A DNA stretch of 64,000 nucleotides. It comes from Candidatus Latescibacterota bacterium. GTDB lineage: Bacteria; Latescibacterota; UBA2968; GCA-2709665. This document shows, piece by piece, positions 1 to 64,000 of the stretch (position 1 is its first letter; each line of letters begins with the position of its first letter). Made by a program: the position numbers and the translations under genes. Under the pieces are notes generated by a model. It did not search any database, was not told the DNA's origin, and worked only from the letters and a program-made list of their open reading frames with translations. The stretch covers positions 672,001 to 736,000 of the forward strand of contig CAXXXF010000015.1 in NCBI GenBank assembly GCA_963667175.2, written 5' to 3'.

Positions 1-5
1 CGCAG

Positions 6-1112
6 ATGAAAAAGGCGGGCCGGGACACGACCGAAATCCAGAATGAAATGAAGGCGGTTTCCGGGAACATCAGGACGCTTGAGGCGGAACTGTCGGAATT
101 TGAACGCCGTATCCGATGCTTTCTGGAGGAACTGCCCAATGTTCCGGCAAACGACGTGCCCCCGGGAGGGAAGGAGAACAACGAGGTCGTTCGAACCTGG
201 GGTGATATGCCGGAACTGGCGGAAGGGGGCAAAGACCACGTCGAGCTTGTTACCTCGCTGGGGCTGATCGACTACGAGCGGGGCGTGAAAATGGGCGGCG
301 CCGGCTTCTGGCTCTACCGGGGCGACGGCGCCCGCCTGGAATGGGCGCTCCTGAACTACTTCGTCGAAGCGCACCTCCGCGACGGCTACGAATTTGTGCT
401 GCCGCCGCACCTGCTCACCTACGACTGCGGTTACACCGCCGGGCAGTTTCCCAAGTTTGCTGACGACGTGTTTCTTCTGAAGCGGGAAAGCGAAAAGGAG
501 TCGCGGTTCCTTTTGCCAACGTCCGAGACCGCCCTGATCAACTTCCATCGGGACGAAATCCTGCCCGAAGCGGACCTGCCCCGGAGATACTTCTCCTATA
601 CGCCCTGCTACCGGAGAGAGGCCGGCAGCTATCGGGCCCAGGAACGCGGCATGATTCGCGGACACCAGTTCAACAAGGTCGAGATTTTCCAGTTCACGCG
701 CCCGGAAGACTCCGATCGTGCCCTGGAAGAGCTGATTGCCAAGGCCGAAGGCCTGGTTCAGGGTCTGGAGTTGCACCACCGCGTTTCCATGCTGGCCGCC
801 CAGGATGCCAGCGCGGTGATGGCCAAGACCTACGACGTGGAGATCTGGATTCCGAGCATGGGAGAATACAAGGAGGTCAGTTCCGCATCCAACGCGAGCG
901 ACTACCAGGCCCGGCGCGGCCGTATCCGGTTCAAACGCGCCGAGACGGGGCGGAATGAATTCGTGCACACGCTCAACGCCTCAGGCCTGGCGACCAGCCG
1001 CCTGATTCCAGCCATTGTCGAGCAGACCCAGCGACCTGACGGCTCGGCAGTCATTCCGAGAGTCCTTCGCCCGTATATGGGCGGGCAGGAAGTCCTGGAA
1101 CCCGCGGCCTGA
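6..1112 (+). CDS. serS: Seryl-tRNA synthetase (probably 5'-truncated by window edge)
   Basis: Class II aaRS motifs: LPTSE, YTPCYRREAGS, RGHQFNKVE, EVSSASN..DYQARR, HTLNASGLATSR. Confidence 0.95.
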   Translation: MKKAGRDTTEIQNEMKAVSGNIRTLEAELSEFERRIRCFLEELPNVPANDVPPGGKENNEVVRTWGDMPELAEGGKDHVELVTSLGLIDYERGVKMGGAGFWLYRGDGARLEWALLNYFVEAHLRDGYEFVLPPHLLTYDCGYTAGQFPKFADDVFLLKRESEKESRFLLPTSETALINFHRDEILPEADLPRRYFSYTPCYRREAGSYRAQERGMIRGHQFNKVEIFQFTRPEDSDRALEELIAKAEGLVQGLELHHRVSMLAAQDASAVMAKTYDVEIWIPSMGEYKEVSSASNASDYQARRGRIRFKRAETGRNEFVHTLNASGLATSRLIPAIVEQTQRPDGSAVIPRVLRPYMGGQEVLEPAA

Positions 1113-1131
1113 AACGCAAATGCGCCGGGCG

Positions 1132-2526
1132 TTACAGGCCAAGAATGCGGTTTGCGGTCTGTATCGCCTGTCTGACGCAGTCGGGCACGGAGGAGCCCCG
1201 GTATGCGCTGCCGGTGAGATACAGGCCCGGTTGTTCCGACAGGTGCGATTCCAACTTCGCAACCCGGTCCAGGTGTCCCAAGTCGAACTGGGGCCTTCCC
1301 TTCCGCCAGCGGTGAATCCGGGAAAACAACGGCTTCGCGGTCAGGCCCATCACGCGAGCAAGATCTTCTCTGACGGCACGCACGAGCATTTCGTCGGACA
1401 TCTCAATCACGTCTTCCTGCGCGTCCCTGCCGACAAATCCCCTGAGCAACACCCCGTCGTCCGGCGCCCGGTGGTCCAGCTTGGACGACACCCAGGTGCA
1501 TCCCGTGATTCGGAGACCCTCCGATCGCGGAACCAGGAATCCGAATCCGTCGAGGTTATGCTGGTCGAGAACGTCGGCCTTCCGCCACGCCAGCGCCACG
1601 GTACCGGAGGAGACGTACCGGACCTGCCGCAGCCGAGCCGACAGCGATGGCGCGATCCCGTCCAGCAGACCGGCCGCTGCATACGCCGGCGCGGCCAGTA
1701 CCACGGCATCGGTTTGCAGAGAGTCCCCGCCAAGCGACACCTCAAATCCACGCTTGCGCCTCGCCAGGCCCGTTACCCGGCAGTTTGTGCGCAGGTCGCC
1801 GCGGAGCCGGTCCACAATCGACTCGACGAGTTCTCCGAGACCTCCGATCAGGGTCTGGAACATCGGTTGCGACGGTCCGCCGCCTCCTGAAGACGCATGG
1901 TGTTTCCGTACGGCCCGCACGGCCCTGACCAGGCTGCCGTATTTGCGCTCCATTTCAGCAAACTGGGGAAAGGTTGCCAGCAGGCTCAGCTTTTCCGGAT
2001 CCGCACCGTGGATGCCCGCAAGCATCGGCCCCCCGATCTTATCCAGGGCCTCCTGCCCCAGGCGCCGCCGGACAAACGACGCCAAGCTCTCGTCGTCCGC
2101 GGCTTTGCGGGGCGGGACAAAACGCTCCAGACCCATCCGCAGCTTGCCTCGAATGGAGAAGAGCGGGGAGCGGACGATCGGCAGGAACCGGGACGGTACC
2201 AGGGCGAAGTCTTCGGGAAACGGCGCCAATTCACCCGCCTGCACCAGGAAGGTCTTCCGCCGTTCCTCGTTCGGCGCAATCAGCCGGTCCTCGAGCCCCA
2301 GGTCCAGACAGAGCCCGACGCCCCACGGCTTTCGCGTCAAAAGCAAATCGGGTCCACCCTCTATGGTGAACCCGTTGATCCGCTCGGTCAGGATTTCCCC
2401 GCCCCATCGCCCCGAGGCCTCAACCAGCGTGTAATCGACCTCCTTGCCGTGGGCTTCGGCCTTTTCCTGGAGATAATAGGCCGTTGCCAGCCCGGCGATT
2501 CCTCCGCCAGCGATGGTCACATGCAT
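1132..2526 (-). CDS. hemY: Protoporphyrinogen/coproporphyrinogen oxidase, HemY family
   Basis: N-terminal FAD motif [22 protein letters not shown]-terminal [10 protein letters not shown]; clustered with hemE/hemH. Confidence 0.92.
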
Positions 2527-2574
2527 TTCGGCACCTCAACACGGCGTCGGCACGCGGACCGGAGGCGTCCGGAT

Positions 2575-3513
2575 TCAGGGGCAGGACGTTTCAATCAGCT
2601 TCTCTTCGACAGCATCGGCCACGGCTTCGATGAACGTGGGATCGCTATTCATGGACGCAATGCGCCTCACGTCGATCCCCCTCGGTCTGGCGATCTCCTG
2701 AAGGCCGATATCGATATCGTACAGGATTTCCACGTGGTCGCATACGAATCCGATGGGCGCCACGAGCACCTTCCGGTATCCCTGTTCAGCAAGGTCCGGG
2801 ATCACGTCTTCGATCTGAGGGCCCAGCCACGGTTCTCCCGTATGAGCGGCGCTCTGATAGGAAAACATCCAGTCCACGTCTCCAAGGCGTTCCGCCACCG
2901 CGTTCGCATTTCCCATCAGTTCGTCGTCGTAGGGATCGCCCATCTTCAGCAGGCGCGCCGGGAGGCTGTGCGCCGTAAAAACGACCTTCACCGCATTCAG
3001 CCGCGACCCGGAGAACGACGCCAGTCCCGCGCGAACGTGTGCGACCTGAGCATCGAGCAACGCCGGTTGCCGCCACCAGGAATCCACGAACGAGAACCGT
3101 ATCCGGCTTCCCGCCGTTTTCGCGGACGCATCGACCGCCTCCCGGTACCGTCCGATGCTCAGGCGGGAGTAGTGCGGGGCCATGACAATGGCCACCCCCT
3201 CCTCCACGCCATCCTCGCTCATCCGGCGCACGGTGTCCCCAATCCAGGGCGACCAGTGCCGCATGCCCACGTAAACGCGCACGTCGTGCCCGCGGGCCCG
3301 CAACGTCCGTTCGGTGCAGGCCGCCTGTCCAAACGTGTTTTCGTCGAGCGGCGACCTGCCGCCGATCCGCGCGTACCGGCGCCTGAATTCGGCCACGAAT
3401 TCGCGGGACATCGGACGCCCGCCCCGGATATCGTTCAGGTACGCCTCCACGTCGTCCAGGGAATCCGGACTGCCGTACGCGAGCATCAGCACAGCATTTC
3501 TTGCCATGGTCAC
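2575..3513 (-). CDS. hemH: Ferrochelatase
   Basis: AYGSP, GGRSPL, FTAHSLP, GDPY, WLGP, GFVCDHVEILYDID motifs. Confidence 0.95.
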   Translation of the reverse strand: MTMARNAVLMLAYGSPDSLDDVEAYLNDIRGGRPMSREFVAEFRRRYARIGGRSPLDENTFGQAACTERTLRARGHDVRVYVGMRHWSPWIGDTVRRMSEDGVEEGVAIVMAPHYSRLSIGRYREAVDASAKTAGSRIRFSFVDSWWRQPALLDAQVAHVRAGLASFSGSRLNAVKVVFTAHSLPARLLKMGDPYDDELMGNANAVAERLGDVDWMFSYQSAAHTGEPWLGPQIEDVIPDLAEQGYRKVLVAPIGFVCDHVEILYDIDIGLQEIARPRGIDVRRIASMNSDPTFIEAVADAVEEKLIETSCP

Positions 3514-4545
3514 CTATCCATACGCGTGCACGAAGTCGACCAGCGCGGCCACGTGCTCGACCGGCGTGTGCTGCAGGATACCGTGGCCGAGGTTGAAGAT
3601 GTGTCCCGGCCGCCCCCGGACGCTGTCCAGGATCCGGGCGGCGCGCCGTTCGATCACGGGCGCCGGCGCAAAGAGCACCGTGGGATCCAGATTCCCCTGC
3701 ACGGCCACGCCCCCCCCCAACCGGTCCCATGCTTCGTCGAGTTCGATGCGCCAGTCCACCCCGATCACGTCGCCGCCCGCGCGCTTCAGGAGCGGCAGCA
3801 TACCGGATGTTCCCGTTCCGAAATGGATCACCGGCGCGTCGCACGTATCGGCGACCATCTGTATTGCCCGCCGCGTGTGCGGCAGAACGTATTCCGCGTA
3901 ATCCGCGGGGCTCAACGCGCCCGCCCAACTGTCGAACAGCTGCAGCGCCTGCGCCCCGGCCGCCGCCTGGGCCTGAAGATAGTCTCCGACGGCCGTAGAC
4001 ATCTTCTCCATCAGGCGCCGCCATGTCTCCGGCTGCTCGTACATGAGGCCCTTGGCAAGCCGGTAGTCGCGCGAAGCGCCGCCTTCCACCGCGTAACAAA
4101 CCAGCGTGAACGGCGCGCCGGAAAACCCGATCAGCGGAACCCTGTCGTCCAGTGCGCGGCGGACCTCGCGGATGGCCGCCGCGGCGAAGTCCATGGCGTC
4201 TGCCGCGGGACGAACGGTGAGGGCTTCCACGTCCGCGGCCGTCCGGACCGGGTTGTGGATCACGGGCCCCGCGCCCCCGATGTACTCCAGTTCCAGGCCC
4301 ATCGGCTCCAGGAGCGGCAGGATATCCTGGAAGATAATGGCCGCGTCCACGTTAAACGCATTCACGGGCTGCAACGTGATCTCGGTGGCGATCTCAGGCG
4401 TCTTCACCATCTCCAGAAAGGCGTGCCGCTCCTTCAAATTCCGGTATTCGCGCATATACCGGCCGGCCTGGCGCATCAGCCAGACGGGCGTCGCGTCCAC
4501 CGCCTCTCGGCGGCATGCTTTCAGGAAACGGTCGGCTCGGGACAT
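3514..4545 (-). CDS. hemE: Uroporphyrinogen decarboxylase
   Basis: [36 protein letters not shown]. Confidence 0.97.
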
Positions 4546-4639
4546 AGGCAGGGGATCGCGTCGGAAGCTAACAGGCGCAAAACCAGAAACTTGGGCGTCA
4601 GCCTGGCTATGCGACGGGTTTCATCATGATTCAAACAAA

Positions 4640-4667
4640 GCAGGGGCACGACGTTCCGTGCCCCTGC
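4640..4667. repeat. REP-like palindrome / probable terminator hairpin downstream of clpP
   Basis: gcaggggcacg-acgttc-cgtgcccctgc perfect inverted repeat. Confidence 0.6.
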
Positions 4668-4690
4668 CGAATCGCAAAATCAGCGCGCTG

Positions 4691-5329
4691 CTACGCTTCA
4701 AGTTCGTTGAAATGCGTGACCACTTTGCTGATCAGACCGTATTTGACCGCTTCCTGTGCGGACATCCAGTAGTCCCGGTCCGTATCTTCCACGACTTTGT
4801 CCAGCGGCTGGCCGGTCTCCTGGGCATACAGTTCGTTGATCCGCTCGCGAAGGATGAGAATCTGTTCCGCCGTGCGTTTGACGTCTTCCGCGGTGCCCAC
4901 CATCCGCATGGAGGGCTGATGGATCATGATTCGCGCGTTCGGCAGGGCGAACCGGTTCCCTTTTTCCGCGGCCAGCATGATCACCGTGGCCGCGCTGGCG
5001 GACAACCCCACGCTGACGATTCTCACCGGCGGGCGGATGAAGCGAATCAGGTCGTATATGGCGAAGCCGTCGTCCGCGCTGCCCCCCGGCGAGTTGATCA
5101 GAATCGTAATCGGTTTTTCCGGATCGTCGCTGTCCATCAGCAACAACTGGGCGATCACCCGCGTTGTCAACTTATGGTCGATCGGGTCGGATATCAGAAT
5201 GGTTCGCGCCTTGATCAGGCTCCTGACGACGAACTCGCCCTGACCCCCGGGCTGCGCTTCCTCCTCTTCTTCCTCTGCCGGATCTTCGTTCAATGGGTAC
5301 TCGTGCATCGCAACCCCTTCTTCCCACAA
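4691..5329 (-). CDS. clpP: ATP-dependent Clp protease proteolytic subunit
   Basis: INSPGGS, GLSASAA (catalytic Ser), IMIHQP, DTDRDYWMSAQEAVKYGLI. Confidence 0.93.
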   Translation of the reverse strand: MWEEGVAMHEYPLNEDPAEEEEEEAQPGGQGEFVVRSLIKARTILISDPIDHKLTTRVIAQLLLMDSDDPEKPITILINSPGGSADDGFAIYDLIRFIRPPVRIVSVGLSASAATVIMLAAEKGNRFALPNARIMIHQPSMRMVGTAEDVKRTAEQILILRERINELYAQETGQPLDKVVEDTDRDYWMSAQEAVKYGLISKVVTHFNELEA

Positions 5330-5471
5330 AAAACGCGTGATATGACGACCGGTTTGCCGGCTTTTGAAGCCCGCTCAATTTATCCTATAACCCCAGCATT
5401 GTCAAGGCCATTCCCCGGAATTGAACGCCTGCGCGAATGGAGCGGAAGAACGCGGGCGCTTCCACCGGAAC

Positions 5472-6731
5472 TCAGCCTCCCGCCATCGCCGCGCTGAGAA
5501 TCCGTGAGGTGCCGGGCCGCATGATGCGCGGGTCCACCGCCTCCCCCTTCAGCAGCATCTCCCGCACCTGTTTTCCTGAGATGAACACGGGCTGCTCGTC
5601 CGGATGGCTTTCCATCAGGTCCACCCGTCCCAGCGATTCGTAGAACGCGGCGAAGCCCACGTTCAGGGGGCGGATCTCCAGGTTGCCGTTCAGGCGATCG
5701 AACACCTCCTGCGCGTCGAAATCTCCCCAGATCGGGCTGCCGTCGTGATAGGGCGCGTCGGCGTGTTTGCGACCGATGATGATGTCGGTAAAGCCGAAGT
5801 TCTGGCGGTAGATCGCATGCATCACCGCCTCTTTCGGGCCAGCGTAGAACATCTTGATATCCAGCCCGATGAGAATCACCCGGTCGGGCACGGCCTCGCC
5901 CCTGGGCTCCCACAATCCGGCATCGCTGTCCCCCTCCCCCAGACCGCGGGACTCGATCAGCGCCTCGTAGGTCCGCATCCGGATTTCCGCGTTGACGTCG
6001 TCGGACTTGGTTTCTCCCACGAGGGGGTTCAGGCAGGCCCCGGCGTCGATCCCCTTCCGAATCAGGGTTTCCAGTCCGTGGACCAGGGCGTACTCGTGGG
6101 CCCGGTGCAGCGGGTTACGGGTCTGAAACGCGACCACCCGATCCCAGCCCGTTTCGGAGAGGCGCCTTCGGACCTCCGCGGGCGTGTGCATGTATTGACC
6201 GAACGCGGGATGCTTCGGTTGCGGCAATACCCTGATCGTTCCGCCCGCAAGGTGGGTCTTGTCCGCGTCTCCGTTCAGAACCATATCCGCGCCGGGATGG
6301 TCCTTTCGCTCGGTGAGGTAGACGCTTTTGAGATACGCGTGCTTGTCCCAGGGATACACGTCGCTGATCTCGAGAGTACCCGCAAGCTCGCCGTCCGGCC
6401 GCTCAAGGGCGGCCGTCTGCCCCACCTCCAGTTGTCCGGCCAGGTCGCTCGAAACCGGAAGCGCCAGCGGAATGGTCCACGCGTACAGCTTCCCGCGGGA
6501 ATCGATGACACATTCGTCAAGCACTCTGTGGTACGTCTCAGCGTCCATCGGACCGGTGAGCGGACTCAGCCCGCCGTCTCCGAATCGGTATACCGTGGAC
6601 AGATCTGCGTCGCTGACCGGAACGCGGGTCAGCTTCGCTGCATTCTCTCGAAACTCGTCCTGCCCGTCGTCCGGAACCATGCGGCAAACCGGCGCCGGCA
6701 GCCCACCATGCGGCGGTATCAAATCGGACAT
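5472..6731 (-). CDS. sat: Sulfate adenylyltransferase (ATP sulfurylase)
   Basis: [52 protein letters not shown]. Confidence 0.93.
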
Positions 6732-6876
6732 AGGTGAGACATTCCTCCAAATCTTCCCAGCGCGGCTTCACCTTGCTCGGCCGCAACTGATCTCAATTGA
6801 CTACGATGGGCGCCTCTGAATCATCCGGGAAACGCATCCATCGCACGCGCTTAACCTCTCAAAAAGGCGGTGTGAA

Positions 6877-6936
6877 CGTGGGGCCTGCCTGCAGCGCAGT
6901 TCGCTGCGCAGGCAGGCGGACATTCCTGTCTGCACG
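6877..6936. repeat. REP-like element with nested cctgcctgc...gcaggcagg mini-palindrome
   Basis: gcctgcctgc (6883-6892) / gcaggcaggc (6908-6917) inverted repeat inside cgtgggg...ggacattcctgtctgcacg. Confidence 0.55.
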
Positions 6937-7057
6937 CGTCACACTGGCCGTGAGCCGAGAAAATGGACGACCTCTACGCGCCGTTTTGCAGCCATGCCCT
7001 TTGTGCCTTTTGTGCTTTTTGTGGCCGATTTTTCGGTTGTCTTTTTTCGAACTGCGG

Positions 7058-7537
7058 TTAGATGATCAACCAAACCGCCATAGACAGGATCTGAAAGATA
7101 AACAGGATGATGGCCCAGAAGCCAAAGAGTTGTCTATGGTAGAGGGCTCTCTGATTGCGTATCGAGTACTCCCCGATTCGTTTGATCATCGTTGTTTTGA
7201 ATTCCAGCGTACTCAAGGTTTCGGTCGTGTTCTCTATGAACTCCTTGTAGAGGCCGTAGGGCGTGAACATCTCAAGTCGAATGCCGACTCGTCCGTAAAT
7301 ACACAGGATGAGTCCGGCAATAAAGAACAGTCCTGTGAAATAGATCGGGTAAGCAATTAGGGATTTCTCGAATGTTTTCGCCAACAGGCCCACGGAAACG
7401 ATGGTGGAGCCGTATAACGGGAGAATCCGGTGAAATAACCTGTTTAGCGTATCCCTGCTTTCATAGTGACTGAAAAAGGTCTGCAGGGTCAAACCATACA
7501 GCAAATCTACATTAGATTGTTCTGAATTGTCGGACAT
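7058..7537 (-). CDS. Hypothetical small membrane protein (about 3 hydrophobic segments)
   Basis: ORF 7058..7573; probable ATG at 7537 preceded by AGGAG; lower GC than flanks. Confidence 0.6.
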   Translation of the reverse strand: MSDNSEQSNVDLLYGLTLQTFFSHYESRDTLNRLFHRILPLYGSTIVSVGLLAKTFEKSLIAYPIYFTGLFFIAGLILCIYGRVGIRLEMFTPYGLYKEFIENTTETLSTLEFKTTMIKRIGEYSIRNQRALYHRQLFGFWAIILFIFQILSMAVWLII

Positions 7538-7852
7538 CCGGGTTCTCCTTTCTCGACCTCTCTGATTCACCAAAACGAAATTTACTTGGATGGACGGGAT
7601 GAAAACCAGACAGGCGGAAGAATGCGTCCTGTTCCCGATGGTCGCCCCATGGGGCGCATGACGTCAGAAATTGCAACACCGATACACCCGCTCCAAATCT
7701 ACGGCTTCTTATATGACTTGCCAATAGGTAACTTAATCAGGGTTTCCTGGCGCGCCTCCGCTATGCTCAGCCCTGCCTGCGCCGTGTCCGGCACGGCAGG
7801 CAGGCGCAATCCAATACGCGCAAGTGAATGCGTGCGCCCGGCAAACGGTCAA

Positions 7853-7965
7853 ATCACTCCCCCCTTGAGGGGAGTCGTAGAAGCCGAGCCGGCGCCAGAG
7901 CCGGCGCCCTGAGCCTGTCGAAGGGTCGAAGGGCCGGCGACGGCTGATGCGGAGGGGGGATTTCA
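7853..7965. repeat. MITE-like palindromic element with nested ccctgagcctgtcgaaggg unit
   Basis: Starts ctccccccttgaggggagt, ends gcggagggggg; internal duplication gagccggcgcc x2 and gtcgaaggg x2. Confidence 0.45.
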
Positions 7966-8224
7966 ATGCCTTTCGTTAGCCGGGAGCATGAATAAAACAT
8001 GCACGCACTTTGCGTTGAAGTCTTACTGCAAGACTCTAAGCCCCCGCGCAGGGCAAAGAAAACCCCCTGAAAACAGGGGTGCGAGGGTTTCTCCGGCGAA
8101 CGAGCAGGCGGAGGTCGGATTGTACTCGGGCTACCGGTATGCATCGTGGCAATGCAATGTAGCTTGCGTCTCGAATCAGAAAGAGTTATATTTCGTCCAT
8201 AGATTTACCAATAGCGATAGAAAA

Positions 8225-8290
8225 GGTACCCCCCCGATGACAAGCGCCCAAGGGGCTCTCTCTGGCGACGGAGTAGTCGGGGGGGTCGTC
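8225..8290 (-). ncRNA. Candidate structured RNA directly downstream of a DUF3800 gene (DUF3800-associated motif-like)
   Basis: Minus strand gacccccccgac...tcgggggggtacc closing stem with internal hairpins, ~20 nt after the DUF3800 stop codon. Confidence 0.5.
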
Positions 8291-8308
8291 TGTTTGTGGC
8301 ATAGGTAT

Positions 8309-8740
8309 TCAATAATAATTCGTGGCTTGATTCCGAAAGATGTCACTCTCGCTGCGAACTGCACTTTGGATCCGATCGTAGTAGGTCGTGTCGCCTCTTT
8401 GCCATTTTCGGAATATCGCCCAGCAACCATAGTCCGCAATCTGCAGACCATAATGTGAGCGTGATTCGTGATGTAATATGCGGTACTTCATCTTTTTCGG
8501 TAGAAACTCAGCCAACGCAAGTTGAACGCCTTTTTCGACTGCTCGTCGCCTCTTGTTTACTGGAATTTTATCGGTAATGACGATGAACTCTTCAGCATCA
8601 GTCGCCAACTCCTTGGGCGGCACATCCGCCAGCAGGCGGCCCAGCATTTCCGGGTAGAATCGTCTGTCTTCCCAAAGCGTCGGCGCTGTTTTCCTCTTCT
8701 CGATGACCAGGCTATCTATGCGCATACCATTGTGATACAT
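8309..8740 (-). pseudogene. DUF3800-family protein, 5'-truncated
   Basis: C-terminal S..GLQIADYGCWAIFRKW motif present; N-terminal DES/DEG motif absent; the upstream part of the ORF is the antisense of the relB-like gene. Confidence 0.7.
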
Positions 8741-8756
8741 TTGAACAAAGAAGAGG

Positions 8757-9020
8757 GTGCGCATGGCAAAGACGGAATTCATCCGAGCCCGAATAGAACC
8801 TGAGTTGAAGACCCAGGCCGAAGAGATATTTTCGAAGCTCGGATTGTCCCCCACCGATGCGATCACGCTGTTCTATGTGCGGGTCACCCTCCACGGAGGC
8901 TTGCCCTTCGCGGTGAGGATTCCTAACAACGAGACCATTGAGGCAATGCGGCAGGCTGGTACACGGGAGGGCCTAATCGAATACGCCGACCTGGATGCGC
9001 TCAAGGCGGAGCATGGTTGA
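8757..9020 (+). CDS. RelB/DinJ family antitoxin (no adjacent toxin)
   Basis: IRARIEPELKTQAEEIFSKLGLSPTDAITLFY...GLPF.VRIPN.ETIEAM. Confidence 0.9.
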   Translation: MRMAKTEFIRARIEPELKTQAEEIFSKLGLSPTDAITLFYVRVTLHGGLPFAVRIPNNETIEAMRQAGTREGLIEYADLDALKAEHG

Positions 9021-9260
9021 TCCGGGTGCTTTCACCACAGATCGATTCGGTAAGGTTGCCAGCTCCTCTGCTACGCAGTGAATCTCAATCGTTGCGGTGT
9101 CGGAGGGCACGACTTTCAGACCAACAATATGAAGGCAAAGACAAACCCCCGAGAGCGGAATTTTCGGGGGTTCTATGTTGTGTGCGGCCGACAGTCTGAT
9201 GCGCCGACAAATTCCCGCCTGGTCAGAACGATGTAACGAGGTGGGGGTAGGATTTGCGAT

Positions 9261-10439
9261 CTACAATATAGCAGTTTCGACCGTAACGGTCGCAAGGGCC
9301 TCGTTTAGCAGTCGGGCCGCGGTTTCGATTTCTTCGGTCGTCGTGAATCGGCCAAAACTGAAGCGGATGGACGCCTCGCTTTGTGCGTCCGATACGCCGA
9401 GGGCCCGGAGCACGTGCGACGGCTCGGGGATGCCCGTTGTACATGCCGCGCCGGTGGATGCGGCGAGGCGAGGCTGAAGGACGCCAAGGACGTCCTGCGC
9501 ATCGTGGCCGTCAAAGCAGATGTTCGCGTTGCCAGGATGGCGCCTGTCGCCGATTGGTCCGTTGACCGTGATTGGACATTCTCCTTTTTCCAACAGACCA
9601 ATGAAAGTATCGCGCAGGCCAGCCACACGTTTCCGTTCCTCCTCGGCGTCGCCGCTCGCAATAATCTCGGCGGCGGCCCCAAAACCCACGCAGAGTGGCA
9701 TCGGGACCGTGCCCGAACGGAGGCCCTCCTGCTGTCCGCCGCCATAGACCATCGGCTCGACTGAGTCCTTTAGATCACGGCGAATGTACAGCGCCCCGAT
9801 ACCCTGTGGGCCGTACATCTTATGAGCCGAAAGGCTGATCAGGTCGGCATGTGCGGCGAGATCGCTGATATCCATCGCGCACGGCGCCTGCGCCGCGTCG
9901 CAATGAAATACAATGCCGTGCGGTTCGAGCAATTCGGCAATCCGCGGGACGTCCTGAATGGTCCCCACTTCATTGTTGACAGCCATCACCGATGTAAGGA
10001 GAACGCGGTCGTCGACGAGCTTCTCCAATGCATCGAATTCCACAAACCCGTCGCTGTCAACCGGAATGGTCTCAACGGAGATGCCATGATTCTCGGCAAT
10101 CGCCCTGGCGGCCGCGATAACACACTTGTGTTCGATTGCGCTGAACAGTACTCGGTCCCGGTCGTCACTCCCGCGGCGCGCAAGACCTAGAATCGCCAGG
10201 TTGTTTGCTTCCGTCGCCCCTGACGTGAAGATAACCTCATCTCCGTCTGCGCCAATCAGAGTCGCGACCCATTCTGCCGCCTCGCGAACCGCCTCGCCTG
10301 CTCTCCACCCCACAATGTGGTCGCTGGAGTGCGGGTTTCCGAACGATTGGCTCCAATACGGGGCCATCTTGTCCAATACCCGTGCATCAACGGGTGTAGT
10401 CGCCTGATAATCGGCGTAGATGGTGTCAGGATGGTTCAT
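9261..10439 (-). CDS. sspA: Cysteine desulfurase, IscS/SspA/DndA-like (copy 1)
   Basis: DYQATTP, GNPHS, FTSGATEANN, NNEVGTIQ, HCDAAQ, SAHKMYGP, STGAAC; divergent from the sspBCD-like genes. Confidence 0.85.
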   Translation of the reverse strand: MNHPDTIYADYQATTPVDARVLDKMAPYWSQSFGNPHSSDHIVGWRAGEAVREAAEWVATLIGADGDEVIFTSGATEANNLAILGLARRGSDDRDRVLFSAIEHKCVIAAARAIAENHGISVETIPVDSDGFVEFDALEKLVDDRVLLTSVMAVNNEVGTIQDVPRIAELLEPHGIVFHCDAAQAPCAMDISDLAAHADLISLSAHKMYGPQGIGALYIRRDLKDSVEPMVYGGGQQEGLRSGTVPMPLCVGFGAAAEIIASGDAEEERKRVAGLRDTFIGLLEKGECPITVNGPIGDRRHPGNANICFDGHDAQDVLGVLQPRLAASTGAACTTGIPEPSHVLRALGVSDAQSEASIRFSFGRFTTTEEIETAARLLNEALATVTVETAIL

Positions 10440-10612
10440 TGTTTGCTCATCATGTTCTATCTGCAGAAATTACACAATGACTGTCATTGGCGCACGTACA
10501 CTCCCAAGCAATTTTTTATAATAAAAACAAATAGTTATACTAGGGAATGAGGACTATTGGTTAGGCTCTTAATCGAAGAATCCCTGAGAGAAAATCTGAA
10601 ACTCTTTTGCAA

Positions 10613-10644
10613 TTGACAATACTTCGTTTTGTTACTATTGTCAA
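10613..10644. promoter_or_regulatory. Palindromic promoter/operator between sspA and sspB
   Basis: ttgacaata-N14-tattgtcaa inverted repeat; each arm contains a TTGACA -35 hexamer. Confidence 0.5.
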
Positions 10645-10673
10645 GCTGGACGTTCCATCCAGTGGGAGCTATT

Positions 10674-11633
10674 ATGGGTCGAGGTCCCTTATACGAAGAC
10701 GGCTACCAACCGCAACTATCCGGGCACGAGACATTTCCTCTCAGATACGGGTGGCTTAAGAAGGCTTTCGATGCCGTGCGGGAAGCCGAGAGCGACGAGA
10801 ATGGCGGATCGGTCTTCTCGTCGGATGGGGCCATCGCCCGTTTTGGCGTCGGCAAGAACATGGTCGCGTCAATTCGGCATTGGGCGACCGCCGCGGGTGT
10901 CATCAGAGAAGCGTCGCGGAAGCCAAGAACCACGTTACTTGCACGGCGACTATTTGCGAGAAATGGTCTCGACCCCTACATGGAAAACCCTGCGACAGCG
11001 TGGCTGATTCATTGGCAGCTTTGCGGCAACCCCATTAAAACCACATGGTTTTGGACGTTCAATCATTTTCCGGCTCCTTTCTTCGAACGGGATTTGCTTG
11101 TACGTAGCCTGGAGAAACTTCCGGATGAGTGTGGTTGGAAGCCGGTGTCTTCCGCGACAATCAGGAAGGATGTGGCCTGTTTTGTCCGTACGTACGTTTC
11201 GCGGCCCCCGACGGGAAGGGCAAGTCGTGAAGATACGCTGGAGTCCCCGCTCACGGAACTCGGGCTGATTAGACCGATCGGAAAGCGGGATGGATTCCGC
11301 TTCGTGCGTGGTCCTAAACCTTCGCTGGGTCAGGGTGTATTCTGTTACGCGGTCACGAATTTCTGGCGCAACCACCTCCCCGATGTTCGTACGATCTCTT
11401 TCGAAGCACTAGCACATGAACCCGGATCGCCGGGAAAGGTATTCCTGTTAGACGAGAACGACCTGGCGGATCGTCTAACAGACCTGGAAGATGTGAGCAA
11501 CGGCCTCTATCGCTGGTCGGAAACGACAGGGCTGAAGCAGTTGACCCGGAACCGGGAATTAGAAAGTGGCGAAGAGATCGAATTCGTCGAGTTTGACTAC
11601 GGTGGCAAGTTGACGGACAAGGAAATGTCCTGA
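10674..11633 (+). CDS. sspB: DUF4007 family protein, SspB-like (copy 1)
   Basis: SGHETFPLRYGWLKK, GVGKNMVASIRHW, DPYMEN..T.WLIHWQL, ESPLTELGLI, SPGKVF; ATG 10674 preceded by GGGAG. Confidence 0.85.
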   Translation: MGRGPLYEDGYQPQLSGHETFPLRYGWLKKAFDAVREAESDENGGSVFSSDGAIARFGVGKNMVASIRHWATAAGVIREASRKPRTTLLARRLFARNGLDPYMENPATAWLIHWQLCGNPIKTTWFWTFNHFPAPFFERDLLVRSLEKLPDECGWKPVSSATIRKDVACFVRTYVSRPPTGRASREDTLESPLTELGLIRPIGKRDGFRFVRGPKPSLGQGVFCYAVTNFWRNHLPDVRTISFEALAHEPGSPGKVFLLDENDLADRLTDLEDVSNGLYRWSETTGLKQLTRNRELESGEEIEFVEFDYGGKLTDKEMS

Positions 11634-14600
11634 TGGGGCTGGCCGATCGAATAACGATCGCACGGAGGTTTCAGCGTGCGATACGCATCGATAGTGATCT
11701 CAATGATCCGGCTGCATTGGATGGCTTCATTTGTCCAAGATCTTCAGCCGAGGTACTCGAAACAATGGCCCGGCATCTGATCGAAACCGGGCAGGGTGCA
11801 TTCACGTGGACGGGTCCTTACGGCAGCGGAAAGTCGAGCCTCGTAATCGCCCTCAGCGCGGCATTGAAAAATAACGGCGGGCGTGCACGCAATGCGGAGT
11901 CGATACTGGGTCGAAAAACGACATCGATCATTTGGGAAGCGTTGCCCCCTCGCACGAAGGGCTGGCGCATCCTACCCGTGGTTGGTCGAAGGGAACGTCC
12001 GGCTCAAGTCATTGGCGAAGCAATTGCGGCTAATGAATACATTAAAACCCATCCACAGGAGTCGTGGTCCGACAAACGCGTATTGGATACCCTCGAAGAG
12101 ATTGCGTCTAGAAATCCGCGGTCACACGGCGGTCTGGTGATCTTTATCGACGAGTTGGGCAAGTTCCTTGAGGCGGCAGCCAAGGACGGGTCCGATATCT
12201 ACCTGTTTCAGGAACTTGCGGAGAGGGCTTCCCGCAGCAAGAAACGGCTTATTGTTGTCGGTATTCTCCATCAAGCATTCGACGAGTACTCCCACCGCCT
12301 GTCGCGTGAGATGCGGGACGAATGGTCGAAAATACAGGGCCGTTTCTTGGATCTCGTGGTCAACACCCACGGAGACGAGCAAATCGACCTGCTAGGCCGC
12401 GCTATTGAAAGCGATTATCGTCCGCAGACAGCGCGCCCGCTAGCTACGGATGTAGCATCGCAGATACGGCGGCAGACACCTCCCTATTTTGCGGACATGC
12501 TGGAGGATTGTTGGCCTCTTCATCCCGTCGTAGCATGTTTGCTTGGACCTATCTCCCGGCGCCGGTTCGGGCAGAATCAGCGGAGTATTTTCGGTTTCCT
12601 GAATTCCGCCGAAGCTCAAGGGTTTCAGGACTTTATTCGTTTTGCCGGCGATAACGACATCTACGGTCCCGACCGCCTCTGGGATTACCTTCGGATCAAC
12701 CTTGAACCAACGATTCTGGCTTCACCGGACGGACACCGCCTGGCGCTGGCTATCGACGCCCTGGAACGTTGTGAGGCAGTAGGCGGTGACCAATTGCATC
12801 AACGGCTATTGAAGGTAATCGCAACCGTCAACATGTTCAGGGACCGCTCGGGACTCGGCGCGAGCCGACGTCTATTGGAACTTGCACTACCCGACTATGA
12901 CTCAGGCGACGTCGAAAACGCGCTGAGAGATTTGAAAGGTTGGTCGTTCGTCATCTTCCGCAAATTTGACGACGCGTACTCCATATTCGAGGGTAGCGAT
13001 TTCGATGTCGATGATGCAGTAAGACGCGCACAGGATAGCACGGGCGAGGTGGACTTTACCGCGCTCAATGCGCTTGCCGGCCTGCAACCGATCGTTGCAA
13101 AACGCCACTACCACGAAACCGGGGCTCTACGCTGGTTCGACGTTGTCGTGGTTCCTCTGGCGGAGGTAAAGCATGCGGCTGCCGAGTACGCACCGCGACA
13201 AGGCGCTATTGGCGGATTCTTTCTAGCGATTCCGACTCAAAATGAGAGTGAAGCGGTGGCATGGAAGATTTGTCACCAGGCTTCAGCGGAACGACTACAA
13301 TGTGACGTCGTAGTCGGTCTCTCTCAGAGGGCATGGGGCATTCCCTCCTTGGCAGTTGAGCTGTTGGCGCTGGAGCACGTGCGCGACGAGACGCCGGAGC
13401 TTCTAGGGGACAGGGTCGCGCGTATCGAGGTCGAGGCCCGTGTCAGTGCGTTACAGGGGCATCTGGAAGGCGAACTCGCCGGTGCCTTCGATAGCGTGTC
13501 GTGGAGCTATCGAGGCGCGACCTCAGATTCTCTTCGTTACGCCGAAGTCAATAGTTTCGCTTCCGATCTCGCCGACGCCCGTTTCAAAAAGGCTCCTCGA
13601 ATCCACAATGAATTGTTGGGCCGGATGAAACCGTCGAGCAACGCCGTCGCCGCACGAAACACGCTTCTTAGACGCATGGCTCTGCATGAAGGCGAGGCGC
13701 GGTTAGGCATCCAGGGCTTCCCTGCAGAGGGCGGGCTGTTTGCTTCGCTTCTGGATGCAACGAGGCTCTACTCTGAAACCAATGGTGTATGGAGATTTGT
13801 GGAGCCCTTGGACGGCGACAAAGATCCGCACAACCTGGCGCCAACCTGGCAAGCGGCAAAGGAATTCCTCGAATCCAAAGCTGACCGTTCGGTGCCGTTA
13901 TCCGAGATTTACGAAATCTGGCGGCGACCTCCATTTGGCATAAAGGACGGTCTCCTGCCCGTATTGGCAGCGGCTTTCTTGCTCTCGCAGCGAACCACAT
14001 TGGCATTCTATCGTGACGGGATCTTTCAAGCGCGCGTTTCAGAACTGGATATGGACTTTCTTGCCAGAGATGCATCTGATATTCAGGTGCGATGGATGGA
14101 CATTTCAGAAATGTCACGTCGGCTCTTATCCGAAATGGCGGACATCGTGCGTGACCTTGACGAAGAGAACACGTTGACTCATCTTGAACCGATAGACGTA
14201 GCGAAGGGATTGGTCGCCATATATGACCGTTTGCACCCGTGGGTCGGCAGAACCCAGAGACTTTCGCGCAATGCCAGACGCATCCGGCAACTCTTCAAGC
14301 AGGCCAATGACCCAAACAAGCTGATTTTTGACGATATTCCCGGCGTATTACCGAACGTGCAAGAGGTTGAACTCAAAGACGCTTCCGAAGAGATCGCGGA
14401 TCGTGTCCGGAACGGTTTGACGGAGTTGATCCAAGCCTATCCGAATATGCTCAATCGTATCCGTGAAACACTTCTGACGGAGCTTCAGGTGCCGAATGCG
14501 TCACCCTCAATGCTTGCTGAACTACGTGCTCGCGCTGACAATATACGGGAACTTGGCGGCGACCACCGTCAGGAGGCATTTATCGTACGCCTTGCGGAGT

Positions 14601-15016
14601 TCGAAGGTGGCGACGACGACATGGCAGGTCTCGCAGGCATGGCGGTAAACAAACCCGTCCAGAATTGGGTGGACCCGGATATCGATCGTGCGACAGTCGA
14701 ACTTGCAACGATGGCGCAGCGGTTTATTCGTGCAGAAGCCTTTGCACGAGTCAAGGGTCGCAAGGACAAGAGGAACGCAATGGCGGTAATTGTGGGGATG
14801 GGCGGACAGCCGAAGCTGGCTCACAAAGAATTCGAGATTACGGAGCGGGATCAAACTGCAGTTAGAGAGTTAATTAATCGCTTGGACGGAACACTGAGAA
14901 GCAACGGCCAGGAAAGACGCAACTTAATTCTCGCCGCCCTGGCGGAGTTAAGCGCTCGGTATCTGGATCCCGATGTATCGACGAAATCAAGTGGGACGAG
15001 GAGATCCGACTCGTGA
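11633..15016 (+). CDS. sspC: Large P-loop ATPase, SspC-like (copy 1)
   Basis: Walker A GPYGSGKS, Walker B IFIDELGKFLE, WPLHP, FGQNQRSIFGFL; lies between DUF4007 and PAPS-reductase-like genes with overlapping stop/start codons. Confidence 0.82.
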   Translation: MGLADRITIARRFQRAIRIDSDLNDPAALDGFICPRSSAEVLETMARHLIETGQGAFTWTGPYGSGKSSLVIALSAALKNNGGRARNAESILGRKTTSIIWEALPPRTKGWRILPVVGRRERPAQVIGEAIAANEYIKTHPQESWSDKRVLDTLEEIASRNPRSHGGLVIFIDELGKFLEAAAKDGSDIYLFQELAERASRSKKRLIVVGILHQAFDEYSHRLSREMRDEWSKIQGRFLDLVVNTHGDEQIDLLGRAIESDYRPQTARPLATDVASQIRRQTPPYFADMLEDCWPLHPVVACLLGPISRRRFGQNQRSIFGFLNSAEAQGFQDFIRFAGDNDIYGPDRLWDYLRINLEPTILASPDGHRLALAIDALERCEAVGGDQLHQRLLKVIATVNMFRDRSGLGASRRLLELALPDYDSGDVENALRDLKGWSFVIFRKFDDAYSIFEGSDFDVDDAVRRAQDSTGEVDFTALNALAGLQPIVAKRHYHETGALRWFDVVVVPLAEVKHAAAEYAPRQGAIGGFFLAIPTQNESEAVAWKICHQASAERLQCDVVVGLSQRAWGIPSLAVELLALEHVRDETPELLGDRVARIEVEARVSALQGHLEGELAGAFDSVSWSYRGATSDSLRYAEVNSFASDLADARFKKAPRIHNELLGRMKPSSNAVAARNTLLRRMALHEGEARLGIQGFPAEGGLFASLLDATRLYSETNGVWRFVEPLDGDKDPHNLAPTWQAAKEFLESKADRSVPLSEIYEIWRRPPFGIKDGLLPVLAAAFLLSQRTTLAFYRDGIFQARVSELDMDFLARDASDIQVRWMDISEMSRRLLSEMADIVRDLDEENTLTHLEPIDVAKGLVAIYDRLHPWVGRTQRLSRNARRIRQLFKQANDPNKLIFDDIPGVLPNVQEVELKDASEEIADRVRNGLTELIQAYPNMLNRIRETLLTELQVPNASPSMLAELRARADNIRELGGDHRQEAFIVRLAEFEGGDDDMAGLAGMAVNKPVQNWVDPDIDRATVELATMAQRFIRAEAFARVKGRKDKRNAMAVIVGMGGQPKLAHKEFEITERDQTAVRELINRLDGTLRSNGQERRNLILAALAELSARYLDPDVSTKSSGTRRSDS

Positions 15017-15855
15017 AAGACACAAGAAAGGAAAAACACGTTCTGGGTCTGTCGGGTGGCCGCGATAGCGCGGCGCTTGCCGTATACATGCGCCAAAACT
15101 ACCCCGAACTTGACATCGAATATTTCTTTACCGATACTGGCAAAGAATTACCTGAAGTTTACGAGTTTCTGGTCAAGCTAGAAGGCTTTCTGGGAAAGTC
15201 AATCGAACGGTTGAATCCAGATCGCGATTTCGACTTCTGGTTAAAGCAATACAACAACTTTCTGCCGTCGGCCCAAAGCCGATGGTGCACGCGGCAACTC
15301 AAACTGCGGCCTTTCGAGCGGTGGATTCGTCCGATTCTGGACAGTGGCGTAACGGTTTATAGCTACGTCGCGATTCGTGCGGACGAGGAATATCGCGAAG
15401 GCTACACCTCGAAACGCGGCAATTTGGTCGTGAAGCTCCCGCTGAAGGATGACGGGATTGACAAAGCGGGAGTGCTGGAGATCCTTGAAGGCGCGGGGCT
15501 TGGGTTGCCGCACTACTACGAGTGGCGGACGCGTAGTGGCTGCACGTTCTGTTTTTTCCAGCAGAAAATCGAATGGGTGCGATTGATGGACCGACATCCT
15601 GAGTACTTCGAGGAAGCCAAGCGCTACGAGAAAACCGCCATAGGTCACGGGTCACCCTTCACCTGGAGCCAGGGAGAATCGCTTCACGATCTCGCCAAAC
15701 CAGAACGCGTGGCGCAGATCGAGGCGGAACACACTCGACGACTCGAAAGAATGCACAACAAACGTCAGGTCAACCCGCTTCGACCAGATGCGGAACCTAT
15801 AGACGTAGATGACCTATATGGTAAAGCAAAGGTATGTCTTGCATGTCACAAATGA
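15013..15855 (+). CDS. sspD: PAPS reductase-family protein, SspD/DndC-like (copy 1)
   Basis: PP-loop LSGGRDS, DTGKE, RWCT, RSGCTFCF, C-terminal CLAC. Confidence 0.88.
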   Translation: MKDTRKEKHVLGLSGGRDSAALAVYMRQNYPELDIEYFFTDTGKELPEVYEFLVKLEGFLGKSIERLNPDRDFDFWLKQYNNFLPSAQSRWCTRQLKLRPFERWIRPILDSGVTVYSYVAIRADEEYREGYTSKRGNLVVKLPLKDDGIDKAGVLEILEGAGLGLPHYYEWRTRSGCTFCFFQQKIEWVRLMDRHPEYFEEAKRYEKTAIGHGSPFTWSQGESLHDLAKPERVAQIEAEHTRRLERMHNKRQVNPLRPDAEPIDVDDLYGKAKVCLACHK

Positions 15856-16025
15856 CGACGAGCGCGAAGGACCTAATGTCATTGCCACGAGGGAGGTCTC
15901 GTGGGCGCAAGAAAATGGACATTCCGATCAGTTTCGTTGGAAGGAAAACAGGTTGTTGCGACTGCGGAAATTTAGATGTCCATGGTAGCAATCGACGAGG
16001 ATGACGATAGGTCGGGCTAGATGGT

Positions 16026-16562
16026 GTGTGCATTGAACATCGCGACGCCTTTCGGCCTGAAGTGATTGACGTGTTCAACCCTGGTAACGAACCAATGGAG
16101 TCACCTGCGGATCTTGTTGCTTCTCAGGACGATTACAATAGGCACGTTTGGCCTTTTTGCCTTTGGCCGAATCAATGGAAGACGTGCAATGTGAATCTAA
16201 GGTGGCACAACGTAGTATTAGACGACAATGGCAAGTCTAACGTACCCGACACAACCGGGGTCTATTCTCTAGTAATTCAACCCGGGATTGCAAACCACCC
16301 GGGATGCTCTTATCTGATGTACGTCGGTAAGGCCAAGGATCTTCGAAAACGCTTTGGTGACTATTTGTCCAGAGAGAGAACCAAGCGTCCCAAAGTTGTG
16401 CGACTTCTTGAAATGTACCGAGGCCACATAAAGTTTTTCTATTCAACGGTCGACATAGAAACTCTTGACAATACAGAAGAGGAATTGATCAACACCTTCA
16501 TTCCTCCTTGCAATTCAAGATTTAAAGGGGTAGTACGACGGGTGTCAGGGGCATTTCGATGA
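16026..16562 (+). CDS. GIY-YIG nuclease family protein
   Basis: GVY...YVGKA..LRKRF..Y...E.ELI....PPCN; probable start ATG 16095. Confidence 0.8.
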   Translation: MCIEHRDAFRPEVIDVFNPGNEPMESPADLVASQDDYNRHVWPFCLWPNQWKTCNVNLRWHNVVLDDNGKSNVPDTTGVYSLVIQPGIANHPGCSYLMYVGKAKDLRKRFGDYLSRERTKRPKVVRLLEMYRGHIKFFYSTVDIETLDNTEEELINTFIPPCNSRFKGVVRRVSGAFR

Positions 16563-17836
16563 ATGACAAACAAGATCGACTCTTTCTTCCTGCCCTTCGG
16601 GCCACGATGGGCGATTGGGTGTATTACATATCCTATATGAGCATGGATGATATCGCTGCTCGCGTTAGCATAGTTGACGATATCCATTCAAGCAGATCAT
16701 TGAAGGATTGGCTACAAAGGGGGCTAACCAACAACTCAGTAAAAATCACAGAGTACTTGGTTGCCCAGAAACAAAGACTATTCAACGCGATAGTGGTTGG
16801 AACCTACGGAGGAAGTCCGAATTGGCATGAGATTACCGTCTCCGGACGAAATCTAGACGAAGTACCGGAAATCGTTGATGGAACTATGGGACTACTGGAA
16901 CTTAACGGGGAAGAAACTCTGTTTGCAATAGACGGTCAGCATCGCGTGAAAGGCATCAAGGAGGCTATCAAAGATAAAGAAACCTTAAAGGAGGAGCAAG
17001 TATGCACGATCTTCATACCAGGAGTTATCGCAAGCAGGCGTGACTCTGACCCAGATGGTTTTCAGCGGACGAGACGCCTCTTTTCGACACTAAACCGATA
17101 CGCTAAACCTGTTCAAAAGCGGGATATTATCGCACTTGATGAAGATGATGTGGTTGCAATAGTCACGCGGAAGCTATTGGAAGAGCACGATTTGTTGATC
17201 GACAAGGTGGATTTAGGCCTTACGAAATCGATAAGAGCTACCGACCACACGAACCTTACCACGATCGTTACGTTGTACGACGTTGTGGACATCGTATTGC
17301 GTGACCGTAAGAGGGGGTGGCAGGACTATAAGCGTCGTCGACCGCCAGAGCCGGAAGTCGACGATTTCTACCGAAAGGCAACGGAATTTTGGGACGAGCT
17401 ATGCTGTCAATTTAGCTCGCTAAACGAGTTTCGTGACAGTTCAACAGAAGATAGCGTCGCTGGCAAATTCAGGAGTCCGAACGGAGGGAATCTTCTATTT
17501 CGTCCCGTTGGCTTGATGTTGATCGGACGTGTTGTCGTTGATTTACGTACGATAGAGGACATGAGCCTAAAAGAGGCGATTGAGGCTGTTGGACGTACTC
17601 CGACCGACCTTACTGATGATCCGTGGCCCGGACTGCTTTGGGACAATGCAAACAAACGTATGCTGACCGCGAAGGAGAATCAGAAGGTCGCTCGTCAATT
17701 GCTTTTCAACGCACTGGGAGGCGATCTAAAACTCGCACCTTTCAAGACATCTAGAGACAAGGTGCGAGAAGAATTGGCAGGATTGCTGAATCGAGATCCC
17801 GAGAAGGTCGGTCTTCCCGTCTACATTTCACACTGA
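16559..17836 (+). CDS. DGQHR-domain (DndB-like, ParB superfamily) protein
   Basis: WLQR, FNAIVV, FAIDGQHR, RRLFSTLNRYAKPV; overlaps the GIY-YIG gene by 4 nt. Confidence 0.88.
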   Translation: MNDKQDRLFLPALRATMGDWVYYISYMSMDDIAARVSIVDDIHSSRSLKDWLQRGLTNNSVKITEYLVAQKQRLFNAIVVGTYGGSPNWHEITVSGRNLDEVPEIVDGTMGLLELNGEETLFAIDGQHRVKGIKEAIKDKETLKEEQVCTIFIPGVIASRRDSDPDGFQRTRRLFSTLNRYAKPVQKRDIIALDEDDVVAIVTRKLLEEHDLLIDKVDLGLTKSIRATDHTNLTTIVTLYDVVDIVLRDRKRGWQDYKRRRPPEPEVDDFYRKATEFWDELCCQFSSLNEFRDSSTEDSVAGKFRSPNGGNLLFRPVGLMLIGRVVVDLRTIEDMSLKEAIEAVGRTPTDLTDDPWPGLLWDNANKRMLTAKENQKVARQLLFNALGGDLKLAPFKTSRDKVREELAGLLNRDPEKVGLPVYISH

Positions 17837-18350
17837 GTGGTTAAACCGATGTCGGACAACACCCTTTATTGGAATTTAAGGAAGTTCGATAGCACGGTTT
17901 TGGAAGTGACCCTTTTTCTGTAGTCGCTGTCAGACCTTGATCTCCGCCCGTTGTTCGATTCCAATGTCCTTGCGGTATTGGATGTCACATTTGGCGGAAC
18001 CATTGTGGGTCACACCTGTCCAAAATCGGTTTCAGTCTTGGACAGCATCTGGTTCACTTCCGCGAAGCAATCCCTCGACCAAGATTGCCTGAGATTCACA
18101 AAGTGCTTATTTCACGGGCTTATTGAGACGGAAACAGCACAATTATGGCCGCTGGAAACGTCACCTTGTTCTTGGACAGCATTGCGCAGACGATGGCAAA
18201 CCTGTTTTTCATTATCCGGGTCAAACCCGTCCAAAATCGCCTATTGTAGCCATTTTTCGAACCTTATCTCTGGGAATCCGACGGTTCTTGGACAGCAGTG
18301 ATTGTGGGTGATGTATTCTAGTTGGATTCAGCCTGAGAGGTTTCGGAGAT

Positions 18351-20804
18351 TTGACAATGAAAGCGACTATGAGGCAGCTTTTTAATGATCTGTACATTGC
18401 AGCGGGCGAAAGCGACGTTGATAAAGTCATCAACAATCGCCCGGAAGTATTCGATAGGAAAAATTGGTATCCCCTTGGAGGTAACGAGAACAACTTTGGC
18501 GTGATTGAAAACCAACAGTCGAATCCGACTGCCGCATTGATAGAGAAGATCACTAATTCAATAGATGCCGTTCTGATGAAGAAGTGCTTGGAGTCAGGTG
18601 TCGACCCCAAATCTAAACAGGCACCACGTACCATGGAGGAGGCAAAGGCTAGGTTTTTCGAAGATCACAAGAACTGGGATCTGGTACGTTCAAGAAAAAA
18701 ACAAGCCGAAGACATACAGATTATCGCCGACGGACCAAGACTCAAGACGTCGCTGACTGTATATGATAATGGGGAAGGACAACACCCGGAAGACTTCGAG
18801 AAGACGTTCCTATCGTTGCTAGAGGGCAATAAGATTGAAATTCACTTTGTTCAGGGCAAATACAACATGGGCGGCAGTGGCGCTATTGTATTTTGCGGCA
18901 AAAGGCGGTATCAGTTAATCGGCTCAAAGAGATTCGACAACAAAGGTAGATTCGGGTTTACGTTAATTAGAGAACATCCTATGAGCCAAAGTGATGAGAT
19001 AGCTCGAAAGGATACGTGGTACGAATATTTAAAGATAGGCGGCGATATTCCTGCGTATGATGCGGCACAACAGGATTTTGGTTTGCATAACAGAAAGTTC
19101 ACTACAGGCACAATAATCAAACTGTACTCATATGATTTGTCAGTGGGTAGCCGTTCCGTAATCTCAAGGGATCTGAATCAGAGTATCAATGAATATTTGT
19201 TCGAACCAATTTTGCCCGTGATTACGGTTGACAAAAAGGAACGGTATCCACATGACCGAAATTTGGAAAGAGATTTGTACGGTTTAAAGCGAAGATTGGA
19301 GCAGGATGATAGCCGCTATGTGGAAACATACTTTTCGGAAGATTTCGATAACGCGCCGTTCGGAAAATTGAAGGCGACATGTTATGTATTCAGGACGAAG
19401 ATGGACGATAGAACGGTAAAAGAGACCAAGCAGACAATTCGCAATGAATTCTTCAAAAACAACATGTCCGTGCTGTTTTCCGTTAATGGACAGGTACACG
19501 GGAACTATACAAGTGAATTCATCACCCGTTCGCTAAAACTGAACCTACTCAAGGACCACCTCCTTATTCACGTCGATTGCACCAATATGGACTATGGATT
19601 CCGCAAACATTTGTTCATGGCGTCCCGAGATCGACTAAAGGATGGCGAGGAAACAAGAAAGTTAAGGCACTTCTTGGCTGAAAAACTCGGCGCAAAAAAC
19701 AGCCGGTTAGCTGAAATCCAAAGACAGAGAAAAGACTCTATATCGGTAGAAAGTGGTGATGCGAAAAAACTCCTGGGGTCACTGACGCAGAATCTAAGGA
19801 TGCAAAGTGACTTGATGAGGTTGTTGTCTCAAACACTAGAATTGGATAAACCTATTGACGGCAGATCGAAAAAACACAAACGCAAGTCGAAAATGAAAAA
19901 GCATGAGGAAACGCAACCCTTTAACCCCAAGCGATTTCCGACGTTCTTTAAGAGGCGCGTGAAGGGTTCAAATGGAAACGGTGTGGTGACAATTCCAATG
20001 GACGGCGAGAAAACTATCCATTTTGACACAGATGTCGAAGACCACTATTTCGATCGTGTTGAGGAACCTGGTGAACTCAAACTTGCTCTGCTAGGTTTCA
20101 AGAGGAATGAATCCTCGGGCGGGGTATCACCCGGCCAAATTGATGAAATCGAAGATGTATTAAATGTGCGTAAGAGTAGCCCACAAGAAGGTACCATCAA
20201 AGTTCATTTAAACCCAAAAGAAGAGGTATCTGTCGGAGACGCAGCCAAGATCGAGGCTGACCTCACTTCTCCAAACGGAGCCTTTGAAGCGGAAGTATTC
20301 TGGGTGAAAATAGGTGAACCGAAGGCGCCTAAGCAGAATTCAAAAAAGAACAACGAGGCCAATTTCCCGAATTTAGGACTTCCTGAATATATCCTTACCT
20401 ACCAAAACCCAATGGAGAATGCTGTAACTTGGAGCGATTTCGAGGAAACGACCGGCCAATCTATGGACTATGACGTTGTGATGCATCCCTCACTAGAAGG
20501 CGACCAGTTAGAGAAAATCTATATTAATATGGACAGCACGACATTCAAAAATTACAAGCCTAAGAACCCGAACGATGAGCAGTTAGAGTTGGCAAATGGT
20601 AGATACATCGCGTCGGTGTACCTGCATACTCTGTTTCTCTATACGATAACAAAGAACCTGAAATACAGAATCAAGAGAGAATCCGAAAACGGTCCCGTCG
20701 ACGAGGAAATAGACACGTACCTTAGGGAGTTATTCGGTAGCTATTACGCAGAATTTATCCTGAACTTTGGTGCAGATCGAATAATGCAATTGCTCGCGGA
20801 CTAA
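18351..20804 (+). CDS. GHKL (HATPase_c) ATPase, MORC/TopoVIB-like, uncharacterised
   Basis: EKITNSID (N box), YDNGEG (G1), QGKYNMGG (G2), TGT. Confidence 0.75.
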   Translation: MTMKATMRQLFNDLYIAAGESDVDKVINNRPEVFDRKNWYPLGGNENNFGVIENQQSNPTAALIEKITNSIDAVLMKKCLESGVDPKSKQAPRTMEEAKARFFEDHKNWDLVRSRKKQAEDIQIIADGPRLKTSLTVYDNGEGQHPEDFEKTFLSLLEGNKIEIHFVQGKYNMGGSGAIVFCGKRRYQLIGSKRFDNKGRFGFTLIREHPMSQSDEIARKDTWYEYLKIGGDIPAYDAAQQDFGLHNRKFTTGTIIKLYSYDLSVGSRSVISRDLNQSINEYLFEPILPVITVDKKERYPHDRNLERDLYGLKRRLEQDDSRYVETYFSEDFDNAPFGKLKATCYVFRTKMDDRTVKETKQTIRNEFFKNNMSVLFSVNGQVHGNYTSEFITRSLKLNLLKDHLLIHVDCTNMDYGFRKHLFMASRDRLKDGEETRKLRHFLAEKLGAKNSRLAEIQRQRKDSISVESGDAKKLLGSLTQNLRMQSDLMRLLSQTLELDKPIDGRSKKHKRKSKMKKHEETQPFNPKRFPTFFKRRVKGSNGNGVVTIPMDGEKTIHFDTDVEDHYFDRVEEPGELKLALLGFKRNESSGGVSPGQIDEIEDVLNVRKSSPQEGTIKVHLNPKEEVSVGDAAKIEADLTSPNGAFEAEVFWVKIGEPKAPKQNSKKNNEANFPNLGLPEYILTYQNPMENAVTWSDFEETTGQSMDYDVVMHPSLEGDQLEKIYINMDSTTFKNYKPKNPNDEQLELANGRYIASVYLHTLFLYTITKNLKYRIKRESENGPVDEEIDTYLRELFGSYYAEFILNFGADRIMQLLAD

Positions 20805-20870
20805 TCCTCGTATCGAGTAGATAGTGCGGATAAGATAGCCAACAAATGAAGTGAAGGTTTTCACACGGGG

Positions 20871-20977
20871 ATGAGAATTCCGAATGCCCAGGTCCGTACG
20901 CGCGTCTGCAAGTGCGCGCTGGATCGGGTCACAACGAGTACGCCGATCTGGACGCGTTCAAGGCGGTGCATGTTTGA
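20871..20977 (+). pseudogene. Degenerate remnant of a relB-like gene 3' end
   Basis: 20936-20977 encodes EYADLDAFKAVHV* versus EYADLDALKAEHG* at 8979-9020 (36/42 nt identical by eye); an RIPN motif is also retained upstream in another frame. Confidence 0.7.
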
Positions 20978-21145
20978 TCGGCGCACCTTGTCGCCTCGTA
21001 TCGCCTTGAGCGACGGCTAAGGCACGCCGGAAGAAATTGACAAATTAACGAATTGCAAGAGAAGACCTCCGGAGACCGACATCTCAGGGGGTCTGCTTTT
21101 GGTCAGGCGTCGACCGGAGGGCGATTGCGACCTCTCTGCCTCGTC

Positions 21146-24100
21146 TCAAAACGACATGCCGAGCTGGAGGTGGGGGACGGCGCCTTTGGGTTCGGTGAAG
21201 CCGTATGCCGCGCCGATGCGGAAGCGGAACGGCACAAAGAGCATGCCGGCGGAGTACACGATCTCGGCGCCGGCGGCCAGGAGCGGCTGCGGCCTGGCTG
21301 ACTGGGAGTCATTGCGGCCCCATGCGTTTCCGGCATCGGCGAAGAGCGTGAGAAACGCGCGGTCGAAGTGCAGCAGGTCCGTCCGAAAGGCGCGGTTCGC
21401 CAGGGTAGCCGGCAGGCGGAGTTCGAGCGACGCAGTCCAGGCGCGCCATCCCGAGCGGGGGGTCCCTTCGTATCCCCGAACAGGAAACACGCGTCGGCCC
21501 GAGCCGCCAATGCTGAAATGCCCCCTGCCGCTGCCCGGCCCGCGCGCGATGCCCGCGCTTGCCCGGAGCGCCAGCACCGGCGCCGCGAATCCGCCTCCTG
21601 GCAGCATCATGTATGCCCTGACGTCGCCGGTCGCGTCGTCCAGCGACCGGTCATCCGATGAACCCCGGTCCAGGTCGATGCGCCGCCTGGCCAGGACGGA
21701 GAGTGACGCGCCCGCCGCCTGCCCGATTTGAAACGCGTGGGACCGGGCGGTCGAGGCGCGGAAGCGGGCTGCCACTTCGCCCAGCGTGCTGCTGGGGGTC
21801 TCGAATTCAGGCAGTTCCTCTGGCTTGAGCGTGGAATCCAGCGCCTCCCGGCGCTCTCTCAGAAGTCCGCCCGTGAGCGAGAATGAAAGCTTGCTCCACG
21901 CCCTGGGACGCGCTACTCCCACTGAGAGTCCCGCATAGCGTGTCCGTTCGAGAACATACGTGGTGTCGACCGGTGCGTCGCCGTTCTCCTTCCTCACCCT
22001 GACGCGTTCCTCGTCCCAGTTCTGCGACACGGACAGTCCCAGCGCGGGATTGCCGAGCCCGGCATACCGGTACGTCAGAAAACCCGCCGCTCTGCCGCCC
22101 GAATATCCTCCAGTCGGGAGAAAGGCGCGCGCAGTCAGGGCATACGTATGTCGTCCCACGAGGTCCACCCCGGAGGTAAAGGCGCCAACGGAGGCGCCGA
22201 GGACCTTTGTACGTGGCGTTGTCCCGCTCCCCGCGCCCGAGAAGGAAACCGACCCGATGGGTATCCAATAGCGCGGCAGCAGGGTCTGCAGTGGCGAATA
22301 TGCGCGTATTTGACCGCCGGCAGGGGCCCGGGAGTCACTCTCTCTGGCTGCGACCTCACGAGCGGTTCTGCCCGCGGCCGTGTCTGTCGAATCGTGAAGG
22401 TGTTCAGGCGCCAGGGGGGCGTGGTCCGGATTGAACGGAATGCGTTCGACCTCCCATCCGTCCACGTGGTACCCGGAGACATAGAGCCACTTCCCCGACG
22501 GATCCACGCTCGGCATGGCGGCGCCCGTACGGACGTTCGTGAGCATGACCGGCGTTGCGGCCTTCGCGCCTTCGAAACGCGCCGCGAGGACGTTCAGAAT
22601 GCCGGTCCGGTCGGACGCCCACACCAGCCACCGCCCGTCGGGGCTCCATGCGGGCGCGAAATCCAGCGCGCGGTCCCGGGTGACCTGGCTCACGAGGCCG
22701 CCGCGTTCGTCGAGGACGACAACGTCCTGATTCCCGCCCGCCCAGCGGGACGCGGCAATCCGCCGGCCGTCGGGTGAGACCGCGGGCAATGCCCAGTAGA
22801 CGCCGTCTTCCGGGTGAACCAGCGTATCGATGGCGCCGCTATTGATATTGACGCGGACCAGGCCGTTCGTCCCCTCTCCTTCGGCAACGGCGACAACACG
22901 GTTTCCCGGGCCGGCCGACGGGGCGCTCAGGCGGGCGGCGGTGGTCAATCGTTGCACCGCGCCGTCCGGAGTCACCCGGTAGAGATCTCTGAACCGCCGG
23001 TACCGCCCGGAGAATTCCAGCTGGTCGACGACAATGTCGCCGTTCGGCGCGAACGTGAACCGGCGTCCGCGGATCCGCGCGAACGTCGATTCGCCGCCGC
23101 CGTTCGGGCTTGCCGAAACGAGCCTGGTATCGGATCGGCCATCGGAGCGGATGTAGATCAGGGTCGAACCATCCGGCGACACCTTCGGATGGTCCGCATA
23201 GCGGGCGCCATCGGTAAGTCTTTCAGCTTCGGTGATCGCGCCGAATCCGGCGAGCCGGGCGCCCAGCACCGCCACAGAGTCCCGCCACGCGTCCGCCCAC
23301 GCGGCCCATTCGTCCGACAGGCTGACGCCGAAGGCGCTTCTTCCTGCCGCGTTCAGCCGATAGGGTATCCACTGGTTCTCCACGGCCTCGACAAAGGCCG
23401 CCATCCGGTCCCGCCCGTGCTTCCGCAGGAGGTATTCGAAGAACATCGGCCCGTACGTGTACGCGCGGTTTCCGCCAGGCCATTGCGGCGAGGAACCTCC
23501 CGCCTGGCCGATGGACTCGAAACGGCCTTCCAGCGCTGCCGTCCGCAGCACCATGTCGTTGAAGGTTCCCAGCACGCGGCCCCTGCCCGTGAGTGCGGAT
23601 TCGTACCACGTCCCGATGCCTTCGATGACCCACCGAGGCGTCGTGAAGGCAGGAAAACCGAAAACCGGAAACGGAATCCGGCCGAAGAGTCCCCGAACGC
23701 TGTAACGGCCCGGCCGGTCGAGGTGAAAAATGTGCGTCAGTTCGTGCACGATCAATAGTTGCTGCCAGTCGTCGAAATAGCCGAGCGGGAAACTGTCGAC
23801 GGGCGGACGCGCGAACAGGACAATGCGGTTCGAAGGGAATGGGGTCGCGTACCCGTTGGAGACGTCGGTATGATCGGTGAGGACGACGTCGATCGGTCCT
23901 TTCGGCCCATGGACGAAATGTTCGGACAGCCGCGCGTAAGCCCACTCCGCCTGCCCGCCCGCCCGGCGGGCAAGCGACTCGAGATGCCCGGGGAAGGTAA
24001 CGCGGAAGTGTTCCGTTTCGAGAGTGCGCCAGGGTTCGTCCGGCGGGACAGGCTGCGCCACAGCCGGCGTTGCGCAATAGGCGATGAACGCCAGCAGGAC

Positions 24101-24160
24101 CGGCAGCGTCCGCCGGACACGGGAAGCCGGACTGCGTGACGTGAAGAGAGAGGGTTTCAA
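21146..24160 (-). CDS. Outer-membrane protein: signal peptide, HExxH peptidase-like domain, PD40/TolB-like propeller, Omp85/BamA-like barrel
   Basis: Signal peptide, VHELTHIFH and PRWVIEG, repeated SPDG motifs, VRGY, C-terminal Phe. Confidence 0.75.
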   Translation of the reverse strand: MKPSLFTSRSPASRVRRTLPVLLAFIAYCATPAVAQPVPPDEPWRTLETEHFRVTFPGHLESLARRAGGQAEWAYARLSEHFVHGPKGPIDVVLTDHTDVSNGYATPFPSNRIVLFARPPVDSFPLGYFDDWQQLLIVHELTHIFHLDRPGRYSVRGLFGRIPFPVFGFPAFTTPRWVIEGIGTWYESALTGRGRVLGTFNDMVLRTAALEGRFESIGQAGGSSPQWPGGNRAYTYGPMFFEYLLRKHGRDRMAAFVEAVENQWIPYRLNAAGRSAFGVSLSDEWAAWADAWRDSVAVLGARLAGFGAITEAERLTDGARYADHPKVSPDGSTLIYIRSDGRSDTRLVSASPNGGGESTFARIRGRRFTFAPNGDIVVDQLEFSGRYRRFRDLYRVTPDGAVQRLTTAARLSAPSAGPGNRVVAVAEGEGTNGLVRVNINSGAIDTLVHPEDGVYWALPAVSPDGRRIAASRWAGGNQDVVVLDERGGLVSQVTRDRALDFAPAWSPDGRWLVWASDRTGILNVLAARFEGAKAATPVMLTNVRTGAAMPSVDPSGKWLYVSGYHVDGWEVERIPFNPDHAPLAPEHLHDSTDTAAGRTAREVAARESDSRAPAGGQIRAYSPLQTLLPRYWIPIGSVSFSGAGSGTTPRTKVLGASVGAFTSGVDLVGRHTYALTARAFLPTGGYSGGRAAGFLTYRYAGLGNPALGLSVSQNWDEERVRVRKENGDAPVDTTYVLERTRYAGLSVGVARPRAWSKLSFSLTGGLLRERREALDSTLKPEELPEFETPSSTLGEVAARFRASTARSHAFQIGQAAGASLSVLARRRIDLDRGSSDDRSLDDATGDVRAYMMLPGGGFAAPVLALRASAGIARGPGSGRGHFSIGGSGRRVFPVRGYEGTPRSGWRAWTASLELRLPATLANRAFRTDLLHFDRAFLTLFADAGNAWGRNDSQSARPQPLLAAGAEIVYSAGMLFVPFRFRIGAAYGFTEPKGAVPHLQLGMSF

Positions 24161-24161
24161 A

Positions 24162-25436
24162 TCAGTTTCCGAAATCCCGGGTTTCCGACGTCGACGCCTC
24201 CTCCTCGGGCCTGGCGTCGTGGAGGGCGCCGAAACGTCTCAATCCGGGCACACCGGCCGCGGCGCCGAGGACCACCAGGAGAGTCCCGATGCCGCCGCTG
24301 ACCACCGAGATAACCGGTCCGAACCTGTGGGCGACAAGGCCCGATTCCAGGCCGCCGAGTTCATTGGAAGCGCCGATAAAGACGTAGTTTACGGCCAGCA
24401 CGCGGCCGCGCATCCGGTTGGTCGTGAGCAACTGGACGAGCGTGTGCCGGACGACCATGCTGACGTTGTCGAAGGCGCCGGTGAGGAAGAGCATCGCCAG
24501 CGAGAGCCAGAACGATCGGGAACAGCCGAAGACGATGGTGGCCGCCCCGAAGCCCGCCACGGCCGCCAGGAGGTTCCTGCCCGCGCGCCGCATGGGAGGC
24601 AGGTAGGCCAGGAGGATGGCCATGCAGAAGGCGCCGACGCCGGGGGCGGCCCGAAGCCAGCCGAAGCCCTGTGGGCCGACGCGAAGGATATCCTCCGCAT
24701 AGATCGGCAGCAGGTAGACGGCGCCGCCCAGCAGCACGGCGAACATATCCAGCGCCATCAGGGAAAGGATCAGGCGGGTTCGCCAGACGTAGCGGATGCC
24801 CGCCAGCAGGGTTGTGAGCGAAGGGGCTTCCGCACGTTCGGGCTCCGCGCGGAAGGCCACGCGGGTAAGCAGAACGACGAAGACGAGGGTGCTCGCCGCA
24901 CTGAGCGCGTAGGCGGCGGGAACGCTGAACATCACGACAAAACCGCCGAGGGCCGGGCCGACCACCCAGGCCATCTGCATCAGGCTCGTGTTCCACGTCA
25001 CGGCGATCGGAAAGATCTCGCGCGGGACGAGCAGGGGTACCAGGGCGGTCCTGGCGGGGCGTCCCAGACACGTCGCCGTCGCATCCAGCGCAAGCAACGC
25101 GTACATCAGGAAGATCGGCCCCTTCCCGATGGAGAGCGCCAGGAGCGCCAGCGACGTCAGGGTCGTGCCCAGCATGCTGAAGATGACCACCCGGCGGCGG
25201 TCGAATCTGTCCGCCAGGTAGCCCGCGGGCAGGGCCAGGAGGATGGCGGGCAGGGCCTGCGCGAGCCCGACCAGGCCCAGGGAGAGCGCCTGTCCGGTGC
25301 GCTGGTAAATCTCCCATCCGATGGCGATGCTCTGGATCTGGTTCCCCACGATGGCGAAGAACCAGCCGAGGATGTAACGCCGGTAGTTGGCAATGCGGAA
25401 GGCCGCGTAGGGATCGTGCTTCCCGGATACAGGGAT
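24162..25436 (-). CDS. MFS transporter (MFS_3-like); start uncertain (ATC 25436 or GTG 25349)
   Basis: GYLADRFDRRR motif A, multiple TM segments, MRGRV, GASNELG; frame stays open upstream through HDPYAAFRIANYRRY. Confidence 0.88.
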   Translation of the reverse strand: MPVSGKHDPYAAFRIANYRRYILGWFFAIVGNQIQSIAIGWEIYQRTGQALSLGLVGLAQALPAILLALPAGYLADRFDRRRVVIFSMLGTTLTSLALLALSIGKGPIFLMYALLALDATATCLGRPARTALVPLLVPREIFPIAVTWNTSLMQMAWVVGPALGGFVVMFSVPAAYALSAASTLVFVVLLTRVAFRAEPERAEAPSLTTLLAGIRYVWRTRLILSLMALDMFAVLLGGAVYLLPIYAEDILRVGPQGFGWLRAAPGVGAFCMAILLAYLPPMRRAGRNLLAAVAGFGAATIVFGCSRSFWLSLAMLFLTGAFDNVSMVVRHTLVQLLTTNRMRGRVLAVNYVFIGASNELGGLESGLVAHRFGPVISVVSGGIGTLLVVLGAAAGVPGLRRFGALHDARPEEEASTSETRDFGN

Positions 25437-25439
25437 CGC

Positions 25440-26885
25440 CTATTTCTCCCGGTTCTTGACAGCGTCGCGGATTTCGCGGATGCCGCCTTCCAGCCTGTCC
25501 AGGCGTTCATTGGCGCTGTTCATCTCTTCCTGAATCTTTGCGACCATACCGGCCTGTTCTTCAAGTTCCTCCGTCTGAATGGCTTCTTCTTCCTTGACGA
25601 GGATGCTCGTCAGCGTTGCCGTGAAGACGCCCACCAGAACCATTCCCGTAATCACCAGAAAAACGGTGAGGATTCTCCCGGTCGCAGTCGCGGGGTTGTG
25701 GATGTCGGCATAGCCGCCGGTGACAAGCGTGGTAAAGCTCCACCAGAGGCTTTCCCAGAATCCGGAACCGGCCTCCATGTGTTCCAGAAACATGAAGACG
25801 CATGCGCCGAAAACCAGCGACATGAGGCCGTAGAGAAGCGACCGTTTGAGAAGCCGCACGTCCAGCGAGGTGCTGAGGTGGTCCATGCCCCGCCAGAAGA
25901 ACAGTCCGATGCGAATCAACCGCAGCGCCCGCAGAATCCGCACGGCCCGCAAGAGTCGCCCGATTCGCACGATGCCGACGTCTCCGGAGGCGGCAATGAC
26001 CTGCACCGGCGGCAGTGGGATCGAAGTGATAAAGTCGATCCAGTTGTGCTTCCAGTACCACGTTTTTGATGCGGCAAGCCTGTGTTCGAAGACGAAGTTG
26101 GCCATGAACAGGGTGCAGCACACAACATCGATGATCCAGAAGATCCACAGCGTGCCAACCGAGAAGTGGGGGTGGACCTCGACGATCGGGTTCTTGTACT
26201 TTTCACCGCCGTCGATAACGTCCACGCCTGTCAGTCGTCCTTCGGTCACGTGGCCGAAAACGAGTGCGCCGGCGCCCGACGTATCCAAAATGTGTATGTT
26301 CACCCGCTCATATCCGGCGCCCGCTTTCGTGATCACGATCTTGCTGATCTTACCCTCTTCCACTTCCGCCGTTGCCGCCGCGCCGCCGCCGTTGGCGCCG
26401 ATGCCCAGCAGGTCCACGACAAGGATCGAGATCAGAAACAGAATGAGAAAGAAGATGGCGACGTCCTTCACGTAAACGCTCCGGACACTGCCCAATACGC
26501 TGGCTTGCCTGTCCAACAGGTGTTTCTTCTGGAAGGCCTGTTCGATGACCCGGGCCTTGTCCGCCAGTTCCTGTTTTTCCTCGTTCAACGTTGAAATCCG
26601 CGAATCGGCCGCGTCCAGGTCCAGTTCGTAGCGGCCGTGCCTCTTGCTCAGGGCCACCGTGTCCGCGTTCTCTGCCATACGGCCGATTTTCTCCTCTTCC
26701 TCGGCCAGTCGACAATCAATCTTCTCGATCTCCCCCGCGACCAGGTCTCTCATCGTCCTGATGCGGTCCAGGGAACAGGATTCGATACGCTTTAGATTTG
26801 ACATCGCGACGCCTGTAATCTCCGGTTCAGGTTGTCTTTGAAAAGATGGCAATAATGATGCTGTGTCGGCCCCTTTCGACTTCAC
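25440..26885 (-). CDS. Voltage-gated ion channel-like protein (Ion_trans); probable start ATG 26804
   Basis: NWIDFITSIP (S3), RIGRLLRAVRILRALRLIR (S4), SLWWSFTTLVTGGYADI pore, GRIL...S6, coiled-coil termini. Confidence 0.85.
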   Translation of the reverse strand: MKSKGADTASLLPSFQRQPEPEITGVAMSNLKRIESCSLDRIRTMRDLVAGEIEKIDCRLAEEEEKIGRMAENADTVALSKRHGRYELDLDAADSRISTLNEEKQELADKARVIEQAFQKKHLLDRQASVLGSVRSVYVKDVAIFFLILFLISILVVDLLGIGANGGGAAATAEVEEGKISKIVITKAGAGYERVNIHILDTSGAGALVFGHVTEGRLTGVDVIDGGEKYKNPIVEVHPHFSVGTLWIFWIIDVVCCTLFMANFVFEHRLAASKTWYWKHNWIDFITSIPLPPVQVIAASGDVGIVRIGRLLRAVRILRALRLIRIGLFFWRGMDHLSTSLDVRLLKRSLLYGLMSLVFGACVFMFLEHMEAGSGFWESLWWSFTTLVTGGYADIHNPATATGRILTVFLVITGMVLVGVFTATLTSILVKEEEAIQTEELEEQAGMVAKIQEEMNSANERLDRLEGGIREIRDAVKNREK

Positions 26886-26909
26886 CGGCTTCCGCGGATG
26901 TATCGAAGG

Positions 26910-26937
26910 GAAGGGCAGGTTTGAAACCTGCCCCTAC
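26910..26937. repeat. GTAG-family REP palindrome (copy 1)
   Basis: gggcaggtttgaaacctgcccctac; near-identical copies at 44696 and 58162. Confidence 0.8.
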
Positions 26938-27003
26938 GGCAGGAATCCCGGATCGGTTGCGTCAGGTCGAAAGCGTGCGCGTAGACGCTGGCGTCGACAA
27001 CGA

Positions 27004-27216
27004 TCATGTGCTGGATATACCCTTACTCCGGGACTTCTCGATGACTGCCAGGTGCTCATGCCATTCAGGTTCCTCTGCGGGACCATTCAACTCGTCGCAG
27101 GCGCGGAAGAACGCCTCGACGTCCGCCGGCGTCCGGAAGGGCCGGCTCCCCTGCTGCTGCTCCAGCCGTCGCCGGGCTGCGGTTCTATTCCGCGTGTTCA
27201 TGATCTTTCCCCTCAT
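27004..27216 (-). CDS. Small hypothetical protein (possible truncated antitoxin-like fragment)
   Basis: C-terminal part of ORF 27004..27345; no recognisable catalytic motif. Confidence 0.35.
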   Translation of the reverse strand: MRGKIMNTRNRTAARRRLEQQQGSRPFRTPADVEAFFRACDELNGPAEEPEWHEHLAVIEKSRSKGISST

Positions 27217-27274
27217 CGTCTCCGGAAAACGAGATAGCCACAAGTTATTTGCGTTTGCGAAAAAAGCAGGCTTC

Positions 27275-27306
27275 TTATTAGCGGAATCGATCCAAATCGA
27301 TAATAA
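27275..27306. repeat. 32-bp direct repeat, left copy
   Basis: ttattagcggaatcgatccaaatcgataataa, identical at 57233-57264, with ~30 bp further similarity to the left. Confidence 0.85.
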
Positions 27307-27407
27307 TGTTGTGGGATCCGCCGACTTTCGAGTCGGGGCGATCATTGCCCAATGCAGTCTGGCGAAGTCGGCCGGCTGTGCGTTTCATTCGCTGCAAACT
27401 TCAGAGA

Positions 27408-30400
27408 TTACTCCGAATCCGAACCGCCGAAGCGGGTCCGGATATATTCCCGGGTACTTTCTGCCGAGAGCTTAACGGTTCCCGGGCCGCTGCGAATGAA
27501 AAAGTCGCCGCCGTCTTCCTTTTCAAGATCCTTCCACGAGAGGAACACCGGTTCCGGGCTCCGCTGGCAACTCACCACGCAGACTTCCTTGCCGTCGACA
27601 ATCTGTACTTCCGGATCGATGCAGGCGCCGGCGCGATCGCCGAGACCGTTTCGCACAACCTGTGCGAGATGGAGCATGAACTTGTCTCGCGTGTCGAGCC
27701 GGTCACGTTCTATGCCAACGGCCGTACCGTCGTCGGCAACGCCGATCAGCAGGTCTCCGCCCTCCGTGTTGAGGAAGGCAGCGATCGTCTTGATCGCCGC
27801 GTGGGTGACGCGTTTGTCGTCTTTCCGGTCTTCTTTCAGGTTCCAGCGCAGCGTGGACTTGAACTCCAGGGTCTTCGACTCGCCCTGTTTGATGAGGTCC
27901 TCGGCGCTACGGTGGGTGCGGACGTATTGATCGAACAGAATGTCCTTGATAACCTCGCCAAAAGCACGGTCATCGGTGATGCGCTTGTACAGATCGAAGT
28001 TGGAATCTACGATCTCCTGGATAACCTCCTCAACCTTGTGATCGAAGGTCAATCGGACGTTCTCGCGGGTATTCAAGCGCGCGGCGGCGCCAAGCGCCGC
28101 GTCGTCCGAGAGCCTGTCCATCATCTGACCGAGCGTGGCGCGGTGCTCCGGTCCCAGTTCGGCCCCGAAGCGTTCGTTCAGTTCGGCGATGATCCGCGAC
28201 AGGGTCTCCATTTCTTCTTCCTGTAACCCGTGTGTGTCCTTTGTGCCGACAGGCTCGAGATTCGTTGTCCCTTGATGGAGATTGATTCGGCCTTTACGGG
28301 TTTCCTGGATTCGGTACGACTCCATGTCGATGTTCTGCTGAACCTCAAGCGGCAGCACGGCCCGGACCATTGGCAACAGGCGGCGCAAGTGTCTCGAAAA
28401 GACGTACAGCTTCTCCAGATCAACGTCGTTGAACGGCAATATCTGCGCGAGAAACGCGTAGAGCCGCACATAGTCGACGAGCCGGCCCCGGAAGTCCATT
28501 TTTTCGGGTTCATCCAGGTCCGAAAAACGGTCGACAACGGGCTTGAGCACGGCATGAAGCCGGTCCTGTTTCGCGTTGCTGTCGAAGAAGACTCTGGCGA
28601 ATTCGTCCACGTCGCCCTGATCGTATACCGGATAGTCGGCCAGGCGAGTCTGGATCTCGTAGAGCAGGTTGGGATCGGTCGCCTCCGACAGCAGGGTCGT
28701 TTCGAAATAGGGCATGAAGGACTCTTTAATGTCATCGGCATCGTTGGCGAAATCGAGCACCATTGTGCCGTCTTTACCCGGTTCTGTGCGGTTAATCCGG
28801 GAAAGCGTCTGCACCGCGTTCACGCCGCCCAGTTTCTTGTCGACGTACATGGTGTGCAGAAGCGGCTGGTCGAAACCGGTCTGGAATTTGTTCGCACAGA
28901 TCAGGAATCGATATTCCGGCGCCTTGAACGTCCTGGCGGTCTGCGCCTCGGAAACGCCGTTCATGCCCGGCTCGGTATAAGACTGACCGCCGTCCTCGAC
29001 GGCGCCGGAGAACGCAACCAGCGCTTTAAACGGGTACCCCAGCTCGGTGAGATAATTCTCCACTGCGAGTTTGAACCGCACGGCGTGCAATCGGGAGCGG
29101 GTGACGATCATCGCCTTCGCCTTGCCGTGGATCCGGCTTTGCGCGTGGTCGGCGAAGTGGTCGACCATGATTCGGACCTTCTGTTCAATGGCATGCGGGT
29201 GCAGATCGACAAATGATTTGAGCAGATACGTCGCCTTCTGCCTGTCGTAGCGAGGATCGTCTTCTACCGTCTTCAACAGCCGCCAATACGATCTGTACGT
29301 GGTGTAGTTCTCCAGGACGTCGAGGATGAACCCCTCTTCGATCGCCTGGCGCATGCTGTACAGATGAAACGGTTCGAACGATCCGTCCGGACGGCGTGTG
29401 CCGAACAGCTCCAGCGTCCTGGATTTCGGGGTCGCGGTGAAGGCAAAGGTCGATAGATTGGGCAGGTACCCGCGCTTCTCCATTTCCTCAAGGATCGCGT
29501 TTTCAAGTTCCTCTTCCGGTGTTTCGGCTCCTGATTCCTCATCCTCCGCCTCCTTGAGAGAATCGGAAGCCAGTACCGCCTTCAGGCTCTTCGTACTCTC
29601 CCCCGACTGCGACGAATGCGCTTCGTCGACAATCAGGGCGAACCGCTTGCCGGGCAACTGACCGATTTCCTCAGCGATCACCGGAAATTTCTGCAACGTG
29701 GTGACGATGATTGTCTTCCCGGATTCAAGCGCCTCTTTGAGCTGGCGCGAGGTCGTATCGATGTTTTCCACAACCCCCAGGGTCTGCTCGAACTGGCGCA
29801 TTGCGGCCTGGAGGGCGCGGTCGAGCACGCGCCGGTCCGTGATCACCACAATCGAATCGAAAGCGCGCCGGTCTTCCACGTCGTGCAACGTGGACAGCTG
29901 GTGGGCGAGCCAGGCGATGGTGAACGTCTTGCCGCTTCCGGCCGAGTGCTGGATGAGATAGCGCTGTCCGGCGCCCGCCCGTCGAGCATGAGAAATGAGC
30001 TTACGCACACAATCGAGTTGCTGGTAGCGCGGGAAGATCAGCGACTTTCTGCCGGTCTTGCGGCCGTTCTCGTCTTCCTCCTCGACTTCGTGGATGAACT
30101 GACGCACCAGGTCCAGCACGCTGTCCCGCGACCAGGTCTCCTCCCAGAGGTACGACGTGGCATAGCCGGATTGCGTGGGCGGCACGGGTGGGTTGCCCGC
30201 TCCGCCGTTGTTGCCCTGGTTAAACGGAAGAAAGCGTGTCTTTGCGCCGGCAAGTCGGGTGGTTACGTAGACGAGTTCCGGATCGACCGCGAAATGCGCC
30301 AGGCAGCGGCCATAGCCCAACAGCGGCTCCCCGCGGGGGTCGCGGTCCGTCTTGTACTGGCGGATTGCGTCCTCGACGGATTGACCGCTGAGCAGGTTTT

Positions 30401-30944
30401 TGAGTTCGGCGGTGAAAATGGGGATGCCGTTCAGGAACAGGACCAGATCCAGGCTCTTCTCATTCTTCGCGCTGTAACGTATCTGGCGGACAACCGTGAA
30501 AAAGTTGGCCATATACAGTTGGCGCGTCTCCTCGTTGAGCCCGCTGGCCGGCCGGAAGTATGCCAGTCGGAACGTGCAGCCCATATCCTTGATGCCGTTC
30601 CGAAGGACGTGGAGAACGCCGCGGCGGTCGATTTCCGACGCCAGGCGTCTGAGAAAGCGATCTCTGACTTCGGCGCCGTAGTGATGGGACAGCTTCTTCC
30701 ATTCCTTCGGCTGAGTTGCGATAATGAAATTGAGAACGTCTCTGGGCAGAAGGCAGAGTGTGCGGTCGTAGTCCTCTGGCTTTCCCTTGAAGTAGCCGCC
30801 GGGTTCCATTCCCTGGCCGCCGATAGGCAACCGGCCTTCACGCACACCGGATGGAAAACCTCCTGACCCATCCTTACCGTGGCCGAGCAATGTCGCCTCA
30901 ATGGCGTCTTCGAACGCTTTTTCAGAAACAACGGGACTCATCAT
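27408..30944 (-). CDS. hsdR: Type I restriction endonuclease subunit R with C-terminal Schlafen/AlbA_2 domain
   Basis: DLVLFLNGIPIFTAELK nuclease, HSAGSGKT, IVDEAH, FTATP, KFQTGFDQP, QTLSRINR; C-terminal GESKTLEFKS...AFLNTEGG.LLIGVADDG. Confidence 0.93.
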   Translation of the reverse strand: MMSPVVSEKAFEDAIEATLLGHGKDGSGGFPSGVREGRLPIGGQGMEPGGYFKGKPEDYDRTLCLLPRDVLNFIIATQPKEWKKLSHHYGAEVRDRFLRRLASEIDRRGVLHVLRNGIKDMGCTFRLAYFRPASGLNEETRQLYMANFFTVVRQIRYSAKNEKSLDLVLFLNGIPIFTAELKNLLSGQSVEDAIRQYKTDRDPRGEPLLGYGRCLAHFAVDPELVYVTTRLAGAKTRFLPFNQGNNGGAGNPPVPPTQSGYATSYLWEETWSRDSVLDLVRQFIHEVEEEDENGRKTGRKSLIFPRYQQLDCVRKLISHARRAGAGQRYLIQHSAGSGKTFTIAWLAHQLSTLHDVEDRRAFDSIVVITDRRVLDRALQAAMRQFEQTLGVVENIDTTSRQLKEALESGKTIIVTTLQKFPVIAEEIGQLPGKRFALIVDEAHSSQSGESTKSLKAVLASDSLKEAEDEESGAETPEEELENAILEEMEKRGYLPNLSTFAFTATPKSRTLELFGTRRPDGSFEPFHLYSMRQAIEEGFILDVLENYTTYRSYWRLLKTVEDDPRYDRQKATYLLKSFVDLHPHAIEQKVRIMVDHFADHAQSRIHGKAKAMIVTRSRLHAVRFKLAVENYLTELGYPFKALVAFSGAVEDGGQSYTEPGMNGVSEAQTARTFKAPEYRFLICANKFQTGFDQPLLHTMYVDKKLGGVNAVQTLSRINRTEPGKDGTMVLDFANDADDIKESFMPYFETTLLSEATDPNLLYEIQTRLADYPVYDQGDVDEFARVFFDSNAKQDRLHAVLKPVVDRFSDLDEPEKMDFRGRLVDYVRLYAFLAQILPFNDVDLEKLYVFSRHLRRLLPMVRAVLPLEVQQNIDMESYRIQETRKGRINLHQGTTNLEPVGTKDTHGLQEEEMETLSRIIAELNERFGAELGPEHRATLGQMMDRLSDDAALGAAARLNTRENVRLTFDHKVEEVIQEIVDSNFDLYKRITDDRAFGEVIKDILFDQYVRTHRSAEDLIKQGESKTLEFKSTLRWNLKEDRKDDKRVTHAAIKTIAAFLNTEGGDLLIGVADDGTAVGIERDRLDTRDKFMLHLAQVVRNGLGDRAGACIDPEVQIVDGKEVCVVSCQRSPEPVFLSWKDLEKEDGGDFFIRSGPGTVKLSAESTREYIRTRFGGSDSE

Positions 30945-32158
30945 GCGACTCGTGAAGGCATTGTGGTTTTCGTTTCGTCCTCTTCCGCGGCAGCCGGCGC
31001 ATCAAGGATATCGAGCACCGCGTCCGCACAATATACACGGTTTCGCTTTGCGTCGCCAAACGGCGTGACAATTCCTGCCGATCGCAACCGGTCGACGGCG
31101 CGCCGGGCCGTCGTATACGCCACCCCCAGCTTCGATGCGAGCATGGGGACGTTCCAGAACGGGAATTCGACGAACAGTTCCAGAACCTTCTCCAGATTCG
31201 CCGATCTGGCGCCGGCGAACTGATCCGACCAGAGGCGGAACAATTCGTCGATGCGTCGGATCCGAAGAATGGCGTCTTCGGCCTGCTCTGCAACACCGCG
31301 CAGAAAGTACACCAGCCACGCCTCCAACGCTCCGTCCCGGGTCACCCTTAGCAGGTGTTCATAGTACTCCTGACGCGTCGATTCAAAGTACGGGCTCAGG
31401 TAAAGCACCGGTGCGGGCAGGACCCGTCGCGCGACAAGTAGCATGGAAATGAGCATGCGCCCGACGCGCCCATTCCCGTCGAGGAACGGATGGATGGCCT
31501 CGAACTGCGAGTGCATCAGGGCGGCGTGGACGAGAGGAGGGAGTGATTCGTCGTGAAGAAAGCGCTCCCACGCGCCCAGGCATCCCATCAGTTCATCCGG
31601 AGGCGGCGGCACGTACGTGGCATTGGTCAGCACCGCCCCGGGCGGGCCAATCCAGTTCTGGCCGCGGCGAAACTCACCAGGAGTTGCCCTTTCGCCACGC
31701 ACACCGTGCATAAGGCGCTCGTGCAATTCCCGAACCAGCCGTAACGAAAGCGGAAGCGTTTCCAGACGAGCGATACCGTAGTCCAACGCCACGATATAGT
31801 TCGCCACCTCTTCCAACTCTTCCGCGCTTCGTTCTACCCTCGCTCCGGCATCTACAGCGAACAATTCGCCCAGAGAAACCTGCGTCCCCTCGATGCGGCT
31901 GGAGAGCACGGCTTCCTTGAACAGGAACGACCGGGTCAAGAGATATGGAACCGGCATCCGCCTGCCTTCGCCCTGCCTCGCCGGCCGACAGGCCGCAAGA
32001 CGGCCCATGGCATGGTCGGCGCGCGAAAGCGCGAGTACCAAATCGGTGTCCCAGGAAATCTCAGGAGGAAGCGGGTCTGGGACAAATGCGCTGTACCCAC
32101 CCGGACATCTGACCGTGCGACCAAGGGGTTGGCTTCGACCATTCTTTCCGGATGTCAT
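30941..32158 (-). CDS. Fic family protein (Fic_N + Fic + C-terminal HTH)
   Basis: EAVLSSRIEGTQ, PGEFRRGQNWIG, HPFLDGNGRVGR. Confidence 0.93.
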   Translation of the reverse strand: MTSGKNGRSQPLGRTVRCPGGYSAFVPDPLPPEISWDTDLVLALSRADHAMGRLAACRPARQGEGRRMPVPYLLTRSFLFKEAVLSSRIEGTQVSLGELFAVDAGARVERSAEELEEVANYIVALDYGIARLETLPLSLRLVRELHERLMHGVRGERATPGEFRRGQNWIGPPGAVLTNATYVPPPPDELMGCLGAWERFLHDESLPPLVHAALMHSQFEAIHPFLDGNGRVGRMLISMLLVARRVLPAPVLYLSPYFESTRQEYYEHLLRVTRDGALEAWLVYFLRGVAEQAEDAILRIRRIDELFRLWSDQFAGARSANLEKVLELFVEFPFWNVPMLASKLGVAYTTARRAVDRLRSAGIVTPFGDAKRNRVYCADAVLDILDAPAAAEEDETKTTMPSRVA

Positions 32159-32167
32159 GATCCTGCC

Positions 32168-32230
32168 TTATTATCGATTTAGAAAATAACAACGAGCCTT
32201 ATTATCGAAAACTTCATAATTCGATAATAA
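32168..32230. promoter_or_regulatory. Probable operator upstream of the fic gene
   Basis: ttattatcga-N12-tcgataataa (32199-32230) plus a third half-site at 32168-32177. Confidence 0.6.
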
Positions 32231-32495
32231 TATAATGCAGGTGAGTCACAAAGAGAAGAACTGGCTTCTCTGGTACCAGCCAGTTCCCCAGTAACGTTAA
32301 GCAAAGTTCTATCCGAACGTGCAGAATATCATCCGTTTGAACTCGTAGGTGTCGCAGTTATGTCCGATACTAACAATGCGTGCCTTTTGTTCTCGGTACC
32401 TCTCTTGTTTCGACCAATAATCGGAATTTGACCTATAAATTAACGCCAAGGTACTCCAAGTCATCGTCGTCGACCGTGCCTTCGGTCCGCCCGAG

Positions 32496-34418
32496 TTATT
32501 CTAGCGGGTCAATTATCGAGAGTTTTTCCATCTGCTCATCGGAAACCTTTAGTGTGATTTGGAGCCAAGGCGCACACTGCTTGCGGTTCGGCTTGTCAAC
32601 GAGAAAAAAACCAATTCCGAAGATATCTCTGTCGTTCGTAAACCCTCCTGATCTCAAACAGCGATTATAGAGTTTGTCGCCATCGTTCTTGATTGCCTCA
32701 CGAAGCGTCTGATTGTCATTGGCGTGCATATCTTCTGGCTTAATTTGTTTCAGATGGTCAATTAGCTCGTTGACAAAGGGTCGCCTTAACAGCACCCGAT
32801 GACCTACGTTCTGACCGGAACGCGAGGGGATGAGCGTAGCTACGGTCGGCGGATTCATCTCGATCTTCTTGATTCCATCTGTCATGCGTATCCACACAGT
32901 GGCATTCGCGTTTATTCCGAAAGCTGGTGCCGTTGGCAACCCAATACGGGAGAGATCTACAAGCGCACGGCGTTGCATATCTTGTGCATACAAAGAGCGA
33001 AATGTACCGAGGAGCTTGTAGTCTTCATGTAGCGATCCTTCTCCATTGACAGGGAATGTCTTTAGATCCTTTGGCTTCCACTGCACACTATAGGGCTTGT
33101 TTTTATAGACGAATAAATCATCTGCAGCTGCGTCTTTGTCATCGAAAGTACATAGTGTACCGCCCATAGTTAGGACGCTCGTCACTTTGATCTTGTTTTT
33201 TCGTGGGACCAAGTCGCAGTCGGGAGTTATTACGGCGCGGATATTGCATTCTTCAGGATGCACATAGAGATCACCAAGTCTGTATCGTTGGCTTTCATCT
33301 GAGAGATGACCGCTGACTCTAACCCTGTGGAATAAGTCTGCGATTATTCGGGACGGTCCTTCGAAAGCGCCCTCGATATTTTCCTCCATGCGTCTTGTGT
33401 CGTCCAAGTTGGAGAACACAGTGTTCCAATTTGTCTTCTCTTCAACCCAACCTTTTAAGCATTCACCAAACAACCATCCCAAATACTCATTGAGCGTAAT
33501 CCCTTCCTCCCGAAGCCTGAAACGCAACAGATACGCGAAGTCCTTTGTATGGAGATCGCCTAGTTCCGAAATGAATGCGTCCAGAGCGCACTCAGCACCT
33601 TCTCTCCACTGTGTAAGTGTTCTCTGAAGCTCCTTACCGAAGAGATAGCCTTGTGTCACGTCCATTAGCGCATTGGCTGCGACGTTTTCGACTCTGATTC
33701 TCTTACCCTTCTGTTGAACCATATTCTTTTGTAGGAATTCAAACCGGACTGCCAAAATCTGTCCCGTGGCATTGTGGCGATATTCACTGACATCATTCGC
33801 AACATCACGGGAGGACATGAGGATTATTGCAGGAATTCCAACGTCCTCCGTATTGTTGACCACGTCATTGAGTAGGTTCAGCGATTCCCGCCGTGCGGCA
33901 CGTGACTTCTCCGGTTCTACTATGCCCACTGGGAGAATATCGCTGTCCAAGAAATAATCTAAGAAGAGAACATCCGGGCGCAATTCCAGATACTTGCTTA
34001 GTCCATCATCTATTCCAGAGGTCCAAACTTGGACGTCATCTCCACATTTGCTTAGCATTTGATAAAGTGGATTAAGGGCGTCGAGCGCGGAGCCCTTGAG
34101 TGATTCAAACTTCAAGTCACGATCTATTCTATCATTTCTTGTCTTGGTGAAATCTCGGTATAGCACGCGATAGACGGTTTCTAATTCTTCGTTTTCAGCG
34201 TCGCCGCCTTTAGCGGCTTCCTCTGCCGCAACAAGCGTCTCTTGTGTTATGCCTAGCTGCAAGCATAATTCACGATTAGTTCCGTCAAGAAAAAAGTCGT
34301 CGAGATCGACTGCTGCATCCTCGTTGAACGCTGGAGGATCGTACGCATCGTCAATTAGAAGGATCTTCGTGATCTCGTTAGACTTAAACGCCTCAATAAT
34401 TCGCTTTTCGTGTACCAT
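32496..34418 (-). CDS. Receiver-domain protein with large uncharacterised C-terminal region
   Basis: KILLIDD...PDVLFLDYFL...IILMSS receiver motifs with a long insert; C-terminal VITPDCDL motif. Confidence 0.75.
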   Translation of the reverse strand: MVHEKRIIEAFKSNEITKILLIDDAYDPPAFNEDAAVDLDDFFLDGTNRELCLQLGITQETLVAAEEAAKGGDAENEELETVYRVLYRDFTKTRNDRIDRDLKFESLKGSALDALNPLYQMLSKCGDDVQVWTSGIDDGLSKYLELRPDVLFLDYFLDSDILPVGIVEPEKSRAARRESLNLLNDVVNNTEDVGIPAIILMSSRDVANDVSEYRHNATGQILAVRFEFLQKNMVQQKGKRIRVENVAANALMDVTQGYLFGKELQRTLTQWREGAECALDAFISELGDLHTKDFAYLLRFRLREEGITLNEYLGWLFGECLKGWVEEKTNWNTVFSNLDDTRRMEENIEGAFEGPSRIIADLFHRVRVSGHLSDESQRYRLGDLYVHPEECNIRAVITPDCDLVPRKNKIKVTSVLTMGGTLCTFDDKDAAADDLFVYKNKPYSVQWKPKDLKTFPVNGEGSLHEDYKLLGTFRSLYAQDMQRRALVDLSRIGLPTAPAFGINANATVWIRMTDGIKKIEMNPPTVATLIPSRSGQNVGHRVLLRRPFVNELIDHLKQIKPEDMHANDNQTLREAIKNDGDKLYNRCLRSGGFTNDRDIFGIGFFLVDKPNRKQCAPWLQITLKVSDEQMEKLSIIDPLE

Positions 34419-34420
34419 TC

Positions 34421-36775
34421 TTACCTCATTTCAAGCACAAACATGTTAGTGCGTCCCTCGCGGATGCGACCGAACTCAGTATCCATTTGTAGTCTCCAGC
34501 GATGGTATTCAGCCAAATCGCGGGCGATATAGAGCCCCAGTCCTCGGCCTTGGCCGATTGGCTTTGTGGTTATAAATGGTTGGAAAATCCGCTCTAAATT
34601 TTCGCTTGTGACACCGGGTCCGTTGTCCTCAATGGATAGGATTTTGTCTTCAAGATCCACAACTACATTAAGGCTTGGTTTGAGATCCCATTCAAACAGC
34701 TTTTGCTGTTTGAGCCAATAGGCCGCATTAGCGATCAAGTTCTCAAGGATTTGGATTACCATGCCACGCACAGCCTTAATCTTGAAAGGATCTTGAGGAT
34801 GCTCAAAACAGACGGCTATTCCATGACGTTCAAATTCGCGTTCATGGTTTTCAAGGATCTGCCTGACCAGTTCGACGAGATCGAAGTCGGATTTCGTCTG
34901 TCGTTTCTCGCTTGTCAATTCGTCAAACGCAGCAATTCGTTTGTGCAACGTCTTTAGCTGATCTTGAAGCGATTCAATCGTCGTCTGTTGCATTGTCGAG
35001 TCGCGGGAAATTAAATCGATAGTGTGGGTGACGGCCCGCTCAAGCTCGTGAAAAATGAACTCGGTCATTAGTCCGATTCCAGCCAAGTAAACGAATTTCT
35101 CTCTTTCCTCGTCGGCTTCCGAGATTACGCCCTTTACTCGTTCGATGAGGTTCTGAGACTGAATGCTGAGTCTGTTCACGCTTCCGGATAAATTGTCCAT
35201 CTCGGGGGCTGCGGCGGTACCCACGTGCTCGCGCAATCGCTTCAAATCTGCTTCCACGCGCCTTCGTGCATCCGCGACAGTTTTCGTATCCTGCTCAGCT
35301 TCGCGACGCCTAATAAACTCAATGTTGTCAGCTTCGTTTATAAGTCCACGCATTGCGGTATGGACCACCCACATCAAGATTCTTTGCAAGGCACCAAAAG
35401 TATCCGACGTTATCAGTCCTTCGCGGTTAGTCTGTTCCCGAAGAGCCTCATGAGGTGTATCTAGAAGGACTCGTCCGATCATCTGCTGCCGGTTGAGTTT
35501 GAATCCACTCATGCCAAAGGCAGTCTCGTCAAGGGCCAACCAATCATCTTTGGGATCGCCATAGGGTAAAATGCGGAAACCGTGCCGGTAGAGCATCGGC
35601 CCCCCACTCCAGTTCGATATTTCCCGACGGGTTTCGGGAACTTTGGTCGTAAGCCCTTCGACCGCTGTAACGACCCTGCGGTTGTACCAGTAGATGTCAC
35701 AGCTAAAACTCCCGAGTTGCTTAAACGCAAAGGGTCGAACCGGAATTAGCTTGAATGCCGCATGGCCACGTTTTGCGCGTCGCTTCACAGGTTCTTGCGC
35801 GAGCGAATACACCGCTGCGCCCCTTTCGTCAATCTTGCTTTTTCGATGTCGGTACCGATAGTCGATTTCCCCTTTGACGATAGGTGTGTGCCCTTCCATT
35901 CGGAATGTCATGTGGCATACAGCGTGCGCTGCTTGAAGGAGCGGATCGGGAATGGAAGGTACGTGCACCCTCCTACTGTTGTAACGCGCGACAATTAGAC
36001 GATTGGCACTTCCGCGGTCGAACGGATCGATCATCCGTGCAATCCTGCCTTGTAGGATATCAGTAAAGCGGGGCAAATCCCAGTCGGCCTGTAGGGCCGA
36101 GACACGAATTGTTGTCCCCTGCTCACCAGGCTCCGCTTTCTCGTCACCGATTTCAGGTTCTATATTGATCATGTCTGCGTCAACGTCGTCATCACGTGAG
36201 AACAGCGTCCAGTCGATGTCGAGAAGATTCCAATATCGGTCTTCTCTTCTGGCAGTCTTGACTCTCAGTCGGTCTCCCAATCGCATGGCGGATAGGCGAC
36301 CAATACCCTTATCACCTAAATTCTTGGCTCCCTGTAGATTCTCCTTTCGTCGTGAGCTTGTTCCAATTCGCAAGAAGACGCTGGTCAGGTCATTTAGACT
36401 CATTCCATGTCCTGCATCTTTAAACTCGATGTAGTTTAGCTCGTCGTATAGAGATGCAAGAGTCCTGAGGAAGTCTTCCTTCTCCGAACTCTTCTCGAGT
36501 TCATCAAGCATCGTCGCTGATTTGGATTTTTCGACATCAATGAGTTTACCGCGAATGAAGTCCTTGACTTCGGATGGGCTCTTTCCGTCCTCGTTGATTT
36601 GAGTGATTGCATCCAAATAGTCGGAATTGCGCAACTGGACACTTACGTTGATTTCGACACGAGGTGACCGAGCATCTACAGCGTTCTTGATTAGCTCGTA
36701 GATTGCTACGTCATCGGAACTTATCAGTTCTTTCCCAAGTTCCAAAATCGTGCGGGCAGAAAACGTAAAGCTCAT
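34421..36775 (-). CDS. MORC-like GHKL ATPase fused to a histidine kinase
   Basis: N-terminal ELIKNAVDA, KDAGHGM, GDKGIGR; C-terminal H box FHELER, ENLIANA, EDNGPG, IFQPFITTK, GRGLGL; no TM segments seen. Confidence 0.88.
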   Translation of the reverse strand: MSFTFSARTILELGKELISSDDVAIYELIKNAVDARSPRVEINVSVQLRNSDYLDAITQINEDGKSPSEVKDFIRGKLIDVEKSKSATMLDELEKSSEKEDFLRTLASLYDELNYIEFKDAGHGMSLNDLTSVFLRIGTSSRRKENLQGAKNLGDKGIGRLSAMRLGDRLRVKTARREDRYWNLLDIDWTLFSRDDDVDADMINIEPEIGDEKAEPGEQGTTIRVSALQADWDLPRFTDILQGRIARMIDPFDRGSANRLIVARYNSRRVHVPSIPDPLLQAAHAVCHMTFRMEGHTPIVKGEIDYRYRHRKSKIDERGAAVYSLAQEPVKRRAKRGHAAFKLIPVRPFAFKQLGSFSCDIYWYNRRVVTAVEGLTTKVPETRREISNWSGGPMLYRHGFRILPYGDPKDDWLALDETAFGMSGFKLNRQQMIGRVLLDTPHEALREQTNREGLITSDTFGALQRILMWVVHTAMRGLINEADNIEFIRRREAEQDTKTVADARRRVEADLKRLREHVGTAAAPEMDNLSGSVNRLSIQSQNLIERVKGVISEADEEREKFVYLAGIGLMTEFIFHELERAVTHTIDLISRDSTMQQTTIESLQDQLKTLHKRIAAFDELTSEKRQTKSDFDLVELVRQILENHEREFERHGIAVCFEHPQDPFKIKAVRGMVIQILENLIANAAYWLKQQKLFEWDLKPSLNVVVDLEDKILSIEDNGPGVTSENLERIFQPFITTKPIGQGRGLGLYIARDLAEYHRWRLQMDTEFGRIREGRTNMFVLEMR

Positions 36776-36785
36776 GGTAGAACCC

Positions 36786-37586
36786 TCACAACATGCATAT
36801 CAGGCACGTGTCCCCATCCGCATCGGTCTGTACTTGCCGGCGGCGATAGACTTCCGCGAGGGTAAGGTCCTCACCTCTTGCTTCCTTCGCAGCCTGACGC
36901 TTGGCGTGTTCGTCCTTAATTGCCTTTACTCGTTCGGGTTGTTCCAGCTGAATAAGCGACTCGCGTTCGCTCCAGGTGAAAGTATTCCCGCTGCCTTCAA
37001 ACGGCTTTTCATAGGATTTCGCCAACTCGTAGAGTTCAGGGTGCCGTTCCTTCAGGCGTACCCATTCGATTTTTTGTTGATAGAAACAGAAGTAACAGCC
37101 CGAACGGGTACGACCCCAGGCCGTATATGGCGGCATTCCGACACCTGAAGACCTGAGAATCTCCTCAATGTCCGCGAGCTTCAGTCCGTCCTCCTGGAAT
37201 GGATATGCGGGCTTGATATTCGGCTTGTGGCTGATGTATCCCGTCCGGTTCTCATCTGCCCTCAGGCCTACGTAATTGATGACCGGATCGTCGCCGACGA
37301 ACTCTTCGAACGGCTTGAGTTTAAGCATCTTGGTACACCATCGACGATGGTTGGAGGGGATCATACCGCCGTAGACTTCGTACCAATGGTCAAAACCCAG
37401 TTCGGCATTCAACCGGTTGACGCGCGTGCCAAGATAGTCTTCGATGCGTTCAAGATACTCGTATGTCTCAGGCAACTCTTTGCCGGTATCCGAAAATACG
37501 TACTCCATATCCGCGACTTTGTCGCGCATATAGATCGCAAGCGCCGCTGAATCCTTGCCCCCTGACAGGCTGAGCACATGCCTCAT
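36786..37586 (-). CDS. sspD: PAPS reductase-family protein, SspD-like (copy 2)
   Basis: LSGGKDS, DTGKELPE, RWCT, RSGCYFCF.QQKIEW, C-terminal CLIC. Confidence 0.88.
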   Translation of the reverse strand: MRHVLSLSGGKDSAALAIYMRDKVADMEYVFSDTGKELPETYEYLERIEDYLGTRVNRLNAELGFDHWYEVYGGMIPSNHRRWCTKMLKLKPFEEFVGDDPVINYVGLRADENRTGYISHKPNIKPAYPFQEDGLKLADIEEILRSSGVGMPPYTAWGRTRSGCYFCFYQQKIEWVRLKERHPELYELAKSYEKPFEGSGNTFTWSERESLIQLEQPERVKAIKDEHAKRQAAKEARGEDLTLAEVYRRRQVQTDADGDTCLICML

Positions 37587-37606
37587 GTTTGATCCACCTC
37601 TTGAAG

Positions 37607-40600
37607 TTAAACCTCTGCGGCATTCTTATGAGTGTGTTCTGCATGCGCGTATTCAGCAAGCAACTGTCCAAGTAATTCTACGACGTGAGGGTCGTTACCA
37701 AGCGCTTCACGTAGAGTGCTCAACCGCGGTTCCAGGTACGGATTCGGCCGCTCCCTCTGTACCACCACCACTCGCTCGCGTCCGTCGAGACCGATTGCAT
37801 GCACGCTCGTCAAATCGGCGCGGCGGTTCCGTTTCGTCTTCGCCAGAGCGAGCCATTTGGAAAGACTCTCCGCCACAACGCGAATCTCGAATTCAAACTT
37901 GTCGAGCTCGTCATCTGTCCAATTATCCGGCCGTCGCCCAGTCAGATGCCCTGCGACTCCATCCAGCCACATGTCCTTCGAAAGCTCTTCATTCGTCGCG
38001 CGGTCAAGAAATACACCCAGGCGATAGTCAATGAGGTCGTCACGGTCCGGTGCATATTCGTTTTGTATGTGATTTCGCAACGCACATAAGTCCGGTTCGC
38101 CGAATGCTTGTAGCGCCGCCGTCTCGGCTTTCGACCTGATCAACGGTGTGGCATTTTGAAGTTCAAAGAGCGCGGAGTTGAGTGTTTCGATAAAGTGCTC
38201 AACGTCGACTCTTCCGCTCGCCGTTATTGCGCCACAGGCCGAGGGTAGGTCAACAAAGAACAAACTCCCCGGTTCCGAAGCCTTGCGTAGTTCCGCACGA
38301 ACGGCGGCAGCGGTCTTGGAAACTGAACCGGTCTTGATCGCGTGTGCAGGTAACCCGTTGTACCACGAATAGAGATTTTCCGCTACATTGGCAATCGTTG
38401 GCTGGCACCGACCGATTACTTGCAACCCCGTCGCAAGCGCATCCACAACGCCGCGGCCTTGCACGTTTGCTTGAAGGGATTTTAGCCGGAAGTTGCGTGG
38501 CGACTTGGCCAGCCGCATGAAATGAGCGGCCGTCAGATCAGGCTGGAAACTGTTGCGTTCCATAACGGCGATGTTGTCCCTTGACGCCAGGATAAATGCC
38601 GTGATAACCAGCAAAGCTGGGCCCTCGTGCAGCCCATACGGCGGTATCGCCAATTCGTCTATCAGTTCAGCGAAACTTACGGCTTCACCGGTGTTCAGTC
38701 GGTTTGCAATACACTCCCAAACAGGCATCCAGTGGCATGGATCGTCTGAATCTGGCGCGATAAAGTTGAAATTTCCTCTCGTGTCTTGTCGATGGATTCC
38801 CGTTGCATGGAACATCGACAGGAAGATCGTCCGTTCGGGCGGTGTGCCCTCCATCCCGAGTTGAGGCTGATTCACGCAGGTTAACATTCGATCCAGAAGA
38901 CGGGTCCTGGCGCTTGCGACTGCGGTTGAAAGCCTGGAGCGGTTAATCAACTCGTTCTTGAGAATCGGCGCCTGGTGAAAGGCCTTGTCACATATGTTGC
39001 TGAGGAGGCCACTCAATTCCCCGGGAGGTATGGGAATTGGCTCCCCTCCGAACCACCAAGTTTCTTCGCGAGAGCTACTCGCTGACGACAATAACGCGGT
39101 GGCGTGAGTCAGTGCCTGCTCCGCAGCCGCAATCCGTTCGCTGACTTCAACACGCGCGAGTTCATCGACTTTCAGTTCCTGGCAGTTGTCCTGGATCCAC
39201 CGCCAGACGGCCAACTCATGTGCCCATTTGAGATCCGCGGAAATAACTTTCCTGGCGCAGACGAGCGCCAATGGATCATCTATTACAGTCGAAGAAGCGT
39301 CTCGGAGCACCTTTTCCTTATGATCCCCCGGGTAAACCGGCGCCACAAGTATCAAGCCGTCAGTCTTGCGGCTCCCCGGTTTCTCGCCAGTCCAAAGCTG
39401 AACTTCGAACGTTCTTAGCGTACCTGTCGCGTGATAATGCCGATGTGCGACGGCCGGGCGATTTGAGGTCACAACGGTTGACAAATGGTCGAGCCGTTCC
39501 GGAGCGCGGATCTTCGATTTGGCTTCATCCAGCCAGTGTGAGAGATCTACACTTGAGTTTGACCATAGGCTATAGTCGCCCCGGTGTGGGCGGCGGTAAA
39601 TGAGATTTCGCTTTGCAAGTTCATCCAGTACGGACTGAGCCTTGGCTTCGCCAACGTCCAAGGACCAGGCAATGTTCCGACAGTTGGCGATAAATCCCGG
39701 AACCGGCTCCAGAACCGCCACCAGCGCGACGGTTTTCAAGACAACCAGATAGTCTTGCGAAAGGTCCGAGGCGCCAGCAAGGGCGTCAAAAGCAAGCGAC
39801 CATCGGCGGGCGCGTTCGCCCAGGTTGGCCTCGTTGAAGGTTCCAGCCAGATGATCGAATACCGACGGTACCATGTACCAATGGTCTGGACCATAGGTCG
39901 TGGAGTCGGAGAATCTCTTGAGCCCCGCGGGCTCAAGGGATTGCAGAAAGCCGAATAGAGACCGTTCGTTTTGCCCGAAGCGCCGTATGGCCAAAGAGAG
40001 TGTGATAATGGCGGCCGGGTGGAGTGGATAGAGGCAAGGAGCGATCTCAACCACGTCCTCAAGCGGCGCCACAAAGAGACGTCGGTTTACGGCCTCCTTG
40101 TAAATATCCTTAGCCCGTCGCACTACGTCGTTCGAGTGGCCCTGGCTCGGCACGATCGCACGCGCCAACATGAAGAGTGACTGTTCGATGGATCCTCCGA
40201 ATGCCAACTCTTCATAGCGTTCGGAAGATCGCGACCATTCCGCTTCTATCCATCCGCCCAGTCCGGCGACAAAGTCGGCGAACCTGCGATGCAAAAAACC
40301 AACGATCGCAAGGTTCGCCCCTGCGCGTCCACAGGATCGCTCGGCAACCGCCTGGAATATTGACGGATCCTCTACGTCGATATTGGAGGCAGCATACTCC
40401 AGAAGGAGTCCCATCTCGTCGACCAGGAGCAACAGTCCTTCGCCGGTCTCAGTGCGAACCTGATCGGCAATTTCACCGAGCAACGATGTAACTTCGTGCA
40501 CATCGAGAGAACCCTCTCGATCCAGGAGTGACTTTGCGCGCACCTTGAGTTTGGTAGAAGTGGTACTGGATCTTCGTCCACAGTCGCTGATGAGTACGCG

Positions 40601-40972
40601 CAAAAGCTCCCGCGAAAAACTGACACGGCGTCCGGAGATCATCACAGGTCGCCACCGGCCAACATCGTGAGAATCACCTGTGGCTTCGGACAGCAACGCC
40701 ATCGCGTTTCCGCGAATGCCCTCTCGAAATAGTTGCGCCAAAAATACGCCAAAGGCCGATTTTCCGGTGCCGTAGGGTCCAACAACCCGAAACGCGCGTT
40801 GCCTCGATTCAGGGGATAATCCGGCGAGGATTCGCACCGCAGCCTCGCGGACCGATGGGGTAATAACGTAGCCATCCAGCGCGTCGGGGTCGTCGACGTC
40901 TCGCAGTAAATCCACGGATCGGACGTACCGACGGCGGATTGCAATACGGGAAGCGATGTTTTTCCCGTTCAT
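37607..40972 (-). CDS. sspC: Large P-loop ATPase, SspC-like (copy 2)
   Basis: GPYGTGKS, LLVDEMG, YPLHP, FGQNERSLFGFL, RHYHATGTLR; co-linear with copy 1. Confidence 0.82.
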   Translation of the reverse strand: MNGKNIASRIAIRRRYVRSVDLLRDVDDPDALDGYVITPSVREAAVRILAGLSPESRQRAFRVVGPYGTGKSAFGVFLAQLFREGIRGNAMALLSEATGDSHDVGRWRPVMISGRRVSFSRELLRVLISDCGRRSSTTSTKLKVRAKSLLDREGSLDVHEVTSLLGEIADQVRTETGEGLLLLVDEMGLLLEYAASNIDVEDPSIFQAVAERSCGRAGANLAIVGFLHRRFADFVAGLGGWIEAEWSRSSERYEELAFGGSIEQSLFMLARAIVPSQGHSNDVVRRAKDIYKEAVNRRLFVAPLEDVVEIAPCLYPLHPAAIITLSLAIRRFGQNERSLFGFLQSLEPAGLKRFSDSTTYGPDHWYMVPSVFDHLAGTFNEANLGERARRWSLAFDALAGASDLSQDYLVVLKTVALVAVLEPVPGFIANCRNIAWSLDVGEAKAQSVLDELAKRNLIYRRPHRGDYSLWSNSSVDLSHWLDEAKSKIRAPERLDHLSTVVTSNRPAVAHRHYHATGTLRTFEVQLWTGEKPGSRKTDGLILVAPVYPGDHKEKVLRDASSTVIDDPLALVCARKVISADLKWAHELAVWRWIQDNCQELKVDELARVEVSERIAAAEQALTHATALLSSASSSREETWWFGGEPIPIPPGELSGLLSNICDKAFHQAPILKNELINRSRLSTAVASARTRLLDRMLTCVNQPQLGMEGTPPERTIFLSMFHATGIHRQDTRGNFNFIAPDSDDPCHWMPVWECIANRLNTGEAVSFAELIDELAIPPYGLHEGPALLVITAFILASRDNIAVMERNSFQPDLTAAHFMRLAKSPRNFRLKSLQANVQGRGVVDALATGLQVIGRCQPTIANVAENLYSWYNGLPAHAIKTGSVSKTAAAVRAELRKASEPGSLFFVDLPSACGAITASGRVDVEHFIETLNSALFELQNATPLIRSKAETAALQAFGEPDLCALRNHIQNEYAPDRDDLIDYRLGVFLDRATNEELSKDMWLDGVAGHLTGRRPDNWTDDELDKFEFEIRVVAESLSKWLALAKTKRNRRADLTSVHAIGLDGRERVVVVQRERPNPYLEPRLSTLREALGNDPHVVELLGQLLAEYAHAEHTHKNAAEV

Positions 40973-41904
40973 GACCAGGCGATCTCCGAGAGTGCGCGTA
41001 AGGGATCCGTGTCGCAGGTCAGGTCTGTACCGCCGGCGCCGTCGCTACGCAGCGCAAGCCGTCGCGACCGCGAGCAGAGTTGCTCGAGACTCTCGTGGAG
41101 GCCAGTTTCGTCCAACAAAAGGACCGGTCCGGGTGCGGCGTACGAGAGCATAAGTGATCGGATAGACAAAGTCAAACTCTCGGGAGCCGTGCACTTCCAG
41201 TAGTCATAGAGTACAAAGCTAAACGCCTTCGAGTCAAGGGAACGTTTCGGACCTCGTAATGGCCGCACGGTCGCAACGCCTGCGGGGTTAGCCAGGCGCA
41301 TGAGTTCAAGTTCCTGTAAAGGGCTATCGAGTGCGTCTTCGGGCGATTCTGCTTTATTTTGATCTTCTACATACGTGCGAAGAAACACATTCACGTGATT
41401 GACTGCGGTTCCGGAAGTAATTGTCTTACGTGTCTCGGATGCCCGTGATCTTACATCAGCGACGAATTGCACCCGCGTAATTTCACGATCCTGGTTCTCC
41501 AGGAAAAACACTGCCCACGCACCCAAACCACCGTGGACGGTCAGCATCCAGTGAAGACGCCAGAGTGCGTCTGGAGTCTCGAGGTACGGATCCATACCAT
41601 CTTTGGGGTCTAACAAATTTCGCGCGAAATCCGTCAAGTACACGTCTCGCTTAACAGTCCGCGTAAGCTTGAAGGCTTCCCCCCAGAAGCGAAGCGACTT
41701 GACCATGTTTCGCCCGAGTCCAAGCCGCAGAATCGCCTTCTCATCTGAAGAGAATAAGGCCGGATCTTCGATTAATGCTTCATATAACTTGGGTAGCCAG
41801 CCGTATCGACAAGCAAACGACTCGTGACCTGAGAAGACGCTCGGGGCTGTGTTCGTTCTCCATCCCATTTCCCTATTATCCCGACTTCGTTCTGCTGCGT
41901 TCAT
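40969..41904 (-). CDS. sspB: DUF4007 family protein, SspB-like (copy 2)
   Basis: FSGHESFACRYGWLPK, GLGRNMVKSLRFW, DPYLE, DSPLQEL. Confidence 0.85.
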   Translation of the reverse strand: MNAAERSRDNREMGWRTNTAPSVFSGHESFACRYGWLPKLYEALIEDPALFSSDEKAILRLGLGRNMVKSLRFWGEAFKLTRTVKRDVYLTDFARNLLDPKDGMDPYLETPDALWRLHWMLTVHGGLGAWAVFFLENQDREITRVQFVADVRSRASETRKTITSGTAVNHVNVFLRTYVEDQNKAESPEDALDSPLQELELMRLANPAGVATVRPLRGPKRSLDSKAFSFVLYDYWKCTAPESLTLSIRSLMLSYAAPGPVLLLDETGLHESLEQLCSRSRRLALRSDGAGGTDLTCDTDPLRALSEIAWS

Positions 41905-43097
41905 TCAAGGGTTCCCCTTATTGAACGCACCTTATCACAAAGCAGTCCTGCGGCCTTATGCACATGATCGCAGGTGGTTGTTCGTCCAAAACCCAGTCGC
42001 ACAGTCCCGGCAGCCAGAACATTGGACAATCCAATTGCTCTCAGAGTTTCCGACTCCTTAAGAGATCCTCCGCTGCATGCGGAACCGGTTGCGAGAGCGA
42101 GTTCCGGTAGGGACGCCAACAGAAGATCCGCATCAACGTCTTCGAATGCGATGCTTAAATTATGTGGAATGCGTTCTTCGAGCGATCCATTTACTTGCCA
42201 CCGACTCAAGTCGGCGAGTCCTTCAAGCATGATCTCGGAAAGATACTTGGCGTGTTTAAAGTCACTTTCGAATTGAGCGCGTGCTAAATCACATGCTACA
42301 CCAAAGCCAACACAAATGGCTACCGGAAGCGTGCCCGGTCTGAGGCGGTTTTCCTGGCCACCGCCCGAGGCTTGAGGTCTAGGGATCTCGGCCCCATTTC
42401 GTATGAAGAGGGCTCCAACACCTTGTGGACCGTAAATCTTGTGGGAGGAAATGGAGCCGTACGTCACGGACGATTGATTCAGTTTCAATGATATCTTGCC
42501 GGCAGCCTGGGTCAAATCGCTATGAAACGGCACCCCAGATTCGGCACAGAGCTCAGCCGCCTCGTCAATTGGCTGGATCGTGCCTATTTCATTGTTGACT
42601 GCCATTATTGACACCAGTGCAGGGTTCGATGCAAGTGCCTCTTGAAGGTCTTCGAGGTCGAGTATGCCATCCTCATTAACGTCAAGGCATCGTACGGATC
42701 TCCCGTCTGCCTCGAGGCCGAACGCAGTCTCCATGACGCTGGCGTGCTCTATCGCTGATATGGCAAGTTCGTCGCCAGCGCGCGTTAAGCCGCGTAGAAC
42801 TATATTGGACGACTCTGTCGATCCAGAGGTGAATGTTACCTCACTGTGTTCGCAACCAAGTAGTGCGGCGACTTTATCGCGTGCTTCCTCGACCGCTTCG
42901 GATGCAGTGCGGCCAATGCGGTGCTCAATGGAATGAGCATTCCACGGTCCTGACATCCAGGGTAACATGGCCTCCAACACGTCAGGAGCGAGAGGGGTAG
43001 TGGCCTGAAAATCGAGAAAAATCGTCTCGTTACGCGCCCTTGAAGCAGCTTCAGCGAAGTCTATCGAAGGCGCATTTTCGATTGTAGTCAACTTCAA
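41901..43097 (-). CDS. sspA: Cysteine desulfurase, SspA-like (copy 2)
   Basis: DFQATTP, FTSGSTE, NNEIGTIQ, SSHKIYGP, ATGSAC; overlaps sspB by 4 nt. Confidence 0.87.
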   Translation of the reverse strand: MKLTTIENAPSIDFAEAASRARNETIFLDFQATTPLAPDVLEAMLPWMSGPWNAHSIEHRIGRTASEAVEEARDKVAALLGCEHSEVTFTSGSTESSNIVLRGLTRAGDELAISAIEHASVMETAFGLEADGRSVRCLDVNEDGILDLEDLQEALASNPALVSIMAVNNEIGTIQPIDEAAELCAESGVPFHSDLTQAAGKISLKLNQSSVTYGSISSHKIYGPQGVGALFIRNGAEIPRPQASGGGQENRLRPGTLPVAICVGFGVACDLARAQFESDFKHAKYLSEIMLEGLADLSRWQVNGSLEERIPHNLSIAFEDVDADLLLASLPELALATGSACSGGSLKESETLRAIGLSNVLAAGTVRLGFGRTTTCDHVHKAAGLLCDKVRSIRGTLE

Positions 43098-43230
43098 CCT
43101 CCCATTGTTGTAGCAACGGAAAGTTCAATTGTCTGGCCACTTGTTTCAATCGCAAACTTCGAACGAAGATTGGCGGGGCGGTGCCAGGCGGCGGCGCAGA
43201 GAATATTTGCTGACGCTTTTGTCTTTGCGA

Positions 43231-44568
43231 TCACGCGACGTTCCGCACATCGATTTTGCCGGTTACAGCAGCCGAAATCAACGTCGCACGCAGCTCCTTT
43301 AGACGTTCGATAGCCTCGCGAACTCTGGTAGCGAGCGTGTCAATCTTTGCTGTTTCGTGGTCAAGGAAGGCTGCGATGGCACATTGTTCGTCTAAGGGTG
43401 GGAGAATCACATCCAAACAGGCGAGTTCACTCGGATTTATTGCGGGGTAACTCACGCCGACAGAATGCGCCACGACACGTTCAACAAAATACGGAGCGGA
43501 CGCTACATAGGCAACATATCCGTAGTCCATCTGTCGTGGGCGTAATACCGCGAATCCTGTGGAAACAATGAGGTTTGCATCGGAAGTCTCAATTTGGGCG
43601 ATGGCTCTCAGATAGGTGCGAACTGTGGAGACGATAACGTCACCCTTGCGCACAATGCGGCGAGCTCGAGAAGGTGCGTTCTCAAACACCATCACTTCGG
43701 AATCTGTGATTCCTTGAATGGAATCGACGTTCCCAATATCAACGTATGCAATTTCCATACCTGGGTCGGTAGTTTCGGGCAGGGTTTCGTCGTTTATTGT
43801 TGCAGCATGTTTCAGCCGCTTCACCTCCCAATGCGCGGGTAGCTCGCCTAGCCACTCGACGCCCGACTCCTTCATAGGCGCATCGGGATCGAGGCCCTTC
43901 GTCACGGCGTGGCTGATGAGCGCGGCGCGCTTCTCTTGGAGCAATTCGATCAAACGCTCCTTTTTCTTAACGAGCGCGTCGATCCTGGCCGTCTCACGGT
44001 CCAGAAAGTCCGCGATCGAGCGTTGTTCGGGGAGGGGTGGGAGTGCGAATACTGCGGAACGAACGGAATCACCAGTCAGCCCGAACCTCGTGATGCCGTT
44101 GGCCGAAACGTGAAACTGATCTCGCGGTCCAGTCGCAGCAATCAATCTACTAAGGAACCGACCATCACAATGACCAAATGGCCGTATGTGGGCTAAGTGG
44201 TAACCGCATAAGACACCAGGCAGATCCTCGGAGACTACCGCTGGAACTGCTATGTCCATCCAGGTCTCCGAATCCTTAGTAATTAGGACATCGCCTGACT
44301 GCAGTGAGAAACGACGTACCTGTTCCTTCGTTGCAGTTGCGGGCATGAATTCCAGACTCTCGTCAATGTGCTCATTGTAATAGACATCCACGTAGTTGCA
44401 TAGCTGTACGAAATCTTGCCCTTCCGTGGACTTCTTATCGACGTTGCTCAGCTGAACTGTGGCAAACGACTTTAGCCGGGCCACGTCCCAATGAGCCGGC
44501 ATTTTTCCCAACCACTCGATGCCGGAGTCCTTGTATTCCGGGTAAGGCTGGAGGCGAGTGGGTGTCAT
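43231..44568 (-). CDS. hsdS: Type I restriction enzyme specificity subunit S
   Basis: Two TRDs with KDSGIEWLG.MP.HW / KESGVEWLGELPAHW and PPL.EQ..IA.FLD.ETA.ID; ends AAVTGKIDV. Confidence 0.95.
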   Translation of the reverse strand: MTPTRLQPYPEYKDSGIEWLGKMPAHWDVARLKSFATVQLSNVDKKSTEGQDFVQLCNYVDVYYNEHIDESLEFMPATATKEQVRRFSLQSGDVLITKDSETWMDIAVPAVVSEDLPGVLCGYHLAHIRPFGHCDGRFLSRLIAATGPRDQFHVSANGITRFGLTGDSVRSAVFALPPLPEQRSIADFLDRETARIDALVKKKERLIELLQEKRAALISHAVTKGLDPDAPMKESGVEWLGELPAHWEVKRLKHAATINDETLPETTDPGMEIAYVDIGNVDSIQGITDSEVMVFENAPSRARRIVRKGDVIVSTVRTYLRAIAQIETSDANLIVSTGFAVLRPRQMDYGYVAYVASAPYFVERVVAHSVGVSYPAINPSELACLDVILPPLDEQCAIAAFLDHETAKIDTLATRVREAIERLKELRATLISAAVTGKIDVRNVA

Positions 44569-44695
44569 GGCGGGCTTGAGACCTTTCTACCAGTGGCGCT
44601 CGATTCTCACGGTCATCACGCCATCGCGCAGGGTTGTCGATGATGTCCTGACGAATTCGATTGAGAGCGGCTGCATTCCGTATGGCGTGTTCTTC

Positions 44696-44725
44696 GTAGG
44701 GGCAGGTTTGAAAACCTGCCCCTAC
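44696..44725. repeat. GTAG-family REP palindrome (copy 2)
   Basis: gtaggggcaggtttgaaaacctgcccctac; left flank tccgtatggcgtgttcttc shared with the copy at 58143. Confidence 0.8.
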
Positions 44726-44761
44726 CCGTGTGGCATCGAAAGGCGCGTTCGCGATGGCCTC

Positions 44762-47700
44762 TCAATCCATCTCTTCTCGCAGGTTCCTTCGAGCTTGATC
44801 GAACGGAAGGAAATTCTCGTCGCACCATCGGTTGAGATAGCGGCTCGGATCTTTCGCCAACCCACGGAAGAGCGCAGCCGCCCACTTTGCCCATTCGTCA
44901 TTCTTATTTTTGCCAATCAACGCTCCGAACACGAAATCGGTGGCCTTAAGGGTTTTTGAATCAACGGGAACGTCGGACACGACAATGGGCCGGGCGCTCG
45001 CCCAAAGAGCATTGATGAATTCGGCCCCAAGGGCAGTATGCGACTTAATATCAGCGCCCGTGTGACCTATATAAGTACACAGAGCCTGTAATTTGAACAG
45101 TTCCGGGCTTTCGTCGCGTTCGAACGCAGAAAGTAGGACTTGAACGCGTAGCGAGACATGCCCGTGACGATGCGCTGCGAGGTAAACAACGGCGTCAGAG
45201 TACGCGTTGGGAGACATTGTTGCGTCTTGTACGGCACTCATGAGTACCGCCTGCAACCAGACACTTTTGGTGCCGAACGCCCTCCCGGCCAGTTGACGCA
45301 TCATCAGATCCTCGCAGACCAGCAGTCGTTTCTTTCCGGCCATGACTGCGGGAGCGAATGCATCCTTGGGAGGAAGCCCAACCAGTAATTCGCCCAGATC
45401 CGAAAAATGGTCAGGAAACTCGATCGGTTCCACCTCGCAGGCTTCTTCAATCTTCGCAATCCGTGCCTTGAGTTCCTTCAGTCTTTCAGCGCGTTCGTCC
45501 GCTGTCTCAGTGTATCGTATGAATTCGCCATTTCGATATCCCAGGCTTAAAGAGGTTCCGCCGCCACTGCAAGCAATTCCGGCAGCCATCGCCTTTATAC
45601 GACCCAGCTCAGAAGCCGGGATCGTGAGGGATCCTAAGCGTTCTTTCAGAACCAGGAATATATCGAGAGCTGCTGCATGCCATGCAGTCAGCGCATCGAG
45701 CAAGGCGCCCGAACGTCTATGAACCGTAACCAGTGCAAGTGCTTGTTTTAGTTCCTCTGCCGTCCCGCTACAAGCGCGCAGTTGTAGGCCTGCAGAGTAA
45801 AGATACTGGGCGAAGGCGATTCCGCCGCCTGGCGTATCTCCGGCAGCGACGGCGATGGGTAATCCTTTTTCCAGATATAATTCCGCACGCACTCCTGCAT
45901 CGTGACTCTGACGGCGTACTTGCTCCAAAATGGGCTCGATATCGTCTTCGCGCATTGTCAAAGAGGCAAATCCCCGTGCGTCCGGAAACATCTGACCGAA
46001 ATTCTGGGTGAGGTGATAGAAAGCCTGCAACCAGATCGGCTTTACTTCCGATACGGCCCATATTTTCGTTTGACCCATGGGGTTGGCGTATTCGAACACG
46101 TCATCGACCTTTAACCCAAGGGACCTGGCGATGAAGGGATTCGATGGATCGATTTTCTGGCCCCAGGGCCTATCTGCCGATTCGCCGACCAATGCTTCGA
46201 AGCTATCTCCATTGCTTTCGGACAGGCGAACCCAGACACCTGTCGCAACCTTTCCGCCAAAACTGTGGTCCTGCCGGTCCCAAGTAGAATTCAGGACGAG
46301 CCCGAGGTATTTCAGGACTATGTTGGGATCGTCAAGACCACAAATAAGGGCCTCATACCCCAAATTGAGTGCTCGTTCACGATAACCAAACCGAGCAATC
46401 ACATGGCTGAATTCTATGCGCTCAAGGTGCGACCCGGGCAATGCGTCTACGCCGTCACGCTTGAGGAGAGCGACAACGGAAATCCGGTCGCCAATCACAA
46501 CAAGTGTACGGATTAAATACAAGAGATTTTCGAGACAGGGCTCTTTCTCAAAAGCGATTGAAAAGTGGTCAACCGCGTCTTGGGGGAAGCCACGGTTGAA
46601 GTGACAAACCCCCTCCAGTCGCTGGAAGTACGCGAGGCCGCGCAGCTCGGGGGCAAGCCCCTCGAAAAATCGTGTCGCGCGATGGCGTATCGGGACATTA
46701 TAGACAAGCGCGTGAGCCAGCATCCGTAACTCTTCGCTAGCGCGATCCAAGCGCACATGTCCGTCCAATGTATCAGCGGCGAGATTGAACTCCTGGCGCG
46801 CCATTGCTTCTGCGGCAAAACGTCGACGACAAGCGGGACCGTTGTCACCGTTTGCGAATGCCGTAGAAGCAGCTTTGAAAAAGGCGTTCGAAAGATCGTC
46901 CAATTCGTTAAGGCGAGCGATCTGTGCCAGCAATGACAACGCGCGTGTGTCTCCCTTGTATTTGGACTCCTCTCCCTCAAGGATTGACGGTCGTTCTTCC
47001 TTAGCCGCGAGCTCTACTCTCGCGAGCGTGCGAGTCGCGCGGGCAAGATCCCGTTCCGATTCGGGGAAGGTCTCCAGATGGTCGTCAACAATCTGCACGA
47101 CCGTATTCCAATCCTCCAAAGTCACATGGATGTTCAGCTGCAGTGTCGCGGTCTGCGCATTGATTTCTATCCCTGAAATCACATCTAGTGCCTTCCGGGC
47201 CTCGCCTTCCTCCATTAATATAACGCCAACGTGTTCCTTGATTGTGCCGTCGTCAGGGAAGCGCTCAAGTGCCTCCTTAGCGGTCTTGGCGGCCTCTTCG
47301 TTCCTACCCCGTAGGCGATAAGCTACCATAAGGTTTAGCGCAACGGAGGCTTGGGCCCCTCGGCGATGCGCTTTGCGATCTCGAATTTCAGGCCATCGGG
47401 TTTCGTATATCTCGATAGCTTTGTCAACATCAGTCAGTGCGCTGTCATTGAGAACGTGGCTCCGGACAAATCTATCGTCAGCAATTGCGCGGGAAAGAAG
47501 AGCGCAGGCGTAGAGTTCGTTCAACTCCACGTTTTCAGGGTTGCTGTTATGCGCTCCAATCGCAGCGTTCCACCACGCGTCAGGCGCGCCACGTTCCATT
47601 AACCAGGCAACGTTGGCTTCGACAACCTGAGGAGTGTTTTTGACCGTATCGGGAACATGTTTCATCGGATCGACTATTGTTTCGTCGTTCTTAAGGCCAC

Positions 47701-48664
47701 GGACGTAGTACGCTGCGAGAGCGGCATTGTTCGGATTCTCCGATAGTTTGCGCTCCGCGAATACCTTGAGGCTTTGCCAATCCTCCCTGATAAGAAATCC
47801 AAACGCCTTGTTGGCGATCGCTTTCGGATCGTCCGGAGAGAGTTCCCACGCCGCGATAAATGCGGTCGCGGCTTCCTGTTCATCCCCGAGTTCGAAATGG
47901 CACGTGGCGATATCCGTAGCCACCTCGAATCGAATATGATTGGGGACGTCTTCATCAGGTCTCGGCTGAAGCTCTAAGAGCGACCTACGTGCCGCGTCAG
48001 GATTGGTGTGCAATATTGCCCTGATGGCATTGAGAAGGTGCTTGTATCCCAACAGAATTGCTGCTTCGGACAGTCCCACCTGAGTTGCTCTAGGTGCAGC
48101 CAGATTGTCACTTACAACAAACTTAGTGATTGTCCGCGTATCAATTTTCTCATGTAGGTCTTCTATTCTCTGTTGCATGCGGTCAATGTGCACTGTATAG
48201 GAACGATCGAACGCTTTTTCTGCTTTGGGATGGCGGCGAATTTCACGCTGCAGGCTATCCCAACCGAAGACGCGAATCTTAAGTTTTCGACCGTGGCTTT
48301 CTTTTATTTCTGCGTACAATTCAGACGCGAGGTTCTGAAGACGAACGTCATCGGCAGCGGTGGTTGCAACAATGTACTCCGTTAAAGGTCGTTCAAAAGT
48401 CAACGCCTTCTCCACCTCTTTCCTGACTTCATCTTCGCCAAGCGTTCGCCCTTCGCCTCGGAGTTTGCATTGGATTCCGACGGGTTGTTCGGGGTCACCA
48501 TCACGGTAGCCGAGTATATCGACACCGTGTTGGCGTTGGCCACGGCGGCCATAAATCTGAGCTGTAGGATCGTTCAGAACACAACGCCACAAGACTTCGT
48601 TGCACCGCTCGAAGACTTGCTCGTCGGTAGGCTTGCGAATCTGTATCGCGCCGAATTCGGACAT
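44762..48664 (-). CDS. Large defence protein: N-terminal PD-(D/E)xK/Mrr-like nuclease, TPR repeats, GreA/B C-terminal-like domain, PIN domain
   Basis: YGRRGQRQHGVDI...GIQCK; helical TPR-like region; SNPFIARSLGLKVDD; LLDALT...LVCED; probable ATG 48664. Confidence 0.72.
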   Translation of the reverse strand: MSEFGAIQIRKPTDEQVFERCNEVLWRCVLNDPTAQIYGRRGQRQHGVDILGYRDGDPEQPVGIQCKLRGEGRTLGEDEVRKEVEKALTFERPLTEYIVATTAADDVRLQNLASELYAEIKESHGRKLKIRVFGWDSLQREIRRHPKAEKAFDRSYTVHIDRMQQRIEDLHEKIDTRTITKFVVSDNLAAPRATQVGLSEAAILLGYKHLLNAIRAILHTNPDAARRSLLELQPRPDEDVPNHIRFEVATDIATCHFELGDEQEAATAFIAAWELSPDDPKAIANKAFGFLIREDWQSLKVFAERKLSENPNNAALAAYYVRGLKNDETIVDPMKHVPDTVKNTPQVVEANVAWLMERGAPDAWWNAAIGAHNSNPENVELNELYACALLSRAIADDRFVRSHVLNDSALTDVDKAIEIYETRWPEIRDRKAHRRGAQASVALNLMVAYRLRGRNEEAAKTAKEALERFPDDGTIKEHVGVILMEEGEARKALDVISGIEINAQTATLQLNIHVTLEDWNTVVQIVDDHLETFPESERDLARATRTLARVELAAKEERPSILEGEESKYKGDTRALSLLAQIARLNELDDLSNAFFKAASTAFANGDNGPACRRRFAAEAMARQEFNLAADTLDGHVRLDRASEELRMLAHALVYNVPIRHRATRFFEGLAPELRGLAYFQRLEGVCHFNRGFPQDAVDHFSIAFEKEPCLENLLYLIRTLVVIGDRISVVALLKRDGVDALPGSHLERIEFSHVIARFGYRERALNLGYEALICGLDDPNIVLKYLGLVLNSTWDRQDHSFGGKVATGVWVRLSESNGDSFEALVGESADRPWGQKIDPSNPFIARSLGLKVDDVFEYANPMGQTKIWAVSEVKPIWLQAFYHLTQNFGQMFPDARGFASLTMREDDIEPILEQVRRQSHDAGVRAELYLEKGLPIAVAAGDTPGGGIAFAQYLYSAGLQLRACSGTAEELKQALALVTVHRRSGALLDALTAWHAAALDIFLVLKERLGSLTIPASELGRIKAMAAGIACSGGGTSLSLGYRNGEFIRYTETADERAERLKELKARIAKIEEACEVEPIEFPDHFSDLGELLVGLPPKDAFAPAVMAGKKRLLVCEDLMMRQLAGRAFGTKSVWLQAVLMSAVQDATMSPNAYSDAVVYLAAHRHGHVSLRVQVLLSAFERDESPELFKLQALCTYIGHTGADIKSHTALGAEFINALWASARPIVVSDVPVDSKTLKATDFVFGALIGKNKNDEWAKWAAALFRGLAKDPSRYLNRWCDENFLPFDQARRNLREEMD

Positions 48665-48731
48665 GAAGGTCGACCTTGATGATATTGTCGTCTTGTACAG
48701 TTCGTCTGGTACAGAGCCCGGAATGACGCTA

Positions 48732-48763
48732 AATGTCGGCACTTAGATATATCTGCCGACATT
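48732..48763. promoter_or_regulatory. AbiEi-type operator inverted repeat (copy 3)
   Basis: aatgtcggca-N12-tgccgacatt. Confidence 0.7.
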
Positions 48764-48820
48764 CGCATACGGCCCTGTTTCAGCCGGAAGCGGAGCGACC
48801 CTGTATTCCGTCATACATGC

Positions 48821-49744
48821 CTATTCGTATCTCCACGGTCCGCCCGCCTTCCAACTCCCATGGAAACCACTTCTGCGCGCCAACGCATCCCACGGTTCTC
48901 TGAAAAACGACATAAGACGGTCGCCCAAAGAACTGAAATCTGCGGGCGCACCCAAAAGCGCGTTCCGTTCCACATAGGTACGCCACTGTCCGGCATGTTC
49001 GGCGTCAGCGTAAAAACGGGGAGTCATAGCAACAGGGAGAGTCTGTGAGAATGAGGTACGGCGTCGATCGAAAGTCGCACGCATAGCTCTTACGAGTTGA
49101 TCGCCCTCAAAAGAGAATTGCTTTACCAGGGTATAAAGATCGTAAAAGTCCTTGTTGCGGCTGTTTCTTTCGCCGAGCACGACCATCGCATGAAGCTTTT
49201 CCGCAACGACGGCCTCCCGAGGGTAGACTCGGATATCCGGACTGGGATTGTCGAGCAAGGTCTTGTAAAGAGTGTCCTTGGGAGGCGGTTCGACGGCATT
49301 TCCAAAGCCAATGTCGATCTGCATATTTACGCGTGCGTTATCCAATGTCGCGTTGAAACGCACACGGAGACTGTCATACATGTCCTGATCGCGAATGGTT
49401 TCGATCTCGATGTTGTTAAAGTCGAAGGCAACTCCGTCTTCGTCAACCGGAGTCTGACAGATTTCCTGGATTGAGGACTTAACGTCGCCAAACAACGAAC
49501 TGCCGTAGCCCGTGAAATCGAGGTCGCGTGTCGGTCGGTAGACTGCTTCGCCCCAATGGACAAGGAGCATGGCGCCCTTCAAGATATAGCGATTACGATG
49601 CGGTGACTCTCCAAGTCGATAGAGGAATCGCTCTGCCGCGTATCGCTCCAGCAGGAACTGAAAATCCTCACCAGTTTGGCGACTCCGGTTCAGCAGCCTT
49701 GCACGTACGGATGCGCCGACATTGCGGGGTTTTTCGCGTGTCAT
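48821..49744 (-). CDS. AbiEii nucleotidyltransferase toxin (type IV TA), pair 2
   Basis: LKGA, RPTRDLD, IDIGFG, AEKLHAM, NSRNKDFYD. Confidence 0.92.
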   Translation of the reverse strand: MTREKPRNVGASVRARLLNRSRQTGEDFQFLLERYAAERFLYRLGESPHRNRYILKGAMLLVHWGEAVYRPTRDLDFTGYGSSLFGDVKSSIQEICQTPVDEDGVAFDFNNIEIETIRDQDMYDSLRVRFNATLDNARVNMQIDIGFGNAVEPPPKDTLYKTLLDNPSPDIRVYPREAVVAEKLHAMVVLGERNSRNKDFYDLYTLVKQFSFEGDQLVRAMRATFDRRRTSFSQTLPVAMTPRFYADAEHAGQWRTYVERNALLGAPADFSSLGDRLMSFFREPWDALARRSGFHGSWKAGGPWRYE

Positions 49745-50334
49745 AGATGAAGCGCCTTCAGGTAGATCCGCATAACCGTCTGCGCGCGGCAGACTTCAGC
49801 GGCACGCACAATCTCATCCACGGTCGCTGAACGCGATCGCAGCGCATCGTCAAGCGCCTCAAGCGCTATATCGAGTCCGAGTTTGTTGCGATAGCGGAAA
49901 CAATCGACAACGGTTCGGGCTGGCGAAGTGATGCGAAAGGGCACCCCAAGCGCAGACTGGAGGGTTACGCCATAGGTTAGCATCGGGCCGGAAAAACGCA
50001 CTATACGTACCCGGGCGGGCGGGTGTGTGGGTTTGCGGGCCTTTCGGTCCACAGCGATCCAGACCGCATGGGGAGACTGTGTACCGATATCATGGTAGCG
50101 AAGCGCCGTGAGCAGGCACATGATGGCGTTCGGAATCGCAGCAGCTACCATGGCGATCGTCTCTGCCTCTGTTGATTCCACCTCGGAAAGCCGATAAAGG
50201 CCGTTTCCCATATTGTCGACGAGTCCTTCAGCCACAAGACCCATGAGTCTTCGATGTGAGATCCCGAAACGGACAAGGTCTCTAGGTCGAAAATAGGCAC
50301 CTATGCCGGCTTTCTGTAGTTGAGCGATATCCAT
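49741..50334 (-). CDS. AbiEi antitoxin, pair 2
   Basis: GLYRL, CLLTAL.YH.IGTQ, TSPARTVVDCFRYRNK. Confidence 0.9.
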   Translation of the reverse strand: MDIAQLQKAGIGAYFRPRDLVRFGISHRRLMGLVAEGLVDNMGNGLYRLSEVESTEAETIAMVAAAIPNAIMCLLTALRYHDIGTQSPHAVWIAVDRKARKPTHPPARVRIVRFSGPMLTYGVTLQSALGVPFRITSPARTVVDCFRYRNKLGLDIALEALDDALRSRSATVDEIVRAAEVCRAQTVMRIYLKALHL

Positions 50335-50361
50335 AAGTCAACCGCTTGCGAAGCGAATTTA

Positions 50362-50393
50362 AATGTCGGCACTTAAACATAACTGACGACATT
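50362..50393. promoter_or_regulatory. AbiEi-type operator inverted repeat (copy 2)
   Basis: aatgtcggca-N12-tgacgacatt upstream of abiEi. Confidence 0.7.
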
Positions 50394-50479
50394 TAATGCT
50401 GATTGTCGATCCTGTTTGCACACCCAACGACGTATCCGTGCGCCGAGTCGCGCCGTCACAGTGCCAATAAATGATGGTG

Positions 50480-51433
50480 TTAAACTCGGTCTGTGCTCTC
50501 ACCTCTCTTGGCCGAGACTAGCCGCCAGGGTCCACCAGCGGGCCAACAGAGGTCGAACGAAGTGTCCCTTAGGACGCTTTCACGGATAGGCTCGAGAAAT
50601 CTCCGCAAGCGCGCACCTACTGTTTCGAATGACTCGGGCGGCGGTGTCAGGAGCCCCATCTCAGTCCGATAGTTGCGCCACAGCGTGTTCTGGTCAGTAT
50701 CCGAGTAGAAATCCGAAGTGAGAGCAACGGGAGTCCGGGAATTCAGATCCGTGCCACGCCGATGGAAACAGTCGCGGACGGCCATGCGGAGTTCTCTGCC
50801 GTCAAAGAAAAACCGATCCGATAGAGCCCAGATGTCATGGAAGTCTTTCATGCGGCTATTGCGCTGTCCAAATCGCACCATGGCTTCGAACTTCTCGGCG
50901 ACGCTTGTCGACAGTGGATAAACCAGGAGAGAGGGTTCGGGGACACCGTCTATGAGGGTCTTCAGATTCGCTTGCTCAGCCCCGGAAGTGACGACATCGC
51001 CAAAACCAAAGTCCACCTGAATCAGAACTCTCGCTCTTCCAAGATAACAATTCAGCTTGACGCGCTGGCTCGGGAAAGCTTGCCCCGAACGAATCAATGA
51101 GATTCGCAAGCTATTGACATCGAAGACCAGGCCATCCTCGGGGCAGAGAACGTTGCAGATGGTTTGCATAGTTTCTCGTAAAGACGTTTCGTCAACGCCA
51201 CCGGAGGTCGCTAACAAATCGATATCCCGAGTAGCGCGGTAGGGTTCATCCATCCAAACACCAAGCGAAGTCGCGCCCTTGAGTATGAAACGATCACGTA
51301 CAGGACAGGCTCCGAGGCGATATAGGAATCTTTCGCAGGCATATCGCACGAGCAAGAACTGGAACTCAAAGCCACTTTCCTTTGCCTTATTGTACAGGCG
51401 AGCCCGGATGGACGCCGCGAAATTGGTGATCAC
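50480..51433 (-). CDS. AbiEii nucleotidyltransferase toxin, pair 1
   Basis: LKGA, RATRDID, VDFGFGD, AEKFEAM, NSRMKDFHD. Confidence 0.92.
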   Translation of the reverse strand: MITNFAASIRARLYNKAKESGFEFQFLLVRYACERFLYRLGACPVRDRFILKGATSLGVWMDEPYRATRDIDLLATSGGVDETSLRETMQTICNVLCPEDGLVFDVNSLRISLIRSGQAFPSQRVKLNCYLGRARVLIQVDFGFGDVVTSGAEQANLKTLIDGVPEPSLLVYPLSTSVAEKFEAMVRFGQRNSRMKDFHDIWALSDRFFFDGRELRMAVRDCFHRRGTDLNSRTPVALTSDFYSDTDQNTLWRNYRTEMGLLTPPPESFETVGARLRRFLEPIRESVLRDTSFDLCWPAGGPWRLVSAKRGESTDRV

Positions 51434-52041
51434 ATAGCCCCCATTTCTAGAGCCGCGCTAAGCCGGCGTGAAGGCAGTTCCTCAAGTGTTCGTAGAAGGG
51501 CGCTCGTCGTTACCTTTTGTTGTTGAAGACCGTCCTGCAAGGCCTCAATAGCCGTTTCGCGTCCGATCTGGTGTTCGAATCGGAAGCAATCGACGATCGT
51601 ACGAGCCGGCGATGTCATTCGCGCCGGAACGCCCTCAAATGTCGTGTCGGACACACCATAGGTCCAGGCGGCGCCGCTGAACCTGATGAGTCGGGTTCGG
51701 AATTGCGGTAGCCGAGGGGGTCTCGCCTTATGGGGAATCGCAATCCAGACTTCGTGCGGAAGCCGGGTACCAATTTCATGATAGCTCAGCGCTGAAAGTA
51801 GACATATCACTGCATTGGGCACACGCGCACAAACAGCAGCCAGTGTGTGGTGTTCTGTCGGCTCCGCGCTTGCAAGCCTGTAAAGGCCGCGGTTGACCCG
51901 CTCAACGGCGCCAGTTGAGACCAAACGGCGGAGTTGGTCGTAGGTGATTCCCAACTCATCGATCTGGCTCGGGCGAAAGAAGACACCGAGACCGGCGCTT
52001 TGAAGGCGGTCCATGTCGAGTTGAATTGTTGACATGTTCAT
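51430..52041 (-). CDS. AbiEi antitoxin, pair 1
   Basis: RGLYRL, CLLSALSYHEIGT, TSPARTIVDCFR. Confidence 0.9.
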   Translation of the reverse strand: MNMSTIQLDMDRLQSAGLGVFFRPSQIDELGITYDQLRRLVSTGAVERVNRGLYRLASAEPTEHHTLAAVCARVPNAVICLLSALSYHEIGTRLPHEVWIAIPHKARPPRLPQFRTRLIRFSGAAWTYGVSDTTFEGVPARMTSPARTIVDCFRFEHQIGRETAIEALQDGLQQQKVTTSALLRTLEELPSRRLSAALEMGAM

Positions 52042-52044
52042 AAA

Positions 52045-52103
52045 AATGTCGGCAATCTATCAAGAGCTGCCGACATTATATCGTATTCTCGCTGAATTGT
52101 CAA
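52045..52103 (-). promoter_or_regulatory. Consensus sigma70 promoter overlapping an AbiEi operator (copy 1)
   Basis: TTGACA (52103-52098)-N17-TATAAT (52080-52075); aatgtcggca-N13-tgccgacatt at 52045-52077. Confidence 0.85.
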
Positions 52104-52168
52104 CGGAAAATTAGCCTAACAGGAGAAGAAGAACGCGATATTTACTTACATCCACACTTGTTCCCATT

Positions 52169-52192
52169 GCGCAAACTGACAGTTTGCGCTAC
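52169..52192. repeat. GTAG REP-like palindrome, second family (copy 1)
   Basis: gcgcaaactgacagtttgcgctac; again at 59838-59860. Confidence 0.75.
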
Positions 52193-52452
52193 GAGCGGTT
52201 GGCGTGATACAGGTCCCAGCGAAGCTGGAGATTCAGCCAAAACACGGCCGACACGTTGAAATATCTCCCCAGGCGCAGAGCTGTACTCGGCGTGATAGCC
52301 CGTCGACCGTTCACAAGTTCGTTAACCCGTTGATAGGGAACATGAATGGCGGTAGCCAATTCGCGCTGTGTTAAATTCACCGGATTCAGGAATTCCTCCA
52401 GCAACGTCTCACCCGGATGAGTCGGAACACGATGGGTTGGAATTCGTACCAT
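52189..52452 (-). CDS. higA: HigA family antitoxin (HTH)
   Basis: PTHPGETLLEEFL.P..LTQ.ELA...RVNELVNGRRAITPSTALRL...FWLNLQ. Confidence 0.92.
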   Translation of the reverse strand: MVRIPTHRVPTHPGETLLEEFLNPVNLTQRELATAIHVPYQRVNELVNGRRAITPSTALRLGRYFNVSAVFWLNLQLRWDLYHANRS

Positions 52453-52558
52453 AGTTCACACCTCTGGTTAATTTTCGATGGAAGCTGACAACCTCCAAGT
52501 CAGTGGCAATGACGACCTGGCCACGCAAACAGGTGTGACCATAGATACTTCTGGCGGC

Positions 52559-54712
52559 TCAGGCCACTGTGCCGGACATATCCTTCAACATCTCCAGTAT
52601 GTCTTTTTCGATGGCCTGAATATCGGCCTCGATTTCTGCGAGTGGACGTGGTGGTTTGTACCGGTAGAAGTAGCGGTTGAAGTTGATCTCGTAGCCCACA
52701 AAGCCGACTCGTCCGTCCTTATGATCGCGTTTCGTAGTGTCGATCCACGCGTCCGGCACGTGGGGCTTGACCTCGCGGTCAAAGAAGGTGCGGACGCTTT
52801 CGGGGACGCCGTCATCGTCCACTGGATCCTCCCCTTCCGCGAGCGGCACGCGTTCGGTGTCCCGCAGCTCCGGGTCGGCTTCGGGCGCGCCGCCCCTCCC
52901 GTGACAGACCGCCGCGGTCTCGTCCCGTTCCCCGAGTGCGGCCAGAATCGCTTTCTTCACTGGTGCCGCGAGTTTCAGGCCGGCTTTCATTTCGGCATTC
53001 GCAAGCTCCTTGAGAAACGCTTCCCGGTCCTTATAGAGGACATCGGGCAGCGCTTCCAGCATGGCCAATATCACCCCTTGGAGGGCCCGGCCCTCCGCCA
53101 CCTCGCGTTCACCCGCGTCTCCTCGTTTTTTCGATTTGGACAAATTCTGAAATCCCTTTTGTTCGCCAAGCCGGGTGATGCGTTCGGCACTCGCCTCGAA
53201 ATTGAGGCGCAAGGGCCGCTCGACCGTAATTCTTCGATATCCGAACTGTGTGGTCGGGAAGACGCGGCTGACGGTCTTGTCTTCCTCCTCGCCGTCTTCC
53301 GTTACCTTCCTGGTCTCGCCATCCTGAAATCCGTGCAGAAGTTCCAATACTTCGTCCGCTTTATCCGGAGGAATCTCGCGCCGTTTGTCGCCCAGGCTCC
53401 GGCGCATGGGCGCCCAGAAGGTGGTCGCGTCGATGAGCTGTACCTTGCCCTTTCGTTTCGGGTCCTTCCGATTGCTCAGAACCCACACGTAGGTTGCAAT
53501 CCCCGTATTGTAGAAAAGTTGTTCGGGGAGCGCGATCAACGCCTCCAGAAGGTCGTTTTCGAGAACATAGCGCCGGATCTCGCTCTCTCCGCTACCCGCG
53601 TCGCCGGTAAACAGTGGCGAACCGTTCATAATGATCGCGATGCGTGCGCCCCCCTGGTCCGGCGCCCGAGCATGAGCGAGCATATGCAGCAGGAACAGGG
53701 TCTGGCCGTCGCTGATCCGCGGGAGTCCCGGGCCGAAGCGCCCGGCGGTTCCCCTTTCGTGCTCGGATTCGACCGAACTCTTGTCTCGTTTCCAGTCCTT
53801 TCCGTACGGCGGATTCGCGATCAGGTAATCGAAATGGCGTGCGGCGTGGCGGTCGTTAGACAGCGTACTGCCGAACGCAACGTTGTTTGCGTCCCGCCCC
53901 TTTGGATCCTTTATGTACATGTCCGACTTTGACACTGCCCAGGTCTCCGGATTTACTTCCTGGCCGAAGAGATGAATCTCCGCCTGAGGATTGACGGCAG
54001 GGCGAAGGACTTCGCCGTTGCTTCGCCTGCCGCTGGTGATGTGGCTCTTTGCAATCATCAACATACCGCCGGAGCCGCAGCAGGGATCGTACACACTACG
54101 TACGACGCTGGGGTTGGCGATGCGATCGTCGTCACCGGCCAACATGAGATCCACCATCAGATGGACGACGTCCCGCGGCGTGAAGTGCTCCCCGGGATTC
54201 TCGTCGAGGGCTTCGTTGAAACGCCGGATCAACTCTTCGAAGATCGTCCCCATCGTCGCGTTGTCGATCCGATCCGGGTGCAGGTCGACGTTTTTGAACC
54301 GCTCAAGCACCTGGAACAGCAACCCCGCTTCGTCGAGCTTGCTGATCGTGTTGTCGACGTCGAAGCGCTCCAACACCTCCCGCATGTTGTCACTGAAGCC
54401 GGCAATGAAGTTCCTCAGGTTGGCGGCAAGCTGGGGCGCATCGGCGAGCAACGTGTCGAAGTCATAGCGCGACGTGTTGTAGAACGCGAAGCCGGACGTC
54501 CTGCAGAGCTGCTCCCTCAGGTCTTCGAGTCCCATATTCCTCAGCTCCGCCTGGCGTTTGAGCACCTTTTGTTTCGTGGGAGCGAGCACGCAATCCAGAC
54601 GGCGCAACACGGTCAACGGCAGAATGACGTCCTGGTACTTGCCTCGCTTGAAGCTGTCGCGGATCAGATCCGCGACGCCCCAGATAAAGCTGACGATTTC
54701 ACTGTGGTTCAT
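52559..54712 (-). CDS. hsdM: Type I restriction-modification methyltransferase subunit M
   Basis: GEHFTPR, YDPCCGSGGM, ANPPY, NGSPLF, FYNTGI, GYEINF. Confidence 0.96.
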   Translation of the reverse strand: MNHSEIVSFIWGVADLIRDSFKRGKYQDVILPLTVLRRLDCVLAPTKQKVLKRQAELRNMGLEDLREQLCRTSGFAFYNTSRYDFDTLLADAPQLAANLRNFIAGFSDNMREVLERFDVDNTISKLDEAGLLFQVLERFKNVDLHPDRIDNATMGTIFEELIRRFNEALDENPGEHFTPRDVVHLMVDLMLAGDDDRIANPSVVRSVYDPCCGSGGMLMIAKSHITSGRRSNGEVLRPAVNPQAEIHLFGQEVNPETWAVSKSDMYIKDPKGRDANNVAFGSTLSNDRHAARHFDYLIANPPYGKDWKRDKSSVESEHERGTAGRFGPGLPRISDGQTLFLLHMLAHARAPDQGGARIAIIMNGSPLFTGDAGSGESEIRRYVLENDLLEALIALPEQLFYNTGIATYVWVLSNRKDPKRKGKVQLIDATTFWAPMRRSLGDKRREIPPDKADEVLELLHGFQDGETRKVTEDGEEEDKTVSRVFPTTQFGYRRITVERPLRLNFEASAERITRLGEQKGFQNLSKSKKRGDAGEREVAEGRALQGVILAMLEALPDVLYKDREAFLKELANAEMKAGLKLAAPVKKAILAALGERDETAAVCHGRGGAPEADPELRDTERVPLAEGEDPVDDDGVPESVRTFFDREVKPHVPDAWIDTTKRDHKDGRVGFVGYEINFNRYFYRYKPPRPLAEIEADIQAIEKDILEMLKDMSGTVA

Positions 54713-54783
54713 ACGTTTGCTCCACGACTTCGACCTGGCGAATAACGCCGCCTATACCCCTTTAATTCAATAAATGTAACTTA

Positions 54784-56762
54784 GTAGAGTCGAGATGTGG
54801 CGCGGTGGTTTAGGAGTGGCCTATCTGTTTCCGCCCCTTTCGTCTGGCGGTGCCTCAATAGCCGCTCCGTGCTCCGTTTCCACGTCCCGCTCATCGAACC
54901 GGACGTGCGGATTTACCGCATCCGGCTCTCGGACAAGGAGTCATGCGTTCGCCCACGGAAGGTTGCGCGCCTGTACTTCCAGCCGGGTCAGGCCCAACGT
55001 GTTGTAGAGGACCTGGTCATGGAAGCGTGACCTTCCCTTTCCCGGTATTCGGTACTTGTTGCACAACCACCAGCGGAGCCGTTTCCGGGTGTGGCTGTCC
55101 ACACTCCGATAGGCTTTGCTGGCCAGACCAAGACGGAAGTAGTTGCCCCACCCTGCCAGCTTTCGGTTCAGGTGGGCAATCCGTTCTTGATGGTCTTTCA
55201 GCAACCACCGTCGCGCCGTTGCCTCGCTGATGGCCCGGCAGATGTGCCGGATGGCCTTCTTTGACGGGCGCGTGCCGATATAGGCCTTTCCCGTCTTTGG
55301 CGAGTAACAGCGGCCGATGGTGTAGCCCAGAAAGTCAAATCGTCCTTCCGGGAGCGTGCATATGCCCGTCTTCTGCTCGTTCACCGTCAACTTAAGCGCT
55401 TTCATGATGGATCGCATCGCACGCATCGCTTCTTCTGCACTGCCGCGACAGCAGATCACAAAATCATCCGCGTAGTTGACAATATGAGCCTCCAGACGTT
55501 GCTGATGTCCCCGAAATTTCCATCCCAGAATGAACCGCCGCATATACAGGTTCGCCAACAGCGGGGAGATTGGGGCGCCTTGCGGTGTCCCCCTTCCCTG
55601 ATCCTTGTTCGGCGTCGCTCGACGTTTGCGGCCCCGCTTGTCGGTCTCCTCAATCGGCGCGGTCAGCCACAGCTTGATCAGGCGCAGCATTCGCCCGTCA
55701 CTGATGCGTCGCGCCACCGATTTCATCAACTCGGCATGCGGGATCGTGTCGAAGTAGCCGCTCAAGTCGGCGTCGATCACCTGCGTATGGCCGCGGCTCA
55801 CCAGACTGTGAACCGCATTGATGGCGTCGTGCGCACTCCGTTTCGGGCGATACGCATACTGTTCCGCTGGCAGGTCCGCCTCAAAGATCGGCTCCAAGAC
55901 CAGCATCGCCGCGGTTTGCACCACCCGATCCTTCACCGTCGGGATGCCCAACGGCCTTTGCTTCCCGTTCGGCTTGGGGATATATACCCGACGGATCGGA
56001 GACACCCGATACGATTTGCTCCTTACGGCTTCCGACAGTTCGCCTAACCACCGCTTTTGCCCGTATGACTCGATATCCGCAAACGTCTCGCCGTCCACGC
56101 CCGCCGCGCCGCCGTTGGCCTTGCAGCAGCGGTACGCATAAAGCAGGATGTCCTCGCGATACACTTTGTCATACAGCGCGTAGAATCGGTAGCCGGGCGA
56201 TTCCTTCGCTTTGGCATGCAACGTCTTCCGCAACTTCCGAACCTTCTCCGGAGGTCTTAGGCTCATACCAATCTCCAGGCTCTCGCTCCTTTGACGTTGC
56301 CCTTGAACCAAGGCCCCTTCCCTCCACCGGCATTACCCGGCTTCCCGGGTACTACGGGCCTCTCCGCCACCCCACACGGCCCGGCCTGACCCTCACGGGC
56401 GTCCGGTTGGTGTCTATACACCACCGAGGGGGGCTTCCCGTGTTGCGTCGGAACTCCTTGTATACGTGCCTTCGCCATTACCCCGGCGGGACCGTTGGAT
56501 GCGCGCGTTGCTCTCTTTTTCCAACGACGGCGGCCTTCCCCGATCCATGGGCGGGTCGGCTCCCGCATTACCTTTTTCGAGGCCTGCTCAGCGTTCACTC
56601 ACGTTTCGGCCCGCATACTCGCCAGGTCGCCTTGCGACCCTCTACACCGGAGGCTTCGGAGATGTCGTTGCCTACGTCCCCGCTCCGGTTGCTACCGACC
56701 GCAGCAACATTTGTCGGGTGGGACTCTCACCCACTGAAGTTCCGCGCCTTTTCACGGCGCAC
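54784..56762 (-). mobile_element. Group II intron (~1.98 kb)
   Basis: 5' end GTGCG at 56762; domain V gagagccggatgcggtaaatccgcacgtccggttcgatgagcgg; domain VI ending ctcgactctAC at 54784; RT ORF inside. Confidence 0.92.
54941..56266 (-). CDS. ltrA: Group II intron reverse transcriptase/maturase, no En domain
   Basis: RPLGIPTVKDRVVQ, GTPQGAPISPLLAN, YADD, FDFLGY, X domain; probable ATG 56266. Confidence 0.95.
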   Translation of the reverse strand: MSLRPPEKVRKLRKTLHAKAKESPGYRFYALYDKVYREDILLYAYRCCKANGGAAGVDGETFADIESYGQKRWLGELSEAVRSKSYRVSPIRRVYIPKPNGKQRPLGIPTVKDRVVQTAAMLVLEPIFEADLPAEQYAYRPKRSAHDAINAVHSLVSRGHTQVIDADLSGYFDTIPHAELMKSVARRISDGRMLRLIKLWLTAPIEETDKRGRKRRATPNKDQGRGTPQGAPISPLLANLYMRRFILGWKFRGHQQRLEAHIVNYADDFVICCRGSAEEAMRAMRSIMKALKLTVNEQKTGICTLPEGRFDFLGYTIGRCYSPKTGKAYIGTRPSKKAIRHICRAISEATARRWLLKDHQERIAHLNRKLAGWGNYFRLGLASKAYRSVDSHTRKRLRWWLCNKYRIPGKGRSRFHDQVLYNTLGLTRLEVQARNLPWANA

Positions 56763-57232
56763 CATGGATGGACAGGATGAACAGGACGAAAACCAAAAAG
56801 CGCGACAAAAGCACAAGAAAACGAACATCAGAAACTACGAAACACGCGAAAAATACGAAAAATACGTGGCTGAAATCAATTGCAACAAGAGACAAAAACC
56901 ACAATGTTGCACGTTAGCCTGACACCCCGACATTTCGCAGGTCAACTCGATCTTGGACGAATCAAGGTTTTCGTTATTTTCTTCACTCATATTATTGAAA
57001 ACCAACCGATTATACGACAAATTCACCAGTTTTCATGATTAGCTCAGGCTAACAATATAACACAAAATGGCAATAAAGATGGGATTGGCGTTTTCGCGAT
57101 CCGAACAGTGCCCTGTAGACGAAAGAAGGGGTCAGTGGATAGTGGCCAGTGGTCAGTTAAAACCGGTGCACACCATCGACACATTCTGCCACGAACGCGT
57201 GCTATTAGCGACTGCGAAAATAAGCAGGCTTT

Positions 57233-57264
57233 TTATTAGCGGAATCGATCCAAATCGATAATAA
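57233..57264. repeat. 32-bp direct repeat, right copy
   Basis: Identical to 27275-27306. Confidence 0.85.
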
Positions 57265-57353
57265 AATAACGCAAGTCGGCGGAAAAAAGAACCGGCTTCA
57301 GCAATACACAAGCCGGTTCCGGGTCGATGAAGTTCCGAAAAGAGTGCGGGGCC

Positions 57354-57755
57354 TCAGGGCGAAGACAGCCTTTCGGGAGTAACAAAACCGAGCGCGGCGG
57401 CCACAGTGCGCTGCCGGTCGTCAAGCGTGAGGAACAGGAGTTCGCCCGGCTTCGGGGCTGAGTATAGCGCGGTCGCGACATGCCATAGATCGGCGCCTCT
57501 CAGGTACCCGATCTCCAAGACCGTTGCGAACTCAGGAGCGAGCGACCTCTGAGGCATAACCCACTCGATGCCGGCAACCATGAGTTTCTGAAATTCGATG
57601 CCCTCGCGAGCGAAGGAGGCGCGGAGCTCCGCTTCCAGCAGATTGGACGAAACCAAGCTATCGAATCCTGAAAGTTGTCCGGCGAACGTACGAGCGCCAG
57701 GCTCGTCGAAGGCGATGGCGGCCAACACAGAGGTATCGATGTACGCGGCGCTCAT
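57354..57755 (-). CDS. vapC: PIN-domain toxin (VapC family)
   Basis: YIDTS, EAE, LRGADLWH, LTLDD; overlaps its antitoxin by 4 nt. Confidence 0.88.
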   Translation of the reverse strand: MSAAYIDTSVLAAIAFDEPGARTFAGQLSGFDSLVSSNLLEAELRASFAREGIEFQKLMVAGIEWVMPQRSLAPEFATVLEIGYLRGADLWHVATALYSAPKPGELLFLTLDDRQRTVAAALGFVTPERLSSP

Positions 57756-58030
57756 TCGTTACGCTCAGCCAGGAACCGTGCCAGAGCGCCTGGCCGACGC
57801 GCCACGGGCTGAAGCGTCTGCTTTGACGCTCCGGACCGCACCAGGATCCCGCGACGTCGAAGATCATCCAGACGCTCTTCGATCGTCTGCTGCCGCGGAT
57901 GCTGGATCGCGCGGATCTCAGCCACGGGCTCTCCTCGATAGGAAACCATGACGGTTCTGCCTTCGCGCACGTGCCGGATGACCTCCGAAAACCGCGCCTT
58001 TGCTTCATAGGTTGAGTAAATCAATGCCAT
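57752..58030 (-). CDS. Phd/YefM family antitoxin
   Basis: YEAKARFSEVIR.VREG..V.VSYRGEPVAEI; ATG 58030. Confidence 0.88.
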   Translation of the reverse strand: MALIYSTYEAKARFSEVIRHVREGRTVMVSYRGEPVAEIRAIQHPRQQTIEERLDDLRRRGILVRSGASKQTLQPVARRPGALARFLAERNE

Positions 58031-58036
58031 AGCAAG

Positions 58037-58065
58037 AATATAACCAGTCAGACTAGTCCTGTCAA
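58037..58065 (-). promoter_or_regulatory. sigma70 promoter of the TA pair, probably giving a leaderless mRNA
   Basis: TTGACA-N17-TATATT, with 6 nt between the -10 box and the ATG; palindrome gactagtc in the spacer. Confidence 0.7.
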
Positions 58066-58161
58066 GGGCAACATCTTGCATGTCGAACGGTCGGGCCCGG
58101 TGTATTTGGCATCGTAGACGGCCTGAATCGCCAATTTTCAAATCCGTATGGCGTGTTCTTC

Positions 58162-58190
58162 GTAGGGGCAGGTTTGAAACCTGCCCCTAC
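58162..58190. repeat. GTAG-family REP palindrome (copy 3)
   Basis: gtaggggcaggtttgaaacctgcccctac. Confidence 0.8.
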
Positions 58191-58301
58191 CTGTTCGGAG
58201 GTCGACAGGCTCGGCGCAAGGATCACGATCGTGTTCTGTCGTGCTTAAGACTCCGCGGTCAGCAGGAGGTGTCGGTTTCGAATTGGGCGACCCGCCCGGC
58301 G

Positions 58302-58829
58302 CTATCCGTCGAATTCGTACAAGAGGTTGCCGCCGGACACGCCCTCAATTCGAAGGACGACCCTTCCCGGACCGGGTCCGTAGAACTGCCGATAGCGCGT
58401 CCTGATCAGGGTGAGGTCGAAGACGTGGGACTCGGTCAGCCATGCCTCGCAGGGATCGCCGTTCGCGTTGTGGGCGAGCACGGCCTGGAGTTGCACCGGA
58501 TCCGACTCCCTGAACGATTTCGAGATCACCAGAGTGAATTCGTGCCTCCGGCAGCCGCCGGTATACGAGACGTCGATGGTCAACCGGTGTCCGTCGATGG
58601 CGGCAGAGTTCACCACCCAGGGGTCGTCTCCCCGGTCGCGGCCGTCGGCGACCACAACGTTGCCTCCGGTGACCGTCGGATCGAGCGTCGAATCACGGCA
58701 GCCGGTCGCGGCGAGCAGGCCGACCAGGATTGCGAACGCGGCCACGCCCATCCGTACGGATATAAGACGGTTGCCCAACATACCGAAATCGGCGGATGCG
58801 CCGACGTTGCGGGGCGTTTCGCGTGTCAT
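58302..58829 (-). CDS. Putative lipoprotein (NigD C-terminal-like) with an AbiEii-derived N-terminal stub
   Basis: Hydrophobic stretch and lipobox ATGC; YTGGC..HEF.L....F.ES.PVQ...HNANGDPCEA....FDL. Confidence 0.6.
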   Translation of the reverse strand: MTRETPRNVGASADFGMLGNRLISVRMGVAAFAILVGLLAATGCRDSTLDPTVTGGNVVVADGRDRGDDPWVVNSAAIDGHRLTIDVSYTGGCRRHEFTLVISKSFRESDPVQLQAVLAHNANGDPCEAWLTESHVFDLTLIRTRYRQFYGPGPGRVVLRIEGVSGGNLLYEFDG

Positions 58830-58929
58830 AGATGAAGCGCTTCCAGTTCCGGGGACATGGCGTTCCGGCTGCAGGTCGTCAATCGTGAGGAGTCGAAAGC
58901 GATGCCGGCCAACACTGTCGTCTGCGGGC

Positions 58930-59103
58930 TCAGGCCCCGCGATCAGCCAGGAAGCGGGCCAGGGCGCCCGGACGATGCGCCACCGGCTGAGGCGATTGTC
59001 CCGGCGCTCCCGATGGAACGAGGAACCCGCGACGTCGAAGCTCATTCAGCCGTTCGTCGATCGTCTGCTGCCTGTGACGTTGGTTCGCGCGGTTGTCAGA
59101 CAC
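58930..59103 (-). pseudogene. 5'-truncated paralog of the Phd antitoxin
   Basis: Encodes RQQTIDERLNELRRRGFLV...PVAHRPGALARFLADRGA* versus RQQTIEERLDDLRRRGILV...PVARRPGALARFLAERNE*. Confidence 0.8.
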
Positions 59104-59124
59104 GGGGGTCTCCTCGCACGAACT

Positions 59125-59553
59125 TTACGCCGGACGGAACGTCACGACCAATTCCCGGCCGAGCGACCGCAGGGCCTTGTGAATGCGGTTGGCGGCGGTG
59201 TGATGTCGGGGATCGAGCATGCGACGCACGACTTTCTCGTTGACGCCGAGGCGTCGGGCACATGCAAGGCGGGTCAGACCGCTATCCCGGAACGCAAGGA
59301 CGAACGCGGCTTTTGCAGCCATGTCGGGCGGAACGGCAACGTACTGCTCGCCCGCGCGTCGGCGACTGGGCGGCGGGATGGGCTCGTTATCGTCGATGCG
59401 GCCGGCGACCGCTTCCTCGAGGGCGCCGCGTGCTTCCAGCAGGGCCGCTGACTCGTCGGCGCCCGAGGTGAGACATTCCGGAAAGTCCCGGAACGAGACA
59501 GTGATCTCGCCCGAGAGGTCGGGTTGAAGCCGGGCGGGATAGCGAAACTGCAT
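59125..59553 (-). CDS. hicB: HicB family antitoxin (no hicA seen)
   Basis: YPARL.....ITVSFRDFPECLTSG...A...A..AL...IP.PS plus C-terminal HTH; ATG 59553. Confidence 0.85.
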   Translation of the reverse strand: MQFRYPARLQPDLSGEITVSFRDFPECLTSGADESAALLEARGALEEAVAGRIDDNEPIPPPSRRRAGEQYVAVPPDMAAKAAFVLAFRDSGLTRLACARRLGVNEKVVRRMLDPRHHTAANRIHKALRSLGRELVVTFRPA

Positions 59554-59670
59554 GAGGGTTTCCTGCCTTTCACAACCTGAAAATAGGACATTTGTGTCCG
59601 AATAGCAATGGAATCGCGACGGCATCCTTTGACGACCCGGCACGGTCGCGGATTACGACGCCGCGCGGTA

Positions 59671-59711
59671 AGACAGGACCCCGGCGGAATGGCTCCGCCG
59701 GGGTCCTGTCT
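59671..59711 (-). terminator. Strong hairpin downstream of tRNA-Lys
   Basis: agacaggaccccggcgga-atggc-tccgccggggtcctgtct. Confidence 0.6.
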
Positions 59712-59747
59712 TAAACATCAGGCCGTCGCACGAGACGGCCGAAAAAC

Positions 59748-59823
<76 letters not shown>

Positions 59824-59837
59824 ATACACTTGCAGGA

Positions 59838-59860
59838 CGCAAACTGACAGTTTGCGCTAC
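59838..59860. repeat. GTAG REP-like palindrome, second family (copy 2)
   Basis: cgcaaactgacagtttgcgctac. Confidence 0.75.
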
Positions 59861-59917
59861 GGTGACGGGTCAACGCAAGCATCGCAACGAAATTCAATAA
59901 CGCTATCAGAATGAGCA

Positions 59918-60388
59918 CTACGTCCGAACGTAATCCCCGCTGCGGCCGCCGGTTTTTCGCAGGAGGCGGACGTTCCGGATCTCCATCTCCCTGTCCACGG
60001 CCTTGCACATATCGTAGACGGTCAGCAACGCCGCGCTGACGGCCGTCAGCGCCTCCATCTCCACGCCGGTCTTGCCCGTCACGCGGACGGTGGCTTCCGC
60101 TTCGATGCGGTCCGGTCCTACCTCGAAACCGACTTCGATGCCCGTGGGATCGACGGGATGGCAAAGCGGGATCAGCTCCCAGGTGCGTTTCGCCGCCATG
60201 ATCCCGGCAATCCGGGCGGTTTCCAGCACGTTTCCCTTGGGCAGCGCGCCTCGGGAAACCAGGTGCGCCGTTTCCGGCGCGATCACGATCTCGCCGCCCG
60301 CCACCGCCACACGCTCGGTCAGATCCTTATCCGTGACGTCCACCATCTTCACGCTGCCATCGTCGGCAATATGGGTCAGATTCGCCAT
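59918..60388 (-). CDS. moaC: Cyclic pyranopterin monophosphate synthase
   Basis: LTH...MVDV, KG.VL..ARIAGIMAAKRT.ELIPLCHP, TGVEMEALT, YDMCKAVD. Confidence 0.97.
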   Translation of the reverse strand: MANLTHIADDGSVKMVDVTDKDLTERVAVAGGEIVIAPETAHLVSRGALPKGNVLETARIAGIMAAKRTWELIPLCHPVDPTGIEVGFEVGPDRIEAEATVRVTGKTGVEMEALTAVSAALLTVYDMCKAVDREMEIRNVRLLRKTGGRSGDYVRT

Positions 60389-60461
60389 GTCAAATGCCCG
60401 AAGGATGCCGGGAGTGCGAGTCGTTCAAAACTATTGCGGACGACAAAAAGGCCGTTTCGCG

Positions 60462-61688
60462 CTACCACTCCTCCAGCAACACGATGTCCACCTCCGCGCC
60501 GGCGTCGAGCGTCTCCACCTCGGCCTCGACCACGAACAGGCTGTTCGCCCGCGAAAGGGAGAAGAGGTCCGCCGACCCGTGGTGACCCACCCAGCCGCTC
60601 TCCCAGCAGCCGTTCACTTGTTCGGACCTGGCCGGCACGAACTGCTTGCGCCCCGGAGACTGCCGGAACGCCTGCGCCAGCCTGCCCCGTACTATCGGCC
60701 GGTGACACCCCGACATCCGCTGCATCTTTCGAACGGCCGGCCGGACCAGCAGTTCCAGACCCACCACCGCCGAGACGGGATTTCCCGGCAACCCGAAGAC
60801 GAGTTGGTTTCCCCTCGCGCCGAAGGTGAGGGGTTTGCCCGGCTTCATCCGGATCCGATCGAAGTGGATCTCCACGCCGCAATCCCGCATCGCGCCCTGC
60901 ACGAGGTCGTATATACCCGCCGACACGCCACCGGAAAGCAGGACCACGTCGCATTCGTCCAGGCCGCGGGAGATCACGTTCTTCAGGGCGGATTCGTCGT
61001 CTTCCACAATGCCCAGATACCGCGTCTGTGCGCCGGAGCGCAACGCCTGCGCCATCATGGAATACCCGTTGCTGTTCCGGATCTGCCCGGCCGCCGGGCT
61101 GTTTCCGGGTTCCACGATCTCGCTGCCGGTCGCGACCACACCGACGACCGGGCGGCGGTAGACGGGTACGCCGACCACCCCCACCGCCGCAAGGATCCCG
61201 ATTTCCGGGGGGCGGATCCACGTTCCGGCCTCGAGTACCACCTGATCGCGTCTCACGTCTTCCCCGAGGGGCGCGACGTTGCGCCCCGGCTCCGTGGGCG
61301 CCAGCACCCGCACACCCTCTCCGTCCCGCTCGGAAACCGTGTCTTCCACCATCACAACCGTGTCCGCGCCGTCCGGCATCGGCGCGCCCGTCATGATTCG
61401 CGCCGCGTGACCGGGCGAAACCGTCTCCCGCGGGACGGACCCGGCCGGAATTTCTTCGATTACCTCGAGAATGGCGGGATCTTCCCGGCGCGCGTCCGCG
61501 ACGTCGTTGCCCACCACCGCGTACCCGTCCATGGTGGCTTTGTCGAACGGCGGCATGTCGACGTCCGATCGGACGTCCTGCGCCAGCGTACACCCGAGCG
61601 CGTCCATCAGCCCGACGTTTGCAACGTCGATCGGGGACGTATGCCGCAGAACGATGCGGATCGCCTCGTCCATGCTGATCATATCCAT
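60462..61688 (-). CDS. moeA: Molybdopterin molybdotransferase
   Basis: PPFDKATMDGYAV, IMTGAPMP.GAD, TGSE, SGGVSAG, KPGKP, GLPGNPVS. Confidence 0.96.
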   Translation of the reverse strand: MDMISMDEAIRIVLRHTSPIDVANVGLMDALGCTLAQDVRSDVDMPPFDKATMDGYAVVGNDVADARREDPAILEVIEEIPAGSVPRETVSPGHAARIMTGAPMPDGADTVVMVEDTVSERDGEGVRVLAPTEPGRNVAPLGEDVRRDQVVLEAGTWIRPPEIGILAAVGVVGVPVYRRPVVGVVATGSEIVEPGNSPAAGQIRNSNGYSMMAQALRSGAQTRYLGIVEDDESALKNVISRGLDECDVVLLSGGVSAGIYDLVQGAMRDCGVEIHFDRIRMKPGKPLTFGARGNQLVFGLPGNPVSAVVGLELLVRPAVRKMQRMSGCHRPIVRGRLAQAFRQSPGRKQFVPARSEQVNGCWESGWVGHHGSADLFSLSRANSLFVVEAEVETLDAGAEVDIVLLEEW

Positions 61689-61995
61689 CGGTGATCCCTC
61701 CCATTGCGCCTCACGTCAGGTTATGAATATATACAAAGCCGGTTCAAATGTCACTTCCAATTGGAATCCTCCGATTTGCGCAGGACCTGCAGCGAGGCGG
61801 CATCCGGACGCCGCGAACCCAATTCGACGCTAACGTCGTCGTCCGGGGCGCGTGATTTGACATTCCCGGATCGAATGCCTACATTAATTGCGTGCGCAAA
61901 GCGCTGACCGGCGGGACCGTCCTGCGTCTCACCGATTTTGTCCCATTCGTGAATCCGAGTCCCGATCCCATATTCGTCCCGGAGCTCAATATTTC

Positions 61996-62733
61996 ATGAC
62001 AGATACTGACGTCACGACCGCCATCATCACGGGCGCGGGCACCGGCATCGGCCGCGCCATCGCCATCGCTTTTTCCAATGCGGGGATGAATTGCGTCCTG
62101 GCGGGACGCCGCGCCGAAGTCCTCGAAGAAACCGCGGAAGCGGCGCGCAATCCACGGGCGGAGGCGCTTTGCGTTACAGCCGACGTCACGTGCCGGGACT
62201 CGGTAAGCGCCCTCTCCGACCGCACGTTCGAGCGTTTCGGCCGGATCGACGTCCTGGTAAACAACGCCGGCATCAACACGCTGAAGCGCGGTCTGCGAGA
62301 TATATCCGACGAGGACTGGGACCGCGTGGTCGACGTCAATCTCACCGGCGCATTCAACGCGTTCCGGGCCGTGATGCCGCACATGGAGAACCAGGGAGAC
62401 GGTCTGGTTATCAACGTCTCTTCCATGGCCGGGAAACGGTCCGGGATGATCGCGGGTGTCGCGTATTGCGCATCCAAATTCGGCATGGCCGCCCTGAACC
62501 AGTCCATCAACGCCGAGTTCCGAGAGACCGGCATCCGGGCGTGCTGCATCTTTCCCGGAGAGGTCGACACACCCATCCTGGACCTTCGCCCCAACCCCGT
62601 CTCGGACGAGAAACGGGCCGCCGCGCTCCCGCCGGAAGACGTCGCCGCCGCAGCCCTGATGGTCGCCCGACTTCCCGGGCGGGCGATCGTTGAGGAGATC
62701 ACGATCTTCCCGAGACGGGTCGTCGCAAAGTAG
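61996..62733 (+). CDS. SDR family oxidoreductase
   Basis: TGAGTGIG, DVLVNNAG, YCASK; ATG 61996 preceded by GGAG. Confidence 0.93.
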   Translation: MTDTDVTTAIITGAGTGIGRAIAIAFSNAGMNCVLAGRRAEVLEETAEAARNPRAEALCVTADVTCRDSVSALSDRTFERFGRIDVLVNNAGINTLKRGLRDISDEDWDRVVDVNLTGAFNAFRAVMPHMENQGDGLVINVSSMAGKRSGMIAGVAYCASKFGMAALNQSINAEFRETGIRACCIFPGEVDTPILDLRPNPVSDEKRAAALPPEDVAAAALMVARLPGRAIVEEITIFPRRVVAK

Positions 62734-63043
62734 GGCGTTACCAGCCCGTTGAAAAAGCCCATCCGGGCTGCGTCCGGCCCTTGTGGCCGAATGACGGCGT
62801 TGCGCTCCCTCCCCGAATCCAGGGATTCGCGTCGGTTGCGCGCCTTGTCCTCGGCCACAATGACTCGGTCTCGCCTGCAGAGCGACTTTTCCAACGGACT
62901 GTTATGGGCAGATTGGACGCCGCGCCCGGGCACTCCCGCCGCCGCGCCGGGACAATCTCCTTGTCTGCTTCTCGGAATTTTGTTACATTTCTGTAACATA
63001 CAATAATATAAGATGTTTATATCTGAAGAAGGGTAAGGCGCCA

Positions 63044-64000
63044 GTGAAGAGCGAAATTTTCATCAATGTAGGGTCTCACGAGTCTCGAATCGCTGTTCTG
63101 GAAGATGGAAAGCTGGTTGAAATTCTCGTCGAATGCGCCGAAAACGAGCGCATGGTCGGCGACGTCTACAAGGGAACCGTAACATCGGTACTCCCGGGCA
63201 TGCAGGCTGCCTTTGTGGAAATCGGCCTGGAAAAGAGCGCTTTTCTTCACGCCTCCGATATGCCCGGGTCGCCCGGGTCCATGGTGGGGCTGGACGAAGA
63301 AACCCTCGAGGAAATCGACGCGCGGACCAAGGTCAACGGAAAATCGGTCATTCCCATAGAAGGCCTCATCCAGAAGGGGCAGGAGGTTCTGGTTCAGGTC
63401 AAGAAAGAACCCATTGGCACGAAGGGGCCCAGGGTAACCGCGGTGCCCTCCCTGGCCGGGCGGTTCATGGTGCTGGTACCCAACGGGGAGAAGGTGGGTG
63501 TTTCGCGGAAGATCACCAACATGTCGGAAAAACGCAGGCTGAAGGACCTCGGCCGCGACATTCGTCCCGACGGATATGGGATCATTGTGCGGACCGAAGC
63601 CTCCGGCAAGGGCGACCGGGAAATGATGCGTGACCTGAAGCAACTGATGAACGTCTGGTCGCGCATCCAGAAACAGTTCCGAGTCGCCGACCCTGCCAGC
63701 ATTCTGCACAAAGAAATGGGCATGACGTCGAGTCTCATACGCGACCTGTTTACCGACGACGTGGACCGCCTGGTGGTCGACGCAAAACAGGAATACAAGA
63801 AGATCCTGGCCTATCTCAAATTCACTTCGCCCCACCTCCGCGAACGGGTGGAATACCACAGAGACAGCACGCCCGTCTTCGACGCCTTCGGGATCGAACG
63901 CGAAATAGAGAAATGCTCCGAGCGTAAAGTCTGGTTGAAGGGCGGCGGCTACCTGGTTCTGGACCACACCGAGGCCCTGTTCGCCATCGACGTGAACAGC
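63044..64000 (+). CDS. rng: RNase E/G family ribonuclease (runs off the window end; absent from the ORF track)
   Basis: Translated by hand from GTG 63044: RIAVLEDG.LVE, VGDVYKG.V..VLPGMQAAFVEIG, VQVKKEPIGTKGPR, L.GGGYLV.D.TEAL..IDVN. Confidence 0.93.
   Translation, partial: MKSEIFINVGSHESRIAVLEDGKLVEILVECAENERMVGDVYKGTVTSVLPGMQAAFVEIGLEKSAFLHASDMPGSPGSMVGLDEETLEEIDARTKVNGKSVIPIEGLIQKGQEVLVQVKKEPIGTKGPRVTAVPSLAGRFMVLVPNGEKVGVSRKITNMSEKRRLKDLGRDIRPDGYGIIVRTEASGKGDREMMRDLKQLMNVWSRIQKQFRVADPASILHKEMGMTSSLIRDLFTDDVDRLVVDAKQEYKKILAYLKFTSPHLRERVEYHRDSTPVFDAFGIEREIEKCSERKVWLKGGGYLVLDHTEALFAIDVNS

Follow-up and report, generated by a model that had tools for sequence, protein, structure and literature searches.

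The locus at positions 9261-20804 of the window, a 64,000-nucleotide stretch of DNA from a Candidatus Latescibacterota bacterium, raises the question of which effector accompanies its DNA phosphorothioation genes. The ORFs and profile matches confirm the gene order previously read from the sequence: a divergent sspA, then sspB, sspC and sspD, a gene for a GIY-YIG nuclease, a gene for a DGQHR-domain protein and a gene for an 817-amino-acid GHKL ATPase. The cysteine desulfurase gene sspA is located on the minus strand (9261-10439; PADLOC SspA, E = 3.6e-127; Pfam Aminotran_5, E = 4.8e-80), scores below the cut-offs of both the IscS and the DndA equivalogs in NCBIfam, and is separated by 189 nt from the divergently oriented sspB. 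On the plus strand, sspB (10629-11633) encodes a DUF4007 protein (Pfam DUF4007, E = 6.9e-86; PADLOC SspB, E = 4.3e-105), sspC (11633-15016) a large P-loop ATPase related to BrxC (PADLOC SspC, E = 0, 1297 bits; BrxC, E = 1.5e-104), and sspD (15013-15855) a PP-loop enzyme similar to PAPS reductases (PADLOC SspD, E = 1e-135; Pfam PAPS_reduct, E = 5.6e-7). The span is a complete sspABCD module for single-strand DNA phosphorothioation with two separate accessory units downstream. It had been described as the second such module in the window, and this is correct; the other one is located at 36786-43097 on the minus strand, and the two SspC proteins are only 26% identical. The region is a low-GC island amid other defence genes.

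As also claimed earlier, no DUF262 or HNH gene is present: at the thresholds applied, no ORF in the span matched either of these Pfam families. The PADLOC profiles of SspE, SspF, SspG and SspH had no match in the span either. Domain profile searches revealed no genes for DndC, DndD or DndE between 9261 and 20804. The two genes that follow sspD are hereafter called the dyad.

The first gene of the dyad (16026-16562, plus strand) encodes a standalone GIY-YIG nuclease, as judged from its AlphaFold2 model, its invariant residues and its position. In Pfam, the GIY-YIG domain scores 19.7 bits (E = 1e-3), short of the gathering score of 22.6 bits. The model (pLDDT 85.3) matches the GIY-YIG domain of UvrC with a Foldseek probability of 1.00, and further matches were obtained to T4 EndoII, R.Eco29kI and I-TevI. 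In 70 sequences of the family, the residues G78, Y80, Y99, G101, R109 and E151 never vary. The invariant catalytic residues and the matches to known GIY-YIG domains suggest that the nuclease is active. Its true start is probably the ATG at 16095, as predicted from Met24, which is conserved throughout the family.

The second gene (16559-17836, plus strand) encodes a DGQHR-domain protein of 425 amino acids with a ParB fold, which belongs to the DndB family in the broad sense. It scores well above the cut-offs for NCBIfam TIGR03187 (101.6 versus 58.85 bits) and Pfam DndB (92.1 versus 29.1 bits, E = 4.8e-26), but far below that for the DndB equivalog (51.8 versus 328 bits). The residues D125, G126, Q127 and R129 of the D-G-Q-x-R motif are invariant in the family, alongside an invariant arginine-rich block, RTRRLF..LNR, and an acidic block, ALDEDD. 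The best match of the AlphaFold2 model (pLDDT 81.9) in the PDB is a weak one to the N-domain of pNOB8 ParB (E = 0.07); the fold search gave no match at E ≤ 1e-3, and none that was convincing to SspE or any solved protein. The family profile had no match among the PDB sequences at E ≤ 1. The N-terminal domain of SspE is a DUF262 domain with a DGQQR motif. The DGQHR protein was rejected as a member of the SspE family, as it matches neither DUF262 nor the PADLOC SspE profile. Some of its homologs are labelled "DNA sulfur modification protein DndB" in RefSeq. One DndB-like protein has been shown to bind both ATP and GTP in vitro (bioRxiv 10.1101/2025.10.10.680097).

The two genes overlap by 4 nt (16559-16562), and we examined whether this arrangement is conserved in the best 80 of 276 related loci (38-77% identity), a sample for which the counts below describe this subfamily only. 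In 72 of the 80 loci the GIY-YIG gene immediately precedes the DGQHR gene, and the genes overlap in 47 of these (by 4 nt in 33 and by 1 nt in 14), which supports a conserved and translationally coupled dyad. In a single natural fusion, P0121 (598 amino acids), residues 43-154 form the GIY-YIG portion and the DGQHR portion starts at residue 177; no other fused forms emerged from a search for longer DGQHR fusions, which is weak evidence. Five loci with a full upstream flank have no intact GIY-YIG gene (L003, L010, L011, L012 and L066), and in all five a gene from one of two Pfam HNH families adjoins the DGQHR gene. Together, the HNH and DGQHR neighbours recreate in trans the ParB-like plus HNH content of SspE. 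However, the HNH gene in L003 accompanies a truncated GIY-YIG remnant, so this is a decayed locus rather than a clean replacement.

The dyad is strongly linked to phosphorothioate (PT) genes. At least one of SspB, SspC and SspD is encoded in the fetched flanks of 54 of the best 80 loci, and Dnd genes are found with the dyad in five more. Among the 52 loci with 9 kb or more on either side, 39 contain Ssp genes and another three contain Dnd genes, and the pair is thus not found mostly without PT genes; the 13 loci without an Ssp gene within 10 kb include about 10 that also lack Dnd genes. The end of sspD is located at most 200 nt before the dyad, on the same strand, in 22 of the 72 dyad loci. 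The link to PT genes is found again and again in bacterial phyla as well as in archaea, and it involves two PT systems. Along the DGQHR tree it has outlasted 23 or more switches of SspC category (between window-type, other type and none). In cultured strains, the dyad is found beside PT genes on pROLI83 of Roseobacter litoralis and on three Ti plasmids of Rhizobium, as well as in Salmonella Infantis SARB27 and Rhizobium sp. NXC14. The latter two also contain an annotated dndB; in SARB27, the family profile gives 26 bits for the annotated DndB versus 247 bits for the DGQHR protein of the dyad.

The restriction-like modules in the neighbourhood are repeatedly exchanged, and comprise true SspFGH, a Pbe-like set, a helicase, GHKL and PLD trio, and the 817-amino-acid GHKL ATPase. 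SspFGH follows directly after the dyad in seven related loci and on the three Rhizobium plasmids. In 13 of the 54 Ssp-bearing loci the dyad is possibly the sole partner of Ssp, as a further recurrent accessory module was not observed there. Of 65 plasmid records that contain an SspC homolog, only four encode a DGQHR homolog as well. This distribution suggests that the dyad behaves as an optional partner of sspBCD, in analogy with SspE. For comparison, 7.4% of sspBCD loci are reported to contain SspE and 7.3% SspFGH, and these two are compatible and co-occur (PMC8092258). SspFGH is a restriction module beside sspBCD as well, and includes a Walker A motif in SspF and an FtsK-like C-terminus in SspH (PMC8092258), but it has no homology to the dyad, and the proteins in the window have no PADLOC SspF, SspG or SspH matches.

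Judging from these gene patterns, the dyad is probably a defence partner of the Ssp modification system. Drawing on gene content, coupling, conservation of the catalytic motifs, the nuclease fold and the linkage to PT genes, we tentatively favour, at somewhat below even confidence, a two-subunit nuclease that is linked to phosphorothioation and follows a logic similar to that of SspE. In such a complex, the ParB-fold DGQHR subunit would bind nucleotide triphosphate, possibly as an NTPase, as well as DNA, read the PT status of the DNA, and then permit nicking or cutting of DNA by the small GIY-YIG subunit; the control could be either PT-stimulated or PT-inhibited, and the function would be anti-phage. 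The dyad would be an optional add-on, acting alone with sspBCD or alongside other restriction modules. We found no paper in the literature that describes the GIY-YIG/DGQHR pair.

Both SspE and the dyad are optional partners of sspBCD, and SspE combines a ParB-superfamily NTPase with a DNA nickase. However, SspE is a single polypeptide with a C-terminal HNH domain, while the dyad consists of two genes, has another nuclease fold, GIY-YIG, and would use a ParB-fold part of the DndB/DGQHR family in place of DUF262. GmrS is also a DUF262/ParB-like protein, and GmrS/GmrD would share with SspE and the dyad the logic of a ParB-like NTPase plus a nuclease, in the dyad as two polypeptides. GmrSD differs from the dyad in that it targets glucosyl-hydroxymethylcytosine DNA, has no PT link and belongs to other domain families. 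Its NTPase/endonuclease part and its second part can be separate proteins or be joined into a single one (PMC4619093), so that a split form such as the dyad and a fusion such as P0121 have a precedent. In SspE, PT recognition leads to GTP hydrolysis and licensing of the nuclease (PMC13251355), and one study treats SspE as the equivalent of DndB (PMC10853773). The original prediction of a split SspE analogue thus stands in part: coupling, PT linkage, invariant motifs and HNH swaps speak for it, whereas the DGQHR protein falls outside the SspE family and the dyad, which is often found beside SspFGH, is an add-on and not simply the missing SspE.

It is also conceivable, but unlikely, that the DGQHR protein regulates or limits phosphorothioation in the manner of DndB, by transcriptional repression or NTP consumption, with the GIY-YIG protein as an auxiliary, so that the dyad tunes modification and does not restrict invaders. 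DndB, the one DGQHR protein characterised so far, regulates transcription and has been described as an ATP-modulated negative regulator (PMC4507180; PMC10853773), and the DGQHR protein of the dyad shares with it the Pfam family PF14072, the DGQHR motif (NCBIfam) and the association with PT modification genes. The dyad remains constant beside these genes while the restriction-like modules vary, which would also fit a modification accessory, and the short distance to sspD in the 22 loci suggests co-transcription with the modification operon. However, a regulator would not need an invariant nuclease active site in its obligate partner, and this partner is replaced by HNH nucleases in loci without GIY-YIG. 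The DGQHR protein is always paired with a nuclease gene, and the dyad is located downstream of sspD, unlike dndB at the head of dndBCDE, and coexists with a bona fide dndB in the same cluster. It is also absent from 61 of the 65 plasmid sspBCD loci.

Less probable is that the dyad works on its own as a defence or suicide nuclease, independently of PT, and only shares defence islands with the PT genes. The low-GC island amid defence genes would fit such a role, as would the roughly 10 of 52 full-flank loci without a PT gene within 10 kb, and URI/GIY-YIG nucleases at the borders of Dnd modification loci have been proposed as backup suicide effectors (PMC10853773). Like the dyad, these place a GIY-YIG-type nuclease beside PT modification genes, and where the dyad is found with Dnd, they probably belong to its nuclease family or to a related one; the main text of that study mentions GIY-YIG once and does not describe a dyad with a second DGQHR protein or a link to Ssp there. 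However, in 22 loci the dyad and sspD share a strand and are no more than 200 nt apart, a linkage far tighter than co-residence in an island, and the link to PT genes recurs across phyla, archaea and two PT systems and outlasts the changes of SspC category.

A role of the dyad in the chemistry or upkeep of the modification, either by nicking DNA for access of SspBCD or by incising beside PT sites for their removal, appears slightly more doubtful still. The nuclease domain is most similar to the incision domain of UvrC, it has been suggested that DndB might influence access or PT incorporation as a nuclease or NTPase (PMC10853773), and the dyad could be one reason why PT sites are partly occupied, only 10-15% of the consensus sites being modified (PMC12914056). 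Against this, the experimentally active Vibrio and E. coli systems need no more than cloned iscS and sspBCD to modify DNA (PMC8092258), and the dyad is missing from most plasmid sspBCD loci. An Ssp/Dnd hybrid with a DndB gene recruited from a Dnd system, as earlier suggested, is very improbable despite the Pfam and RefSeq names, given the score below the DndB equivalog cut-off, the divergence from the annotated DndB in SARB27, the coexistence with genuine dndB in NXC14 and SARB27, and the absence of DndC, DndD and DndE from the span.

The GHKL-type ATPase (18351-20804, plus strand) is an independent Ssp-associated component and cannot be counted with the dyad, because homologs are found beside sspBCD without the pair on three plasmids; others abut the dyad in 10 loci, with a fragment in L004. 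Its start is at TTG 18351, ATG 18357 or a methionine aligned with its relatives at 18369. The HATPase_c_3 match is below the cut-off (22.1 versus 25 bits), although all 11 family members examined match this domain (best E = 9.4e-6). The family has invariant blocks around E65/N69/D72, at D139xGxG143 and at G169..G174-G175-G177, which we take to be the Bergerat ATP-binding motifs. A non-coding gap of 520 nt (17837-18356), without Rfam matches, separates the gene from the DGQHR gene and contains a stretch (17915-18013, plus strand) resembling the 5' end of the SF2-helicase gene found behind the dyad in the closest relatives. This remnant is 72-74% identical over 88-99 nt to the sequences just past the DGQHR genes of L001 and L002 (blastn), and 16 amino acids are 75% identical to the L001 helicase ORF (blastx, E = 0.05). 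The GHKL gene probably joined the locus by replacing a helicase, GHKL and PLD module.

The region at positions 9261-20804 is placed inside a stretch of low GC content, where, from roughly 6.8 to 21 kb, the GC fraction drops to 0.44-0.57, down from about 0.62-0.65, bordered on one side by a housekeeping-type gene for an ATP sulfurylase (5472-6731) and on the other by one for a PD40-repeat protein (21146-24160). All ORFs that the original prediction had placed in this span were borne out by ORF calls and model matches. They comprise sspA on the minus strand (9261-10439; PADLOC SspA, 3.6e-127), sspB (10629-11633; PADLOC SspB, 4.3e-105; Pfam DUF4007, 6.9e-86), sspC (11633-15016; PADLOC SspC, E=0), sspD (15013-15855; PADLOC SspD, 1e-135), a gene for a GIY-YIG protein of 178 aa (16026-16562), a gene for a DGQHR protein of 425 aa (16559-17836) that overlaps the former by 4 nt, and a gene for an 817-aa protein (18351-20804) with a weak match to HATPase_c_3. 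The clustered genes for a cysteine desulfurase (SspA), a DUF4007 protein (SspB), a large P-loop ATPase (SspC) and a PAPS-reductase-like protein (SspD) constitute the gene content of an SspABCD module. Such modules make single-strand phosphorothioate (PT) marks in DNA, and the module here is predicted to do the same. SspC in this module and SspC in the first Ssp module of the window (36786-43097, minus strand) share only 26% identity, which argues that the two modules are separate acquisitions rather than the products of a recent duplication.

The spacer between sspA and sspB contains a promoter-like match (10613-10644; TTGACA, 17 nt, TATTGT) that reads identically on both strands. It would fit a divergent promoter, although the scan for promoters and terminators over 9000-21200 gave fewer sites than shuffled sequence did and was uninformative. 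The gaps around the pair (15700-18500) gave no Rfam match at E <= 1, and a nucleotide-level megablast search of 15013-20804 against complete E. coli genomes gave no match.

None of the ORFs in 9261-20804 matched the PADLOC models for SspE, SspF, SspG and SspH or the Pfam models for DUF262 and HNH, in agreement with the earlier observation that the span holds no DUF262/HNH gene. SspE proteins combine a DUF262-type N-terminal domain and a C-terminal HNH-type domain in one polypeptide, while the nuclease here is of the GIY-YIG type and is separately encoded. In a cryo-EM study, SspE is described as a PT-stimulated GTPase that licenses DNA nicking by a logic of recognition, hydrolysis and activation (PMC13251355).

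The GIY-YIG protein scores 19.7 bits with the Pfam model PF01541, below the gathering score of 22.6, and is, as judged from its sequence, a divergent member of the superfamily. The AlphaFold model, built from 70 homologs, has a pLDDT of 85.3 and shows the alpha/beta fold of the superfamily, with a Foldseek probability of 1.00 to chains of the UvrC N-domain (TM 0.66-0.76, normalised to the target) and further matches to T4 EndoII, R.Eco29kI and I-TevI. A search of PDB sequences gave only weak matches, to EndoII and UvrC. The residues G78, Y80, Y99, G101, R109 and E151 are invariant across the 70 sequences, and Asn163 is the majority residue at its position. The GIY tyrosine, YIG tyrosine, arginine, glutamic acid and asparagine of the superfamily active site are thus all present, as Y80, Y99, R109, E151 and Asn163, which, going by the mutant names among the structure matches, probably correspond to the catalytic residues of UvrC. 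Met24 is nearly invariant in the family, which points to the ATG at 16095 as the true start of the gene. When clustered at 50% identity, the family contains 1946 clusters at E <= 1e-3 and 825 at E <= 1e-10, and the best 150 of these are standalone proteins, 124-245 aa in length and with few exceptions 155-200 aa.

The DGQHR protein contains the domain after which it is named (TIGR03187, 101.6 bits versus a cut-off of 58.85; PF14072 (DndB), 92.1 versus 29.1 bits, 4.8e-26). However, it reaches only 51.8 bits with the DndB equivalog model TIGR03233, which has a cut-off of 328, and by this model match it is not a DndB ortholog. It also differs from DndB in that its gene follows sspD rather than being the first gene of a dndBCDE cluster, and DndC, DndD and DndE are absent from the span. 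An NCBIfam model named "DNA phosphorothioation-associated DGQHR protein 1" gives it 17 bits versus 450; the existence of this model indicates that curators had already noticed PT-associated DGQHR proteins besides DndB. Never varying in 22 diverse homologs are D125-G126-Q127-x-R129, an RTRRLF..LNR block and an ALDEDD block. The structural model (pLDDT 81.9) gave no match at E <= 1e-3 in a fold search, where the best match in the PDB was a weak one to the N-domain of pNOB8 ParB (E 0.07, probability 0.77) and SspE was not among the 50 matches listed. The family profile matched no PDB sequence at E <= 1. Binding of both ATP and GTP has been reported for a DndB-like protein in a preprint (10.1101/2025.10.10.680097). 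No full-length homolog was identified in phage records, the one good match among them being a bacterial Salmonella contig.

To place the pair in context, the DGQHR alignment was used as the query in a scan of one genome per species, which confirmed 276 relatives. The best 80 of these (38-77% identity) were taken together with flanks of at most 10 kb in either direction, and their longest-ORF calls were searched with the window proteins and then clustered; the counts below therefore apply to one subfamily, many of whose loci are MAG contigs. These 80 relatives span many bacterial phyla as well as archaea, many of them being sponge- or sediment-associated MAGs. The neighbourhood check proposed with the original prediction came out in its favour: in 72 of these 80 loci, the gene immediately upstream of the DGQHR gene encodes a GIY-YIG homolog, and 54 of the 80 contain at least one of SspB, SspC and SspD (E < 1e-20). 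The two genes overlap by 4 nt in 33 and by 1 nt in 14 of the 72 pair loci, and sspD is found upstream on the same strand in 41 of the 72; in 22 it ends no more than 200 nt before the GIY-YIG gene begins. Of the 52 loci whose flanks both reach at least 9 kb, 39 contain Ssp genes and 13 lack them. The pair adjoins DndC or DndE in another setting, observed in five loci (L032, L041, L055, L071 and L074).

Of the eight loci that lack the arrangement, three (L005, L053 and L057) are either truncated at the end of a contig or rearranged, and five (L003, L010, L011, L012 and L066) have a full upstream flank with no intact GIY-YIG gene. All five of the latter have an HNH gene beside the DGQHR gene. The product is an HNH_2 protein in L003, L010 and L066, and an HNH_4 protein in L011, where its gene is directly upstream of the DGQHR gene, and in L012, where a CD-NTase/HNH-SAVED pair is inserted between the two. 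This insert in L012 (6444-11215) is CBASS-like and consists of a DncV-like nucleotidyltransferase and an HNH-SAVED effector. L003 retains a C-terminal GIY-YIG remnant of 30 aa, which weakens the case for a replacement by HNH there; the locus has decayed and is not an example of one nuclease gene cleanly exchanged for another. The two partners are also joined in one natural protein (P0121, 598 aa), a single record, in which a full DGQHR part comes after a GIY-YIG part. Longer DGQHR fusions were searched for without success, a negative that the tool itself marks as weak evidence. A complex prediction for the two proteins, with an alignment for each, gave a score of 0.17 (mark 0.32) and is evidence neither way.

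The genes around the pair vary from locus to locus. In seven of the 80 loci, SspF-SspG-SspH follow directly after the DGQHR gene, as identified by the PADLOC models (3e-240, 6.9e-206 and 0, respectively). PMC8092258 describes a Walker A motif in SspF and an FtsK-like C-terminus in SspH. Our first suspicion that the downstream trio was SspFGH was rejected for the window on the basis of these descriptions and because none of its proteins matched the SspF, SspG or SspH models. Other loci have, near the pair, a set of a PbeA-like (PLD and helicase), a PbeC-DndD-like and a 153-aa protein, or a trio of an SF2 helicase, a 614-aa HATPase_c_3 protein and a 305-aa protein annotated in RefSeq as phospholipase D family. 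Ten loci contain a member of the 817-aa GHKL family, and L004 has a fragment of one; the gene precedes the GIY-YIG gene or follows the DGQHR gene, at a distance of about 20-30 nt. A five-gene HerA/BrxCD-like set is found in three of the 80. Thirteen Ssp-bearing loci among the 80 contain none of these modules. On a quick IQ-TREE phylogeny of the DGQHR proteins (80 rows, L005 left out), the 817-aa GHKL family changes state 7 times, the helicase trio 12 times, the Pbe-like set 14 times and SspFGH 4 times; this makes the pair the stable unit, around which the other modules have been swapped. The helicase trio was also observed beside sspBCD at 11477-15901 in L081, at 13301-17688 in L084 and in about 11-15 of the 80 loci, and it resembles a further, uncharacterised partner of Ssp.

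Several carriers are cultured strains. Roseobacter litoralis plasmid pROLI83 contains sspA-B-C-D, the GIY-YIG homolog (annotated as "hypothetical") and the DGQHR gene, followed by a convergent PLD/GHKL/helicase trio. In three Rhizobium Ti-type plasmids the pair is directly followed by genes of the size of SspFGH, with sspD and sspC convergent. In Rhizobium sp. NXC14, the pair is followed by a methyltransferase gene and then by dndB-C-D-E and a desulfurase gene, and in an integrative conjugative element of Salmonella Infantis SARB27 it is located next to dndBCDE (profile E-values, GIY-YIG 1.2e-38 and DGQHR 5.6e-77). On the SARB27 contig (L089, 9182-18080), the pair and a 594-aa unannotated protein are convergent to the dndBCDE cluster. 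Both the NXC14 and the SARB27 clusters retain a true dndB of their own, and the DndB of SARB27 scores only 26 bits with the DGQHR family profile. A DGQHR homolog is present in only four of the 65 plasmid records with an SspC homolog. This makes the pair an optional component, about as frequent as SspE and SspFGH, for which PMC8092258 reports 7.4% and 7.3% of sspBCD loci, respectively. The closest plasmid relatives of the SspBCD proteins lack the pair. Among these, a Pannonibacter plasmid has the helicase/GHKL/PLD trio instead, so that this trio occurs both with the pair, as in pROLI83, and without it, and a Candidatus Tenderia plasmid has unnamed genes that are SspH- and SspG-like in length.

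Our tentative reading, for which the chances seem slightly less than even, takes the pair for a PT-linked nuclease of two subunits, in which a ParB-fold NTPase would license the nuclease, as in SspE. This reading draws on the translational coupling of the genes, the intact nuclease active site and invariant ParB-type motif, the interchange of the GIY-YIG partner with HNH together with the one fusion, the tight and repeated linkage to two different PT-writing systems, the coexistence with a true DndB, and an optional, mix-and-match distribution like that of SspE. The match to the DndB domain model would also suit a regulator or limiter of the DndB kind that is helped by a nuclease, which we consider unlikely; the true DndB proteins beside the pair count against this explanation. 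An independent backup nuclease, as proposed for URI nucleases at Dnd borders, is improbable: the roughly 10 of the 52 full-flank loci that show no PT gene within 10 kb would be compatible with it, and the tight linkage to PT genes elsewhere speaks against it. The proposal for URI nucleases, a single sentence in PMC10853773, is the nearest published statement; full-text searches outside subscription journals gave no paper on the GIY-YIG/DGQHR pair or its Ssp link. A role in the modification or upkeep of PT sites is slightly less probable again. An Ssp/Dnd hybrid, the other option of the original prediction, is very improbable, given the low score with the DndB equivalog model and the absence of DndC, DndD and DndE from the span.

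More speculatively, and with a low likelihood, the pair may be a general reader-nuclease of PT marks that licenses the cutting of invader DNA or incises PT sites, setting their puzzling partial occupancy. The family accompanies several SspBCD lineages as well as DndBCDE, which differ in motif and in marking one or both strands, and a general reader would therefore have to respond to the sulfur in the backbone, or to the modification event itself, whatever the sequence context. About 85% of sspBCD clusters have neither SspE nor SspFGH, according to figures given in PMC8092258. The pair offers a conserved two-gene candidate partner for PT modification, spread over many bacterial phyla and archaea, and it is present in cultured, tractable strains. 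If it is a PT-linked nuclease, the design in which a ParB-fold NTPase licenses a nuclease would have arisen more than once with interchangeable nuclease folds, and the pair would provide a simple two-protein system for studying PT reading. Further recurrent, uncharacterised Ssp-linked modules are the 817-aa GHKL protein, a double-GHKL protein with a 640-aa protein, the helicase, GHKL and PLD trio, and DUF262 with SIR2.

The 817-aa protein is a candidate for a Bergerat-fold ATP-binding domain. It scores 22.1 bits with HATPase_c_3, below the cut-off of 25; all 11 of 11 family members match the model, motif-like blocks are invariant, and its Atlas neighbours bear HATPase names. A PDB sequence search gave nothing at E <= 1. 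Its three best plasmid homologs (45-56% identity) are all located beside sspBCD on plasmids without the pair, and the gene is, by its genomic distribution, a unit separate from the pair. The DGQHR gene is separated from the GHKL gene by 520 nt (17837-18356). This gap contains a remnant of about 90 nt (17915-18013) that resembles the 5' end of the helicase gene found after the pair in L001, L002 and L005, the closest relatives, which suggests that the GHKL gene replaced a helicase/GHKL/PLD module. In a Hymenobacter sp. YIM 151858-1 plasmid (L087, 11451-18557), sspB-C-D are followed by a 345-aa DUF262-only protein, SIR2 and a convergent GHKL gene of the 817-aa type, a ParB-like domain being paired there with a non-nuclease effector.

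In the window's first Ssp module, sspA-B-C-D (36786-43097, minus strand) are followed on the same strand by a gene for a double-GHKL protein of 784 aa (34421-36775; domains HATPase_c_3 and HATPase_c) and one for a protein of 640 aa that matches no family (32496-34418). Homologs of both are also found in the loci of the 817-aa homologs in Ensifer adhaerens pC and Devosia neptuniae. The recurrent three-gene set is thus together on these plasmids, whereas in the window its members are divided over both Ssp modules. By BLASTP, the 817-aa protein has no significant similarity to the 784-aa protein; it is also unrelated to the 640-aa protein.

The first module is also placed between the genes of a type I restriction-modification system that are spread over 27 kb of the minus strand (27408-54712), namely hsdM (52559-54712), hsdS (43231-44568) and hsdR, with a C-terminal Schlafen/AlbA_2 domain (27408-30944). 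On the same strand between the hsd genes are two AbiEi/AbiEii pairs (48821-52041), a 1326-aa TPR/PIN protein of the TPR-GreAB-C-PIN type (44762-48742) and a SoFic-type Fic protein (30941-32158). In the high-GC flank, a putative 910-aa ORF (1897-4629) matched neither Pfam nor PADLOC models, and several long ORFs in other frames overlap it. At the far edge of the second island, the stretch 54941-59823 contains a reverse transcriptase/maturase of the group II intron type (54941-56311), a toxin-antitoxin pair of PIN and Phd-YefM proteins (57354-58141) and a gene for tRNA-Lys(CTT) (59748-59823).

Follow-up and report, generated by a model that had tools for sequence, protein, structure and literature searches.

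A predicted six-gene Ssp-type phosphorothioation cassette with a GHKL-headed histidine kinase and a receiver protein

Phosphorothioate (PT) defence by SspABCD and SspE was reportedly described by Xiong in 2020, and prokaryotic MORC/paraMORC proteins reportedly by Iyer et al. in 2008. SspABCD is also joined with SspFGH in PT defence (Wang 2021, PMC8092258); the accessible text of that article counts 83.9% of 2,678 sspBCD loci as lacking sspE and sspFGH, proposes unknown restriction partners for such loci and describes SspFGH, if unrestrained, as toxic to cells without PT. The closest described kind of kinase-receiver pair is that of HEF_HK (PF19191) and Response_reg_2 (PF19192), which lies beside cytosine methylases and was predicted together with its paraMORC ATPase (Bellieny-Rabelo et al. 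2021, PMC8011034). In the accessible part of this source, Response_reg_2 proteins co-occur with methylases and Vsr without an obvious regulated target, and the words phosphorothio-, DUF4007, PAPS, Dnd and BREX are absent. No experimental follow-up to the prediction was found in a literature search. Detocs (DtcABC) reportedly has no linked DNA-modification module, another sensor, a nucleosidase effector and an extra buffer receiver. As a defensive two-component system (Rousset et al., bioRxiv 10.1101/2023.01.24.525353, accessible text), it shares with the locus below the outline of a cytoplasmic kinase-like sensor and a receiver-effector fusion directed against phages rather than at transcription; no sequence relationship to it was found (PADLOC, no match).

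The window, i.e. the 64-kb stretch of DNA analysed here, contains six co-oriented ORFs on the minus strand (32496-43097) that are predicted to form an Ssp-type phosphorothioation system, with SspABCD as the putative writer of the PT mark (Table 1). All six are long, and their family E-values are well past chance level. From sspA to the receiver gene, the junctions consist of 4-nt overlaps (twice) and gaps of 20, 10 and 2 nt; since the last two spacings are so short, the kinase and receiver genes may form one operon with the ssp genes. The sequence-only reading of this DNA had given the same positions, order and junction lengths, which were reproduced exactly, and its SspABCD assignments were upheld by PADLOC (E 1e-72 to 2e-238 for SspA/B/C/D). 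As in the SspABCD-SspE and -SspFGH systems, SspA, SspB, SspC and SspD match at full length and in canonical order, additional genes directly adjoin sspD, and the surroundings form a defence island; in contrast to them, the partners are neither SspE (DUF262+DUF1524) nor SspFGH. The SspC match spans profile positions 1-1050 of 1054, and a Pfam search of this product gave no match. The family matches of SspA start only at residue 26-27, so its true start may lie downstream of the annotated one. The next gene beyond the receiver gene, 337 bp away, is an unrelated SoFic gene, and the cassette therefore has no further conserved downstream gene.

Table 1. Positions of the features in the window, with supporting matches (E-values unless stated otherwise)
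Feature	Position	Strand	Support
sspA, class-V cysteine desulfurase	41901..43097	-	398 aa; Pfam Aminotran_5 2.5e-62; PADLOC SspA 1.2e-116, DndA 4.6e-114
sspB, DUF4007 protein	40969..41904	-	311 aa; Pfam DUF4007 3.5e-59; PADLOC SspB 4.4e-72
sspC, BrxC-like P-loop ATPase	37607..40972	-	1121 aa; PADLOC SspC 2e-238; BrxC 7.9e-113
sspD, PAPS-reductase-like ATP pyrophosphatase	36786..37586	-	266 aa; Pfam PAPS_reduct 8.5e-13; PADLOC SspD 9.5e-115, full length
Soluble hybrid kinase P0001	34421..36775	-	784 aa; HATPase_c_3 + HATPase_c
Kinase residues 1-230, paraMORC-type GHKL (Bergerat) ATPase domain	36086..36775	-	HATPase_c_3 2.5e-18
Kinase residues 553-784, DHp + catalytic domain, class-I histidine kinase	34424..35119	-	H576 in FHELER
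Receiver protein	32496..34418	-	640 aa
Receiver protein residues 1-243, CheY-like receiver domain	33690..34418	-	AlphaFold2 model, pLDDT 82.7
Receiver protein residues 245-640, conserved output region	32499..33686	-	Helical domain, beta-rich core, alpha/beta tail
Second, diverged SspABCD system	9261..15855	mixed	PADLOC
Second sspA	9261-10439	-	PADLOC SspA 3.6e-127
Second sspB	10629-11633	+	PADLOC SspB 4.3e-105
Second sspC	11633-15016	+	PADLOC SspC E=0
Second sspD	15013-15855	+	PADLOC SspD 1e-135
c8, 817-aa protein with weak GHKL signature	18351..20804	+	HATPase_c_3 1.7e-4, under Pfam cut-off

The cassette is nested within a split type I R-M locus, in an island that also holds two AbiE pairs, SoFic and a TPR-PIN protein. 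The two Ssp copies in the window are only 26-52% identical. Neither this nesting nor the second SspABCD operon, which has c8 as a neighbour, had been noticed in the sequence-only reading. Homologues of c8 (50-54% identity) adjoin the kinase-receiver pair in L006, L016, L022, L035 and L069, and c8 is a possible third partner of such modules.

In the kinase, HATPase_c_3 matches residues 115-196 and HATPase_c residues 673-769 (1.7e-18), while residues 553-772 are matched by solved sensor kinases (phmmer, best 1.8e-13). The N-terminus (residues 112-248) matches the NCBIfam BbrUII/HgiDII restriction enzyme model (restrict_BbrUII, 6.7e-15). Invariant among 24 kinases are 120 residues, including E27, N31, D34, D120-x-G122-x-G124 and K156-G157-x-G159 of the GHKL domain and H576-E577 (H box), N679/N683, D717-x-G719-x-G721, F731/F734 and G745-x-G747 of the kinase core; the H, N, G1, F and G2 boxes had been called intact from the letters alone. 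The absence of evident transmembrane segments, also stated there, agrees with a Kyte-Doolittle scan: no 19-residue window exceeded 1.3 in the kinase or the receiver protein, so that no such segment was seen in either. An N-terminal GHKL of the same HATPase_c_3 type is found in the BbrUII/HgiDII restriction enzymes, MORC/paraMORC and GHKL-Shedu proteins. Here, the head is fused to a histidine kinase instead of a nuclease, and phosphotransfer is therefore predicted to carry the output to a separate protein. By analogy, VcSduA (GHKL-Shedu), whose ATPase-dead GHKL mutant loses defence (PMC12137116, accessible text), may serve as a precedent for a GHKL head that controls an immune effector.

The receiver domain retrieved many receiver-domain structures (Foldseek, probability 1.00, E 8e-3 to 5e-2); between its strands 1 and 2 lies a helical insert of ~95 residues (about 33-128). 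D23, D24, D154 (inside LFLDY) and S202 are invariant in 36 sequences, in keeping with the acidic pair and putative phospho-acceptor recognised earlier, probably D154, and K231 is at least 90% conserved. Both kinase ATP sites, H576 and receiver D23/D24/D154/S202 are invariant even in members that are only ~20-35% identical. In the output region, the helical domain carries a DFAYLLRFR motif, and the beta-rich core the motifs LGD, ITPDCDL (P399, C401 and D402 conserved), W447/K450 and YAQ..QR..L.DLSR.G. The polar residues D383, C401, D402, K450, Q482 and R491 are invariant or nearly so, which gives this region an enzyme-like look. Its profile retrieved 980 cluster representatives, and its 400 residues gave no family match in Pfam, PADLOC or NCBIfam, in agreement with the sequence-only reading, which had assigned the C-terminal domain with the VITPDCDL motif to no family. 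No nuclease, NADase or other effector signature was recognised in the output domain, and searches of the 36 receiver-protein members revealed neither a helix-turn-helix nor any other DNA-binding family.

The precedent of MORC-kinase/receiver pairs beside methylases, which the sequence-only reading had invoked, was borne out by PMC8011034 in its accessible part. Both kinds of kinase are soluble, combine HATPase_c_3 with a DHp domain bearing an H-E motif and always adjoin a receiver-like protein of ~570-650 aa; both kinds of receiver protein have loop insertions in the receiver and a long uncharacterised C-terminus, and both pairs are associated with DNA-modification genes. The kinase core and the HEF_HK core share 24% identity across 212 aa (E 3e-9), their H boxes being aligned with each other, and the output core aligns with the Response_reg_2 C-terminus (hhalign, 74.7%, E 2.6e-5), with LG.., PxCD and AQ...LSRVG in register. 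However, the PF19191 and PF19192 models gave no match to the pair at E up to 10, five PF19192 proteins scored no more than 7-9 bits against the output-region HMM, and the modification partner here is Ssp phosphorothioation instead of C5-methylase, Vsr or type II R-M. The predicted His-Asp phosphorelay logic is not described for any PT system. No published description of Ssp coupled to a kinase-receiver pair was found, in line with the earlier statement that the pairing lacked an experimental account; kinases near Acinetobacter ssp genes had, however, been mentioned twice in print, in the accessible text without analysis (PMC7464106, PMC12421847).

The sequence-only reading had suggested testing whether sspBCD, MORC-kinase and receiver genes recur together in unrelated genomes, and they do: the pair adjoins ssp genes in 31/31 other loci examined (24 contig loci, two more distant pairs from the window's phylum and 5/5 plasmid matches), which carry about eight different phylum-level labels, include five plasmids and show co-directional, convergent and SspFGH-interposed arrangements. 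In all 24 loci from genome contigs, the kinase gene immediately precedes the receiver gene. SspC and SspD are located within 10 kb of the pair in 17 of these (15 co-directional, two in opposite orientation); in L003, L008, L009, L018 and probably L024, SspD lies 1.2-5.4 kb past the fetched flank, behind SspFGH. In L011, an SspH fragment adjoins the pair and SspD is on a different contig, and in L002 a cysteine desulfurase gene and a stop-codon-bearing sspD remnant immediately precede the kinase gene. No other neighbour is common to more than 9/31 loci. Within the phylum, relatives of the receiver protein were present in 4/44 SspD-bearing and 0/124 SspD-less genomes. Mantel tests on pairwise identities of 16 cassettes (2000 permutations) gave r=0.93 for kinase and receiver (0/2000 permutations as high), 0.73 for kinase and SspD (0/2000) and 0.70 for kinase and SspC (1/2000), although any genes sharing one mobile cassette would be expected to stay linked and to co-diverge, and related cassettes are not independent.

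With slightly better than even confidence, we read the pair as a dedicated two-component-like module of the cytoplasm that is tied functionally to SspABCD and would provide a restriction or abortive arm coupled to PT. Its histidine kinase, soluble and dimeric, would sense through the N-terminal paraMORC/MutL-like GHKL ATPase, of the kind present in ATP-dependent restriction enzymes, and in its receiver protein the phospho-acceptor Asp154 would gate the 400-residue output domain. The GHKL head would engage DNA or the Ssp machinery in an ATP-driven dimerisation cycle that depends on PT status, and its state would be passed by a coiled-coil to the DHp/CA kinase core, with a MORC-type S5 transducer assumed in the kinase middle (residues 230-550). 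Phosphotransfer from His576 to Asp154 would then switch the output domain on or off, which would damage the invader or arrest the infected cell. The pair could act alone with SspABCD, as here, or next to SspFGH.

The claim that the pair takes the place of SspE/SspFGH held in part. No SspE gene is adjacent to the cassette, a search with one of about ten PADLOC SspE models gave weak, partial matches of at most 29 bits, PADLOC matched neither the kinase nor the receiver protein to an Ssp effector, full-length SspH was not found in this genome, and no known nuclease partner is present next to the pair in 22/31 loci or in this genome. Six DUF262/GmrSD_N proteins on other contigs of this genome might serve as SspE-like partners in trans. 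SspFGH, not adjacent in those 22 loci, adjoins the same pair in the other 9/31, and because of this the pair is an add-on module able to coexist with SspFGH, not a strict replacement. It is therefore not needed as the sole restriction arm in these nine loci and could be a regulator there. As a general account, a regulator or feedback controller would adjust the density of PT marks or the activity or expression of SspBCD, or would hold SspFGH or a different nuclease in check or license it, in the manner of DndB in Dnd systems or of the two-component system guessed to regulate sspE in Acinetobacter (PMC7464106, accessible text), and the receiver C-terminus would be a protein- or DNA-binding output rather than a toxin. 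The lack of a recognised catalytic family in the output domain and of a further conserved downstream gene would suit this account, which we nevertheless consider unlikely, given the missing DNA-binding families, the 400-residue output region with its invariant Cys/Asp/Lys/Gln/Arg positions, the 22 loci and this genome without an adjacent nuclease partner, and the homologous Response_reg_2 proteins that lack an obvious regulated target.

The best structural matches of the output beta core are MazF/CcdB toxins (Foldseek, E 3.4e-3 to 5e-2 at probability 0.97-1.00, with target-normalised TM 0.5-0.6), and plasmid copies of the cassette reside on conjugative and mobilizable plasmids, near integrases and TA genes. 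Both observations, together with the patchy distribution (1/14 same-genus genomes) and the precedent for PT-dependent self-protection set by unrestrained SspFGH in PT-less cells, would fit a toxin-antitoxin-like addiction or stabilisation module, in which PT-marked DNA drives continuous phosphorylation that silences a MazF/CcdB-like toxin domain, loss of the PT cassette or mark leads to post-segregational killing, and phage defence is secondary. We judge this distinctly improbable. The core appears to resemble MazF/CcdB weakly and in fold only: no Foldseek match reached E 1e-3 (best, MazF), hhalign against 29 PemK proteins gave E 0.4-0.5, and Pfam and PDB sequence searches showed no MazF/CcdB similarity. 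Unlike MazF/PemK and CcdB, it forms part of a 400-residue region that is joined to a receiver, and C401, D402, K450, Q482 and R491 have no established match to MazF or CcdB functional sites. A labile antitoxin-like element is not evident, and the account overlaps largely with the restriction or abortive arm, from which it differs mainly in selective benefit.

Canonical PF19192 pairs were found in four same-genus genomes, none of them ssp-linked, and SspD occurred in one of the four, 1.4 Mb from the pair. Although these controls, the clustering of defence genes, here of type I R-M, AbiE, SoFic and TPR-PIN, and the different modification systems paired with the related family (PMC8011034, accessible part) would suit an independent neighbour, i.e. 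a self-contained defence or signalling system like HEF_HK/Response_reg_2 that shares the island without PT dependence, this is very unlikely in view of the ssp linkage of 31/31 loci across about eight phylum-level labels and three arrangements, the absence of relatives from the 124 SspD-less genomes of the phylum, the operon-like spacings, the co-divergence with SspC and SspD and the lack of any other neighbour as widely shared.

Because it adjoins ssp genes at every related locus examined, the kinase-receiver pair may be the defence arm that is missing from many 'orphan' Ssp systems.

The six minus-strand ORFs that the sequence-only reading had described as a tightly packed set were borne out, spacings included, by an ORF check. 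The modification genes of the cassette follow the order A-B-C-D and are joined by 4-nt overlaps and a 20-nt gap. SspA (Aminotran_5; PADLOC SspA, 1.2e-116), SspB (DUF4007, 3.5e-59; PADLOC SspB, 4.4e-72) and SspD (PAPS_reduct, 8.5e-13; PADLOC SspD, 9.5e-115) matched their PADLOC models near full length, and SspC matched across the whole profile (2e-238; BrxC, 7.9e-113). By gene content, this set of a cysteine desulfurase, a DUF4007 protein (SspB), a BrxC-like ATPase (SspC) and a PAPS-reductase-like protein (SspD) is an Ssp modification module, predicted to install single-strand phosphorothioate (PT) at a sequence motif. A promoter and terminator scan of positions 31800-43500 was uninformative, with counts at or below shuffled expectation.

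The kinase P0001 (784 aa) was found to carry two GHKL modules by family scans. The N-terminal module matches the N-terminus of the BbrUII/HgiDII restriction enzymes (6.7e-15) and has the GHKL Bergerat fold with motifs I-III that marks prokaryotic MORC/paraMORC proteins, as judged from its HATPase_c_3 match (2.5e-18) and its invariant motifs. The C-terminal module (HATPase_c, 1.7e-18) is preceded by a DHp region, and matches between residues 553-772 and solved sensor kinases reach 1.8e-13. An alignment of 24 kinases with identities as low as 34% has 120 invariant residues, including H576-E577 (FHELER), N679/N683, D717-N-G719-x-G721, F731/F734 and G745-L-G747-L in the kinase core and E27, N31, D34, D120-x-G-x-G124 and K156-G-x-G159 in the N-terminal Bergerat fold. 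Selection therefore acts on both ATP sites and on the phospho-His. Residues 230-550 are conserved as well, and residues 360-455 very strongly so. Neither P0001 nor its partner P0002 contains a stretch hydrophobic enough for a membrane helix.

Searches of Pfam, PADLOC and NCBIfam up to an E-value of 10 left the receiver protein P0002 (640 aa) without a match. Its relatives numbered 151 among the scored candidates; the 120 listed were all without a precomputed Pfam domain and, where named, were called 'hypothetical protein'. Residues D23, D24, D154 (within LFLDY) and S202 are invariant in an alignment of 36 sequences and after addition of members with 20% identity, and K231 is invariant among the 36 sequences and at least 90% conserved in the larger set. 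These residues represent the acidic pair (D23/D24), the acceptor Asp, the Ser/Thr and the Lys of a receiver. The earlier description of a kinase without evident transmembrane segments but with intact H, N, G1, F and G2 boxes, and of a receiver retaining the DD pair and the phosphoacceptor Asp in LFLDY, thus agrees with the hydrophobicity check and the two alignments. The AlphaFold2 model of P0002 (pLDDT 82.7, pTM 0.76) shows a receiver fold interrupted by a long helical insert, and Foldseek retrieved dozens of receiver domains at a probability of 1.00. Their E-values were only 8e-3 to 5e-2 (none at 1e-3) because the query is long, and receiver matches from a profile search of PDB sequences were only marginal (E 0.32 and 1.2). 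The N-terminus is accepted as a receiver domain on the basis of the predicted fold and the catalytic residues together. The two proteins combine the features of a classical two-component system, namely a phospho-His DHp and a CA domain with N/G1/F/G2 boxes on one side and a receiver with DD, D, T/S and K on the other, and phosphotransfer from kinase to receiver is predicted from these intact phosphorelay residues. A complex prediction combining two copies of kinase residues 545-784 with residues 1-245 of the receiver yielded a score of 0.00, which counts neither way.

In the output region of P0002 (residues 245-640), no DNA-binding or other known output family was detected with Pfam, NCBIfam or PADLOC. 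Conserved positions comprise W271, D293, Y312, G382-D383, P399, C401, D402, G420, W447, K450, Q482, R491 and G493. With a profile of the region, 980 cluster representatives were recovered at a threshold of 1e-3, 411 of them also at 1e-30; full-length proteins among the listed 150 hold the region at the same place, after ~215-270 N-terminal residues. The region was also modelled alone (pLDDT 78.7). The best Foldseek matches of its beta core were the toxins MazF and CcdB (E 3.4e-3 to 5e-2, none at 1e-3; probability ~1; target TM 0.5-0.6; rmsd 5-7 Å), headed by E. coli MazF (E 3.4e-3, probability 1.00, TM 0.53 on the target). A sequence link to MazF/PemK was rejected after hhalign against 29 PemK (PF02452) proteins gave E-values of 0.5 and 0.38 with a probability of at most 0.2%; Pfam did not report PemK_toxin in the region, and a further profile search against PDB sequences returned nothing relevant. 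A reading of the ITPDCDL motif as part of a Toprim or PD-(D/E)xK nuclease was also discarded, as distant members (TPACDL) lack conservation at D400 and E349 and there was no nuclease fold among the Foldseek matches of the region.

Recurrence of the pair was determined by a scan of one genome per species, in which 51 pattern stretches matched and 25 were confirmed, yielding 24 loci from Latescibacterota, Thermodesulfobacteriota, Chloroflexi, Spirochaetia, Acidobacteria/Bryobacterales, Gemmatimonadaceae, and Alpha- and Gammaproteobacteria. The kinase gene lies directly upstream of the receiver gene in all 24. SspC and SspD are encoded inside the 10-kb flanks in 17, with the order of the window in 15; in L019 and L023, they lie downstream on the opposite strand. 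SspFGH adjoins the pair in L003, L008, L009, L011, L018 and L024 (PADLOC SspG 6.8e-196, SspH E=0). SspD is located 1.2-2.9 kb past the fetched flank in L003, L008, L009 and L018 and probably 5.4 kb past it in L024, where placement on the same contig is taken from coordinates only; the order in these SspFGH-bearing loci is sspBCD-sspFGH-kinase-receiver, or convergent. L011 stems from a fragmented assembly with SspD on a separate contig, and L021 has the order sspBCD-kinase-receiver-sspFGH. In L002, an sspD remnant with two stop codons (7418-7630) lies between the cysteine desulfurase and kinase genes, and an intact SspD-like gene is found 725 kb away. Upstream, L002 carries a different set of genes, in which PDC-M33A/B-like proteins occur with DUF6339 and with a 432-aa protein bearing a PAPS-reductase P-loop. 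The L010 genes for SspC, kinase and receiver are all broken into pieces, which frameshifts or assembly errors could explain; these splits and the L002 remnant are signs of decay in relatives.

Within the phylum (168 genomes), relatives of P0002 were present in four genomes, that of the window included, each 2.4-6.0 kb downstream of an SspD, with SspD itself found in 44. Five plasmid records contain relatives, all of them ssp-linked: pME152 of Methylorubrum extorquens carries the full co-directional cassette, and two other plasmids have SspFGH interposed convergently. Cultured carriers of the pair include plasmids of M. extorquens ATCC 55366 and Ensifer adhaerens NER9. None of the phage records searched gave a match. 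In total, 31 of 31 other loci were ssp-linked, and the synteny of sspBCD, kinase and receiver, whose occurrence in unrelated genomes had been proposed as a check, does recur. In a control set of four same-genus genomes with canonical PF19192 pairs, SspD was found once, 1.4 Mb away. Across 16 complete cassettes, identities co-vary between kinase and receiver (Mantel r 0.93, reached in 0/2000 permutations), kinase and SspD (r 0.73, 0/2000), kinase and SspC (r 0.70, 1/2000), and SspC and SspD (r 0.90, 0/2000). Since kin are not independent, these values indicate co-inheritance and are not proof of interaction.

Neither P0001 nor P0002 matches the PADLOC models of Ssp effectors. In the assembly containing the window (5.52 Mb, 18 contigs, 95% complete), a full SspH is absent, the sole match being an 810-aa protein that resembles the HerA-like C-terminal end. 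The genome encodes six DUF262/GmrSD_N proteins, all on other contigs, which give partial matches of at most 29 bits to PDLC02783, one of about ten PADLOC SspE models. For these reasons, no known Ssp partner is placed adjacent to the cassette; an SspE-like protein may act in trans. The sequence-only reading is confirmed in its observations (gene identities, spacings and motifs), and its interpretation is supported in part. Its view that the pair stands in place of SspE (DUF262+DUF1524) or SspFGH is correct for the cassette, which neither adjoins, and fits the lack of a full SspH in the genome, but fails as a strict rule, as SspFGH adjoins the pair at 9 of 31 loci (the downstream reach of L035 and L036 is too short to exclude it).

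A second Ssp system, only 26-52% identical to the cassette copy, is located in the same window (see table). Its sspD is followed by a 178-aa ORF without a family, a DndB-like protein of 425 aa (Pfam DndB, 4.8e-26) and c8, an 817-aa protein whose GHKL signature is weak (HATPase_c_3, 1.7e-4) and for which BLASTP detected no similarity to the kinase (E > 0.3). The ortholog of this second system at L035, in a same-genus genome, has an SspD of 94% identity; downstream and co-directional with it come c8, a kinase sharing 33% identity with P0001 and, at 27% identity to P0002, a receiver-family ORF. c8 lies directly beside the pair in 5 of 31 loci (L006, L016, L022, L035, L069), on either side and either strand, and is a possible third component or alternative partner of Ssp. 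L023 (Brucella pseudogrignonensis) has a further GHKL protein near ssp genes: at 12017-15491, a helicase of superfamily SF2 (ResIII/Helicase_C) and a HATPase_c_3 protein of 644 aa separate the receiver gene from inverted sspBCD. The cassette itself is part of the nested cargo that splits a type I R-M system. GC content drops below ~0.63-0.65 in two stretches, with values of 0.44-0.57 at 6-21 kb and 0.48-0.59 at 27-58 kb. An ATP sulfurylase gene marks the edge of the low-GC island with the second Ssp system, a complete group II intron lies just upstream of hsdM, and a tRNA-Lys gene is found near the right end. No integrase was identified among the window ORFs scanned.

Features of the window, with positions in nucleotides
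Feature	Position	Strand	Remark
ATP sulfurylase	5472-6731	-	PF01747, 1.9e-60
sspA, second Ssp system	9261-10439	-	PADLOC
sspB, second Ssp system	10629-11633		PADLOC
sspC, second Ssp system	11633-15016		PADLOC
sspD, second Ssp system	15013-15855		PADLOC
c8	18351-20804		
Type I R-M system	27408-54712	-	all genes on this strand
hsdR	27408-30944	-	C-terminal Schlafen/AlbA_2 domain
SoFic	30941-32158	-	next after cassette
Ssp-kinase-receiver cassette	32496-43097	-	next in order after hsdS
hsdS	43231-44568	-	
TPR protein	44762-48742	-	1326 aa, PIN-TPR-GreABC domain
Two AbiEi/AbiEii pairs	48821-52041	-	
hsdM	52559-54712	-	
Group II intron, complete	54784-56736	-	
Intron_gpII	54784-54930		Rfam
RT/maturase ORF	54941-56311		between the two Rfam parts
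group-II-D1D4-4	56599-56736		Rfam
tRNA-Lys	59748-59823		

The pair resembles proteins of the families HEF_HK (PF19191, DHp) and Response_reg_2 (PF19192, receiver), which, together with HATPase_c_3, were predicted to form two-component-like pairs (91.6% linked) with enrichment next to C5 methylases, Vsr and type II R-M systems (Bellieny-Rabelo et al., PMC8011034). The kinase cores of the two kinds align with the H boxes in register, and in both cases a soluble HATPase_c_3 kinase adjoins a receiver keeping the acidic pair, Asp, Thr/Ser and Lys (24/24 loci for the present pair). P0002 shares the collinear motifs LG.., PxCD..R and AQ...LSRVG with PF19192 proteins of sister genomes. hhalign of its output region against PF19192 proteins gave a probability of 74.7% (E 2.6e-5, 136 columns) with deep alignments and 3.5% (E 0.012) with shallow ones, and the output-region HMM scored 7-9 bits on these proteins in hmmsearch. 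Direct membership in PF19191 or PF19192 was rejected, as neither P0001 nor P0002 matched by HMM at E up to 10; PF19192 likewise went unmatched in the window's genome at E up to 10 and in 36 family members at E up to 0.1. From the Protein Atlas came unnamed clusters only, plus a PF19192-bearing cluster at a score of 0.87, which served as a lead for the comparisons with PF19192 proteins. In contrast to the HEF_HK/Response_reg_2 pairs, the neighbours are ssp genes at 31 of 31 loci, and no C5 methylase or Vsr gene lies beside the pair in the window. From these sequence comparisons, we conclude that the pair of the cassette is a putative sister lineage of the predicted kind, re-partnered with Ssp. 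Canonical PF19192 proteins (542-634 aa), each with a kinase upstream, are encoded at L031-L034 in same-genus genomes; such proteins occur in 4 of 14 other genomes of the genus and 5 of 168 in the phylum but are absent from the window's genome. Two sister lineages of the module with different partners would therefore coexist in one genus.

PMC8011034 contains no mention of phosphorothioation, DUF4007, PAPS, Dnd or BREX, and no experimental follow-up of its prediction was found in the literature searched. A reappraisal of Dnd (PMC10853773) does not contain the words histidine kinase, receiver, MORC, two-component, GHKL or HisKA, and the only kinases named in a survey of BREX (PMC12839542) are Schlafen-linked minimal kinases. 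Kinase genes beside Acinetobacter ssp genes are mentioned in one sentence each in PMC7464106 and PMC12421847; no Acinetobacter protein is among the 120 matches listed in either receiver-family search. In the main text of the literature searched, no description of Ssp combined with a paraMORC-kinase/receiver pair was found.

A functional tie of the pair to PT is very likely, given the arrangement-independent linkage, operon spacing, co-divergence and intact phosphorelay chemistry. With this evidence against it, the reading of the pair as an independent neighbour is the least probable of those considered. We lean towards a defence or abortive arm of Ssp, as the large output domain shows enzyme-like conservation, no DNA-binding output was detected, the cassette lies in a defence island, and most Ssp loci have a vacancy for effectors. 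The same observations weigh against a regulator of the Ssp system, a role guessed in PMC7464106 for the Acinetobacter kinases with respect to sspE, and we regard it as unlikely here; an addiction module appears more improbable still. For the favoured defence arm, the domain order would suggest sensing by the GHKL head, signalling through the DHp and gating at Asp154. A complete scheme, in which a MORC-type GHKL clamp reads the PT state of the backbone and His-to-Asp phosphotransfer controls a receiver-gated toxin with a MazF/CcdB-like fold, thereby forming an unrecognised branch of PT immunity, is put forward tentatively and may well prove incorrect.

According to Wang et al. (PMC8092258), 83.9% of sspBCD loci (count given as 2,211/2,678) have neither sspE nor sspFGH, and unknown partners were proposed. 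The pair, tied to ssp genes no less closely than in any association at the operon level, provides a concrete, clonable candidate partner for such loci and bears on whether they are orphan epigenetic systems or users of undiscovered effectors. It joins two separate literatures, on PT defence and on predicted paraMORC-kinase/receiver pairs beside methylases, and suggests that both kinds share a principle, with a DNA-engaging GHKL ATPase that signals modification status via a phosphorelay. If the scheme is true, a two-component phosphorelay would serve as a self/non-self checkpoint, part of the ~84% of effector-less sspBCD loci would be accounted for, and a general 'modification-reading two-component' class, made up of restriction or abortive modules, would embrace both this pair and the HEF_HK/Response_reg_2 pairs found beside methylases. 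Confirmation of the common principle would establish the first His-Asp signalling that couples DNA modification to an immune effector and would give a function to ~1000 uncharacterised protein clusters.
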